A stretch of DNA of 64,000 nucleotides from Prorocentrum cordatum (Eukaryota). Made by a program: the position numbers and the translations under genes. Positions 1 to 64,000 of this stretch are shown here, piece after piece. Under the pieces are notes generated by a model. It searched no databases, had not been told where the DNA came from, and saw only the letters and a list, made by a program, of their open reading frames with translations. How positions within the stretch are numbered: the first letter of the stretch is position 1; each line of letters starts with the position of its first letter. The DNA lies in the NCBI GenBank assembly GCA_963575745.1, contig CAUYUJ010000281.1:248001-312000 (forward strand), in the 5' to 3' direction.

Positions 1-165
1 GCAAACTACGGGTGCAGCATGCGTGGTGCAAAATACTGGGTAAGAGCTGCGTGGTGCAAGCTAAGTGGTGCAAGTTATGCAGTCAAATCTGTGGTGTAAG
101 CTATGTGGTGGCAGCTGTATGTGTGAGCTCCGTGGTGTACGCTGCGTGCTGTAAGATATGCAGCC
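1..165. repeat. degenerate ~14-bp minisatellite (GTGGTGCAAGCTAT-like), truncated by window start
   Basis: Recurrent gtggtgcaag/gtggtgtaag/gtggtgtacg units. Confidence 0.5.
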
Positions 166-414
166 GCGCCGCACACGGCGCCCACGAGGCACCCACAGGC
201 GGGCACCGGTCAACATCTCTGGGAGAAAGACAAAAACGCCATAAATGAAGGGGCCCTGGGACACACAAATGAATACACACAAATAAAAATATTCCCCACA
301 TTTTCCTATCTTTTCTGGGTTTTGTCTTCCCCACCACTTCCCATATTTTCCCATATGTTCTGGGGGAGCGACGATTAATTGTGTCTGTGTGTTTTTTTCC
401 CTCCTGAATAAGGA

Positions 415-570
415 TAAACTTGTGGCGCTCCGAGCTGAATTCTGGGATATGCGCTGGCCCCCCATCCCTGAAGCGCGGAGCGCGCCAGGGGCGGCGCCGG
501 AGGCGCCGCCGGGGGGGGGGGCCCCGCGCGGACCCAAGAAATCCGCGCGGAGCGCAAGACGTTATGTGTT
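415..570. mobile_element. MITE-like element with inverted ends (second copy at ~6190-6345)
   Basis: ataaacttgtggcgctccgagctgaattctggg ... cccaagaaatccgcgcggagcgcaagacgttat is an imperfect inverted pair; a colinear copy is at 6190-6345. Confidence 0.6.
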
Positions 571-599
571 GTGCCGTTCTCCCAGAGACCCGACGCCGT

Positions 600-660
600 G
601 TTTTTTTTTCAACGCGGGGTCCCCGGAAGTCTCGACCCATTCCCCAGGACCAGGGCTTCC
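600..660. repeat. dispersed repeat (ggggtccccggaagtctcgacccattccccaggacc), also at ~28380 and inverted/diverged at ~48920-48980
   Basis: Identical core at 616-650 and 28380-28415; reverse-complement-like copy near 48925-48978. Confidence 0.6.
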
Positions 661-853
661 TCCCGCGCCGTCTTTCGGCGGCCTCGAGGCCCGGCGGTGG
701 GCCCCTGGGGGCCGAGCCTTGGGAAAAGCCTGCGCCCCGATTTTTCCAACACGCCGGACCTCAGGGCTCTCCTCTTCGATGGCCCGCCCGGGCGCCCGCG
801 AGGCGCACCGCGCGAGGCGCACCGCGCGAGACGCCCCGCGGGAGGCGCCCCAG

Positions 854-950
854 AGGAGGAGGAGGAGGAGGAGGAGGAGGAGGAGGAGGAGGAGGAGGAG
901 GAGGAGGAGGAGGAGGAGGAGGACGAGGAGGACGAGGAGGACGAGGAGGA
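854..950. repeat. (GAG)n/(GAC) microsatellite
   Basis: Direct inspection. Confidence 0.95.
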
Positions 951-1552
951 CGGGAGGTGCCCACGGGCGGGCACCTCGGCCGACCCACGCCCGGAGCACG
1001 GGGCGCGCCGTGCCATAGAGGCGCCCACCAGTGGCGCCCACGGCGGGCGCTCGCGGCGAGGCCCTGCGGAGGGGCCCCAGGACACGCAGACAAATGCACT
1101 TTTCTGGTCGCGGGCGTAAGCGGAAGCGCAGGCGCCGAGCTGAGAGGTCCGGGCCACGGGCCTGTCAAATTAGCAGCACGCAAGCCTGAAAGCACAGCGG
1201 CCGAGCCCGCACTCACACAGACAAATACACGCAACAACAAAAAAGATTCCCCATCTTTTCCCATCTAGTTTCGGGGGTTTTCGTCTTCCCCCCCCCCCCG
1301 TGCCCATGCTTTCCCACATCTTCTGGGGGATCGACGATGAATTGTGTCTGTGTGCTCGTTCTTCTCCTGACCCTGGTGGGCCCATCCAGTTCCGTAGGGT
1401 GCAGGAGCAGGGGCCCCAAAGTGCACGCACTGCTCGGGGGAAGAGCACCATCGCTTTTTTTTGTATCCGGCGACGTCGTGGACGCCTCGCCTGCTGATGC
1501 TCGGGGTGCCAGCACTCCGGGGGGTTACGACGCCTGACAGCTAGGCGATCCA

Positions 1553-1800
1553 ACACACACACACACACAGACACACACACACACACGCGCGCGCACACAC
1601 GCAGGCACGCACGCACGCACGCACACACACAGACACACACACACACAGACACACACACACACAACACAACACAACACAACACAACACAACACAACACAAC
1701 ACAACACAACACAACACAACACAACACAACACAACACAACACAACACAGCACAGCACAACACAACACAACACAACACAACACAACACAATACACACACAC
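1553..1800. repeat. compound (CA)n / (CACG)n / (ACAAC)n microsatellite
   Basis: Direct inspection. Confidence 0.95.
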
Positions 1801-2369
1801 GCGCGCCAACATTGGCAGCTAGTCGAAGTTGGTGTGTGCAAGCACTGCCGCCGGAGCTTGCCCGAACCACAAAAACAGCTGTGCACGGCTTGACATGCTG
1901 TTCTGCGCGAGCTCAGAGTAGCCAGTCCTGCGGGGGGCGATCACAGGCCCCAACCCCCTCGCGCCGGACCACGGCGCGGCTGAATCAATACGTACGTCTG
2001 GCGGCGCTCACAGACTCAGACATAGCCAAAAAAACGGGGAAAGCGCGTGCGTTTGTCAATCAGCCCGTAAGAAGAGAAGCAAAAGAAGAGATGGGGGGAC
2101 GACAAGGAGGCGGACGAGGAGGACAGCGTGGAGGACGACGGGAAAGCGAGGAGGACTAGAACTACGAGGAGGAAGACAAGCACAAGGACGAAAAACGCCA
2201 TCAGAAGATGCACGGACGTGAGGACGATGAACAGATCGACGATGCGGGGTAGGAGGACGGCAGCGTGGAGGGGCCTCCTTGAGTTACCTGGGCGTGTTTA
2301 GGATCTCTCTGAAGCCTTTGGGTGCCTCCTGATGGGACCTCTGTGAGGGCCCCCGCGAGAGCCTGCTTG

Positions 2370-2786
2370 CCCCCCCCCTCCTCCCCCTCTCCTCCCCCTC
2401 CTCCCCCTCCTCCTCCTCCTCCTCATCCTCCTTCTCCTCCTCCTCCTCCTCCTCCTCCTCCCCCTCCTCCCCCTCCTCCTCCTCCTCCTCCTCCTCCTCC
2501 TCCTCCTCCTCCTCCGCTTCATCCTCCTCCTCCTCCTCCTCCTCCTCCTCCTCCTCCCTCCTCCTCCCCCTCCTCCTCCTCCCCCTCCTCCCCCCTCCTC
2601 CTCCTCCTCCTCCTCCTCCTACTCCTCCTCCTCCTCCTCCTCCTCCTCCTCCTCTCCTCCTCCTCCTCCTCCTCTCCTCCTCCCCCTCCTCCCCCTCCTC
2701 CCCCTTCTCCTCCCCCCCCTCCTCCTCCTCCTCCTCCTCCTCCTCCTCCTCCTCCTCCTCCTCCTCGTCCTCCTCCTCCTCCTCCT
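2370..2786. repeat. (CCT)n microsatellite
   Basis: Direct inspection. Confidence 0.95.
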
Positions 2787-2923
2787 GGCCTCGCGCGAGG
2801 CCCGGAGCTGAACCTGGCCATCCTCGCGGACCCCCCGGAGGAACCTCCTGGGCAGGCCGCCTCGGTCTTCCTGGCACTGCCAGAGGTTTCTTGCGAGACT
2901 CCCGCTCGGTGGACAAGCCACCC

Positions 2924-3069
2924 GAGGGCTAATCCTAAACGGTGTCTTTCGTCTTCGTTTTGTTTTCGTTGTCCCTCGCTCTTGTCTCAAGTCCGCCTTT
3001 ACCGCAAGACGATGTCGAAACGAAGACGGCCCACGAAATCACCAAAAACACCGTTCGGGCCCAGCCCTG
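2924..3069. mobile_element. hAT-type MITE with (C)AGGGCT...AGCCCTG termini and 8-bp TSD AGCCACCC
   Basis: AGCCACCC at 2916-2923 and 3070-3077. TIR gagggctaatcctaaacggtg / caccgttcgggcccagccctg. Second copy at 26344-26485. Confidence 0.8.
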
Positions 3070-3549
3070 AGCCACCCCTTGGCGCCGCGCACAGGGGGGT
3101 AGGGGGAGGGGGGAAGGCAAGGCTTCTTGGGAGGAGGCTGCTTCTCAACGGGCGCCAACCTTGCATGTGCAGAGAAGGCCCGCGCCTTCTACGAAGCAGG
3201 GGTGCTCCTAAGCAGCCTTCCCCCCTCTCCCTGCCCCCCTTCGGCGCGTGACCAACACCCAGCGGCGGTGCACCAGGCACCTTCGTGTACAGCCTCAGGG
3301 CGTGGAGGGGACTGCAGCCACGAGCCGCTGGTGTGCGTGATTAGGTGCCGGCGCCGCGGGTGCCTCGTCGCGGGCGCCCGCGGGGCCGCCCGGAAGAGCG
3401 CTCAACGGCATGCGCAACTGTTGCAGGGCCCCAAGAAAGCGAGCACTGGAGGCTGCCCAACACGGGACTCCATCCCTAGAAGGGAGGGGTCACTATTTTC
3501 CTCTGTTGCCCCATGTAGGTGTGTTCGGTCGCCGGTGACGAACAATCCT

Positions 3550-4830
<1,281 letters not shown>

Positions 4831-6189
4831 AGGAGGAGGAGCGGATCGGCTGTCCACGAAAGAGGGCTCCGGCCCGCACTGCCCGGGCGAGCGCGGAGGC
4901 CATTCGAGCCCGACGGCCGAAGTCTGAGGGGCCGAAGCCCCGAGCACAGTTCCGAGACATGGGAAAACACAACATCAAAGAAGCGAATTGATCACTCGAC
5001 TGAGCAGGAGGTTGGAACGACACTTTTTGGATCTGCGGGGCGAGAGCGAACCTCTTCCGCTAAAAGCTAGGCGGGCTACGCACAGCTTTAATTAGGGAGA
5101 CAGGGCACAGGAGGGCGCGGTTGGAGCGACACAAGGGGGGCTTGACTGAAGAGCAGGAGGCGGAGAAGACCACGGCGGCGGCTGAGAAGCGACGCTGCCA
5201 GCCCAAGCGGAGAGGAGCCACCATGGGAAACACGGCCTCCCTTCGCACACGTCTACCAGCCCGACCAGCCGACCACCCTGGTGAATCAGAAGATTCCCCC
5301 ATAACCACCCACAACCATTGAGGCACACCGAACGACGGCCCATCGAAGCGTCACCTCCCTCACGCGGTTCTGATCGCTCCTGCCGACAGCAGACACCACC
5401 TGCGGCCGGCTGCTCCTTCCCACGCCCACACCTCGGCACGATCCTTTTACTAAGCAGCCGCACTCACTGGGCACCTCCACTCCCGTGCCCGGCAGCAACA
5501 ACAGCTGGCCCGCACTGGATACCTACTCTCCGCTCCCACCACCTCGCAGCTCCATGGCGGCGGCGTGCCGCCTCTCCACGAGCCTCCCAAGAGACCCACG
5601 CAATACAGCACTTACCGTGAGCACATCTGCAACACGCCATGCTATGCAGCGGGCCCAAGGCAGCACAAGGCTTCAGAATCAGCCGTGGCTTTCTCACCCA
5701 CGTATGCTGTTCAACTGGATTTGCCGCGATATTGCCATGAGAGGTCCTCGCCCAGCCACCACTCCCTCCCGGCTCACCTTCTTCAGACCCCGTTCCCCCC
5801 CCCCCCCCAAGCTTCACCTGCCCACTCTTGTGGCGGAGGGACGGGTGGGATCACGGGATTACCGGGTGGGGAGGGCGAAGGACACACTCACCACCGGCTA
5901 GTCTGGCGAAAGCTGAGTGCCCGCGGCCGCGCCACCGCCAACTTGCAGCCAGCAGAACCGCCAGCCTGATCGACCTCCAGCTACGTATATTTCGCCTTTC
6001 CTCTGTGGTCTATCCCATGCCATCGCCTCATCGCTGCAGCCCACGCCGCTCTCACCGCGCCGCCTCGCAGCTGCCATCTGTGCAGCCTGCAGCTGTGTCC
6101 ACCGCCCCTCGCGACTCTCAAGGGGAAGGGGGGAGTGGTTTAGATGGGTGTGGGGACGGCTTCGACATAACAGAACAAAAACGCCAGAC

Positions 6190-6345
6190 ACATAAACTCT
6201 TGGCGCTCCGCGCGGATTTCTGGGATCTGCGCTGGAGCCCCCTCCCTGGCGCGCGGTGCGCGCCAGGGCCGGCGCCGAAGGCGTCACCAGGGGGACCCCG
6301 CGCGGATCCAAGACATCCGCCAGCAACGCCCAAGGCCTATGTGTA
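6190..6345. mobile_element. MITE-like element, same family as 415-570
   Basis: Colinear similarity to 415-570. Confidence 0.6.
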
Positions 6346-6497
6346 TGGCGGTTTTCCTTCTCCGATCCTGCTGGGAAGGGCACCGCCACGGAGGGCGCCG
6401 ACCTCCCCTCCCCCGCTCGGCGGAGCCCCGCCGGGCGGCCCCGCAGCGGGCATCCTGCGCCCGTCTGCAGGTCAGGGCCCCCGTCGTTGGACTGTTG

Positions 6498-6584
6498 TTC
6501 GGTCGGGCATTTCCTCCGACAGGCGTATTCTGCACGACAAAAAAATGAGAAAAACAAACATGCTCGAACTTTTTTTTTTTTGTT

Positions 6585-6618
<34 letters not shown>

Positions 6619-6694
6619 GAATCACACATCGTCCCTGGACTATTGTTGGAATATATTGGAACACTCCTCTTGTAGATGGACAGGCCCGACTTCA
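6498..6694. mobile_element. diverged copy of the TTAAGTCGGGC hAT-type MITE
   Basis: Ends ttcggtcgggcat... and ...gacaggcccgacttca; internal gactattgttggaatat shared with the 61439 copy. Confidence 0.65.
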
Positions 6695-6871
6695 GACTCG
6701 GGAGCGCCTGTGGGAGTTTCGTACGGGCAGGGGGAGAGGCCCTTGCGCCGTTCACTTTGGCGAAGCATGATGACCCCCACGCTCGGCTGCCCCCTCGCTG
6801 TGCCGCACCGCCGCCACATCCCCTGCTCTCTCTCTCTCTCTCCTGGAGGTCGTGCTCTGTTCTTCTTCTCA

Positions 6872-6913
<42 letters not shown>

Positions 6914-7269
6914 CTGCTCCTGCGCCTGCTGCTCAGCCTTGTGACAGCCTTCCCCCTGCTGAGCCGGCGGCGACTTTCGCCAGGCCCACTCGTTCGATCA
7001 AACCCACCACGCCGACCAGGCCCGGAGGGGGTGCAGGGCAACGTCCGCGGGAGCTGACTGCCATCAGTCCAGTTTCACGGGGCGAGGAGCACACAAAAGA
7101 CAGCGGGCCGACGCGCGAACAAACACGCGAACAGGCACGGGAGAGGCCGCGGCAGCGTGCGGTCCTGGCGCCGCTCAGGCTCTGCTTCTCCCGGTCCTCC
7201 ACCTCGGTGCCATTCAGGACGAGAGACCTACGCGCGTCGACTCCCCTCCTGAGGCCTTCTTGGAGCTCT

Positions 7270-7339
7270 GGTGGTGATGCTGCTGCTGATGATACTGCTG
7301 ATGGTAAGATGAAGATGAAGATGAATATTAATCTTATGG

Positions 7340-7371
<32 letters not shown>

Positions 7372-7476
7372 GTGATGATGCTGATGATGATGAAGGTGAA
7401 ACTGGAGATGATGATGATGATGATGATGACAATGATGATGATGACGATGATGATGATGATGATAATGATAATGATA

Positions 7477-7572
<96 letters not shown>

Positions 7573-7582
7573 GTGACGATGA
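7270..7582. repeat. (GAT)n microsatellite
   Basis: Direct inspection. Confidence 0.95.
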
Positions 7583-7949
7583 TTCGATTCGACGCGGCTG
7601 AAAGCGAACCTGGAGCACTTGGGCAACGCAGTGCGGGGCCTGCAGGGTGCGCTGGCTCGGTGGGTGAGCACATACGGATGGGAAAAAAACTTCACGTGGG
7701 TGGAAAACCTGCAGTTCCCAGTCTGGAAAAGGATGAGAACTGAGGGCGCCAGCCAGCGGCGCTAGACACAGAAGCGCATGTGCAGGGCGCTGAGGTGAAT
7801 GGTCCAGCAGGGAAGTCGAATAGTTTTCAAAACATCTGCTGGCTTCCCAGACTGTGCTGGGTGACGCCATGCGGACGCTCTCCTGCACGAAGCATCGACT
7901 GGCTGCCGCGGGGAGCGGCGGGCAGAGAGCGCGAGTGTGCGTTTCGCCC

Positions 7950-10900
7950 CGCGCTGTGCGGCGGCGGTTGGACGCCGCGCCGGCCTTGTCGGTCTCGGCG
8001 ACCTGGGAAGCGGAGAAGGCAAGAATGTCTCCCTGCATCATCTGGGCCCTGCAATGCTTGGGGGAGAACTGGAGGTGGTGGAGCGCCCGGGGGCGCGTAC
8101 AAGAATCGTTTGAGCAAGCTGGGCACTTCGTCCTCAGGACGTGGAAACGCGACTGCATTCTTATGACGAGCGCGTGCCTCCTGTGAGCGGCCAAGGCCTT
8201 GCGGCCGCGGCATTCTCCTGGCAGTCAGGGCGCAACAGAAGCAGGACTGGCCTGGCCACCCGCCCAAACGGGACATGTTGCTTCCCTCGCTACTGGACTG
8301 CGGGGCCCGGCATGGGCAAGCGCGGAGTGCGTGGGCTCCGACGCGATGAACTCGCGCTAGGCACCAGGAAAATACAACCAAACCTTCGGGGGCCTGGGTT
8401 TCCACACGAAAAGCAGGTGCCAGCTGTCTGAGGCGCCAGCAGGAAAAGCTGGATGGCCGCCGCAGGTCTGGGCACGGCGGCAACGCAGCGCATCGCAAGC
8501 GGCGGCGCTCGCAGCTGCGAGCCCAGGCCTGCCATTCGTCGCGCCCGCAACAGTGCAGCGAGCGGGGCGGCCTGTGACGCGGCCCGCACCTCTGAGTCCG
8601 TCGGCGCGCTCGGGGCCCGGACACGCCTGGAGCCGCGAATGCGGCGCGGCACTCGGTGGCGCCAGGTCTCCAGCGGAAGCCCGTCTCTGTCGAGCTGACC
8701 TCGCCATGCCGCCACTGCAAGCAAGCTTTGCGAAAGCACAAGTTTGGACGCCCGAGTAGGTACGGAAAACAAAGGGCACAAGACCCAGCAACACATGCTG
8801 TCGAAAAGCGACAGCGGCCGCTGGTGGGCAGGCGGCCTCCTGCCTCCAATGGACAACGTCCGCGGCGGGGCGGGCAGCGGGTCCTGCTCAAGATGAGCTA
8901 GAGCTGCTGTTGGGCATCGTGCCCACTCTTTCCGCGCCCCTTTGGACCGTGCCGAACGGGGGAGCTGGGCCGCGGTGGACTCCGCAGCGGCCCTGGGCCC
9001 GGCGAGGGGGGGGACGGCCAGCGGCGCGAAGGCCTGCTGCGCCCTGGGCCGCTCTGCGGCGGCGGTCGGCCTCGGCTCCCCGGTGGGGGCGTGCCCACGC
9101 GTTACCAGTTCGAAACATGTCCCTGCCCCTGTGTTTTCGGAAGCGGCCAAGAGGGGGGGTGTCCAAGAGGGGGGGGTGCAAATCATGACCGGCGGCACGT
9201 GCGCGGCCCAGCGGGGGGGCCAGGGACGCAATGAAATAAGAAGACGCGCCATGCAATCTGGGGAGATACCATGGCCCACGCCATGGTATCCACCCCCCCT
9301 AGTCATCACCCCCCTCTCTGCCGCCCCCGATGTTTGGCATCGCCTCACCCCGATGCCGGTCTTAAGGGTTCCCTCGGACCCTGGGGGGCACATCCCTACG
9401 CTTGCCCTCGCTTTTGGCTCGCCCATTTTTTAGGGGCAGGGAAAAGTTCGAGGCTGGCTCAGGTGGCCACAGTGGTGAAAGTAGAAGGCACGAAGACCAC
9501 CCCCAGAATGACCACCCCGACAAGCGAGGCCGCGTAGCAAACGCACGCGAAGAAGGAATCGAACATGGCGGGGCGGAGCTGTGAACGGCCAGGGCAGTTT
9601 GGTAAACGCCGGTTATCGGGCGCGGGTGGTCCCCCCCCCTGAGACAAATCTCCAGGGCGAAGACGCCAGGGGAGGTGAGCTGTGCGCGTCCTTTCCAGAT
9701 TAAAGCAGAGTGCACCGTCCGACAACCTTGGCAGGCCCCGCGACGAGCGAGGACCACATCATGCTCCGCCCAACGGACGGCGGACCAGGTGCCAGCATGC
9801 CAGTCGGCGATCTGCCGGGCACTCTCCGACGCCATGCCCGTCTGCTCCTGCCGAGTCGAAGTCGTCGAGAGGTAAGTCGGGGCCTCCAGCGCGATAGGCG
9901 CGGGGGCGCCAGTTCGCTGCAAACCCGCAGAGAGGTCCGACATCTTGCCCCCGCCGACGCCGCAGAGGTACTCGCGGATGCTGGAGTCGAACGCCGAGGG
10001 CGAATCCAAACAGAGCGGTGCCCTAGACCGACGCTGGTGGAGAGCGCACCCGATAAACGGTTGCATGGCCGCGGCGAGAAGCGCGGCGCCCCTCCCGGGC
10101 ACGGGGCCGCACTGCGCCGGACCCAAGGCGTTGGGGGCCGCTCAGACGACCGGCTCGGCGATCGACATGCAGGGCCACTGGGATAGGTGGTCGGAGACGA
10201 GGGTGCCGCGGCTGTTGCCGAGATAAGGTCGCCCTTCTGCCCTTAAAAACCCCAGAGCCCCCCCACTTCATCGCGAGGGAGGGCCGAGCAGCAGTGCCCA
10301 ACGCGCCGAGTGACGGAATCACCAAAACCAGCACGGCCTCTGCCCTAGATTTCCACATGGGCGCGCTGATCCCGTCTGGGGCGAGGCCCTTCTCCAGATG
10401 AGAGCGACATGAATCATGCCGCGCACGGTCGCGATCCAAATGCCGCGGCGGCCGCTGCAAACTGATCTCCGACACGGGGTGGCTCGGACACAGCTGGCAG
10501 TCAGGCAGTAACTGGCAACCAGGGGCGACCAATGCCGCCCCCATCTGCGCTGGAGCTCATCGGGGTCGAAGAGCGTAGCGCCGCGTTCGCCCAGTGCCTT
10601 GGCGCGCTTGCGGACGCCCGCGTGCGCCGCGAGCTGCCCGGCGGCGCTCGACAACTGCTTTGCGTCGCCGCTCTGGTCGGCCGCGTCGGCCTGGAAGGCC
10701 AGCCCCTCGTCCCAGCGTCGTCGACCTCGGCGAACGAGGACTCGCGCTGCGTTGCGATGGTTGGCGAGGTCTCTGGAATCAACGGCCACTTGGCGGTAGT
10801 CGTCGGGGCGTTGCAGTAAGAGGTGATGCGCGAGATCACGGCCGCGTCGGCGGCGCGAGCCTGCAGCTCGCCACCCCAGAAACGCGCGGGTGAACTGGGG

Positions 10901-12000
10901 CCTCTGGACGCGGGGGGGGGGGCGCGCCAGACTGCTGGATTTCGAACTTGCGGGGTGCTTTGGATCAGTGCCCAGCGGGCCTTGGAGATCCACGGCGGTT
11001 GCGGTGCATTCTTTGACGGGGCGCAGATATGTTGGCGCCGGGGCCGTTTAACCCGCTGGATGAGCTGCTGGTGGAAGCGGTCAGGGGCGTCGCGGATGCG
11101 CTGCTGGAGCTCGCGGGCGGCCCGCTGCCTGTTCTGCTGGAAAAGAACGCGCATGTTCTCGCCGCAGAGCCAGGCTGGGCTGACATTGGGAAATGGCGGA
11201 GGGCGCTCCTGCGGAAGGGCGAGCTCCGCGCCCAGTGCCTCGTGGTCCTCTGTCTCGGCGAAACTGATGCTGTCGTCGTAGACCCGTGCGTTCCGCAGAC
11301 GATGTCGCCACCTGGGGCCGAGCCAGATGTTGTCACGCCGCTTTTTGTGGCCTGGCATGTAGACTCACGTGAGTCCCTCGCTGCAGAGGAGCTCAGCCGC
11401 GTCGGCGAGGTGGTTCGCGGGGCGGCATCCCTATGAGATCTGGTTGCTGGAGTTCACGTCATGGGCCTCGTCGTCTAGACTTCCGGTGCCGCGCCTACTG
11501 GAGCCTCTCGCGCTGGGCGCCCCGCAAGTCGCGCATGTCATGGCGCGCGCCGATGAGGCAGGTGCGCGCGCAGGGATGACCGCGCGCGCGCAGCCGGCGA
11601 CGGGGGCCTCGACGCGGAAGAGGCGTGGATTGACGACGTCTGTGGCGGCCTTGCTCGCGGTCGCGTGGAGGTCCTTGTGGACCCACAGCTGGGCGCCGCC
11701 GGCGCCGCCCAAGTCGGCGGCGGCAGTGGGCGAGCTGCAGTGGCCGAGCTCGTAGCGGCCTGACCTTGGAGACGGGCCTCCTGAATGCCAGCGCCGCGGG
11801 CTCCGCGCGGGCGCGCTTCAATCAGTTGCATGCAGGCGGTGAGGCGCTGGCTAATGCGGCGCAGCTGCCTCTGCCCCTTCGGGTCGAGGGTCTGGGCGCG
11901 GGGCTGTGGAAGGTGACCTGGCACCTAGGCGCCATCCCGCTGCGCGCGATGCCTCTGCCATCGGGCGGACGGGCCTGCGCGCCCAGGAGGTCTGGGAGAT
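7950..12000 (-). pseudogene. decayed non-LTR retrotransposon ORF2 (APE endonuclease - RT - C-terminal Cys/His region), many frameshifts
   Basis: Minus-strand fragments in expected order: IQEARLQG and GAQLWVHK...VVNPRLFRV...VIPARAP (APE); LDSPSAFDSSIREYL and WHAGTW...VLARRGACQGC (RT motifs); LAALLRARRMAGLG (thumb); KCPACSNDSCTRPRALHHLQ (zinc-finger-like). Confidence 0.75.
9105..9457. mobile_element. MITE-like insertion inside the decayed LINE
   Basis: Imperfect TIR ccagttcgaaacatgtccctgcccct (9105-9130) / aggggcagggaaaagttcgaggctgg (9432-9457). Confidence 0.6.
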
Positions 12001-14499
12001 GGCCCCGTCCACTTAGCCGCGCTCGCCGTTGAGCCACGGGCCCGCCCAGGCGACGGAGCAGCCGCAGAGGGCTCCGAGGTGGGTCTTCCCAGGCGGCCAG
12101 GCCGCTGTCCAAGCCGGTCGTCGTCGGCGCGCCCGAGGCTGCCTCGCTGGCCGCCTGGGCCGCGCTGGGGTCGCCGAAGGGGCCGCGGCGTCAACGCGCG
12201 TTATATATGACCGCTCCGCGGCATGTCACAACTCCGCGGCGGGGCCGCCCAGTTCGAGTCGGCTGCCTGGCACTCCGCGCCGGCGTCTTCGGGGCCCGGG
12301 AGGGCGCCCGGAAGCGCCCCCCGGGGCGCCGCGGGGGGCGGCGCCGAGGCCTCAACGGCAGGCCTACGCGCGCGGGCCCGCGGACGTCCACAGTTGCGGC
12401 GTGGCAGGTCGAGGCGTCGGCGGCGGTCGCATTGCAGCTTTCCTCGCAGCGTCGGCATAAGTCACTGGTGGCCTCGCCGACGCGGGCCTCTTGGCGGAGG
12501 GACCCGCCCCCGCTGTCGGGCAGGAAGCGAGGCGGTCTGTCGCCCCCGCGCTGCCAGGCCGAGCAGGATTCGCAGCGGCGAGCACCTTTGCGGGGGTTGT
12601 GAGGTAGTTTGTCCAGGGCTGCTGGACTGGGCCCTTGAGTGGCTGCTTGCCGTGGTCGCAAGTGCCCGCTGGCATTCCAGGTGCACTGGTGCCCACCCCT
12701 GGCACTGGCCCCGGCCTGGCACTGCGCCCGCGCGGGGCTGGGGCCTGCTGTCCAATGTGCGTTTCTGCTTGCTCCTCGAACGCGATCTCGACCCGAGACA
12801 GCAGGTCCGCGCCGAGGAGCTCGGCGCGATCGGCGGCGTCGGCCCAGGCGCCTGGGGCGCGCCATGGTCGCGGGCGGCGGCGAGCTGTGCTCGTGGAGCG
12901 TCCAGTCTTTCTCTGCGTAGGGCCCTCGCGCGAGACTCGCGCGGCTCCCTGGGGCGAGTCTGGATGCCTCCACAATGCAAAACCAACCGCCAGAGTAAAG
13001 CATGAGCCCGCGCGCCCGAAACGCGGAGACCCCGCTATGGCAACGATGAAATCTGTGGATGATGACGATGGCACCGCTGCCAGAACTGGCGGCCCTCGCG
13101 AGGGCCTGGGCTCGGAGCCGCGCTGCCCCCGAGGGGGGCCTGGGGCTCGGCCGCGCTGCGCTTGGCGCGCTTCGGCTTGCGCCTGCGCAGCTTCTCCCCC
13201 TGTTTGTTCGCCACCTCCTTCCTCCGCGGCTGCGCGTTGGAATTCCAGCGGCCGCTCGAGCAGCGGCCCGTCCATGGCGCGCTGCGCCGCGAAGAAATCA
13301 TGCTCGCATTTGATCGCGCGCGCTGCCCGCCGAGCCCCGGCGAACTCCGCCGGACTCTCCTCCTGCAGCATGATGGCCCTCGCCCGCGCCCTGCCGGCCC
13401 CCCTGGCGGGGGGCCGCAGCCTGACCCGAAACAACTGCGCATCAACTGCATTAAAAGATAACTCGAGATGCGAATATTATTGCACAACTTAAGACGTTTG
13501 GAAAAATAGCGCTGGCCCAGGAACTTGACCTTGCAGCACTTGCGAATGCGCAGCCAGGACGCAGTCACATCGGCAGTAAGTTCCTGCCTCCGACGACGAA
13601 CGAGTTCACAACCTATACCTTTTAGCAATATATCCCATGGGTCTTGGAGCAATCGTAGGTGCGGTTTGCGTAACTGGCCAGCTGGCTGGCCAGAATGCTT
13701 GCAGGCAGAACTGTATCCTGACGTGCTTTCGGTCTTCCTGGGGGCCCTGTTTGCATGTGCTCGGGCTCGCTGAAGCGTCCGATCTTTTCTGACTGGGCCG
13801 TCGGGGCGGGCCCATGAACCAACGCAGGTCCCGCGGGGCTTGAAGACGTCGAGGTAGGAGGCATCTGGGGCCGATGCTGCGTTCGAAGGTCGTTCCTCGG
13901 GGGGGGGGGGGGGGGTCGGCCTCGTTCGGCTTCGCCGACCGCGCCCCCCGTCTTGGCATTGTCGCACAACTCGCGCCAACGCTCCCCCCCTCCTGAAATG
14001 CGACCGCCCACTGGTGATGCCGCCCCCCATCTGGCGCGCTGCTGGACTTCATGAGATACTGTGCTAGCTTCGAACGCCCAGAAAGTAACAGAAATAATGC
14101 TCAAACATCGACTGTCGGGTTCCGAGGCTCCAGGGCGGGCCGCTAGTCTGGCCCCGAGCAACCCCACTGAGAAGGGCTCGCATGTGTCCGGCAATATCTT
14201 TCTGAAAAGAACAAGCAATCTCTCGCGGCAGACGACGAGGCATCAACGGAGCATGCGCCAGGCGCCGAGACACGGGGGCGGCGTGCCGCCAGGGCGCGGC
14301 CCCCGGGCAAGCCGCTGCGCCGTCTGGCGCGCCAGCGCGCGAAGCCACCTTGCGATGGACATCTCCAACGCATTCGAATTCAATCGGAAAAACGAGAGCG
14401 CGCCAAAACAGCCGCGAAGCACCTTTTAGCGCGAACCCCAGACCAACCACGGGAAAATAGAAAACGAATACACCAACAAAAACAATAACATAATAGACG

Positions 14500-16480
14500 T
14501 AAAGCTACTTAACTTAACCATCCCTCGGGCTCTTCTGCCTGGCTGCCCTCTCGCAACAGCGCCGTCGCCGACCCTCGATCGCGCCTTCTGAATCGCTTCC
14601 TCGCGACGCCCAGACGCATCGGCAACCGCCGCCGTCGAGGAAAATATGCGTCTGGGGCGACATGCATTGCTGTTCTGATCCAGGCCCTCGACTACCTCCC
14701 ACCGGTGCCTCAAATATCTCCCAAACTTGCCCACGTGCGACACAGCCTTTGGGGGCCGCCTGGATCTCGATCATCTCTATCGCGAACCCCTGGCACATAG
14801 CGCCCGCGTTGATCAAATACTATTTGCATGTCTTTCAAAGAAATACCGCTTGCACGATGTGCTCGATGGCGAATGCACCCCCCCGCGGAGACTTGGCGCC
14901 GGACGAGGTCGCGGGCCGCGAAGCGCCGCAAACGCCCAATGACAGACGCCTGGGCAAATCGACCTTGGATCCGAAGTGGTAGTTCCGACGCGCCCAATTG
15001 ATGACGCAGATCCACCCGAACTCTCGACGCGGCCCGGGCGCGCGCGGCTGCGCCCCCCGCCCGCCGCCCGAGTGCACCCAACCTCTGGATGCGCAAGCTG
15101 AATGGTGGGAACCTGGGGGCAGCTACTGACTGGGATCGCATGTTCCAGCCCTAAGACACTCGTCTTTGACAGGGCGCGCCCCCCGGCGCGATCTCCGAGC
15201 ACCTTGCGCGCTCGGCCCTCCGCGGTCCGAAGCGTGGGCGATGTCGCTCGCGCCGAAGTGTCGCCCGCGAGCCCCGTCGCGCCGCGCCGCCAATTGGCCC
15301 CGCGACCGAGAGATCAACGTAAAGACGAGGTTTGACTTCAACTCGACGCCAGATGGGGCATGGTGGAGAATCCTCAGGGACACGTTCCGATGCGTCCAAG
15401 CGCTGGCGCACCCATCTCGCGGGCCTCGCCGGAAAAGGCGCGGATCGGACTGGCCGACGTGCGTCTTCATGTGGCCCGTCGCCCCTCCACGTAGACGCCG
15501 AACAACTGCGGCGACGCTGGGTGGCAAACCTTCCTTTTTTCAAAGCTCGCCACAGGGGCTCTCGAGGAGCAGAGGGGCGGGCACTATTGATCTCCACCGG
15601 GCGCAAGATGGCCCGCTACTCCTGCATATGCTGGTGGGCCGCGCGCCTGCAAATTCTGCCTATGGTTCCAAATGTTCTCTCTCTGGTACGCCGCGCGCCG
15701 CGAAGGAAGGCGCCGCCCCCGCAGTGCACGTGGCTCGCGCGCAATTCTGGCAGCAACAACCGCGCCCCCGGTAGATCGCCCTCGCTGGACGCTCCGCCGC
15801 TCCTGCTCGAAGAAAGAAGAACTCTCAACGGATCGCTCTGCGCTCGACTGCCAGCCGCGCCAGGATGCGCGCGCTCATGCTCGACGACCGTAGACCGCGA
15901 TAAATATTCCGGTCCTGCCTCGCTCTTCTTTCAAATAAAACGTCGGATCGATCGCCGCGTGAGCTGATTCGCCCCAACGAGGCCGCGGGCCGCTTGCTTT
16001 TGCTTCCAGCCGCATTCTGCGCGCAGGATCGCGGGCAGTCCTCTGCTCCGCCGTCGGGGCATTTCTTATCGCACCGATGACGTCCTCGCCCCTGCCGGCT
16101 GCAGACGCGCGCGCGTTCCCGCTGGTCTCCTGGAGCTCATCGAAGCTGGGGGCCGCGTCCAAGTCGGGGCTCGCCTCTCGCTGAGACAAGTCGCTGGATG
16201 CGTCGATGGCGGGCGCGGCCACTTCCGCGCCAACGTTCTCGCAGCGTTTCTCGCAGTCCTCCGGTTCCATGTGCTCTACATCTTCGACCGAATCAGCACT
16301 GACATAAATGCGATGCCCTCGCTTGAAAGAGTCGTACTTCCCCGTCCCGCGGTGGGCTACCGAGCGATCGAGCTGTCTGCGAAGGTCGCCAATCGCCTCC
16401 CCTGTCAACATCTCCCCCAATTGCCGCTCCGCCCGCTCCACCGCGTGACCGTCTGGCGCTCGGCCGGGGCACCTGCTCCC
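14500..16480 (-). pseudogene. highly decayed Ty1/copia pol fragments (integrase tail, RT, possible RNase H)
   Basis: GHAVERAERQLGEM (integrase ER motif); GDLPGARLLLPELRA (RSRLVAxE-like); HMQE*RAILRPVEI; WRALKKGRF; GQSDPRLF, in copia order. Confidence 0.55.
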
Positions 16481-16849
16481 ACTATCTGCTTGCCCTTCAA
16501 GACATCTGGCTCGCGTTTCCAACGAACGGGCAGACCGCAAAGCCGGTGGCCGCGACCAAATGCCGCTGCTGCTGCCGCCGTGGAAATACTCGCCGCTTCC
16601 CTGTAAGTAGGTCCCGCTTTCTTCTCGCAAGACTGGATCCGATGCTGCTGCAGATGTAGAGCCCCCTCTCGTCGCTCTCGCGCCGATCTCCATCTCAGCT
16701 GAGGCTCTGGATCAGCCTTGGTGACCTGCGCGCCCGCGGGGTTAAATTTGCCTTGGCGATCGCGCGGCGCGAGCTCCACGGGCGATAATCGCCTCCACGG
16801 CGACGGCGAGCGCCATTTCTTCGCCGCGTCGTGATAGGATGTTCCACGG

Positions 16850-17560
16850 TGCGCCAGCTGAAGGCTGGAATCCACGTGCGCGAGTCCCTCCCTCTCGCCA
16901 AAATCCTGCGACTGCTGCGACATGGCCGAAGCCGGAACACGCGTCGTAAACTTGCCAATGGAGCCGTTGCCGCGGTCGGCCTCGCCGATGATGATGTTGT
17001 CCCCCGACCTCTTCGTTTTCCCGAACAGTGGTCCGCCCCTTCGCCTGGTTTCTGGTGAGTAGGAACACAATGAGATACAATGATCTAGCTCTGCTCTCTC
17101 AACCTGGTCTTCAAGCCGAGCCACCGGACGGAGTCGGAAGCGACGCAATTTTCTGACCCAGCTCGTTACCACTTCGTAATCATGCGCCAAGACCAGATAA
17201 TCGCATCTTTGCCACTCATTAACACCGTGTACTCATCGAGTTCAACAATCAAAAGCTGCACCTTCTCTTGATGCAACCACGTGGGGCCTGTGATGTCGTT
17301 GAGAAAGGGGATGTGGCATTTCTCCGGTCTGAGCTTCTCAACGATATGGGTCAATCCGGACATGCTCTCGCTTGTGCGGCCATGCGCACCTCGCCAGGGG
17401 TGGTCTGCGCGTTGCAAGCGTGCCACTTGTGCCGCAGCCGAAAGGCTCTCCCAGTAGAGACGGGGGAAGCCCAGCTCGTCATGTCCTCGGCATCGGATGA
17501 CTGCGGTACACGTTCAAACCCGCCATGAAGTGCTTGGATACGGGAAGCTGTACTCAAATC
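16850..17560 (-). pseudogene. second decayed Ty1/copia RT fragment
   Basis: QLLIVELDEYTVLMSG (KxxYGL-like region), ERAELDHCI (DPC motif), GDNIIIG (VDD-like), KFTTRVP...QDFGERE (thumb). Confidence 0.5.
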
Positions 17561-17699
17561 GCACCAAGCTGTACCATGGTATCAAGAACAGACTGATGCA
17601 TATGCAGAGAACGTACGAAGGCGCCCCCTTGCTCACCATGTAGAAGTAGAGGCCCGCTAGAGTACGGGAATTGGGGCCTCGGCCAGCTCGTGGACCAGG

Positions 17700-18140
17700 T
17701 CCGTCAGCTCCTGTGTCAAGCGTTGCTCCTCGGCTTCTGCCGCCTGTGCTGTTTACCCCGCCCAGGACAATGCCCCCCTCGCCTTAGGGGTGCGTTTCTC
17801 GGGGAGCTCGAGGGCGTCGTTGCAATTGTCCCCGCGTTCGCCCAGGGGCTTGTCCGAGATCAGCGCTCGTTTGTGCCGGGCCACTTGCTTGACGATCCTG
17901 GTGAAGAGCTCCTGGTGCTCGAGCCCCCTGCTGAGGGATGGGCGCCGCCTCGAGTTGCTTCATCTGGGCCTGCCGCTGGGCATCAGTCAGGTCGCCGGAT
18001 GCTGAAGGTGGCGCCCATGGCGCTGCCGTGCTCGGAGGTGCCGTAGTGGGCTGGCTGGCAACCGCGAAGAGCCGTGCCGCCACTTCCTGCTGAAGGGGCA
18101 GAGTGGCGTCGGCCAGTGAGGGCTGGCCCAACTGGGGCTT
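17700..18140 (-). pseudogene. possible LINE ORF1 coiled-coil fragment
   Basis: QMKQLEAA...ELFTRIVKQVARHKRALISDKPLGER resembles the ELKAARAEVQSKKPVLSR segment of ORF1 at 43242-44399. Confidence 0.35.
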
Positions 18141-18163
18141 CAATGTCTTCTTGACTTCTTGAA

Positions 18164-18201
<38 letters not shown>

Positions 18202-19702
18202 GGATGATGATGATGATGATGAGGATGATTCTGATGACGATGATGGGGATGGCGAAGCTATGCTGATTTTTTGATTGAGGATGCTGATGACGATGACGAT
18301 GGCGATGCCGATGTTGATGATGATGATGATGATGATGATGATGCTGATGATGATGCTGATGATGATGATGCTGCTGGAGATGCTAATGATACTGATCATG
18401 ATGCTGATGTCGACCATGGTAACGATGAGGAGGGAGGAGGAAAACAATATAGGGGGCATTCTTGGGGGTTGCTGGTGGCTTCCAATCGAAGTTTTCGGAG
18501 TTTCCGGAGGGGCAATCATCATTCTCCTCCTCATCCCTCTCCTCCTGAGGTGCCGCGGACAACAGTTTAGAAGAAGGCGACGAAAAAACGAAGAAGCCCA
18601 CAGAGGAGCGGTGGAAGGGTCAGTGGATGAGTGCGGCCGAACGCATTCGGCGACAAAATGGGAGTCCTAGCTAGGCATTGGCATCGGAGTGCGAGAGCAA
18701 GCCAGGAGCAACCCAGGCAGGCAGGGGGGCGAACTCGTCATCCGCGCCGCTCGCCGTCGGCGGGAAGAGGGTGCGCGCCATCGGCGACGCCGGGATGCCC
18801 CGCGCCAGGCTCGTCTCGAACGAATTGTTGAACGCGCCCCGCCGGGTCGGCGGCGGCACGAACGGCAGCGAGAAACAGCCTGCCAATACAGCGCACCCGC
18901 ACTGCACGGGGAGAGACTGCTCGCCATCGGCGGCGCTCGCAGGGGCCGAAGGCGGGGCAGGCGCGAGGGTGCGGGGGGCTCTCTCCGCGGCCCCGTGGCT
19001 GGCGAAGACTGCAGCGAAGGGCTGTGCCAACTGCGGGGGCGGGCGTGCGGCGCCGCAGCCCTCAGTGCGCATCCTCGACGAAACCTTCTTGCAGATGAGG
19101 GTCGGAGGAGGAACAGGTACCCATGCAGTCACCATTCTTTTGTTCCCCTTGTGTCTGCTTCCTTTTTTGGGGCCTCCTGGGAGGCCCGCGTCGCCGCCGC
19201 CGGATGCGCCCCGAAGCCCTTGTCAAAAAACGCACCTGGGGAGAGGTCCGGGGAGCAGCGCTATCGGCACCTTTCTGGGGCTCCCCGGGCGGATGGCGTG
19301 GTCTCTGAGGCTGGTGTGCTGGTTCTCTGGCCGCCTGCGGCAGCATTCCGGAGAGGGCTGGCGGCCCGCTGGAGACTGCGCGCCCGCTGCCACGGGGTGC
19401 GCGGGCCACTGTCTGGGCCCGGGGGCGTCGAGCCTGTGCACGGTCGGGGCGGCGGGAGCGGAGCTCCAGACGAGGGCGGCGGACAGGGCAACGGACTGGG
19501 AGGGGCTGCGGGAGTGGGTGGGGGGAGGGGGGAGGGGCGAGAGAGGGAAGGGGATACGTAGGCGAGGAGGGGGGAGGCAGCGGAGGGGGAGGCGGACCGG
19601 GGAGATGACGAGGGAAGCGATGGGAGAGCGTGTGAGGATCGAGGATGTCCGAGGAGACGAGGGGATCGAGAGAAGGAGAGAGAAGGAGAGAGAAGGAGAG
19701 AG

Positions 19703-19751
<49 letters not shown>

Positions 19752-19981
19752 GAGAGCGAGCGATCCCCGCGCAGAGCCCCGCGATGGCCACGGTGCGCCG
19801 ACGTGTGAGAGCGTGCCCCCGCTCGGCCCCTGCGAGGGAAGCGCGCCGCGCGGAGCACGCTCGCCCGTGCCGGCCGGCCTTGAGGCCCACGAGGGAGCGG
19901 GCGAGCGGCGGCCAGAGGCGTTTGTGCGGCACGTTGGGGCCACACCATGTGTTTTGTTGTTGTTGCTGTTTTTGAGTTCGG

Positions 19982-20162
19982 AGGCCTAGAGATTGGCACC
20001 AACACCTCCACAGGGGGAAGATGAGCCTAGATCTTCGGCGTTGGTGGTAAGAGTTCGGCCACCTTGGAAGCCAGAATATTGCCACCATGACCGAGATCGG
20101 GATCTCCTTCCCTCGGTGGAGGCACACCGCCGAAATTGGTGTTGGTGTTAATCTCTAGGCCT
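19982..20162. mobile_element. MITE with 25-bp TIR
   Basis: aggcctagagattggcaccaacacc / ggtgttggtgttaatctctaggcct (2 mismatches). Confidence 0.7.
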
Positions 20163-20509
20163 GCGATGATTCGCGGGTCGAGAGCGCACCTCTTCCAGTC
20201 GAAGCTGAGCGGGCCGCGCGCAGCTTGCATTACGAAGAGAAAGGGGGAGGAGAAGGGGGGCGCAGCCTCGGAACGAGGCCGGGAGGAGGCAAAGCCGCAA
20301 CACACATAACTCTAGAACAACGGAAAAGGCTCCGCCTGCCCCAGCGAGCACCAGGGCGCCATCGCCGCCGTCAGCGGCGCACGCCGCGCGCGCCACTGGC
20401 CCGCTGCCGCCAAGGGCCTCGATATGCAGTACAGGCGCAACTCGGGAAACGCGTGCTTGACATCCATGTAGAAGTCCTTAGCGGGGGCGGGGGAGGAGGG
20501 AGGAGGAGG

Positions 20510-20770
20510 AGGGATTAGGAGGAGGAGGGATTGGGAGGAGAAGGGATTCGGAGAGAGAGGAGGAGAAGAGGAGGAGGAGGAGGAGAGGAGGAGGAGGAGG
20601 AGGAGGAGGAGGAGGAGGAGGGAGGAGGAGGAGGAGGAGGAGGAAGGAGGAGGAGGAGGAGGAGGAGGAGGAGGGAGGAGGAGGAGAGGAGGAGAGGAGG
20701 AGGAGGGATTAGAAGGAGGAGGAGGAGGAGGAGGAGGAGGAGGAAAAGGACGAGAAGGAGGGATTAGGAA
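20510..20770. repeat. (GAG)n microsatellite
   Basis: Direct inspection. Confidence 0.9.
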
Positions 20771-20935
20771 CACTGAGATGTTTGCACGATTCCGCATCGT
20801 TTCGGGCCTCTTGAGGCTCCTGGGGAGCTCAAGGTACCTCCGTCGGGGCGGACGGTCTGGCGGGGCGTGGGGGGGCCTGCTTGCGGGGCTGAAGCCAGCT
20901 GCGTGCAACGAGAGTGCGTCTTACCAGTGAATTGA

Positions 20936-22890
20936 GTCAACAGCGTAGTGTCAACAGCGCAGTGTCAACACCGTAGCGCCAACAGCGTGGTGTCAACAGC
21001 GTAGTATCAACAGCGCAATGTCAACAGCGCAGGGTCAACAGCGTGGTGTCAAAAGCGTAGTGTCAACAGCGCAGTGTCTACAGCGCAATGTAAAACAGCG
21101 TGCTGTCAACAACGTCGTGTCAAACGCGTAGAGTCAAAAGCGTATTATCAACAGCGTAGTGCCAACAGCGCAGCGTCAACAGCGTAGTGCGCACAGCGTA
21201 GCTTCAACAGCGTAGTGTCAACAACGTGGTGTCAACAACGTGGTGTCAACACCGCAGTGTCAACAGCGTAGTGTCAACAGCGTAGTGTCAACAGCGCAAC
21301 GTCAACAGTGCAGCGTCAAGCGTGCAGGGTCATAAGCGCAGTGCCAACAGCGTGGTGTGAACACCGTAGTGTGAACAGCGTAGTGTCAAACGTGTAGTGC
21401 CGACAGCGTTATGTCAACAGCGTAGTGCCAACAGCGTAGCGTCAACATCGTAGTGTCAATAACGTAGTGTCAAGAGCGTCGTGTCCACAACGTAGTGTCG
21501 ACAGCGTCGTGTCAACAGCGTAAGTTGAACAGCGCCGTGTCAACAACGTAGTGTCAACAGCGCAGGGTCAACAGCGTAGTGTCAACAGCGTAGTGTCAAC
21601 AGCGCAGTGCCAACATCGTCGTGTCAACAGCGTACTGTCAGCAGCGTCGTGTCAACGGCGTAGCGTCAACAGCGTAGTGTCAACAGCGTAGAGTCAACAA
21701 CGTGGTGTCAACAGCGTAGTGTCAACAGCGTCGTGCCAACAACGTAGTGTCAACAGCGCAGTGCCAGCAGCGTAGTGTCAACAGAGCAGTGTCAACATCG
21801 CACTGTCAACAGCGTAGTGTCAGAAACGTAGTGTCAACAGCGCAGTGTCGACAGCGCAGTGTCAACAGCGCAGTGTCAACAACGCAGGGCCAACAGCGTA
21901 GTGTCAACATCTCCGTGCCAACAGCGTAGTTTCAACAGTGCAGTGTCAACAGCGTAGTGTCAAAGATAGGGGCGTAGAGCCGCTCCTCTGAATGCCGACA
22001 GCGTAGCGTCAACAGCGCAATGTCAGAGATAGGAGCGTAGTTCCGCTTCTCTGAAGGCGAACTGCGTAGTGTCAACAGCGCAGAATCAGAGATAGGGTCG
22101 TAGATCTGCTCCTCTTGATGCCAACAGCGTAGTGTCAACAGCGCAGTGTCAGAGATAGGGCCGTAAATCTGCTCCTCTGAATGCCGACAGCGTAGGTGTC
22201 AACAGCGCAGTGCCAGAGAAAGGAGCGTAGAGCATCCCCTCTCAGCGCAGCGTCAGAAATGGGAGCGTCGAACATATCCTCTCAGCGTGGTGTCAGAGAC
22301 AGCAGCGTAGAGCATATCCTCTCAGCGTAGCGTCAGAGACAGGAGCGTAGAACATACCCCCTTAATGCCAACAGCGTAGCGTCAGAGACAGAAGCGTAGA
22401 GCATCTCCTCTCGCATCTCCACTGGATGCCAACAGCTTAGTGTCAGAGACACGAGCGCAGAGCATCTCCTCCTGCGTCTCCTCTTAATGCCAACCGCGTA
22501 ATGTCAGAAAAAGGAGCGTAAAGCATTTCCTCTTGCATCCTAATGCCAACAGCGTAGTGTCAGCAGCGTGGTGTCAGAGACAGGAGCGTAGAGCATCTCC
22601 TCTTGCATCTGAATGCCAACAGCGTCGCGTCAACAGCGAAGTGTCAACAGCGTAGTGTCAACAGCGTAGTGTCCACAGCGTAGTGACAACAGCGTAGTGT
22701 GAACAGCGTAGTGTTCATTCACTCGGGGCTACGTGTCAACAGCGTAGTGTCAACAACATAGTGTTAATTGACCCGGGTTTACGTAGTGTCAACAGCGTAA
22801 TGTCAACAGCGTAGTGCTAATTCACTCGGGGTTACGTCGTGTCAACAGCGAAGTGTTAATTCACTCGGGGTTACATAGTGCCAACACTGT
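20936..22890. repeat. 14-bp tandem satellite (GTCAACAGCGTAGT) with derived longer units distally
   Basis: Roughly 70 contiguous 14-mers to ~21960; then units with an AGAGATAGGAGCGTAGAGCATCTCCTCT-type block; then a TTAATTCACTCGGGGTTAC block. Confidence 0.95.
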
Positions 22891-23699
22891 GAAATGATAC
22901 ATTTCACTGTTAAGAGATCCGTTGGCACGCATCAGATTTCGAGCACCCCCTCTTCCTCCCTCCCCTCTACAACTGCACACCGATCCCTGTGTGCAACACG
23001 CCCGTGCCCCATAGAATGACCTCGGCGTCGACACCCCCGCAGCAAGAGGAGGCCAGTTCCCGTCGGCTCGGGGGCTGCGCTGCTGGAACCGTGAGGCAGG
23101 CAAAAGGGGGCGCCCTGACCGGTAGTGAATGTTACTTCTGGTAACGGTCGTTGCCCGAGGGAGGGCGGGGTTTGGGGCCGTCGGGGCGGCGTGGGGCATC
23201 TCGGGGCGGGGTGCGCTGCGATCGCCATAGTAACATAGGATATGCGCGAGCGCCAGCATGTGGACGTACGATCGTTACCGTTTCCCGGGGGGAGGGGGGG
23301 GGGTTGGCCCGGGTAGCGACCATTACGCGCCGGAGGATAAGCAAAAAAAGCCTACGATCACCAAAACGCACATGACGGGCAACCACCATAAGCAGGGCCC
23401 TGCGGGCTTCTGCCACGCGACGTCGCGGGTTAAGGTTTCATCTGTCGCCGCGTGGGCCGCACAGTACGAAGACCTCGGGACGCGAGGGCCTGGCGGGCTC
23501 CTGCCACCCGACGGCGAGGACTCAAGCTCTTCTCGACTACACGCAAAAATTGACCCTCGGAAAGAGTGACCTTTGGTGCGCGGCTCCACGCAAGCGCGAC
23601 GGGCCCAAATCCGAGAGCGCGGGCCAGTGCTCGGGCCACCCCTGTGAGCCCGCACCAAAGGTCTCTCCAGCAGAAGGTCTCTGGGCGGCGAGCCCAGGG

Positions 23700-23850
23700 G
23701 AAGTGAGAAGGGCGAAGGCCTTCTCAGAAGGCTCGGAAGTCCCCCGGCCTTCTGACAAGTTTCCGGGGTCCCTGCAGACACAGAAAACTTCTTGGAAGGT
23801 CGGAGGGCTTCTGAGAAGTCCCGCCGCCTTCTGAAAAAGGCCTTCTCTTC
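23700..23850. repeat. dispersed repeat/MITE (second copy ~50095-50230)
   Basis: Shared gagaagg...ccttc.cagaaggctcggaagtccc...aagtcccgccgcct. Confidence 0.6.
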
Positions 23851-24366
23851 CTCCATTCCCACCCCCGCTTGCCCGCCGTCGATCTTGCGCGTACGGCAAG
23901 TTCGTGTCGTGTCGACCTGGGCGCTGGTTCCTGACACCGCCGGGATCGTTCAACCTTGATTGATCGGCCGTTCCCGCAACGTCCAATCGTTCAACATCAA
24001 CCGATTCGAGGCCGCCACCCGCAGTAAACGTGGAACGTCGGCGGCGGAGTCGCCGCCAGTTCGACACGACGCGAACGTAACCGATTCTTGCCGCCGCGAC
24101 GCAGCCGCCCGGTCTGCGGAGGGGTCGGGTCGCTCAAGGGCCGCAAGGGCCCCTCGGTCTTCCGTGCCCGCGCCCGCGCTGCCGCCCCGCGGAGGCGGCA
24201 CGGACCTGCTCGCACCCTTGCCCAGGGCGCAGATCCGGGCCTCTCCGTGACCGTCTGGGAGGCCCCCCGATCGCAGGGGGATGCTGGCGTACCGGCCGGA
24301 CCGAGCCTGATCCATGGGGTGGGGGAATCGCCGCAGGGGGTGCGCGATCGACTGGATTGATGCCGC

Positions 24367-25970
<1,604 letters not shown>

Positions 25971-26343
25971 CGCTCATGGCGGTCGCAGCCACGCGCGCGG
26001 CGACGAGGCGGAGTAAGGCGAAAGCAGCGGCACCGCGGGCGCGCGGCGGGGACCTCGAGCGGGATCGTCTGGATCGCTTGGCCGCAGGCACCTTCCCAGG
26101 CAACGGCAGCCACAGCCATCCCGGCGTGGATGGCAGCAGTGTGGGCAATATTTATATCCAGATCCACTGCGTCTTGGACTTTCTTGGAAGGGGCGCCGCA
26201 AGGCCGAGGCGCACTGCATATGGACAACAATTGAGCCTTTCGGAGGCAGATTATAATCCATATTCAGAGCCTCTCATGTTTCTTGGGAAGAGAATCCGGA
26301 ACTCCGGGACGCACTGGATGTGGATAAAGACACTGCCCGCAAG

Positions 26344-26485
26344 CAGGGCTGACCCTAAACGGTCTTTTCCATTTTCGCTGTTTTCGTTTTCCCTCGTTTT
26401 GGCTTCAATTCGCCTTGACCGCACAAAGAAGTCGAAACGAAAACGGCCCGCGAAGTCGCCCAAACACCGTTTAGGTCCAGCCATG
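26344..26485. mobile_element. hAT-type MITE, same family as 2924-3069 (no TSD visible)
   Basis: cagggctgaccctaaacggt ... accgtttaggtccagccatg, colinear with the 2924 copy. Confidence 0.7.
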
Positions 26486-28834
26486 GATGGCAGGGAGGTG
26501 CAGGACGCTGCCCGCCACCGGAACGCCACGAAGTGTTCGCAGCGCGAGCAGGTGGGCGGCAGCACATACCGACCAGGCGTGGTCGGCGGGCAGGAGAAGC
26601 CAACACTGCGCAGCACGGGCGTCCTGCTTGGCACCAGCATGGGCGGGGGTAAGTACAGGGGCGACACAGTCAACCCGTACAGTAAGGATGCGCGAGAAGG
26701 GTGCAAGGCCCTTGGAAGCCCATTTCGACTTTCTCGAGAAGGGCGCGGCCAACGAAAGTGGCCAAGGATGCTGACTGTACGACGCCGAATCTTTCTTCGT
26801 CAGCGGCGATACGGCGAACTCCGTTACAGCGAATAGCTAGAAAGGGACGCTAACTAGCGAATTGGACGGCGGGCGTGGAGGGGGGGACGGCTGAGAGAAA
26901 GAAGGGACGCTCAAACGTCGAAGAGTTCGACGATGAGCAGCCGGGGGGGGGGCAGCAGCAGCCTGCAGGCGCGCAGGGCCAGAGCGCGGTGGGCGGCCGT
27001 GGCGAACCACGGTGGCAAGGGTGGCGGGAGGGAGGCTGCCAGCAGCTGGAGCTGGAACGACGCCGAAACAAGGTGGCAGCGGAAACGGAGGCAGGGACCG
27101 CTGGCAGGGACCGACCAGGGAGGGAGGACGCTTCTGAAACGGAGCGCCAGTTCTGGAGCCCGACGAGACGGGGGCAGGCTCCGAGGCCCCAGAAGCCGCG
27201 GCGAGGAGCACGTCCGCCGGTAGGGACCAGACGAACTGGCTCAGGTCGGGCGTTGGCAGAACTGGGTTGAGTGGAACCTGGTTTAGTGATTTGTACCGGG
27301 GTCGCACCCCCGCCCCATTTCCACTAACCGGAACTGCCATCACCCGGAAAACACCAGTTACGGCAACACCCGTGAATCTGGCCAATTGAAGGGGCCCCAG
27401 GGCCCTACCACTGACCGGGTCCTCTTACCCGAGGTCCTGGCTATACCCGATCAGGAAAGTCCTGAGGGCCAGCGGAGTGCCTGGCGAGCCCCGCAGCCGG
27501 CGCGTGCTGAGTGGCCCCCATGCGCCAGGTCGCGCTGACGCAGCCCGTATTCGCCAGGTCGCGCGCGGCGACGGGGAAGGCAGCGTCCAGAAGGGTGGAA
27601 CAGCCTGGGAGAAAGCAGAGCCAGGCGCTCGTCGCCAGCGGCAGCGCAGGCGACGGCCACGGTCGCCTGTCCAGCGGTGGGCCTCTGATGATGATGATGA
27701 TGAGGAGGAGGAGGAGGAGGAGGAGGCGGAGGAGGAGGAGGAGGAGGAGGAGGAGGAGGACTAGAGGAGGACGAGGAGGAGGAGGAGGAGAAGGAGAGGA
27801 GGAGGAGAGAGGAGGAGGAGGAGGCGGAGGAGGAGGAGGAGGAGGAGGTCCGCCGACCGCGGCCGGGCATTGGCGGTGGCGGGGCCCTGCGCGCGCCGAT
27901 GGCGTGCTGGGGCGTGGGCGCACCTCGGGGGCAGGGGCAGGGCCGGTGCTGCGGGACGGCGGGCGACGCGCACCTGGGGCCGGCTGGCTCATTACTCCCG
28001 GGCCGGCCGCGGGTCGTGGGCCTGGGGGGCGGCCTCGTGGCCGCCAGAGGCCTGCGGGGAGCGAGGGGAGGCCAACGGGAGGAGGGCCCGAAGCTGCGGG
28101 GCCCGTCGCGGCTCGCATCGTGCCAGGCGGTCCTGAGCGGGGAGTGCTCGGCGCTCGCGGGGGGTGCGGGCTCCCTGGACCGGGGGCCGGCCACCACCGC
28201 GGGGGCGGGTCGGCGGGGAGCAGGGGGGGCGTCGCGCCTGACGAGGCGGAAGCCCCCCCCTGGCGGCACCCAAGGTGCGTCGTGCGACAGGCGCTGGCGC
28301 GTCGGGAGACGTGCCAACAAACCGCCCGCACCTGCACGGGTGTGGTCTCGGAGATCCAACGCCGCGCTCTTTTGAACATGGGGTCCCCGGAAGTCTCGAC
28401 CCATTCCCCAGGACCGTTTTTTCCTCCTGAGCCGTTTTTTGACGGCCCCGGGGCCCAGCGAGGGTCCCTATGGAGGCCGAGCACGGCGCAAAACCACCGT
28501 CTTGACTCTTCCACTCCGCTGGATCTCTGGGGAGGGGAGCCCCGCGCGAAGAGAAGGGCGCCGGCGGTACACGTGACGGGGCAGAGCGCCGGGAGATGAA
28601 CCAGCCATCCTCAGGCCACGCGTCGCCGGGGGGGCTGCCACCCGCCGGGCCCGGCGCGCTGAGGAGGCGCGGAAGGCCTCTCGGGGGCTGCGGCGACCCA
28701 CATCGGCCTGCGGGGGCGCCCGGGCCCCCACGCGTCGACCACCGTTGGCGAGAGCGGGGGCCCGGCAGTCGCGTTAAAATCAGGGCTTGCCCAGGTCGGC
28801 GGCGCAGAGGAGGAGATTCCACCACCCCTGCGTG

Positions 28835-30340
28835 CGTCTCCGCTCGACAAACATAGGCGGCGGCCGACAAAAGACACGGATTCGGCAGCTTTTGCCGAAC
28901 GGGCCGGGTCAATTGAATATTCAAGTGATCTGTGACCTGGCCAATAACCGAACGCCTGTCCCCTTACACAGCCTAACACATGCCCGAATGGACATAACAA
29001 ATAACCGAACCAGAACACTAACACATAACCAAACACACACACAACGCACAACTTACAACATAAGCAAGCATCTAGCCGAACATGCAACTCACGGCGTACA
29101 GACGGGATGAACTAACCTCCAAGACATTACATCACATCAGATAACATACCCTAACACATACCCCCACGCATCACGCATAACCGAACATAATCAGCTACCT
29201 CACACACATCACATAGTCTAGCACATAATCTCACATATAGCACAACCATCTACGCAATAGCTTGCAGCATCTTCGATTGCATTGTGCTACTTTGCGGGGC
29301 TTCGAATGCGATTGCATTGGTTGGTTCTACCTTGCCTCGCTACGTGTTCGCAATCAGTTCCGATGTGCGTTGCCTGCATTGCACTGCGGCGTTTTGTACG
29401 GCTGGGCTGCCACATTCACCAAATCACGCCGAGCTTGGGCCAACGTAGAATATCAATGTAGCCGCCACTTTGTGGCTCAAGCTGGGACTTCTGGCAGCAC
29501 GGCTGCCGCTCGGGAGCCACGGGCACACCTCCAGAGGCGAGCGTCCTCGCCATGGCACGCCGGCTGTTCCCTGCCCCGGCCCCGACCATCCGAGAAGGCT
29601 TGCGCCAGGAAGGCAGCTCGAGAACGCCCTTCTGGCGTGCGACGCGGGGAAGAGGTGCAAATTCAAAGCTGCTTCCGTGACAGACTGCACCATCGGCATG
29701 GCGCAGGCAGTCAAGATGCTCTGGATGGTCCCAACGAGTTCCGCGTCTCGGAGGCGGTGCTTTTTTTTTGGGGGGGGGGGGCGGCGCACTCCGAGGCGGA
29801 CGTGATCACGAAGGCTCTCGAGCTTCTGACGCACCTCCCCTGGGACACGAGCGATGAAATCAAGGAGAATGCCGACCCGACTACAGTCAGCCCGTGTCAA
29901 AAGGATGCGCGGTGAGGAGGCATGGGCCTCAGAGGCCTATGTGAACGCTTCTCGAACGAGGCTGGCCAGCGAAAGTGGCCAAGGATGGGCCGAAGGGGCA
30001 AGGATGCAGGGGTACCCTTGGGAGGGTAGCCCATCCTTCTTATGCGGGCTGGCTGTACCAACAGAACAGCTGAGAATGTTCGGACTGGAGAAACATCACT
30101 GCACCGACCTTGCAGACGTGCTGCAGCGGATTTTTGCGTGGACCTCTCAATGCAAAACCCCGAAATGGCGAGCGAAAAACGAAGTGAATTCCACGTGGAT
30201 TTTGTTAGGCTTCATTCCTGGCCAGACAAAGAATCCGCGAGGAGTTCACGTCGAAATCCGGAGCGACATCCTCCAGGACACTCCGGGCACATCCTGTCGC
30301 TTTTTGAACGAGATCCGCTCTGCGATGCTGGCGCCATGAA
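28835..30340 (+). mobile_element. truncated arm of an element related to the 51791-60123 transposon
   Basis: ccgctcgacaaa...attcggcagcttttgccgaacgggccgggtcaattgaatattcaagtgatc matches the reverse complement of 60020-60115. Followed by cataac/cctaac subterminal repeats and TTGC-rich repeats. Right boundary uncertain. Confidence 0.7.
29458..29481 (+). other. spliced-leader-like motif
   Basis: gtagccgccactttgtggctcaag vs SL GTAGCCATTTTGGCTCAAG; ATG at ~29552. Confidence 0.5.
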
Positions 30341-30545
30341 AGAAACACGGCAGAACATAAAACAGCAGCGCGGACCAATCCTGCGCCGCAGAAGCAATAC
30401 GCGGATGGGGGCGGGGGCGCGCCGCTCTGACGACGTCTCCGGGGGAAAAGCGAGAGGGGAGCAGCCCTCCTCTGGGTGCACTTGGCCAACGAGGATCAGA
30501 CGGGAGGTCGTGGGGACTTCTGCTGGGTCTTGGAGCGGCTGTGTA

Positions 30546-30746
30546 GATCGGGTCGGGCGAAAGGGGGGGATAGCAAAGGGGGGGTTTGAGAAGCAGCTCA
30601 CGTAGCTGATTTTTTCGCGGCGCCTCCCGGCGCCGGAGGCGGCCAGTATCGAGGAATGGGCCCCTCGGTGAGGCCGAAACCAGCTGCATGCAGCAAATTT
30701 CGTAACCCCCCCTTTCCCAATCCCCCCCTTTCGCCCGGCCCGAATA
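30546..30746. mobile_element. MITE with long imperfect TIR
   Basis: tcgggtcgggcgaaaggggggga...aaagggggg / cccccctttcccaatccccccctttcgcccggcccga. Confidence 0.65.
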
Positions 30747-30759
30747 GAGACCTCCCAAA

Positions 30760-30940
30760 CGGGGTCGGAGTAATTAGATGGGGTCGGAGGATGGCACCGC
30801 ATCGCCGGTACATCGGAAATGCACCGGCGATGCATCGGCGACGTCGACGTGAAGCAAATCGAGCTCCACATCCAGCCGCACCGGCGATGCATCAGCGATG
30901 CGGCGCGACCCTGCGACCCCATGAAGTCGGACCCCATCTG
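30760..30940. mobile_element. palindromic GATGCATCGGC-rich MITE (same family as 47926-48170)
   Basis: agatggggtcggagg ... gatgcatcggcga ... ggaccccatct. Confidence 0.7.
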
Positions 30941-30989
30941 GGAGGCCTGGAGACTGGGAGGGAGGCATCGTAGAGACGGCTCGAGGCAG

Positions 30990-31442
30990 CGAAGGAGGAG
31001 GAGGAGGAGGAGGAGGAGGAGGAGGAGGAGGAGGGAGGAGGAGGAGGGAGGAGGAGAGGAGGAGGAAGGAGGAGGAGAGGGAGGAGGATGAGAGGGGGGG
31101 GGGGGGGGAGGGAGGAGGAGGGGAGGAGGAGGAGGAGGAGGAGGAGGAGGAAGGAGGAGGAGGAGGATGAGGAGGAGGAGAGGAGGAGGAGGAGGAGGAG
31201 GAGGATGAGGAGGAGGGGGAGGAGGAGGAGGGGGAGGAGGAGGCGGGGAGGGAGAGCGGAGGAGGAAGTAGGAGAGGAGGAGGAGGAGGAGAGGAGGAGT
31301 GAGGAGGAGGAGAGGAGGAGGAAGGAGGAGGAGGAGGGAGGAGGAGAGGAGGAGGAGGAGGAGGAGGAGGAGGAGGAGGAGAGGAGGAGGAGGAGGGGAG
31401 GGAGGAGGAAGAGGAGGAGGGGGAGGGGGGAGGAGGTGGAGG
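30990..31442. repeat. (GAG)n microsatellite
   Basis: Direct inspection. Confidence 0.9.
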
Positions 31443-31613
31443 AGACCCCTCGTGCCTCGTGGATCGAGGGCCCGGGTCTTGCCAGCTGCCGCTGCGGCTC
31501 GGCCCTCCGCGCTCGGCCTCTCCGCGCCCGGCCGCGGCGGCGAGCAGGGCCCCCGCGGGCCACCGGACCGGCGACGGCGACGACCACGGCGGCGACGAAG
31601 GTGGCGGCTGGCG

Positions 31614-31815
31614 TTAAGTCGGGCCTGTCCCCCCACAGAAGGATTTTCTACGAAAAATGAGAGAAAAAAAAAAGCCCCAAGAATAAAAAAAAATAGTCCC
31701 AAAAAATAGTCCAGGGACTCTTTTGTGACTATTGTTTGACCGTTTGGGGGGCATTTTTGGGGTATCTTTTATCTTTCGTCGAAGATGCCCCTGTAGGGGG
31801 ACGCGCCCGACTTAA
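31614..31815. mobile_element. hAT-type MITE, termini TTAAGTCGGGC...GCCCGACTTAA, 8-bp TSD GGCTGGCG
   Basis: GGCTGGCG at 31606-31613 and 31816-31823; ~35-bp imperfect TIR. Confidence 0.85.
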
Positions 31816-34544
31816 GGCTGGCGACGGCGGCGGCAACGACGACGCCGCCCCGCGGGGAGTCCCTCGTGGTGTAGTCCGGGTGGCAGATGCGCTCCGCCGC
31901 GCGGCGTGCGCGCAGCCAGTCCGTCTTGCGGCCGGCGGACGGCGACGACGGCGGGGCGGCCGCTGCGGCGAGGAGGGCCGACGACAGCGACGCTGATTTT
32001 GGCCTGGGGTTAGAGGGCAGAAAATCCCCCCCTGTAATAATCACCCGGACACGCGAAGCCGTTTCGTAAACGCGCACACACACTTAAGGAATCGAACAGG
32101 GGGCATGGCTGTTCAGTAGACGCCTAGGGCCGTTCGGTAAAGGACAGTGATCGGATACGGATGGTTTTTCCTCTCTTGATGGGTGGCTCCGCTTGAGAAC
32201 GACGACAAGAAGCGGGTCTGACAGGTGGAGGCACAGCAACCTTGCGCCGTGGCTTGCGCGGGCCGCTGGCGTGGCACTGTGCGTGGAAGAGAGGTCGCCT
32301 ACGCAAGACCTGACGCAAGAAGATGGCGCGCCCATGTCCGCGCATTCGAGTCCCCGTTTTTCCCGCTTCGCTCAGTTGTCACCACGTCCAACGAGGTTCG
32401 AGAGACGGGTCGGGGTGGTGCCCAAGAGGGGTCTGCGGATCTCGCTGTTGAGCCGATTGTTGCTGTCATCCTCGTCGCGATTGCCGTTCTGGGCATCCTC
32501 GTGGGCACTCGCCACCGCGGCCGCACTTGCCTCGGGATTCTGGTCAGAACGCGCTCTGGTGTCAGGGGGTCGACATGGACGGGGAAGGGTCGTCGACAAC
32601 GTCGTCATTGGCGTCGGCCTGATCCTCCTCACCCGCCATGTTTACTCCTCCTGTTCTGCTCCTCCTCGTCCTCCTCCACATTCTCCTCTGGGGGCCGACG
32701 AAGGGCAGCGACGAGGGGGGAGTGGGCACGGAGGAGTCTAAGCAGAAGAGAGGAGGTGAAGGTGAAGGTGCGGGGACGATGATTCGGGGGATCGTCATGC
32801 AGAAGAGGATCTGGATGATCAGGAACACTGGGGCTCGATGGCCGCGAGCCTCTGAGAGTCGCGTCGTCGGCACATCCAGACTCCCCTCGGATTTCTTGCC
32901 TGAGCGCACCCCAGGAAGGGGTCGGGCGGGGGGGGGGGGGCATTTTTGAGGGCGTGCGATGCGGACGAGGAGGTAACCGGCGAAAAGGCCTGCTTTCCCA
33001 GCATCAGCTTGCCCAGCAGCAGCTCGTCCGACTCGCGCATGGTCAACGCCCTCCCGGACCCACCCTCTGCGGCGGAAGGGCGAGGAGGCGGCGGAGAGGA
33101 GCAGGAGCCGGGCAGAACGGGGAGGCGGATGAGGAGGAGGCGGGGAGGGCGGGGGCAACGAACAGGGGCACGGGGATGGGACGTGGAGGGGGAGGTGGAG
33201 GAGGGAGTGGAAAGGGGAATGTGGAGGGGGAGGGAGCGGGGAACGGGGAGGAGGACGTGCAGCAAAAGGGCGCGTGGCGCCCTCGTGTCTCCGGCCTGCG
33301 ACCGGGCCTCGCCTCGCGGGGCGTCGCAGAGTCGTCTTCGGGCCACTGGCGGGAGGGGGGCAGTCGATGAGGACAAGGCCGGAGGAGCCAGGAAGAGCTC
33401 GGGGAGGCAAGGGAGGCGGGGGGAGGAAGTGAGGCAGGAAGGAGGAAAGCAGGAGGAGGAGGAGAAGGAAGAGAACCAAAACGTGCCGCTGACGCTACCT
33501 CCCGCTGCAAATGCCACGTCACAAACCACCACAAGCCTTTTGCTCCTACCGCGGCGGCCGCCCGCTGGAGAGGTTAGGATTCCATGGGGCGGCCCGCACG
33601 GTGGGAGTCCTGTGTGGCTTGCGATGTGCGCCAAAAGATAGATTGAGGTACGACCGCGCAGCGTTGCGAGGTCAGCGGGAGGCTATAGATGCGAGGACAT
33701 CGTCCTGCATACGCGCAGCTTGTGGACACTGTAAAGGGAAATGCGCGCGGAGTCGGACCGAGGAAGATTTCGAAGAGACACCGCCCTGTCCGTACACGTC
33801 GTTCATGTCTAATCGTGCTCATTTCAAATTGTGCTCAATTCTAATTGCTCCTGGCCCCCTGGTAGCCAGGAAGAGGCCCAGGAAAGAACAATTAGAAATG
33901 AAAGGATCTTGGCCCCCCAAAAATCAAAGAACGTTCCTTGATGTGGCCCGCGAGAGCCAGACTTTGAAGATGGGGACGCACACAATATGTGCAACCTTTG
34001 GCTCAACCTTCGTAGGGCTGAATAACTATCAGACGAACGCCTCATTGAAAAAAATTGAACCGTTTTCATCCGTGTAGCTGCTGGAAGGCTTTTCTATAGC
34101 AGCGCGCGCGGGGCTGAGGCGAAAACCGCATTTCAAGAACAAACCGCCCGCCATCCGTGCAATTGGTGAGAACGATTGGGATACATAAGCATGGCGCTGG
34201 GGCGAAGGCAAGCCTGCGACTGCGAAACAAAAGCAACATCGGCCCACGAAGCCGGGATGGGATATAGAAATGTGAAGCACGGCGTCGTTTCCAAGACGTG
34301 GCACTTCGGCGACGGGCAATTACAGCGCTCAAGGCAACAATCGTGATGTGCCGTGCCCCAGGCTGTGATGCACTGTGCCGTGCTGTGCTGTCCTGTGCTG
34401 AATCCAATGTGTCGCGCCGCGATGAACCGTGCCGCGCGCTACTGCATTGTGGATCAAGCTCCTTGACGTCAGGATCCTGGGCGCGTCGCTCGAGACATCC
34501 CCAACAAATCCTCATGCTGAAGATCCGCCTGGGCGACGCGGAAA

Positions 34545-36140
34545 AAGAGTGGAACACACGTTGGTCCCTTGCGCGCCGGGGCGGAGCAATTGTGGAAGCA
34601 CGCGGGCCCCTTTCGCGCCAGAGCGGAACACAATGCAAACACGTAGGTCCCTTGCGCGCCAGAGCAGAACAATTGTGGAAGCACGTGGGCCCCTTTCGCG
34701 CCAGAGCGGGACACAATGAAACTCGTTTTCGCCCCAGCGCGGGATACGTGTGAAAACACGTGGGTCCCAGAGCGCAACACACGCACAATTACGTGGATCC
34801 CTGCTCGCCCCAGCGCGGACCAACCGTGAAAGTACGCTGGTCCCTTTCGCCCCAGGGCGGCGGAACACGGTGAGGAGATCCCAGGGCTCAGAATCCTCGC
34901 AGCTGTCGCGTTCTGGGGAAGGCACAACACACGGAATGATGTCCAGAAGCTGGGGGTCCTCGCAAGAGCTGCGCCCTGGAGGGAAGCGACACACGCGCGA
35001 GGAGGCCGAGAGGCTCAGCATCCTCGCAGCTGTGGCGTTCTGGGGAGGGAGCCAACACGCAGGATGGTGTCGAGATGTCCCGAGAAGCTCGGAATCCTCG
35101 CAGCTGTCGCGTCCTGGAGGGTGCGGAGCACACGAGAGGAGGTCCAGAAACTCAGGATCCTCGTAACTGTTGCGGTCTGACGGGGGGGAAGGGTGCCAAC
35201 ACGCCCGGAGGAGGTCCTGAGGCTCATAGTCCTAGCAACTGTCGCTTTCTGGAGGCGGCGGAGCACACGGGCGGAGGCCCAGAGGCTCGGAACCTGTCGC
35301 AACTGTCGCATCCTGGGTGGGCGCCACGTGGGCCCCTGCACCCCAGAGCGCAGCAAGCGCGAAAGCACGCGGGCTCCGCTCGCCCCGGGAGCGCAGCAGG
35401 CTCGCCCCGGAGCGGACCACCCGGGAAGACACGTGGGTCCTCTTCGCCCCAGGGCGGGACGAGCGCGACAGCACGGGGCCCCTTCTCGCCCCGGGGCGCA
35501 GCAGGCGCGGAAGTGCACGGGCCCCTCCATCTCCAGAGCGGAGCAGGCGTGAAAGCGCGTGGGGGCCTGTCGGCCCAGAGTGCACACGAGCGTGAGCTCG
35601 CGTGGGCCCCCATCCAGGGAAGCCCCAGGCGGCCTCCCCAGGCCCTGCAGACGGAACGTGCCAGGTGATTCTGCATCCAGTGCCCGTGCGTGGAGTCTGC
35701 TCTGCTTCCGCGCCCTGCCTCACAGTTGGGAGGTAGAGGCCGCCCCTGGGTGGCCAGGCTGCGTGACAACACGTGGGTCCCTCTGGGCCCAAAGTGGAGC
35801 ATTAGCGTGAGACTCGCGTGGGTCACCTTCGCTCCAGGCGCAGCAGGCGTGAGCACACGTGGGCCCTCTTCGCCCCAGAGCGCAGTAAACACGAAAACAC
35901 GGGGGCCCCTTTCGCCCCAGAGCGCAGCAAGCGTGAAACCACGTGGAACCTTTCCGTCCCAAAGCGGAGCGAGCGCACGGGAGTGTTCTTCACGCTTGCC
36001 CCGCCCTGGGGCGAAAGGGACCCACGTGTGTTCATTCTTGCTCTGCTCTGAGGCGAATGGGACCCACGTGGTTTCACGCTTGCCGCGCCCTGAGGAGAAA
36101 GGGGCCCATGTGTTTTCACGCTTGTTCCGCCCTGAAGCGA
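34545..36140. repeat. mosaic minisatellite: ~40-bp unit (GAAGCACGTGGGCCCCTTTCGCGCCAGAGCG..) interrupted by a ~60-bp unit array (ATCCTCGCAGCTGTCGCGTTCTGG..) at ~34870-35320
   Basis: Recurrent units visible by eye. Confidence 0.8.
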
Positions 36141-37124
36141 AAAGGAATTGGGCGAAAGGGACGGCCTCGCCACTTCTCCAAAACAAGCGCTTCACTCGAG
36201 ACATCCTCAAGGTTTCTGCTCGCAGGACGCGCCATCCTCGTGCGGGAACGCAAAACATCGACATGTCCATATGTGTTGGAAAATATTAATTATGGTCTCC
36301 AGACCAAATTATTAATCGCGGAGTCCGCGGAAAACGATCCGCACCCGTTTTTTCACGAACGGGAAAGGAAGGTCAGCGGACCTCGTTATTGATCGAAGAT
36401 CCGACATGGGGCGTCCGCTTTCCTCGAGCGGGGACGCGCGAAACGCATTAGTTCCGCGCAACATGCGGCTTTACCTTGTCACATATGTAATGGAATTCCG
36501 CCGGCCACCCCCCAACATGGCACCCGGGACACATGTACAAACTAAAAGAAAGCCCTGGGCCCCGCCCCGCCCTTTCCGGGAACTGGCCGCACGCCATCCG
36601 AGAAGCCACTGGACTGTTTCGAGACGGACGTGTCCTGTGCCACAGCGAGGGCCGCATCTCGAAAGTCAGCCACCCTCAACCCGCGCAGATGCCACACACT
36701 TCTGGGGCGGATGCTCGCGGCGCTCAGCGAGAGCCACACCGTCATCTGGTGAGCAGGCAGGCCATCGAAGAGACGCATCGGGCCGATGCCCGAGTCGGCA
36801 AGCGTCCTGTCTTCCATCTGCCCCTGCCGCCTGACGCTGCCCTTCCCCTCCTCCTCCTCCCCCCCTCTCTCCCTCTCCCCCTCTCGTCCTCTCAACCCCT
36901 CCCCGGGCTTTTTGCCACCCTGCCCCTCCAGCTCCTCGTCCCCCCTCCCCCTCGTCGCCCCCCCTCCCCCCCCCCCCCCCCCGCGGTCTTCGGCGGGGCG
37001 ACGCGCGCGCTGTCTGTGGTGATCATCTTGCCCACCCCGCGGGAGTCGTAGGTGTCCACCCTGCCCACGCTCGCGTCTTCGCAATCCTGCGCGTTGAGCA
37101 GGGACCGACCGACCCGGCATTTCT

Positions 37125-37298
37125 ATAGGCCTACCACGAGATGTTCTTAGAACCCGGAAATGTCCCAAGAACAAAAGAACAGGGTTCTTAGAACAGAGAC
37201 CCGAGGTGCTAAACCGAGGCGGCCCCAGCCAGGAGTGCTCTAAGAACATGTTGTGGACACCACAAGAGGTTCTTAGAATATTCTATTGGTAGGCCCAT
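37125..37298. mobile_element. MITE-like element with internal TTCTTAGAA repeats
   Basis: ataggcctacca ... tggtaggcccat inverted ends. Confidence 0.5.
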
Positions 37299-38204
37299 CG
37301 GCGACCAATCGAATGTTCTAAGAGGAGGAGGCGGAGGAGGAGGGCAGCGGAGGAGAAAGGAGGTGGAGACACGAGGAGGAGGAGGAGGAGGAGGAGGAGG
37401 AGGGGGAGGAGGAGATGAGGAATGTAGGATGAGGAGAAGAAAGGATGAGGAGGAGGAGGTAGACCCAGGAACGCTCCGCCACTGCTTGAGCGCGGGCGCG
37501 AGGGCGGCGGAGAGGGCCCCGGCGCCGTCGGAGGCCCGCGGAGTGCCGGCGGGGTGCCGTTCTGGGAGGGGGGGGGCCGTCGGAGGCGGTCGGAGGCCGT
37601 CCAGTCCCTGCGCCCGCGCCGCCGAAGGATGCCGCCAGGCAGGCACCTCGAGGACCCTCGAGATTGGCAGAGGAGGGGGTGGGGGAGACGACGACGAGGA
37701 GGAGGAGGAGAAGGAGAATGAGGAGCAGGGGGAGGAGGAGGAAGGCGGTGAGAAGGAGGAGGGAGGATGGAAGTAGGAGGTACGAAGAGGACGGGGGTAG
37801 GTGGAGGGATGGGAGATGAGGAGAGGAGAACGACGAAAAGAGGAGGAAGAGAGGAGTGGAGTTCGAGGGACGATAGGGAGGAGAGAGGAGACAGAGGGAG
37901 AAGGATGAGGAGGAGGACGAGGAGGAGGTGGAGGAGGCAGAGGAGGGGGGAGGGAGGAAGGAGGAGACAGTAGACAGGAGACAGGAGGGAGGAGGAGGAG
38001 GAGGAGGAGGAGGAGGAGGAGGAGGAGGAGGAGGAGGAGAAGGACGAAGAGCTGGAGTGGGAGGGAGGAGGGAGGAGGGAGGAGGGAGGAGACAGGAGGG
38101 AGGAGGAGGAGGAGGAGGAGGAAGAGGAGGAGGAGTAGTAGGAGGATGAGGAGGAGGTTTTTCCCCCGGAGGCCCTCGAGGCAGAACTGAGAAAAAAACC
38201 CTGC

Positions 38205-39550
38205 CTACCCCGAACGACGGGAGGCAGCTGCAGCTTCTTCCCGCGCACGAACGCAAGCCGCCAAAGCCTCCATGCCAGGAGTTGACACGAGGCGCAGGCG
38301 GGAGGCCGTCTGTCTACCACCTTGTGTGGCCGCGACCTCCATGACAACATCAGCGGAGCGACGGCAAGGGTCCGTGACACGATTATCATTGTAAAAGTGC
38401 GGGTGGAGCCCCTGCTTGATTCGGGAGAGGGTCTGGGATCTCGTGCCCAGCTTCCCACAGCACCGCGTCGCCAGCAAAACACACCTCTTCAAAGAGTAGG
38501 CCCCACACCTATAGCAAAACACTAAAGGTTCCTGGGCTTCATTGTCAATCATCGAGCAAGCTAGGAGGTGCCCCCGTTCCTCGGCATCCTTCAGATTCCG
38601 AAAAGCAGTGGGGACCCCTTTGCACCCTACCATCGATCTATCCTGATCCCAGGTGATCGAGAAACACTTGGTGCACCTCCATGCTACCCCCGAGTCGATC
38701 TCGCACCAGTCGTGCCAACTCGGATCTCTGACAGCCGCCGTCGTCCGAGGGCCTCTGGCAGAGCGACGGAACTCCATCTTGGGGTAGCAGGAGAGCACCG
38801 CATCAAACATTCGAACTAAAACTTTCACACGCTTCACGCACACATCAAGAGCCTCGAGGTCTTCAGTCGGGGCCCCTGGGTGAAGTGTCAGTGCGTGCTT
38901 GGCTAACCTATCAGCATCAGCATTTCCCAGTGCAATGCGACGCTCCAAAATCGGTAAAGCCACAATAACCTCCTCAGACCTGTGGGCAGGGGTGTAGGAG
39001 GCAGGTCCCAGACGGCCCTGAGGGTCGTGTTCCATGGCAAGCCTCCTAAGGCCAGCAAACATCTGCTTTGGGCACAGCTGTTCCCGACGACTCGCATTAT
39101 GCAGCTTAACGGCACCAGAGCAGTCACTGTGAGGTGTGGCAGGGTGATCTATGACACAGCTGAGCGTGGCTATACCAAGATGCTCCGCCGACTGCGGGGT
39201 CTGGAAAAGGGTGGGCCATACTGTGCCCATCATCCGTGCCTGAATCTTGTATTCGGGGCCAGGTGCTAGGAACACAGCCCCGAACGCCGCGCGTTGGAGC
39301 TCCTTAAACACCTGCTGAGTTGCTGAGCCGTCAACCACGGGCTCACACCCACGGGTCAGCTCAAGAAAATCTTCAAAACTGATTTCCTGGCCCTCGGAAT
39401 CCTGAAAGGTCGGGTCGAGGTTCCAGGACGGACCAGGGACCACAGGCTGAGGCACAATGAGCCTCGTCCAGAACAAAAGCTCCTGGGGCTCGGCAGCTTT
39501 CACCTGATCAATCAACTCCTGACTGACATACTCGAGCCTCTGTTCAACAA
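38205..39550 (-). CDS. LINE ORF2 C-terminal part: RNase H and Cys-rich zinc-finger region
   Basis: VVDGSA...QSAEHLG...HSDCSGAV...TPAH...GNADADRLAK (RNase H D-E-D-D); WRCTKC, FCYRCG. Confidence 0.85.
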
Positions 39551-39834
39551 AGGACCAAAAAAAAAAGATCACTTCAAAAATAAAAATAAAAATCAACCCA
39601 CAATAACAAAACAACACACAAAACGAAAAAACAAACACAAAAAAAACAAAAAAACACACAAAAAAACCAAATCAATTTCACACAAAAAAAACAAATCAAA
39701 AAAACATAAACAAACAAAAAGCAAACAAGAAAATACAAACTTACAAGGACACAAGAAAAAATAATTCAAAAAAAAAAAAAACACAAAAAAAACGAAAAAC
39801 AAAAAAAAGAAAAAAAAAAAACAAAAAATCACAA

Positions 39835-42210
39835 ACAGCCACACTCGGACAGAGCCATTGCCGATGGAACAGGGAGTCGGGTTCCCCACACAAAGGACAG
39901 CCCCCCCCGTGGTCATACCCGCACGCTCTCAGCCGATCTCCCGTCCAACAGGCACCTGAAAACACAGCCGAAAGCCAATATTTTTGTCTGGCCGTGGTCT
40001 TACGTGAGCGAAATAACTTAGCGACAGGGTCTGGGCAGACTCTGACATCATTGAAATCATCTAAATCGGTGGCCATCTTGCGCTCAAGGGCTCTCTGCAC
40101 ACCAGCCTCGAGCTGCTTGGCCACTAACGCTGGGGAGGTGTACATTAAATCAACCACGCGATCGCGGTCATCTCTCCACAGCGCAAAATTATCTGCACGC
40201 CACCCGATACGATGGAGGGAGAGGAGCATTCTGTGCACTGGACCTTTAGACTTACGCCAGACAGTGGGGCCTAACTCAGGAGAGGAACTCGATATTGTAC
40301 GCCGTATCCGAATGTGATCCCGAAAAGAGAAGTGGGACACCGTGGGCTCCGTGAGGCTCTGCCAGAGGCTGTTCGACCACTGAAGTGCTGGGGCAACCGC
40401 CTGACGCCACGCAGGGTCTCCATGAAGCACACACTTCGCTGTCAAACTTGCTCCCCGATGGGCAGGAGACTTGCCTGACATAAGCACTGAACGTAAAGAG
40501 GCCAACTCATGATCAGAAGCTCCTAGGACCATGCTGCCGAAACCTGCTGCTGGCCGTACTCCTGCAACATATATCTTGTTAATACGCGTACGGTCCCTGG
40601 GAAGCTTCTTCTTATAGTGCTGGAGTAGTCGGCTACGAATTCGCATATCGTGAAACCGTTGCCGCCGCCGAGCTCTAGCCTTCTTAGCCGATAACCCCTG
40701 ACCAGGTGCTAGGTCCACACCCAGCGACACCGTGGAGTTCGTGGCCGAAGAAGGGCATATTGGCTGAAGTCGCCTGCGCAGCTTGGAAGCTATCCTGCTG
40801 GACGACGAAAAAGATACCGCTTTGTCTTCAGCTAGCCGCACACCTAAACGCGTCTGAAAAAACCCACTTCAAATCTTTCGCAGCCTTGACCAAATCATGC
40901 ATAATAACACTTTCAGGACCATGGGCCGAAACCGTGTCATCGTCGACGTACGATCCCAGACTAACCCCAGGATTCCGGCTAGACCAGAGATCAAACTCGA
41001 ACATCGCGTAAACCTTCACGAAAACATCATTGAAAATGTCCCCTGCTGGTAAACCGTTTTGCGCAAACTGAATAAGCGGGCAGTGATGAGCTCCCAGACG
41101 GAGTACTCTCGGGGACCTCCAGAGGTTGTACAGGACTTTTATGAGAACCGTTGGTATACGCCAGTACATGGCCCGATCCCTCAGCCACAGGAGCCGAAAA
41201 GACTCGTAGTACTTCATACCGTCCCAAATGAAACCTGCCGTGTAATCGCCCTTTTCGGAGGTCTCCTCGGCTCTCACACTTTGTTGCCATATCGATACCT
41301 CTGCAGACTGCCCCGCACCAAAAGCCCAGCAAGGCCGTTGGGCCCGATCCAGGAAGGCATCAGCCTGAGGTCTCCGAAGTCGCTCCCAAACTCGAACAAA
41401 CGATCCCAGAAGAAGAATCGGCCTGAGACCTCCTTTGGGCTTCTCCAGTAAAGGCAGCAGCATCCACAGTAGCTGCGCGGGGAAAAGGCCCAGCCGCTCC
41501 ACGGCCTCGTAGAGCACGGCCAGGCACGTGAGGCCCTCGTCGGAGAGGGCACCAACATGCCGCGGGTGAAATCCATCTAAGCTCTGGGCGGTGTGGCGGC
41601 TGAAGCTCAGAGACGCTTTCCGAAGTTCATCAACGCTGGCCCGAGGGAAACATTGACGATCAGGAATCCAGGCTTCGGGTGGCTTCAAGTCCGCTCCCCA
41701 GAATCTTCCCAAAGTCTGAGCTTCATCCTCCAGAAGGGCATGTGGATCCGCAGTAAATACTCCAGGCGCACTCTGGATAACTGTCGGCTGCCAAACCTTT
41801 TTCAGCTTCGTAAAACGATGCATTATCCGAGCTGAGCCAGCGAGGGCCCGTTCCTGCCAGAGGTCCCACGACTCCCGCTGTATACGATCCCCATCCACCC
41901 CAGCTTGCTCATAATCCTCACGAACATCCTCTAACAACTGCTGAGCTAGCTCAAGCCACCCCTGCCGATGGAAGTTGCTGTGGTGTTGCCAGCTCCTCGC
42001 CAGAGTGCGCATGGCACGGAGGGAGGCATCCAGGCGCACAGACAGGCCTTCGCCAGGGCAGGAGTCCTGGAGCGATACCTGAAGCTGGATGCAACACTGG
42101 ACGGCGTCCTCAGTCGCATCTTGCACCGTCAGGGTAAATTCTTGAAAAGACTGGTACAGCCACCTCCAACCAGCAGCGATCTGGAGCTTATCCTCAGGAT
42201 CCTTCGGGCG
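39835..42210 (-). CDS. LINE ORF2 reverse transcriptase (frameshift near 40840)
   Basis: SLDGFHP, LLEKPKGGLRPILL, IWDGMKYYESF, NGLPAGD, SYVDDDT, SLGVDL, CPLCGEPDSLFHRQWLC. Confidence 0.9.
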
Positions 42211-43240
42211 AACGCTCGCCCAACTCCTTCGGCTCGAAACCTAAAGTGCGGGTAAGCTCCAGCTCAGCGACGTCCACAAACTGCGCCCATGCATTATTCA
42301 AAACCCTCCAGGCCACCGTGGCCTTCTCGTGCATGGCCCAAGCCGCTGCCTGCGCAGCATGAGCAAGAGCGCCTTGCCACGCTGGTGGTTGAGGCCGCGG
42401 TCCAAAAGGCACATCGACAGGTAGACGCTGATAGCTACGGTACACTAGCTGCCTGAGGGAAAGAGCATCTGCACGAACCTTGAGTTGGACAGGTCTGTGG
42501 GGCTTGACGTCCCAAGACATGACAGCTGCAACTCCAGAGATCAATCTAGACAAACCGGGACCCATGACGAAGAAATCTATAATTGTGTTCGTAGACGGAG
42601 TACGACACGTGTGCTCAATCGGCGCCAAAACCAACATCCCCAGCTTGCGTGGAACTCCAGAGGCCTCCAGAACCTGTGGGGTGAGGTTCCAGTCCCCCGC
42701 CAGGATCGTATGAGTTGGGTCATTCACCTGCTTACCTATCTTCGCAATCATCTGTACGTTGGCCTCGCTGAGGCCCTCCGAAGTCTTCAGATAGACCGAG
42801 AAAACCGTCACCGTGGGCCACCCAGGGAAATCCACCAGGACCTTGATCGCTCGTCCAGGAACAACTGGGCCAGGACCTTCTGGAGGCCATCGTAAACCAA
42901 TGCTGAGCCGAGCGAAGACGGCGACACCGCACGAGACCTTGCCCGTCTCTGGGTTCAAGAGCGAGGGGCCGAACAGGGCGTGGAAACCGAGCGAGCGTGC
43001 CGAGGCCGTCGCTTGTCCCAAGAAGGAAACACTGATGCCTATCTCCTGGGCGCACACAATCACCGCCGAAGTCTCTCGTAACCTTCGCCGAAGTGTCTTC
43101 CAACAAGAACCGTTGAAAGTCTCAATAGAAAACGGGTCCCCTCTGGCTACCTTGGGGCCTCCACGCAGAGGTGGCACAGGTACTCCAGCAGAGGACAACG
43201 GAATGCCTGACAAGAGGGGCGCACGGCAGCGGTGAAGGGC
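42194..43240 (-). CDS. LINE ORF2 N-terminal apurinic-like endonuclease (frameshift near 42210)
   Basis: IETFNG, VCAQEI, GVAVFAR, FSVYL, LAGDWN, TCR...IIDFFV, KPHRPVQL. Confidence 0.9.
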   Translation of the reverse strand, partial: ALHRCRAPLLSGIPLSSAGVPVPPLRGGPKVARGDPFSIETFNGSCWKTLRRRLRETSAVIVCAQEIGISVSFLGQATASARSLGFHALFGPSLLNPETGKVSCGVAVFARLSIGLRWPPEGPGPVVPGRAIKVLVDFPGWPTVTVFSVYLKTSEGLSEANVQMIAKIGKQVNDPTHTILAGDWNLTPQVLEASGVPRKLGMLVLAPIEHTCRTPSTNTIIDFFVMGPGLSRLISGVAAVMSWDVKPHRPVQLKVRADALSLRQLVYRSYQRLPVDVPFGPRPQPPAWQGALAHAAQAAAWAMHEKATVAWRVLNNAWAQFVDVAELELTRTLGFEPKELGERSPEGS

Positions 43241-43241
43241 G

Positions 43242-44399
43242 TCACCCGCACCGCTGCTTCTTCGCCCTGATACCGAACTGCTTGAGTAGGTCCGCGACCT
43301 CCCTCCCGTGGTCGGGGCCCTCCTTCCGCGCCGCGGCGATGACCTGCTGCACCTTCTCATCGGAGAGCTCCTCCATGTCCACGTCGTCATCACCAGCACT
43401 GACCTCGGCCGCTTCGGGAGCAGCTCCTGGTACCGCACCATGTCCACCACCAGGAACCCGAGGAGCGGCCTGCTGCTGGTCACGCGCCGCTGCCGCCTTG
43501 GCCGCATAGAGCTCCTTGAACTTGGCGAACTCGGGCGAGGCCAGCATCGTCTTGACCCCATCCGCCTCAGGGCCCTCGAGCACGCTCGGGTCAAGCTCCA
43601 GGTCGACCTCCACCTGCTGCTCGGGGGCCGAGGGCGCCACCTGCTGCATCGCCGCCTGCAGCTCGATCTTGAGTGCACCGATGTCCACGCGCAGGCTGCG
43701 TTGTCGGTCGTTGAGCTCCGCCAACGTCCGCTGCGCCTGCTCCACAACCTTATTCTGCTCCGCAATTGACTTGTCGAGAGCCTCGAACTTCTTCTGCTTG
43801 TCCGCCAGCTTGTGGCCCAACGTGGTGGCACGGGACAACACTGGCTTCTTGGACTGCACCTCCGCTCGCGCCGCCTTGAGCTCACTCTCCACGATCTCAA
43901 TGGCAGACGCTGGTACTCCATCGCACTTACGAAGAGCTTGCAAGGACTCCTCCAAGTGCTGCACTCTAACACGTAGCTTGTCGTCATCCGAAGGCGGTGC
44001 GTCTTGAGATTCGGCGCCACCACCTCCAGCCTGGGCCGAGCCGCCGCCTCCACCTCCGTTGGCCGCGACACCCGCGGGAGGGGACGACTTGGCGGCGACC
44101 TTCTCCATGATGCGCTTCTCCATGGCTGCCAGCTGGCCTGACAGATCGGCTGGGGGGCCCTTGGCCCACGCACCGCGAGGGCCGCGAGGCTGCCCAGGAG
44201 GAACGCCAGGAGGAGCACGAGCCGATGAGCCCAGAGAGGCAGCTGCGGTGCGCGCGCGCTCCACACTTGCCCTCGGGGCTGACTGCCCACAGAGGCACCG
44301 TATCCGACAAGCGAAATTCTGGTTCCTGCCACAACTTGGACACCCCCAGAAGGGCGATCGGGGCCCTGGGAGTACATCCGCCTCATCACGTCGAGCCAT
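43242..44399 (-). CDS. LINE ORF1: RanBP2-type zinc finger plus coiled coil (385 aa)
   Basis: WGCPSCGRNQNFACRIRCLCG followed by a long heptad-rich helical region; ATG at 44399. Confidence 0.85.
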   Translation of the reverse strand: MARRDEADVLPGPRSPFWGCPSCGRNQNFACRIRCLCGQSAPRASVERARTAAASLGSSARAPPGVPPGQPRGPRGAWAKGPPADLSGQLAAMEKRIMEKVAAKSSPPAGVAANGGGGGGSAQAGGGGAESQDAPPSDDDKLRVRVQHLEESLQALRKCDGVPASAIEIVESELKAARAEVQSKKPVLSRATTLGHKLADKQKKFEALDKSIAEQNKVVEQAQRTLAELNDRQRSLRVDIGALKIELQAAMQQVAPSAPEQQVEVDLELDPSVLEGPEADGVKTMLASPEFAKFKELYAAKAAAARDQQQAAPRVPGGGHGAVPGAAPEAAEVSAGDDDVDMEELSDEKVQQVIAAARKEGPDHGREVADLLKQFGIRAKKQRCG

Positions 44400-44519
44400 G
44401 CACAGCACAGCTTGTCTCAGGAAAGTTTGCTCCAGCAGGAGCTCACAAAAGAGATTCCGAGCCACAAAGACCCGCAGGAGCGGCTGCCGCTCTGAAGACA
44501 GCTCCTGCAAGCCCAAAAA

Positions 44520-44536
44520 CTTGGGCCAGAACGGCT
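44520..44536 (-). other. spliced-leader-like sequence at the exact 5' end of the LINE
   Basis: AGCCGTTCTGGCCCAAG vs SL AGCCATTTTGGCTCAAG (14/17), abutting the TSD. Confidence 0.7.
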
Positions 44537-45289
44537 GATGAGGAGGAGGAAGAGGGAGGAGGGGGGAGGAGGAGGGAGAAGGATGGATGAAGAAAGAAGG
44601 ATGGAGAAGGCGGAGGAACATAGCGGAACGTGCTGGCAATCACAGTCGTGCAGAAGAGGAGGAGGATGAGGAGGAGTAGGAGGATCGATCGATCGAGCGA
44701 GCGGGCAGTCGGGTCGAGATCGGGGATACTTCGCGTCGGCAAGAGCGGCATAGCTGCGACATATTAGAATGGTCTTTCTGTGCCGACTGTGTAGGAGGAC
44801 TCGCTGGCGCTACTCGCCGCCCTGTCCCTACGCCGACCTTCTCCACGCAGGGGTAGTAGACAGAGGGGGGAGGAGGAGGAGGAGGAGGAGGAGGAGGAGG
44901 ACATCACACACGTTTTCTAGGACCGTCTGATACTCGCCTCTTGTATCCCGAGAGCATCCTGAACGCCAAAGAAAGCATCAAGGCCCGCTCAAGAGAGCCC
45001 CCGAAGGCTTCCTTGAGCGGCCCTGGGAGGCCGCCGCGGCCCCCAAGAAGCCCCCAACAAAGGGACCTCGAGTAGCAATTCCGGACCCTCCACCCCAAGA
45101 TGGCCGCGGACAGAGCTTGCCGCGCGCCCCTCGTGTCAAACTGTTGCGCCCGGGACGCTCGCGGTGGCCGCGCGCGCTCCCCCGGACAGAACGTATCACA
45201 GCCCAGTCGTGTTCACGTGTCGTGCCATCGGCCCACGGCGCGGGCACCGTGGCGGGATGAGCCGGAGGCCATGGTAAGCACACGGAAGA

Positions 45290-45387
45290 ACAGGAAGAGA
45301 GAGGGCGAGATAGAGATGGAGATCGAGAGGGAGGGGGAAAGAGAAGAGAGAGATGGGAGAGAGAGAGAGAGAGAGAGTTAGAGATGG

Positions 45388-45420
<33 letters not shown>

Positions 45421-45541
45421 CTGGAGCTAGAGAGGGAGGAAGATTGAGAGGGAGGGAGATAGAGAGGGAGATAGAGAGGGAGGGATATATATAAAGATAT
45501 AGTTGGAAGATAGCTATATATATATAGAGAGAGAGATGAGA

Positions 45542-45572
<31 letters not shown>

Positions 45573-46200
45573 AAGAGATGGGAAAGAGAGAGAGAGAGAG
45601 AAAACAAAAAGAGAAAGAGAGAGAGAGAGAGAGAGACAGGGAGCGCTAGAGCTAGAGAGGGCCTGCCGAGAGGTGGGGCCCTCGAGGGCTGGCCACGGAG
45701 GCAGGGAGGGGTCGGGGTAGGGGCGGCATCGAGGAGGAAGAGGAGGACGAGCAGGAGGAGGAGGAGGAGGAGGAGGAGGAGGAGGACGAGCAGGAGGAGG
45801 ACGAGCAGGAGGAGGAGGAGGAGGAGAAGGAGGAGGAGGAGGAGGACGACAGGAGGAAGAGGAGGAGACGAGCATGAAGGTAGGAGGAGGAAGCGGAGGA
45901 GGAGGAGGACGATGCAGGAGGACCGAGCAGGAGGAGGAGGAGGAGGAGGACAGGAGGAGGAAGACGAGCAGGAGTAGGCGAGAAGACGAGCAGGAGGAGG
46001 AGGAGGCTGTGAGGAGGACGAACAAGAGGAGAAGAGGAGGAGAGCAGGAAAAGGAAAAACAAGGAAAAAAAAAGAAAGGAAAAAAAACAAAAAAAGAACA
46101 AAAAAAAAAAGAAGGAACGAAAAAAAAAAAAGAAAGGAAAAAAAAAAAAAAAAAAAAAAAAGAAGAAGAAAAAAAAAGCTTAGCATGTGAAAAAACAAAA
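45290..46200. repeat. (GA)n, (GAG)n and A-rich low-complexity tract
   Basis: Direct inspection. Confidence 0.85.
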
Positions 46201-46891
46201 CCCCCCTTGACCCCCCATTAAAATGTCCCCCCCCCCCGGCCCACCCTCCCCCCTCCTCCCGCCCCCCACCCCCACTCACCCCCCCTTGCTCCCCCCCCCA
46301 ACTTCACCCGTCCCGGGTCTATGTTGGCCCCTGTGTCCCCACCCCCCGGGGGCCTCCCCCCCACGCCATTTATTCACTTCATACGCCCCGTAGTGGTGCT
46401 CATCTGTCCCGGTCCCCGTTAGGCCCATGAAAGCCCGAGCGCTGCGAAAAACTGGCCATACTGCTCGGACGTCCAATCCCGCTGTTTTTTTCTTCGGTTT
46501 CGGCGTGTGTCGGAATATTTTTTCTCGCCAAAAAATAATCAAGGCAGCTCCCGATGGTCCTCAGCAGAAAGAAAAATTGCACGCCGTAAAGAAACCTCAG
46601 GCCCGCCTTCCCTCAGGCGAAGGATAGGGTCAACGACAGGTGGGGGGATCGGCATAGTGGGGGATGCATCGACCTGGGATCGGCGATAGCACCCCAACAG
46701 CGAATCCAAGATCGGCGATGGGCCCCCGATGGTGAATCCGCACCTTCCTGGGCGGGGCGGGGCCATCGGGTCCCCTCTCGGCGATCAGTGGGCGATGGGG
46801 GGTCGCTGCGTCCCCCCCCCCCCACGTGCCCCTCCCCCCCCCTAAGCGTTGCCCAACGAGAGGAGACAGGGCGAGCTTTCGCAGCGGCCGG

Positions 46892-47908
46892 TCACTGGGG
46901 GGTTCTGGGCGGCTGCCTGCGCTCGGGCGCTCGGGACCAGTGGGCCGCCTCCGCGTCCTCCGCGGGGCGGGCGCAGCGCACCCCCACGTGGTGCGCTGTG
47001 CTCTCCGCGGAGAGGTGGCTGCGGGCGCAGATGCGGTACCTCCAGCAGTAGGACTTGTGGCACATGAAGGAGCCGCCCTTCTTGACCTTCTCGAACTGCC
47101 CGGACCCGTCCCTGCTCATGTAGCCCATCTCCACGACCTGGTCGAGCTCGTCGACTGACGGTCCGAGAGGGTCGACGAAGCCAGTGGCCTGGGTCTCCTC
47201 GGTCAGGAAGTGCACCGGTGTGAACCAATCACCGACCCATTCCCACACATTGCCGACCATGTTGTACAATCCCCAGTCGTTTTGTGGGCCGTATGCGTCC
47301 ACGGGGGCAGTTTTAATCCACTTGTCCTTTGCCGTATTTGACGTTGGGAAAGTGCCCTGCCATATGTTCATCCGGTGCTTCTTTGGATCGCCATATGTGA
47401 GGTTCCCCCAAGGGTACAAATTCGGACTGCTCGAGCTTCCGTGCGCCGCGTACTCCCACTGCGCCTCAGATGGCAGCGACGCGTTTCGCCATCGGCAATA
47501 GGCGGTGGCATCGTTCCAAGAAATATGCACGACTGGATGGTTCCACCTATCACCGAAACGGCTGCGCTCCCCATCCAGACCACTGTCTAAACCCTCAGGC
47601 GTCCTCCACGTAGCATTCTTCACGGGAAGCCACCAAGGGACAGCGGCGACTTTGACATCAACCGTGCGCGATACGGCTTCTGAAAGATATAGCTCAGCTA
47701 CAAAGGAATCCCCGAACAACTCTGCCTCGGTCACATGGCCCGTCTCCTCCACGAACTCTTGAAACTTCCTGTTGCTGACCTCGAACCGATCCAGCCGGAA
47801 GCCCGACATCCTCACTTGTCGCAGCGGGCCCTCCCCGTCCTGCCTGAAGTGGACTCGCTCCTTCTCGATGCCCATCGGGAAGCGTCCCGCGGGGATGTCC
47901 ACCATGTC
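46892..47908 (-). CDS. SUMF1: formylglycine-generating enzyme (FGE-sulfatase domain, SUMF1-like); probably one long exon lacking the N-terminus
   Basis: IPAGRFPMG, DGEGP, FEVSN, HPVVHISWNDATAYC, LPSEAQWEYAA, YPWGN, NIWQG, GLYNMVGNVWEWVGDW, KKGGSFMCHKSYCWRYR (both catalytic Cys), GVRCA. Candidate acceptor CAG|G at 47909. Confidence 0.92.
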   Translation of the reverse strand, partial: DMVDIPAGRFPMGIEKERVHFRQDGEGPLRQVRMSGFRLDRFEVSNRKFQEFVEETGHVTEAELFGDSFVAELYLSEAVSRTVDVKVAAVPWWLPVKNATWRTPEGLDSGLDGERSRFGDRWNHPVVHISWNDATAYCRWRNASLPSEAQWEYAAHGSSSSPNLYPWGNLTYGDPKKHRMNIWQGTFPTSNTAKDKWIKTAPVDAYGPQNDWGLYNMVGNVWEWVGDWFTPVHFLTEETQATGFVDPLGPSVDELDQVVEMGYMSRDGSGQFEKVKKGGSFMCHKSYCWRYRICARSHLSAESTAHHVGVRCARPAEDAEAAHWSRAPERRQPPRTPQ

Positions 47909-47925
47909 CTGGATTAGACGCCTCC

Positions 47926-48170
47926 TAGATGGGGTCGGTGTGGATGTGGTCGGAGGATCGCGCCGCATCGCCGATACGTCGGCGATGCATCGGCGATGCA
48001 TCGGCGATGCATCGGCGATGCACTGGCGATGCATCGGTGACGTCGGCGATGCATGGGCAACGTCGGCATGGAAAACAGTGGGCTCCACATCGAGCCGAAT
48101 CGCCGATGCATCGCCGATGCATCGGAGATGCGGCGCGATCCTCCGACCCCATCTACTCTGACTCCATCTA
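47926..48170. mobile_element. palindromic MITE (TAGATGGGGTCGG termini; internal GATGCATCGGC repeats)
   Basis: Over 40 bp of imperfect TIR; second copy at 30760-30940. Confidence 0.8.
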
Positions 48171-48173
48171 GGA

Positions 48174-48345
48174 TTAAGTCGGGCCTGTCCCTCTACAGGA
48201 GGGAGATTCGACCATATTAACAATATAATTGTGGGACGATTGTTCGACTAGTTTCGACTACGTGTGACTACGTTTGAACATGTGATGACTCTGTCTTCTA
48301 TTCCTTCCGAAAAATCCGCTCGTAGGGAATATACGCCCGACCTAA
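48174..48345. mobile_element. TTAAGTCGGGC hAT-type MITE; TSD ATCTAGGA/ATCGAGGA
   Basis: Termini ttaagtcgggc / gcccgacctaa; flanking 8-mers match 7/8. Confidence 0.75.
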
Positions 48346-49694
48346 ATCGAGGAGGCCCAGCTGGATGTAGAGCGCAAGTGCCAAGTGCGAGCGAAGACGT
48401 GCGTGCATGTGCGGCCTCAGCGGCCCCGCGGGCACGATGTGAACCGCGTTGCCAAGGCAGGTCAGCGAAAACCGGCCGCGTCTGTTCACGCTTGATAAAT
48501 CTATACTTGGATTTATCTTTGGTTATGTATATATATACACATGTACATACATATATATATATATGTATATATATATGTAGAACTTCTGCCAGGAAGAGAC
48601 GTTTCCAGACGAGCGGCTCTGATGTGCCAATGGGGGAGAGTGAGAGAGAGATGATGGTCAATTCCAATGATACTCCCGGTAGCTGCTCCCTGGACGTAAA
48701 ATTATCGAAGTAGCTGCTTCCTGTCCACGACCTGTACTCCAGGGTGGAAAAAAAGTATGCAGAAGTGGAAAGAAGAGGTACGGGGGAGGAAGCAGGAAGA
48801 GAGGATGAGAGAAGAGGAGGAGGAGAGAGCAGGCGGGAGGAGGAGGTGACAGGCTGGAGACCGCGATGCCCTGGTCAAAACAAAACCCAACGGTTGGTTG
48901 GGAACAAACTGCTCAGGATGAAAAACTGGTCCCAGAGGAAGGGTCGGGACTTCCACGGAGCCCGAGTTGAAAAAAAACAGGACATCACCTGTCTAGGCGC
49001 CTCTGGTTACCATAGTGGTTGTGAGCATAATGGCGCCATGAGTGCAGGCTGGCCAGGATCGAGGATCCATTCCAAGGCTTGCCCCCTGAGTGCTCACAGC
49101 ATGACTCGTCGTTCACCGACGCCCAAATCAGCCGACCCTGTCGGCGTGTGCGCGGGTCTTTCTATTCGAAGCTCTCCTGCCCCTGTGGCCACCCTGGGGC
49201 TACGTCCTCATGGCCTCTCTCCTTTTTGCCATGCGCCCACCTGGCGCTCTCCAAGCTCGCCAGCCCCAGGTGTGCATCCATCCGGGTCGCAAACGAAACG
49301 ACGGGAGGCCCCTTCTGCCTGATCCCTTCCCCGCCGGGTGGGGTGTCCCCGGGGGGGGGCAAGAAACAGCCTTCGCATACCACCGGATCTGGCGAAGGCC
49401 TCCGAGCCAACCGAAGACGCCCCACAAACGCCCGAGTACGCGCGCAAAGTCCCGAAGTCCCTCCGAAGTCCGCCGGAGGCCCCCCGAAGACCCCCCGGAG
49501 GCCCTCCGAAGACACCCCGGGAAGACCCCCCCGGGAGGACCCCCCCGAAGGCCCTGCGAGACGAGCGTCCGTGTTCTGCTCCGCAGCGGCCGCGGACAGG
49601 CCCTCGGGCGCCGGCGCAGGCCCGTCCGCCGCGCCACTGCCGCGGCCGTGGCCGTCGGGCCATCCCGGACACGGGCACGCCATCCCGGCGCGGG

Positions 49695-50020
49695 GGGACC
49701 TCCTCCTCCTCCTCCCTCCTCCTCCTCCCTCCTCCTCCTCCCTCCTCCTCCTCCTCTTCCTCCTTCCTCCTTCTCATCCTCTTCCTCGTCCACTCCTCCT
49801 CCTCCTCCTCTTCTCCTCGCTCCTCCTCATCATCATCATCATCATCCTCTCCACTCCTCCCGCTCCTCCTCCTCCTCCTCCGCCCCTCCTCTCCTCTTCC
49901 TCCTCCGTCTCCTCCTCCTCCTCACCTCCTCCTCCTGCCGTCCCGCTCCTCCTCCTCCTCCTCCTCCCTCCTCCTCCTCCTCCTCCTCCTCCTCCTCCTC
50001 CTCCTCCTCCTCCTCCTCCT
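49695..50020. repeat. (CCT)n microsatellite
   Basis: Direct inspection. Confidence 0.9.
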
Positions 50021-50404
50021 TGGGCGGTCGGAGATGAACAGGCCCTGAGACGAAGCCAGGACGAGGAGGGTCGGTTGCGAGCGAGGGGGGGAAGCGAGAA
50101 GGAGAAGACCTTCCCAGAAGGCTCGGAAGTCCCATGGCCATCTGGAAAGTTCATTAAGCCTTCCCAGAAGACACAACATAAACCTTTCAGAAGGCGCGAG
50201 GGCTCCTCTGAAAAGTCCCGCCGCCTCATTTCCCCCCCTCGCTCGCCGCCGAGAGGACAAATACGGATGAGGGTACATCGGAAATCTTCGGGATCCGGCC
50301 GCTCTGGAGGATGCTTGGGGCGCCGCGGCCCTCTGAGAGAGTTCCAGAACGCTCTGAGAGCGTTCCGGGACGGGAGGAGGAGGAGGAGGAGGAGGAGGAG
50401 GAGG

Positions 50405-50504
50405 NNNNNNNNNNNNNNNNNNNNNNNNNNNNNNNNNNNNNNNNNNNNNNNNNNNNNNNNNNNNNNNNNNNNNNNNNNNNNNNNNNNNNNNNNNNNNNNN
50501 NNNN
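50405..50504. other. assembly gap (100 N)
   Basis: Run of N between (GAG)n and (CCT)n tracts. Confidence 1.
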
Positions 50505-51159
50505 CCTCCTCCTCATGCCTCCCCCTCCCCCTCCTCCTCTCCTCCTCCTCCTCCTCCTCCTCCTCCTCCTCCTCCTCCTCCTCCTCCTCCTCCTCCTCCT
50601 CCTTTTCCTCCTACCCCTCCTCCTACCCCTCCTCCTTCGCCCTCCGCTGCAAGCGCGGCAGCGCGGCACTCTGCACAGGAAACCCAGGGCTTTGACGCGC
50701 GAGCTCACGCGGGAGCTTACGCGCCATAGGTGAGAGACGGAGAGAAAACGGTCTTACGCGAGATGACATAGACATAGCACCCCCTACGCCACTGCTTACG
50801 CGGCCCGCCGACGCGGCAGCGCGGCACCCCACAAAGGAAGCCACGCGGGCGCCCTCCGACGATGAGCTATCGTTCCATCCCGGCGCTGCTCCTCGACTTC
50901 GCTGGCTCTCGGGGCCCCCTGCTGGGCCCCGGGGCTCTCGAGCACAGCGCTGGGGCGAAGGGCTGTGCCACTGGCGCTGACAGCGGGCCAGCCTTGCGCT
51001 TGGACTGCCACGGGCGTCGACGCGCGGCCTCAACCCGGGCAGCGCTTGCGCGCCAGCGTCGGTGAAGGCGCCTTGCGCTCTCCGGTGAGCCGCCTGCGGG
51101 GATGCGGCGCACGCGGGCCGCGCCCGCGGCGAGCCTGCCATCGCTCCGACGCCACTTCT

Positions 51160-51460
51160 CCGTGCACGTGTCGGTCTCGAGCGTGCCTGCTGTGCTGGGA
51201 GACCCTGGATGCCCCCCGCCCCTCGCTGGTCCTCGCCGAGAACTTCCCTGCTCCGTGCACGCGTCGGTCTCGAGCGTGCCTGCTCTGCTCGAGGACCCCC
51301 GGTGCCCCTCGCGGGCCCTCGCCGAGAACAGAGGCACAGGCCCGAGCGATGTCAAGGAGCGGGGGCTCTGGTGGGGGAGAGGGGGAGGGAGGGGGGGGGC
51401 TTGCTCTGCTCGAAGACCCTGGATGCCCCTCGCTGGTCCTCGCCGGAAAAGAAAACGGCA
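51160..51460. repeat. imperfect tandem repeat, ~3 copies of a ~95-120-bp unit
   Basis: Recurrent gtgcacg.gtcggtctcgagcgtgcctgct and ccctcgctggtcctcgccg blocks. Confidence 0.7.
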
Positions 51461-51592
51461 CACGCCCGAGAGATGCCAAGGAGTGGGGGCTCCCGGGGGG
51501 GGGGGAATGCCAGCGGTCGGCAGGCCTGCGGCGCAGCTGCCCGCCTGGGCGGCGCCAGCGGCTCCCCGATCCTCGGGGCGCGGCGGCCTCCT

Positions 51593-51790
51593 CCATCCTC
51601 CATCCATCCTGGACTCATCCATCCATCCATCCATCCATCCATCCATCCATCCATCCATCCATCCATCCATTCTCCTCCTACTGCCCCTCCTCCTCCTCCT
51701 CCTCCTCCTCCTCCTCCTCCTCCTCCTCCTCCTCCTCCTCCTCCTCCTTCTCCTCCTTCCACTCCTCCTTCCACTCCTCCTCCTCCTCCT
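51593..51790. repeat. (ATCC)n followed by (CCT)n
   Basis: Direct inspection. Confidence 0.95.
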
Positions 51791-51899
51791 CCCTCAAGCC
51801 ACCGTTCGACAAAAAAACAATCCATAGAAATGGCCGCATTCGGCAACTTTTGTCGATCGACCACTTTTTGTTGAATTCGACAGGTGTTTGTCGAATGGA

Positions 51900-52060
51900 G
51901 GGGTTGGCGGTTAGGTTACTTGTCAAGGCAATTCTGTTAGTTGTTAGGTTGTTTGTTGGGTTTGTTAGGTTATGGGTTAGGTTGTTTGTTAGGTCCGTTA
52001 GGTTACTCGTTAGGTACGTTCGGTTAGGTCCGTTCGGTTAGATCTGTTCTGTTAGCCTGT
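51900..52060 (+). repeat. left subterminal 12-bp repeats (GTTAGGTT core)
   Basis: gttaggttgtttgttggg...gttaggttatgggttaggttgtttgttaggt. Confidence 0.8.
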
Positions 52061-52317
52061 TTGTGGCTGTGTCGCCGTGAGCGTGTTATCCGGAATGTCT
52101 TACAACATATTCGCAGTTGACATGGAAGCCTCGAAAGATTGACGTCTTGAGGGGGCGCAGTGCGTGTCAGTTCCGTGTCGGCCTTGAGGGGTTGACTTCC
52201 TGAGGGAGCGCAGCGTGGAACACACTCTCAAGACAGGAGGCCAGGAGAGGGGATGAGGAAGAGAGGGGTTTGGACGGCGGTGGAGTATAGTTTTGTCCAA
52301 AGGATTGATTTCAGCTC

Positions 52318-54000
52318 TCACTCCAATGCAACAAAATATGTTGCAATCGTTTGGTTACCTACTTGCAACGCCTGCGATCGTTTTGTACAGCTGAACATCA
52401 GACGACGAATTTCCTGCATGAGGTCTTCCCCTCTGTAACACCACAACCGCCGCGGCGATGACTCGAGTAGACAGCAATGCAACAGAAAATGCGCATCAGA
52501 AACGCATGGCAGGTGTTTGCAATGTATTCCCTCACGTCCCGTGGCACGCAGAACGACGTCGTATCTACGGAGTCGATTTTCTCATCTAAGAGAACATTCA
52601 GATGCAGCAGCAACCTGATCTTTGAATATACACCCGCTCGGTTGCCAGCGCGTTTATCCCATACTTTCAAAAGTACTGGGCCCAGACACTTGATTTCCGC
52701 AGCCTTGCCCCTCAAATCGCCTTTGGCTTTGAGGCTAAGCATTGGCAATTTCAGAATGCTGAACCTGGTCTTCACCTTATCAGATGTGTACAGCTCGAAA
52801 ACTTCGCCTTGCAATTTCTCCAAATTTTCCTCGGGCGATCCGCTCATCACGTAGTGGGCCAACGCGTGCAGCGCTGATCCGAGGAGCCTCTTGTCTAACC
52901 CTAAGTGTTTCACGTGCGTCCAGTCTGAAGCGACTGTCAATATGGATACGCCTGGTAGCTGAAACAAAGGGTTGCACGCATCCATTCCTAGAGCTCTCCA
53001 CTGGGCCTCTGTGAAGACATCCTGGACCCACGCTGACTTCGGTCTAAAGCCGCACCACGGCATTGTACTGTCATTACACGGGCACCACGCGCAAGGCTTT
53101 GATAACGCATTGCAGTTTGGCAAACCAATACATTTCCACAAGTAATCCATATCGCCGACCAAACCCCATAGGCAAGCAAAGTGGCCACCAGCCAGATCGC
53201 CACGCTGTGACCATGGCGGCGTAGCCACACCATTTTCATCAATATCTGGCCATGTGCCTTCCCACGACGCTTCCAACGACCATTTCATTTTCTGGAAAAT
53301 TGTGTCAACGTCTTGACAGCATTTGAAGACGCCTGAAGGCCAGCTCAATAGGTCCGGTGGCCACTAACGATGGCCACGACCAGATACCGGACAATTTCCC
53401 CCATGAGTTCCCTAATCCTGCCACAGGAGTTCCGTCACCGTGAATTGATATAGGAACAGCAAGCCGTTCATGATGTCTGCGAAAACGAATCGCATGATTC
53501 CGATAGTGTTTCGATCTTTGATGGCAGCCCAAAGCTTACGCAGACATGCGATGGAAGGGGCACACAATTTGTTCCCATGCTTTTGGGTTCTCGTTGCACA
53601 TCTCGGCGAATAAAACATGCGACCACAAACCGTCCAGATCCTTGCAATGAAATCCAACTCTGCCTGCTTTCAGGGTCGCTTTGAACGGTGAGGGCTTGAG
53701 TGCAGACACAGGCGAGAACTTGTTCATAAGTTGTGAATGCATGTGTTGCGGGTTTCGCCCATGTGTTCCGAGCCCAGACAAACACCGAACATCGGCAACA
53801 TCCAGCGTGCCTTGCGCGCAGGCCTCCAGGTCCTGCCGAGCAAGCGTCGCAATGATCTGGACCTGCCGAGGCGACATGCGCCCCCACGCCCATTCCTTCA
53901 CCAGGAAACTCGCCGCGGCACTTTGCACGAGCGCCGCGGCCGCGGCTTGCTGAGCCCTCGCCCTTCGCTGGCGGCAGCCGCCGCGGCGCCCGAGGTTCTC
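52318..54000 (-). pseudogene. CMC/CACTA(Plavaka)-like DDE transposase, frameshifted
   Basis: Across frames: ISIHGDG (D), GLVGDMD (D), PCAWCPC, DWTHVKHLG (DxxHxxxLG), HFLLH...PRRLWCYRGEDLM (H..LH...W..E), stop at 52318. Breaks near 53535, 53345 and 52500; 5' boundary approximate. Confidence 0.7.
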
Positions 54001-54750
54001 CGCTACTCGACGCCGAGTGCTGCGGACTTGTTGCTTGAGTGGGCGCAAGGAGCCACAGCGCACGCGAGAAATCGAATCCAGCGCCGGGGGAGGAGTAACG
54101 TCACATTAGAAAGCCACGCGCCAATGTCCACCGTGCTTCCCTGATGACACTAGGCACTCCCGGCGCACCTTCAAGTCGCTCTCAAGACACTCTCAGGACA
54201 CTCTCAAGACCGCTCGCTCTCAAAACTCTGAAGACACAAAACAAAAAGGGATGAGAGGAGGAGGGGGGGAGGGGAGGGGGGGAAGGAAGAGGAAGACGAG
54301 TAGGCCGCAAGGGGGGCGCATAGCACGGAAAAGGAATGCCTTGTTTTACTCTCAACCGCGCCGTGCCAGATGTCTCAGCAACGCAGATCAGCTCGGCGCG
54401 CGGACGTAGAACAGAGCAGGAGTGGCATCGGAATATGTTCTGGATTTGAGTTTGTTTTAGTTGTTTGTTTTGGAGGGGTCCTGATGGTTAATATCAGATC
54501 TGGCCGGATGAAACCAAACGGGGGTCTGCCTGTAGCCTGGGTCAAATTCAGGCCCGAATAACACGCAAAATACGTTGCCGAGGATCATTGCCCCTCGGCA
54601 GCGTGATTCCTTTGTGTTTGTGGGGTGAAAGCAACCCTGGCCCCTCCGAAAAAGGCTCTCCTTCTCCTCCTCCTCCTTCTCCTCCTCCTCCTCTTCCTCC
54701 TCCTCGTCGCCCTCCTCCCCCCCCCCCCTCTTCCTTGTGTAGAAGCACGG

Positions 54751-55872
54751 TCACTTCGCGAACTTCTTGGCGAGACCCATCGCCTTCTTCAGCGCCTCGC
54801 AGTCCATCGCGCGCGCCTTGAGGGCCTCCTGCGCGGCAGAAACCATCAGCTTCGAGCTGTCCGCCGCTGTCCTGAAGCGAAACATCTTCGACGGCGTATT
54901 CTTGTCCGCTGAGCAGGACTCGAGCGCGACCTCCAGCTCGTCTTTGATCGACGCCGCGGCGCATGGAACTCCATGCTGCATCATTTTGTCGAACATCTTC
55001 TCACCGTCTGCGAGGAGCTTCTCGAGGATGCAGATGGCCTGGGACAGTTTGTCGATCGCCTTGTCGGGCGCCTCATATGAGACGGCGACATGGCGCTGCT
55101 CCTTCTTCGACAGATGGAACTTTTTAGCCTGCTCTGGAGTGACGTCCTTTCCGACTATCAGCTTGCCCTTGTCCTTCGCGTCCTGGCGCGCGCCAGTCTT
55201 GATGGTGCGGATCGCGCAGTAAACGACGCCGTCAACTGTCCACTCCTGGACCCCCCCTGCCTCGATGGCTCGATCGAGACCCGCTTCTCCATCTCTGAAC
55301 TTCTCGACCATGACAGACCGTGGAATTCCTGCCGAAGAGTCTTCTCCGAACTTGGTCTTGACCTGGTCGATCTCCTTCGTGTACCAAGGGCTGTCCAGCT
55401 TCAGGACAAGCTTGCCGTTCTCCTTGTTGAAGAGGTTGTTGACAATCTCTGTCTCCCTGGCGCGCTTCCCAGAAGCGTGCGAAGACGCGTCGCCCCACAT
55501 CTTCTGAACCTGCGGTGGCAACTGGCCCTTGAGCTGAAGAAACTTCCTCATCTTGGGCTGCGACCTTGCCTCGTTGGGATCGGATCCTGCAGCCGCCGCG
55601 GGCCTCTTCGCGGGCGCCGCCGCCGCCGGCTTCCTCATGGGCGCCGCAGCGGGCCTCCTCATGGCCCCCAGCTGCATCCGAGGAGCGCGAGCAGCAGGCC
55701 TCATTTTAAGTGGACGTCCGGCCTCGTCATCGACCTCTGGTTCCTCGTTGCCGGCCCCCTCCTCCCCTGGGCCCTTCTGCGGAGCTTCCACGTCGGACCC
55801 CTGAAGACCTTCTTGCCTGATGTGGCCGCAGAGAGACTGCATCTCATCGAACTTGCTTAGTTTCTTTGCCAT
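54751..55872 (-). CDS. intact 373-aa uncharacterised transposon accessory protein with (K/R)RPAA repeats and helical C-terminus
   Basis: Uninterrupted ORF with GC-biased third positions and normal complexity; MRPAA/RRPAA/RKPAA/KRPAA motifs. Confidence 0.75.
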   Translation of the reverse strand: MAKKLSKFDEMQSLCGHIRQEGLQGSDVEAPQKGPGEEGAGNEEPEVDDEAGRPLKMRPAARAPRMQLGAMRRPAAAPMRKPAAAAPAKRPAAAAGSDPNEARSQPKMRKFLQLKGQLPPQVQKMWGDASSHASGKRARETEIVNNLFNKENGKLVLKLDSPWYTKEIDQVKTKFGEDSSAGIPRSVMVEKFRDGEAGLDRAIEAGGVQEWTVDGVVYCAIRTIKTGARQDAKDKGKLIVGKDVTPEQAKKFHLSKKEQRHVAVSYEAPDKAIDKLSQAICILEKLLADGEKMFDKMMQHGVPCAAASIKDELEVALESCSADKNTPSKMFRFRTAADSSKLMVSAAQEALKARAMDCEALKKAMGLAKKFAK

Positions 55873-55960
55873 CTGTCTTCCTTGGAAGACCTGCTCACAC
55901 AAAGAGTTCGTAACACTGCAAGAGGAATGTCGACTCCGCACCAGCAAAGAGACTACGCAG

Positions 55961-55980
55961 CTGGGCCAAATGTGGCACGG
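55961..55980 (-). other. spliced-leader-like motif upstream of the KRPAA ORF
   Basis: CCGTGCCACATTTGGCCCAG vs CCGTAGCCATTTTGGCTCAAG; ~90 nt before the ATG. Confidence 0.5.
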
Positions 55981-56084
55981 CGACGAAATTCACTGCCCTC
56001 GAGTAGTCTACGCTGCTCCCCTACTGTCCCTCTCTCCTCTCCTCATCCCTGCTCCCCTCTCACCTTGCAGCACCACCCCGCGCG

Positions 56085-56290
56085 ATCTAGTTTCGATCTA
56101 GTTTAGATCGAAACTAGATGTTCGAATGATCTAGTTCTCATCTAGTTCTGAGCGAATTTCAATCTAGTTGTCACTGTGCATTGCGAGGGGCCGTTCGTTT
56201 TACCAAATTAGATCAAACTTGGAGCGGTGCTGGACCTCAGCTGGACCGACTGAAAATCTAGTTTCGATCTAGACTAGATCGAAACTAGAT
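56085..56290. promoter_or_regulatory. two near-identical perfect hairpins (ATCTAGTTTCGATCTA arms)
   Basis: 56085-56119: 16-bp stem, 3-nt loop. 56256-56290: 17-bp stem, 1-nt loop. Regulatory role is inference. Confidence 0.45.
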
Positions 56291-57364
56291 CGTTCGAAAA
56301 CCTACCTTCGAATGAGATCACCAACAAAAATGATAGGACGATGCTGGTTCCCACGTTCGCGCTCACCTCACCCCGCGCACGAGTGATAGGTAGCCCCGGA
56401 CAAATATAACATTTGTGGCTGATCGCCGACGGCTGAAAGCTGGCAGGGCGCCTGCAAGTCCCAACGCGCGGCCTGCTGCAAGGGAGATTGTTCATGTGCC
56501 TAACCATCGTTGATGATAGTATCTACGACAGGCTTTGGGCTGCTGCTGCTGCTGCTAACTGCTTTTGTGTCGGGTGGCACTGCAGAGCGAAAGCGGTTGC
56601 CCTTCTTGAGTTTGGGAGGCCATCTCCCTGTCGGGCATTTCTTTCCCAGCGCGCGCCTTGCAGGTCGAAGTGGTTTCCTCGGGGTGTCGTTGCAGTTCGC
56701 GCCAAGTGGATCCAGGTTCGGGTCGTAGCTACAAATGCTGGGCGCCGCGAACAGATCCCCAAGTTTCTGAGTCACAGGCCCCCTCGGAATCATAATGCCC
56801 ATCCAAGGTGCGAAGCCCATGCCACTCTGCGAGCGCGCCGATTGGTCCACCATTGATCTTCAAACTACCCGTCTGATGAATTGGAAGGATCCGCGACAAC
56901 AAATTTGGCGGGAGACTCGGCCTCGAAAGACACTGCAACGGAAAACCACATGAGCGTTTCTGAAGGATGGTTCCAGGGATGTTCCAGGAGTGGTCGACAT
57001 GGATCTTTGAGGAATGTTCCAGGGAGTGGTGGGGCGGAAAACCACCCAAAGATGATCAGGCGAATTTCTAGACACTTCCTACGGAGATTCGTTTTGTTTT
57101 TTTCTGGCTGAGGCCCCTTGGGGGCTCGTCGTCAAGTCGACTCCCTCCTACCACCACCGCGATCACCAGCCACGAATCCTCAAAAACCACGACGGTATTT
57201 CACGGCACTTTTTCGCCCCAAAAGCGTTCCTTGACATGCCGGCCATTTTTTGGCCGATCCAGACACCTCGCACTCTCAAGACGCCCCTCTCTCTCAAGAC
57301 ATCACTCTCTCAAGACGTCGCTCTCTCAAGACAGGCAACGGAGGGGGAGAATAACTTTTTTAAA

Positions 57365-57982
57365 TCAAATTTCCTCGAACGACTCCGCGATCGACGCGCG
57401 GATGGAGGCAATGGGCGCCTCACCCTGCGCAGGCGCATCTTCTGGCCTTGGCGGACAGCTTGCAGGCGAAGAACTGCCCGCAGCTTGCGGACTCTGCCCG
57501 CAGCTTGCAGACGAAAAACTGCCCTGCGCCGCACTCTGCCCACAGCTTGCAGACGAAGAACTGGCCCTTGTCGGCGGCGCCCCCTGCTGGCCTTGGCCGG
57601 CGGCGCACCCTGGCCTGGCCTTTGTCGGCGGCGCACCCTGCTGGCCTTCGTCGGTGGGTGGCGTCTTGCGCTTCGTGAGCGGCTGCATCTTCGCGAAGTT
57701 CATCGGCAGCGGGCGCGGCCCGACAGCGGGCGGGGCGATGCCGCTTCGCGCAACGCATTCTGCAGCAGCCTCCACGGTGTCGAACGTGATGAACGCCACA
57801 ACCGTTTTGCTCTGTGCCTGCGCACCGCGTCGGACGATGTAGATGTCCTGAACGCCCCGGACGCCGACATCCTGCGACTGCGCCGCCAGAAGGGCCTTCG
57901 CGCAAGAGAAAGGCAGCTGGCCCACGAACGCCTTCTTCCTGTCGCTAGGACATGAAAGCGGAGGCGCGCGCGCCTGGGCCAT
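57365..57982 (-). CDS. single-RRM RNA-binding protein (205 aa) with repetitive C-tail
   Basis: KAFVGQLP (RNP2), VQDIYIVR, VAFITFDTVEAAAECV (RNP1 and helix), PLPMNFAK (last strand). Confidence 0.8.
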   Translation of the reverse strand: MAQARAPPLSCPSDRKKAFVGQLPFSCAKALLAAQSQDVGVRGVQDIYIVRRGAQAQSKTVVAFITFDTVEAAAECVARSGIAPPAVGPRPLPMNFAKMQPLTKRKTPPTDEGQQGAPPTKARPGCAAGQGQQGAPPTRASSSSASCGQSAAQGSFSSASCGQSPQAAGSSSPASCPPRPEDAPAQGEAPIASIRASIAESFEEI

Positions 57983-58011
57983 CGCCGCGCACTGGTATCG
58001 CGGCGAAACCG

Positions 58012-58034
58012 CCCGAGCCAAAATGGCTGCACGG
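58012..58034 (-). other. spliced-leader-like motif ~30 nt upstream of the RRM ATG
   Basis: CCGTGCAGCCATTTTGGCTCGGG; a 14-nt exact match AGCCATTTTGGCTC plus the leading CCGT. Confidence 0.85.
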
Positions 58035-58340
58035 CACTGAGGGATGAGAACACCATTCTGACTGGAAGCGAAAGGGGGGCATGGGGGGCGAAACGTGTCA
58101 GGGGTCGTGAACCATGTCAGGCAAGTCCCAGTCCAGTTTCGATCTAAACTGAATCTGCCTACCATCAAGTTCTGATCCAGTTTAGATCAAACTCAAACGC
58201 TGCAAAATCAAATCGTGATCTAGTTTAGATTCAATCTCAATCAAACGTCGATCGTTTGGATCTTGGGGTCCTCTTGGGATTCTGAAGTTTTTTGTTTTAC
58301 CCTAGAAGGATTTACGTATTTCTGATGTCTTTGTTGTTTA

Positions 58341-58419
<79 letters not shown>

Positions 58420-58915
58420 TTCTCTGGATATGCCGCTGGGGTCCTCTGAAGCGATGGCGTTTTGTGGCTTCTCGAGTGGCTTGTGCATTTAGTACGCTTT
58501 GAGGTGTCAGAGCTAAGGCTTTGCCGTTCTGCGCTCAACTTTGCATTGGCTTTTGAACCTACATCCATTCCAACGGCAACCCGTTGTTCTCTCAAGACGT
58601 TGCTCTCTGCTGGCAGGGGGGGAAAGGAGAGAGGTAGGACAGAGGGGCGTTTTTCTGTGAAGACTCCTCCCTCTCTCAAGACAAAGCCTGGAGGTGGGGC
58701 GAGATGATAATGATGTTGCTGACTATGTTGGTGGAGATGGTGATGTGTATGATGATGAACGTGATAGCATTTCGCACAGCTGAAGATGCGATGCCCGAGG
58801 GATGCTGTAAACTGCGGTGCTAGCTACCCACATAGCTTAATACATAAACAAAGTTTCACGAGCATTGAACCCATGCGCAGATGCACTGTGCCGAAGAGAT
58901 TTGTGTGGCAGCCGT

Positions 58916-59431
58916 CTACGAGCCGCGCTTCTCCTTGCACGTGGAGCAATGGCCCTTCCAGCGGCATTTGGAGCACCCCCATCCGTTGTCACGGTACTGC
59001 TGGCAGAGCGCACCGGTCTCTGGCTTCCAATAATTGTTCTTGCTGTTGCCGCAGGGCGTGGGCTCGCCCTCGTCACCTGCGGAGCCCGCGTCGGCGAGGG
59101 GTGCCACGGGCTGGCTGGCGACTGGCGCCGCCTCGAGGGGCAGAGGAGCTGACTCTGGCTGATCTCTGCCGATCGCTGCGGCATGGGGTTTGGCCTTCGC
59201 CTTCGCCTTGCCTTTTGCCTTGGCTATGCCCCTGCCCTGGTTGCCCTTGCTCGCACCCTTGCTCTTCTTTCCCTTGCCCTTGCCGCCACCACCCTTGCCT
59301 TTACCTTTGGCCTTCTTGGCCTTCATCGGCTTCATGATGCGAAGTGGCTTTGTAGAAGGATCCTTGCTACCCTCCATGACTACAGAGAACATGTCCCCGT
59401 CGAGGTCAGTGACACCTCGCGGCCGCTTCAC
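58916..59431 (-). CDS. small Lys/Gly/Ala-rich basic protein with C-terminal CxxC-x5-CxxC motif
   Basis: MKPMKAKKAKGKGKG...KAKGKAKAKAK; GCSKCRWKGHCSTC. First in-frame ATG at 59392; an out-of-frame ATG at 59460 may be the original start. Confidence 0.65.
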   Translation of the reverse strand: MKRPRGVTDLDGDMFSVVMEGSKDPSTKPLRIMKPMKAKKAKGKGKGGGGKGKGKKSKGASKGNQGRGIAKAKGKAKAKAKPHAAAIGRDQPESAPLPLEAAPVASQPVAPLADAGSAGDEGEPTPCGNSKNNYWKPETGALCQQYRDNGWGCSKCRWKGHCSTCKEKRGS

Positions 59432-59476
59432 CTGCGAGGATCCCGGCGAACGGAAGTCATACTTCCGAACAAACTA

Positions 59477-59506
59477 CCTGAACCATACAAAAACTCAATG
59501 GCTACG
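59477..59506 (-). other. split spliced-leader-like motif upstream of the basic-protein ORF
   Basis: CGTAGCCATT (10-nt exact SL 5' part) + gagtttttgta + TGGTTCAGG (SL 3' part TGGCTCAAG-like). Confidence 0.55.
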
Positions 59507-59814
59507 TTGTGACGGAACGTCGGTCCCGTGCTGGGCGCGATGCTGGGAACACGTCAGCCATTCAATAAAAATCCCAGTCATTGGGTTTCACTGATACATG
59601 CTAAATTGCGCGAGCAAAAAAAGAACAACGACTATGACCACAATCCAGGGTGGAACACCGCAACGCAACACACTGTAACGCAACGCGATGCAATATCTTA
59701 CGTTGTGTGATGTATGACGCGTGAGTTGTGTTGTTACAGCTGTATACAATATGATGAAAGTTCGGTCCACCTTTTGCGTTCGTTTCCAGCGTTTCCGTGG
59801 CACTTGTTGCTGTA

Positions 59815-60020
59815 GTTGGTTAGGTGTCATGTTATCGGTTAGGTTACCTGTTAGGTTATATGTTAGGTTATTTGTTAGGTTATATGTTAGGTTATGTGTT
59901 AGGTCATTTGTTAGGTAATGTGCGAGATTATTTGTTAGGTCCATTAGGTTATTTGTTAGGTAAATTAAGTTATTTGTTAGGTTGAGAGAAAAGTTCGCCG
60001 TTAGGTTGTTTCTTAGGTTC
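59815..60020 (+). repeat. right subterminal 12-bp repeats (GTTAGGTTATTT)
   Basis: gttaggttatatgttaggttatttgttaggttatatgttaggttatgtgttagg... Confidence 0.85.
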
Positions 60021-60165
60021 CGGATCAATTGAATATTCAATTGATCCGGCCTATTCGACAAAAACTACCGAATTTGACAATGTTTGTCGATCGTTCTTTT
60101 TTTGTCGAACGGTGGCTTAAGGGCTCCCCCTCCTCCTCCTCCTCCTCCTCCTCCTCCTCCTCCTC

Positions 60166-60197
<32 letters not shown>

Positions 60198-60564
60198 TCC
60201 CCCTCCTCCTCCTCCTCCTCCTCCTCCTCCTCCTCCCTCCTCCCCCTCCTCCCCCCCCCCCGCCTTTCCGCGGCGGCGGAGGCGGCCGCGCGCGGCGCAC
60301 TCTGCTTCTTCCACGCTTGCTGCTCTTCAGTGGGCGTCCTGAGAACCCCACATGCGCACCGCACGGGAGTCGTTGGACGGTCTTCGGCAATCTCGCGCTC
60401 TGGAGGCAATCTCGCGCTCTCGGGTTTACTTCCCGACGACAGCAGGAGTGCCAGCAGGGACGTGTGGGGAGAAGGAGAGAGGTGCAGGAGGAGGGGGGGA
60501 GGAGGAGGAGGAGGAGGAGGAGGGGGAGGAGGAGGAGGAGGAGGAGGAGAAGGAGGAGGGGGGC

Positions 60565-61350
60565 GAGAGCTTAGCGGGCCCTGGAAACGACAGGGCTTTT
60601 TACCGGTTCCGTTTTGCCGTTTTTGTTACCGGTTCCGACGCCGTTGTTTTACCGGTTCCGTCGCCGTTGTTTGACCGGATCCGGCTCCGTTTCCAATCCC
60701 GGAGCCGTTTTTTTGGCCGTTTCCGGTCGACGTTTTTTTGCCGTTTCCATTTTCAATGGACATTTTTCTGGAAACGTTGAAAAAACGGCCCTGCCGTTTC
60801 CGGGGCCCACAAAGCTCTGGAGGCCCCCTTCGGGACCTCGCGAGGCGGCCTTCTACGGGAGGCTGGTTTACTCCCTGGTGGCTTTCCTGAGCTTCGCTCC
60901 TCCTCATCCTTTTTCCTCGACCTCATCCTCACCCATTGAACCAGCAATCTCGCGCTCTGGAGCTTAGTGGGCCCTGGAAGCGACAGGGCCGTTTTTTTAC
61001 CGGCTCCATTCTGCCGCTTTTGTTACCGTTCCGACGCCGTTGTTTCACCGGTTTCGTCGCCGTTGTTTTACTGGTTCCGGCTCCGGTTCCAATCCTGGAG
61101 CCGTTTTTTGGCCGTTTCCGGTCGCCGTTGTTTTGCCGTTCCCATTTTCAATGGACATGTTTCTGGAAACGTTGAAAAAACGGCCCTGCCGTTTCAGGGG
61201 CCCACAAAGCTCTGGAGGCCCCCTTCGGGACCTCGCGAGGCCGTCTTCTACAGGAGGCTGGTTTACTCCCCAGTGGCTCTTCTGAGCGTCGCTCCTCCTC
61301 ATCCTGGCTCCTCGACCTCATCCACTTCCAACGACACGCCCTCACCCCTT
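60565..61350. repeat. tandem duplication of a ~395-bp unit (MITE with AGAGCTT..GGGCCC TIR plus ~140 bp flank)
   Basis: 60566-60958 and 60959-61350 are colinear; TIR agagcttagcgggccctggaaacgacagggc / gccctgccgtttccggggcccacaaagctct. Confidence 0.85.
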
Positions 61351-61438
61351 GAACCAGCAAGGACGCCTGAGACCTCCGCCGCAACAAAAAACCGAGCACG
61401 TCTCAAAATCCCTCAGAAGCCCTCTCGAAGCCCTGGAA

Positions 61439-61634
61439 TCAAGTCGGGCCTGTCCTCTACAAGGGGATTTTCGACGACAAATAATAAATACACCAAAAAT
61501 AATTAAAAAATAATCCAAAAACAGCCTGGGGACTATTGTTGGAATATTTGTTAACCTTTTTGGGGTACTTTTGGAATACTTTTTTTTTTATTTGTCGTCG
61601 AAAATCCCCTTCTAGGGGGACATGCCCGACTTAA
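61439..61634. mobile_element. TTAAGTCGGGC hAT-type MITE, 8-bp TSD CCCTGGAA
   Basis: CCCTGGAA at 61431-61438 and 61635-61642; ~40-bp TIR. Confidence 0.85.
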
Positions 61635-62097
61635 CCCTGGAAGGAATTATCCCCCTCACGCCCTCCTTCCTCCACCTCCCGCAAATCCCTCTCCTTTCTC
61701 CCCATGAGCCTCACCATCCTTTCCCCTTTCTCCACCCCCACATCCTCCACATCCTTCCTCATCCTTCTCCGCCTCCTGCAAATCCTTCTCCTTTCCTCCT
61801 CCTCCACATCCTCCTCCTTCCCCCACCTCCTGCAGATCCTTTTCCTTTCTCCTCGTGAGCCTCACCGTCTTCTGCTGCAGTGGCCGCGGCCCTACCTGCC
61901 GCCCGGCGACGACCACGAAGCTGAGACGGCGAAGGCCCCCAAGACGACGGCGCCAACGGCGATATCACCGCTGCGACGCCGATGACACGACGCAAAAAAG
62001 ACGAACGACGGGGACGACCACGAGGACGAGCACGAGGACGGGGACACGAGCGACGGCGAACGACAGAGCACAAAGGACAAAGGACAAACGACGACGA

Positions 62098-62137
<40 letters not shown>

Positions 62138-63119
62138 CTCAGGGACGGCCGCGCCCGCGGCCGCGGGCGGCAGCAGGGCCAGCGCGGCACACAGGAGGCG
62201 GCCGCCCCGCGGGGCCTCGGGCTGCCCGTGGTCGCCGCCGCCCGCGGTCGCCGCCCGCCGCCAGCGTCGATCGCCGACGACGTCGCGCCCGGCCTTCAAC
62301 GACGTCGCCGCCGTCGCCGTCGCCGTCGGCGCCGTGGTCGCCGCGGTCGCTGTGGGCGCTGTCCTCGTGGCCGTGGTCGTGGTCGTGGTCGTGGTCATCG
62401 GCATGGTGGTCGTGGTCGTGGTCGTGATCGTGGTCGTCCTCGTGGTGGTCGTGGTTGTCGTCTTGGTCGTCGTCATCAGTGGATTGTTGGGCGCTTTTTT
62501 AAAGTTCAGGGCCTGCTTGGGCTGCGGCGCGAGCAGGGAGGGCCGCCAGAATGTCACAGGAACGTGCGGAGATAGGCGCGCATGCAACACACATGGGCGT
62601 ATGTATTTACATACATGCACTGATCGAAATAGAGAAAAGCAGCGAAGGAGAGAGAAAGAGAGAGAGAAAACAACAAACAAACATGGCCAGACATAAATAC
62701 ATACATATATATATATACATACATATATATATATATATGTATATATATGTATAAACATTATGGGGGATGAGATCGAAGTGCCACGGGGCCTCCCATTTTG
62801 GATATCGTTTTCGTTTTATGCTCGTGTCGTCCGCGACGTGCGTGCGGGCGAGGCGTAGCTGCGCGAGGGCGAAACAGGTCCATGCCTTGCCCGGGCAGGC
62901 TGTCCTGTCCCTCCCCCCCCGGTCGGTCGGCGGTTTCCGCGGTCGTTCCGCGACTATCCCACATGATGCCCGTGGTTATGTCGCGGTTCCTATGGGGTCG
63001 TGCTGTGTTTGCGCCGTGGTTGTGCAGCGGCTGTCCCGTGGTTGTGAAACGGTTGTGTACAAGCCGCCGGCGATCCCCGGAGCACCCCCCCGTGCCCCCA
63101 ATGCCCCCACACCAAATGC

Positions 63120-64000
63120 CATGCAGGCCGCCCCCCCAAAACACCTTGACCTGCTCGTGGCCAACCTCGCCGCGGTGGGCCTCCAGCTAAGCACCGGCCC
63201 AGGGCAAGTGTGAAGTGGCCCCCGCTGGCGGAAAAAGGCCTCCGACGTGTCTCTGGGCGGCATCCCGCCGGGCTTCCGCCTCCGCACCGATCGCAGCTTC
63301 GTGCTGCTCGGCGCGCCAATGGCAGACGCGGACTTCTGCGCGGAGCAGACCAACCAGCGGGGCACGAGCGCCAGCGCGCCGATGGAAGCTTTGAGGGAGC
63401 CGAGGACGCGCAGGTCGCGCTGCACCTCCTACGCCACTGGCGCCACTCCCCGCGCAGGCCAAGCTGATCCGCGCCAGCGTCCCTTTTTGTTCCTGTCCAT
63501 GGACGGCGCTCTCCAGGCCTGCCTTGAGCAACTGAGGTGAACTGTTCCTCGCGCTCCGACGCCTCCTGGCAGAAGGCTCAGCTACAGCTCAACAAAGGAG
63601 GGCTCGGCCTGCGCTCCGCCGCAAAGCGCGCCGCCGCCAACTACATTGCTGCCCGAGCGAAGAGCACCGACCTCTGTGTCCGCATCTCTGTTCTGGCCAT
63701 TCCAACGGCGCTGACCGCGACGGGGGCAGCCTGGCGGCTGTTCCGCACGCCCACACCGCAGTCGTGGGTGACGCTCGACCACGCGTAGCGGCCACCAGAA
63801 AGGTCTGTCCGACGCGGTGGACAGCGCCACGCTCGACGGGCTTCTGGCGGGCGCCACCGTGGCCGGCATGGCTCACCTCTCCCTGGTGCAGGCCCCGGGC
63901 GCTGCCGCGTGGCTCCAGGCGCCGCCCTGCGAGGTCACCGGCACCGCCTTCCCGCACGGCCTTATGCAGGTCGGCCTTCGTTGGTGGCTGCGATTGTGGC
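63120..64000 (+). pseudogene. decayed CRE-like non-LTR retrotransposon RT C-terminal region, runs off window
   Basis: LAAVGLQLS, FVLLGAPM, WQKAQLQLNKGGLGLRSA, QKGLSDAVD, GAAAWLQAPP, LRWWLRL with frameshifts. Confidence 0.65.

Follow-up and report, generated by a model that had tools for sequence, protein, structure and literature searches.

Dinoflagellate mRNAs receive a 22-nt leader by trans-splicing. The question raised by this locus is why copies resembling that leader should stand in genomic DNA upstream of genes carried by a cut-and-paste transposon, and how they came to be there. The locus lies in a 64-kb stretch of Prorocentrum cordatum DNA (the window, meaning the whole stretch that was analysed). 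A sequence-only reading of it had described a DNA transposon with a spliced-leader-like (SL-like) motif before each accessory open reading frame (ORF), and had offered two explanations, namely serial assembly from retroposed mRNAs or the keeping of SL mimics for gene expression.

The element, its transposase and a distant relative

The TIR-bounded element is 8.3 kb in length (51791-60123) and sits within a (CCT)n tract. The left and right TIRs (51791-51820 and 60094-60123; no strand assigned) are 30-nt arms, complementary at 28 of 30 positions (93%), each with (CCT)n immediately outside. Units of the TTTGTCGAA type adjoin both element ends. As both flanks consist of (CCT)n, a target-site duplication is ambiguous there and no unambiguous one was identified. 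All of the element genes are on the minus strand. A comparison of relic age with the TIR divergence (2/30 mismatches) was dropped, since the arms were possibly non-identical at insertion.

The transposase gene (52306-53988, minus strand) is a pseudogene with an in-frame stop at 53536-53538, two frameshifts and no intervening segments. Its ORFs are colinear with P0012, a 610-aa family representative (frames -2/-3/-2, E 3.8e-72), for which the structure model had a pLDDT of 93. The best Foldseek matches of this model were the RAG1 core (E 5e-7, TM 0.44-0.48), BbRAGL and HzTransib, and by its predicted fold the transposase is assigned to a large family of the RAG1 type. Residues D192, D307 and E569, each either invariant or conserved to at least 90% across 40 relatives, form a candidate catalytic acidic triad. 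C326-x2-C329 and H546-x3-H550 are invariant or near-invariant in the family alignment, and HGDG, GDMDY and RGED are readable in the window transposase. The family profile had 0 matches among PDB sequences, and Pfam returned only noise for the transposase pieces of the window and of a metagenomic relative (L001), as well as for 8 family members. Given the TIRs and the broken transposase of this fold family, the element represents a DNA transposon of the TIR type, now dead, and the earlier identification of a DNA transposon was borne out.

L001 is a distant relative of the window element, not its parent. It carries gene C and then the transposase on one strand, in the same order as the window, with 35 to 45% protein identity across the two genes. 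Because this arrangement is shared, gene C is, by sequence comparison, an old element gene and not a captured host mRNA. Approximately 500 extra nt are present inside the L001 gene C, and approximately 300 and 200 extra nt inside its transposase; the window gene C is contiguous and colinear, and the window transposase is without the extra segments. Two further features are conserved between L001 and the window: the 3' TCTT(A)GAGAG repeats and an upstream palindromic cluster.

In the window, the repeats take the form of GTCTTGAGAG motifs on the minus strand. There are two 3' of ORF A (58589-58682), four exact copies from 33 nt 3' of the ORF B stop (57273-57332), two exact and three one-mismatch copies in the interval between gene C and the transposase (54179-54235), and one 3' of the transposase (52225-52234). 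All nine exact copies in the window (9/9) fall within the element on the minus strand. All of the cassettes end in this motif, which speaks for element-type cassettes and against host 3' ends. The palindromic clusters, to which no strand was assigned, are composed of GATCTAGTTTNGATC units. One (56084-56291) is approximately 100 nt upstream of the gene-C motif, and a second, more worn cluster (58141-58231) is approximately 100 nt upstream of the ORF-B motif. The 3' repeat, which is specific to the element and shared with a distant relative, is a separate feature that may mark 3' ends or boundaries.

The DNA reads of 3 runs, at 80% likeness, yielded a single diverged relative contig (3802 nt, depth 17.5), which aligns in places with the transposase, with gene C and with the palindromic cluster; the bin 57948-58231 had no read cover. 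Source-like contigs from the same reads showed 0 differences to the window. The window also contains a LINE, 7 kb from the element, with an APE domain (E 2.5e-6). The LINE starts with a truncated SL-like 17-mer, AGCCGTTCTGGCCCAAG, immediately 3' of (CCT)n.

Leader-like motifs and the genes that follow them

The reference leader was the DinoSL as given in the abstract of PMC2606063. The three SL-like motifs of the sequence-only reading are present on the minus (sense) strand, strong before ORF B, split before ORF A and degenerate before gene C, and their placement, with an ATG following after 29 to 88 nt, resembles that of 5'-UTR relicts.

The motif upstream of ORF B (58012-58035, minus strand) is a strong relict DinoSL that agrees at 20 of 22 positions, with a 2-nt insertion. 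It is comprised of D=G, CCGT, the insertion, the exact 14-mer AGCCATTTTGGCTC (58015-58028), and GGG replacing AAG, giving a full-length edit distance of 4 of 21. An ungapped 21-mer search allowing up to 3 mismatches had no match in the window because of the insertion. Sites at edit distance 4 numbered 2 in the window versus a shuffle mean of 0.14, and 0 of 100 dinucleotide shuffles (window without its N run) reached 2. An SL RNA gene has a GT donor and an SL intron behind its leader exon and is often arrayed with 5S rRNA. Such features were absent at this site, with CGG, not GT, following the motif and 0 Rfam matches across the whole window. Between the motif and the ATG at 57982 there are 29 nt. 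The earlier description of this ATG as the first in-frame one is correct downstream of the motif, but the ORF B frame is open through the motif and up to an ATG at 58165. From the ATG 3' of the motif, ORF B (57365-57982, minus strand) encodes 205 aa with a weak RRM match (RRM_1, E 0.0038, 17.5 bits, below the cut-off of 20.7). No relatives were identified among 1233 candidate proteins in the length class searched, and no counterpart was found in L001; for these reasons the capture of a host mRNA is possible for ORF B.

The split motif before ORF A (59477-59506, minus strand) consists of the exact 10-mer CGTAGCCATT, 11 other nt, and TGGTTCAGG, which matches at 7/9 positions. From its end to the ATG at 59392 there are 84 nt. 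ORF A (58916-59392, minus strand) encodes 158 aa, Lys/Gly-rich with a Cys-rich C-terminus, matched no Pfam family and has no counterpart in L001. The sole match in the length class searched was P0009, which is also the sole mRNA-like record, although itself a protein. Its residues 1-16 correspond to 59561->59514 and residues 17-88 to 59473->59258, with 88/88 identical. The record thereby skips a 40-nt GT..AG piece (59474-59513, minus strand) that holds the motif, and it extends at least 48 nt upstream of that piece; from the sequence, 59514-59561 is a possible upstream exon of ORF A. As P0009 reaches upstream of the motif and skips it, the transcript behind this record would not start at the motif. 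The only long A run (A11, 58379-58389) is present after ORF A, within a (GA)n tract.

The degenerate motif before gene C (55961-55981, minus strand) matches at 17/21 positions with an edit distance of 5 and a longest exact run of 6, and is 88 nt from the ATG at 55872. Gene C (54751-55872, minus strand) is intact, encodes 373 aa and belongs to a conserved dinoflagellate family. Its start methionine, backed by 7 relatives, and its C-terminus are the same as in the relatives, which include several copies in one dinoflagellate genome. A scan of viral contigs with the gene C alignment gave 95 pattern matches and 0 relatives, and an Atlas search with gene C gave no usable match.

Scored against shuffled sequence, as the earlier reading had suggested, the ORF-B motif stands above the shuffles window-wide, but the A and C motifs are at chance. 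The ORF-A motif has a local score of 20, and sites scoring at least 20 numbered 5 in the window versus 2.30 in shuffles; the shuffle expectation at score 18 was 8.95 sites. At edit distance 5, that of the gene-C motif, there were 4 sites in the window versus 2.08 in shuffles, and 14/100 shuffles reached 4. The weak A and C motifs, which were chosen post hoc after inspection, gain weight from their placement upstream of ORFs. The lenient scores of A, B and C were 10, 15.5 and 11, matched by 0.9%, approximately 0.1% and 0.4% of random 150-nt window pieces, respectively (approximately 4000 draws). A score of at least 18 within 150 nt upstream was seen in 2/128 control ATG-ORFs (at least 100 aa, all in the window outside the element), one of which is a LINE ORF. 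The region before the transposase is at background (lenient score 6.5), in agreement with the earlier observation that no motif precedes that gene. The region before ORF 56500-56853 is likewise at background (5.5), so that the claim of a motif before each accessory ORF holds for A, B and C but not for this ORF.

A passage of PMC5585692 defines relict DinoSLs by an exact sense-strand match of a 9-mer or longer within 500 bp upstream; this definition takes in ORF B (14-mer) and ORF A (10-mer) and leaves out gene C. Outside the motif itself, no similarity links the flanks of the three sites, with 112 to 500 of 500 shuffles reaching the observed scores. The same 21 nt were therefore joined to 5' ends that are otherwise unrelated, which is what trans-splicing does. 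A duplicated leader module was considered as a candidate and rejected, given the unrelated flanks.

Origin of the motifs

The origin that we favour, with a confidence slightly above even, is that the motifs are decayed relict DinoSLs derived from reverse-transcribed messages of element-borne genes, which returned as DNA to the element or to an ancestor of it. All of the RNA and cDNA steps of this scheme are ones that we infer. The element would have been transcribed, and each mRNA would have gained the leader by trans-splicing. The capped mRNAs would then have been copied by a reverse transcriptase; a LINE with its own leader relic is found 7 kb away. The cDNA would have re-entered at or beside the parent gene, with the loss of intervening segments and with the leader left at the 5' end, and the relic would have been carried along with the element and subsequently decayed. 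Present transcripts would start, or be trans-spliced, further upstream, leaving the relic as plain 5' sequence, and the gene-A relic would be removed inside the 40-nt GT..AG piece.

In favour of this origin are the near-complete ORF-B motif, the sense-strand placement of all three motifs, their unrelated flanks, the leader relic of the LINE, the published frequency of relict DinoSLs, and the uninterrupted gene C and transposase of the window, both interrupted in L001. At most, gene C was rewritten from its own mRNA. Against it, the A and C motifs are singly at chance window-wide, and the gene-A motif is not at the 5' end of P0009. The window transposase is without the segments and also without a motif, so that a cDNA with a leader is not required for their absence, and a gain of the segments in the L001 lineage is equally conceivable. 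No poly(A) remnant together with a target-site duplication was found around any of the cassettes, and the search gave no shared word of 8 nt or longer; such signs would be expected to be absent after old events or cDNA-mediated conversion.

It is unlikely that the ORF-B motif alone is a genuine leader relict, left by a single retroposed mRNA that inserted into the element or was acquired by it, with the A and C motifs being chance resemblances. Sites with scores of 18 to 20 or an edit distance of 5 are equally frequent in shuffles, and the gene-A motif requires an 11-nt insertion and falls in an apparently spliced-out piece. Moreover, ORF B, without relatives and missing from L001, is flanked by the two palindromic-unit clusters like an added block. 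However, the A and C motifs are both on the sense strand and no more than 150 nt before real or plausible starts, where the single-window chance is 0.4 to 0.9% and a score of at least 18 was reached by 2/128 control ORFs. The probability that both are chance is approximately 1 in 5000, a figure that does not allow for their post hoc choice.

Passages of Song et al. 2017 (PMC5585692) propose a promoter role for relict DinoSLs generally and place the best-kept relicts at -50 to -100. In keeping with this, the motifs could be kept leader-derived cis elements, for example with a TTT(T/G) core as basal promoter or start site, that are needed for gene expression. All three motifs are in the published range, each has a TTTG or TTTTG run, and in L001 the 9-mer TGGCTCAAG is present 23 nt before the transposase ATG (3.7% of random pieces match). 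We nevertheless consider this reading improbable. There is no significant motif before the window transposase, ORF 56500-56853 or the L001 gene C, where the upstream score was 8 and was matched by 8.9% of random pieces. Indels break the leader in two of the motifs, P0009 reaches past the gene-A motif on its upstream side and does not include it, and conservation with L001 is seen in other features (the 3' repeats and the palindromic cluster). The SL mimic of the sequence-only reading was thus not upheld, as two of the three motifs are heavily decayed, the flanks of the motifs are unrelated, no significant motif precedes the L001 gene C, and the gene-A motif is skipped.

The other earlier proposal, a stepwise assembly of the element from retroposed host mRNAs in which every cargo gene is a captured host retrocopy, could draw on the same-strand ORFs, the three leader-like 5' ends and the lack of L001 counterparts for A and B, but is very improbable, as the gene C-transposase order is kept in L001, gene C relatives occur in several copies in a dinoflagellate genome, every cassette ends in the element-specific GTCTTGAGAG, and the searches gave a host parent for neither A nor B.

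We return to the favoured origin, that of relict leaders written back from the messages of element-borne genes. A wider and doubtful extension of it is that the palindromic cluster, leader region, ORF and 3' TCTT(A)GAGAG repeats might together form a cargo cassette, the layout of which would be common to distant relatives. Leader-capped cDNAs would then be the entry route for new or refreshed genes, and the relics would be entry scars and maybe start-site motifs, in a mixed DNA/RNA economy of large dinoflagellate RAG1-fold transposons.

Relation to known systems and significance

The groups to which we liken the element, on what we take to be its affinity, are the RAG1, RAG-like (ProtoRAG) and Transib transposases and the wider CMC group (EnSpm/CACTA). 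It resembles RAG1, ProtoRAG and Transib in the predicted fold of P0012, its TIRs and the accompanying conserved second gene, but it has no sequence-level Pfam or PDB match and the window copy is a pseudogene. A resemblance between gene C and RAG2 could not be shown, the AlphaFold model of gene C (8 sequences) having a pLDDT of 49.8.

Pack-MULEs, Helitrons and CACTA elements capture genes at the DNA level, with introns and fragments kept. The element is similar to these in carrying extra ORFs without an evident role in transposition (A, B and ORF 56500-56853), but its ORFs are uninterrupted and headed by a sequence that is otherwise found only in mRNA. Like the leader-headed LINE of the window, it is a mobile element bearing a genomic leader copy. 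The leader at the 5' end of LINEs and LTR elements is there because their replication goes through RNA, whereas the present element is of the cut-and-paste type and has no RNA step of its own.

In dinoflagellates, a relict leader is accepted as the trace of a cDNA that has returned to the genome, and such relicts have hitherto been described for host genes. According to passages of two papers (Song et al. 2017, PMC5585692; Song et al. 2018, PMC6050394), which cite Slamovits and Keeling (2008) on the relict DinoSL of retroposed genes, >20% of the genes in two Symbiodiniaceae genomes have a relict DinoSL in the 500 bp upstream, and retrogenes often land close to their parents. As in the relics of such 'mRNA recycling', the locus has a sense-strand leader copy within approximately 100 nt of the start, partly truncated or mutated, and genes without intervening segments. 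It differs in that the genes are cargo of a TIR DNA transposon, with at least gene C an ancestral transposon gene, that neither a parent copy nor poly(A) nor a target duplication was observed, and that one motif lies in an apparently spliced-out piece. None of the literature searched, partly at passage level, describes relict leaders before DNA-transposon genes.

If the cassette reading is true, a retro-capture route would let a cut-and-paste element gain and rewrite genes. A multi-copy family whose members share or differ in relic state could be used to date recycling against transposition events. If the favoured origin of the motifs is true, cDNA recycling would rewrite the genes of cut-and-paste elements too, and transposition would spread the rewritten, intron-free copies. 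The two main engines of dinoflagellate genome growth would thus be linked.

Leader-like motifs upstream of the element genes

The window was compared with the 22-nt dinoflagellate spliced leader (DinoSL) as given in PMC2606063. All three motifs described in the sequence-only reading were present at the positions given there, on the minus strand and thus in the sense orientation of the ORFs they precede. In the ORF B motif (58012-58035, minus strand), a G compatible with D is followed by CCGT, two additional bases and the exact 14-mer AGCCATTTTGGCTC, with GGG replacing AAG; its edit distance to the 21-mer was 4, and 29 nt separate it from the ATG at 57982. The gene C motif (55961-55981, minus strand), at edit distance 5, agreed with the leader at 17 of 21 positions and ended 88 nt before the ATG. 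In the ORF A motif (59477-59506, minus strand), 11 foreign nt separate an exact 10-mer from a match at 7 of the final 9 positions; the motif ends 84 nt upstream of the ATG at 59392. No upstream leader-like motif was identified for the ORF at 56500-56853 or the transposase (lenient scores of 5.5 and 6.5, respectively). The claim that each accessory ORF is preceded by a motif was thus too broad, and the reported lack of a motif before the transposase was borne out.

Two sites at edit distance 4 were present in the window (the ORF B motif and 40068-40088, plus strand), compared with a mean of 0.14 in 100 dinucleotide shuffles, of which 0/100 held two. At an edit distance of 5 or less there were 4 sites versus 2.08 expected in shuffles, and local scores of at least 20 and at least 18 were reached at 5 and 12 sites, versus 2.30 and 8.95. 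In this comparison, which had been proposed as a check, the ORF B motif stood above the shuffles, whereas the gene C and ORF A motifs are at chance level when the whole window is counted. The placement of the motifs upstream of the element ORFs is not at chance level. A score of at least 18 within 150 nt upstream was found for 2/128 ATG-initiated ORFs outside the element (at least 100 aa), one being the LINE ORF, and random 150-nt pieces of the window reached the lenient scores of the A, B and C motifs in 0.9%, ~0.1% and 0.4% of draws. Against the 2/128 background, motifs in 3/5 element genes have a probability of ~4 in 100,000, by our own arithmetic and with no correction for the post hoc choice of motifs.

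Sequence comparison showed that the flanks of the three motifs were unrelated on either side. This rules out a single duplicated leader module, and indicates that one 21-nt sequence was joined to three different 5′ regions, as trans-splicing does. The ORF B motif was also rejected as an SL RNA gene, as no GT follows it and Rfam returned 0 matches in the window.

The window has a GC content of ~0.6 and is nuclear-type DNA with microsatellites; the nearest named relatives of its proteins are from the dinoflagellate Prorocentrum cordatum. A LINE is present at 39741-44537 (minus strand), with an endonuclease domain (E 2.5e-6) in the ORF at 42194-44386 and a weak zf-RVT match below cut-off. Its 5′ end begins with a truncated leader-like AGCCGTTCTGGCCCAAG abutting a (CCT)n tract, 135 nt upstream of the ATG at 44386. 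The 40068-40088 site (local score 24) lies antisense within the LINE, and a further site was noted at 29464-29481 (plus strand; edit distance 5, local score 24). An intact ORF at 46892-48034 (minus strand) encodes a strong FGE-sulfatase domain (E 1.1e-65), with a weak leader-like site (score 17) at 49022, ~1 kb upstream. An assembly gap of 100 N was present at 50405-50504.

The transposon and its repeats

The carrier was confirmed as a transposon, with 30-nt inverted repeats (51791-51820 and 60094-60123; 28/30 complementary) enclosing 8333 bp and a transposase-like stretch at 53988-52306. All sizeable ORFs are on the minus strand. (CCT)n reaches both element ends. Within each end are units of the TTTGTCGAA type and 12-nt repeats of the GTTAGGTT type, the latter (59806-60027 and 51928-52026) in the same rather than inverted orientation. 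A perfect 30-nt palindrome, CCGGATCAATTGAATATTCAATTGATCCGG, adjoins the GTTAGGTT-type repeats just within the right end (60020-60049), and a 227-nt direct repeat (92%; 60709-60935 and 61104-61330) lies just beyond the element. DNA read contigs yielded only this locus and a single diverged relative, unreadable at the motifs.

The 53988-52306 stretch is colinear with a 610-aa public protein (P0012) across three frames; a single in-frame stop (53536-53538), together with two frameshifts, marks this copy as a pseudogene. The family comprises 1530 cluster representatives at E ≤0.001 (65 at 1e-30), with no sequence match in Pfam or PDB. AlphaFold modelling of P0012 with an alignment of 40 relatives gave a confident structure (pLDDT 93.0, pTM 0.90), which best matched RAG1 core chains (E 5e-7, TM 0.44-0.48), followed by the amphioxus RAG-like transposase, Transib and the P element transposase. 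Residues D192, D307, E569, C326-x2-C329 and H546-x3-H550 were invariant or near-invariant in the family alignment; they resemble, and may correspond to, the acidic triad and zinc ligands of RAG1.

Repeats of GTCTTGAGAG lie 3′ of every element ORF (52225-52234, 54179-54235, 57273-57332 and 58589-58682, minus strand), and 9/9 exact window copies are within the element on the minus strand. The metagenomic contig L001, which carries a distant relative of the element, has TCTTAGAGAG repeats beyond each of three ORF ends (446-496, 5063-5106 and 8101-8110, plus strand; 4669-4768, minus strand). These repeats are a family-specific 3′ motif, perhaps serving as a 3′-end or boundary signal. Palindromic clusters of the 11-nt GATCTAGTTTNGATC (11 matches versus 0.18 expected) occur in the window only at 56084-56291 and 58141-58231, ~100 nt before the leader-like motifs of gene C and ORF B, respectively. 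L001 contains a 360-nt palindrome of a different unit (840-1200), ~490 nt before its gene C. The clusters may act as promoters or binding sites, or may be small nested elements.

Gene structure in ORF A, gene C and the transposase

The sole relative of ORF A (58916-59392) found was P0009, an 88-aa protein in a EukProt set. Residues 1-16 correspond to 59561 to 59514 and residues 17-88 to 59473 to 59258, with 88/88 identical to the window. The 40 nt missing from P0009 (59474-59513, minus strand) open with GT, close with AG and include the SL-like motif in full; if unspliced, the 5′ part has an in-frame stop within the motif. The simplest reading is that this piece is a small, possibly very short intron. 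If P0009, a protein record that may stem from a transcript, a gene model or another allele, reflects the message, the motif would most simply be absent from the mature RNA and would not form its 5′ end. P0009 stops abruptly within low-complexity sequence, suggesting that it is a fragment of a contig.

P0010, from the same source, was identical to the transposase ORF in its frameshifted tail. This EukProt set is labelled green alga, and P0009 and P0010 are nonetheless identical to the dinoflagellate-type window; P0164, a gene C relative also in this set, clusters with P. cordatum proteins. The set is likely mixed or mislabelled material.

Gene C (54751-55872) is intact. Its alignment with 7 relatives (226-394 aa; BLASTP identity 39-64%), several of them P. 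cordatum copies, extends from the first Met to the last residue. Scanning metagenome contigs with this alignment returned one locus, L001 (8242 nt, GC 0.44), in which a gene C relative is followed by a transposase relative on one strand, matching the gene order of the window. The two aligned blocks of gene C are ~500 nt further apart in L001, and its transposase is split by ~300 and ~200 additional nt at points that are uninterrupted in the window; by this comparison, the window copies of both genes look processed. Upstream of gene C in L001, no significant leader-like motif was found (score 8, reached by 8.9% of random pieces), and the transposase was preceded only by the 9-mer TGGCTCAAG, which lies 23 nt upstream of its ATG (3.7% of random pieces).

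Origin of the motifs

In two Symbiodiniaceae genomes, >20% of genes have been reported to carry a relict leader in the 500 bp upstream (Song et al. 2017, PMC5585692). In that study, relicts are recognised by a 9-mer; ORFs B and A have such a match, and gene C does not. The authors propose that the TTT(T/G) core acts as a promoter and find the best-preserved relicts at -50 to -100. Retrogenes tend to settle near their parents and may retain introns, according to Song et al. 2018 (PMC6050394).

The leader-like motifs fit best as scars of this known 'mRNA recycling'. Messages of the element's own genes would have been copied back into DNA at their source or right next to it, the copy-back erasing intervening segments and leaving the leader, and the element would then have carried the scars along. 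No target duplication or convincing poly(A) remnant was found around any cassette. The alternative put forward earlier, serial assembly from retroposed mRNAs, does not fit gene C, as the order shared with L001 makes it an old companion of the transposase and not a recently acquired host mRNA. ORF B (57365-57982; weak RRM match), for which no relatives and no L001 counterpart were found and which lies between the two GATCTAGTTTNGATC clusters, may still have been gained in this way. The weakest reading, a kept, cis-encoded leader mimic, is disfavoured by the decay of the motifs, the skipping of the ORF A motif in P0009, the conservation of none in L001 and the two element genes without one.

The earlier observation was therefore partly confirmed and its interpretation partly supported. 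Relict leaders before DNA-transposon genes were not found in the literature searched, which included the available portions of PMC8045281, PMC5585692, PMC7245778, PMC10666404 and PMC6050394. The motifs represent a real and mostly ordinary signature on an unusual carrier.
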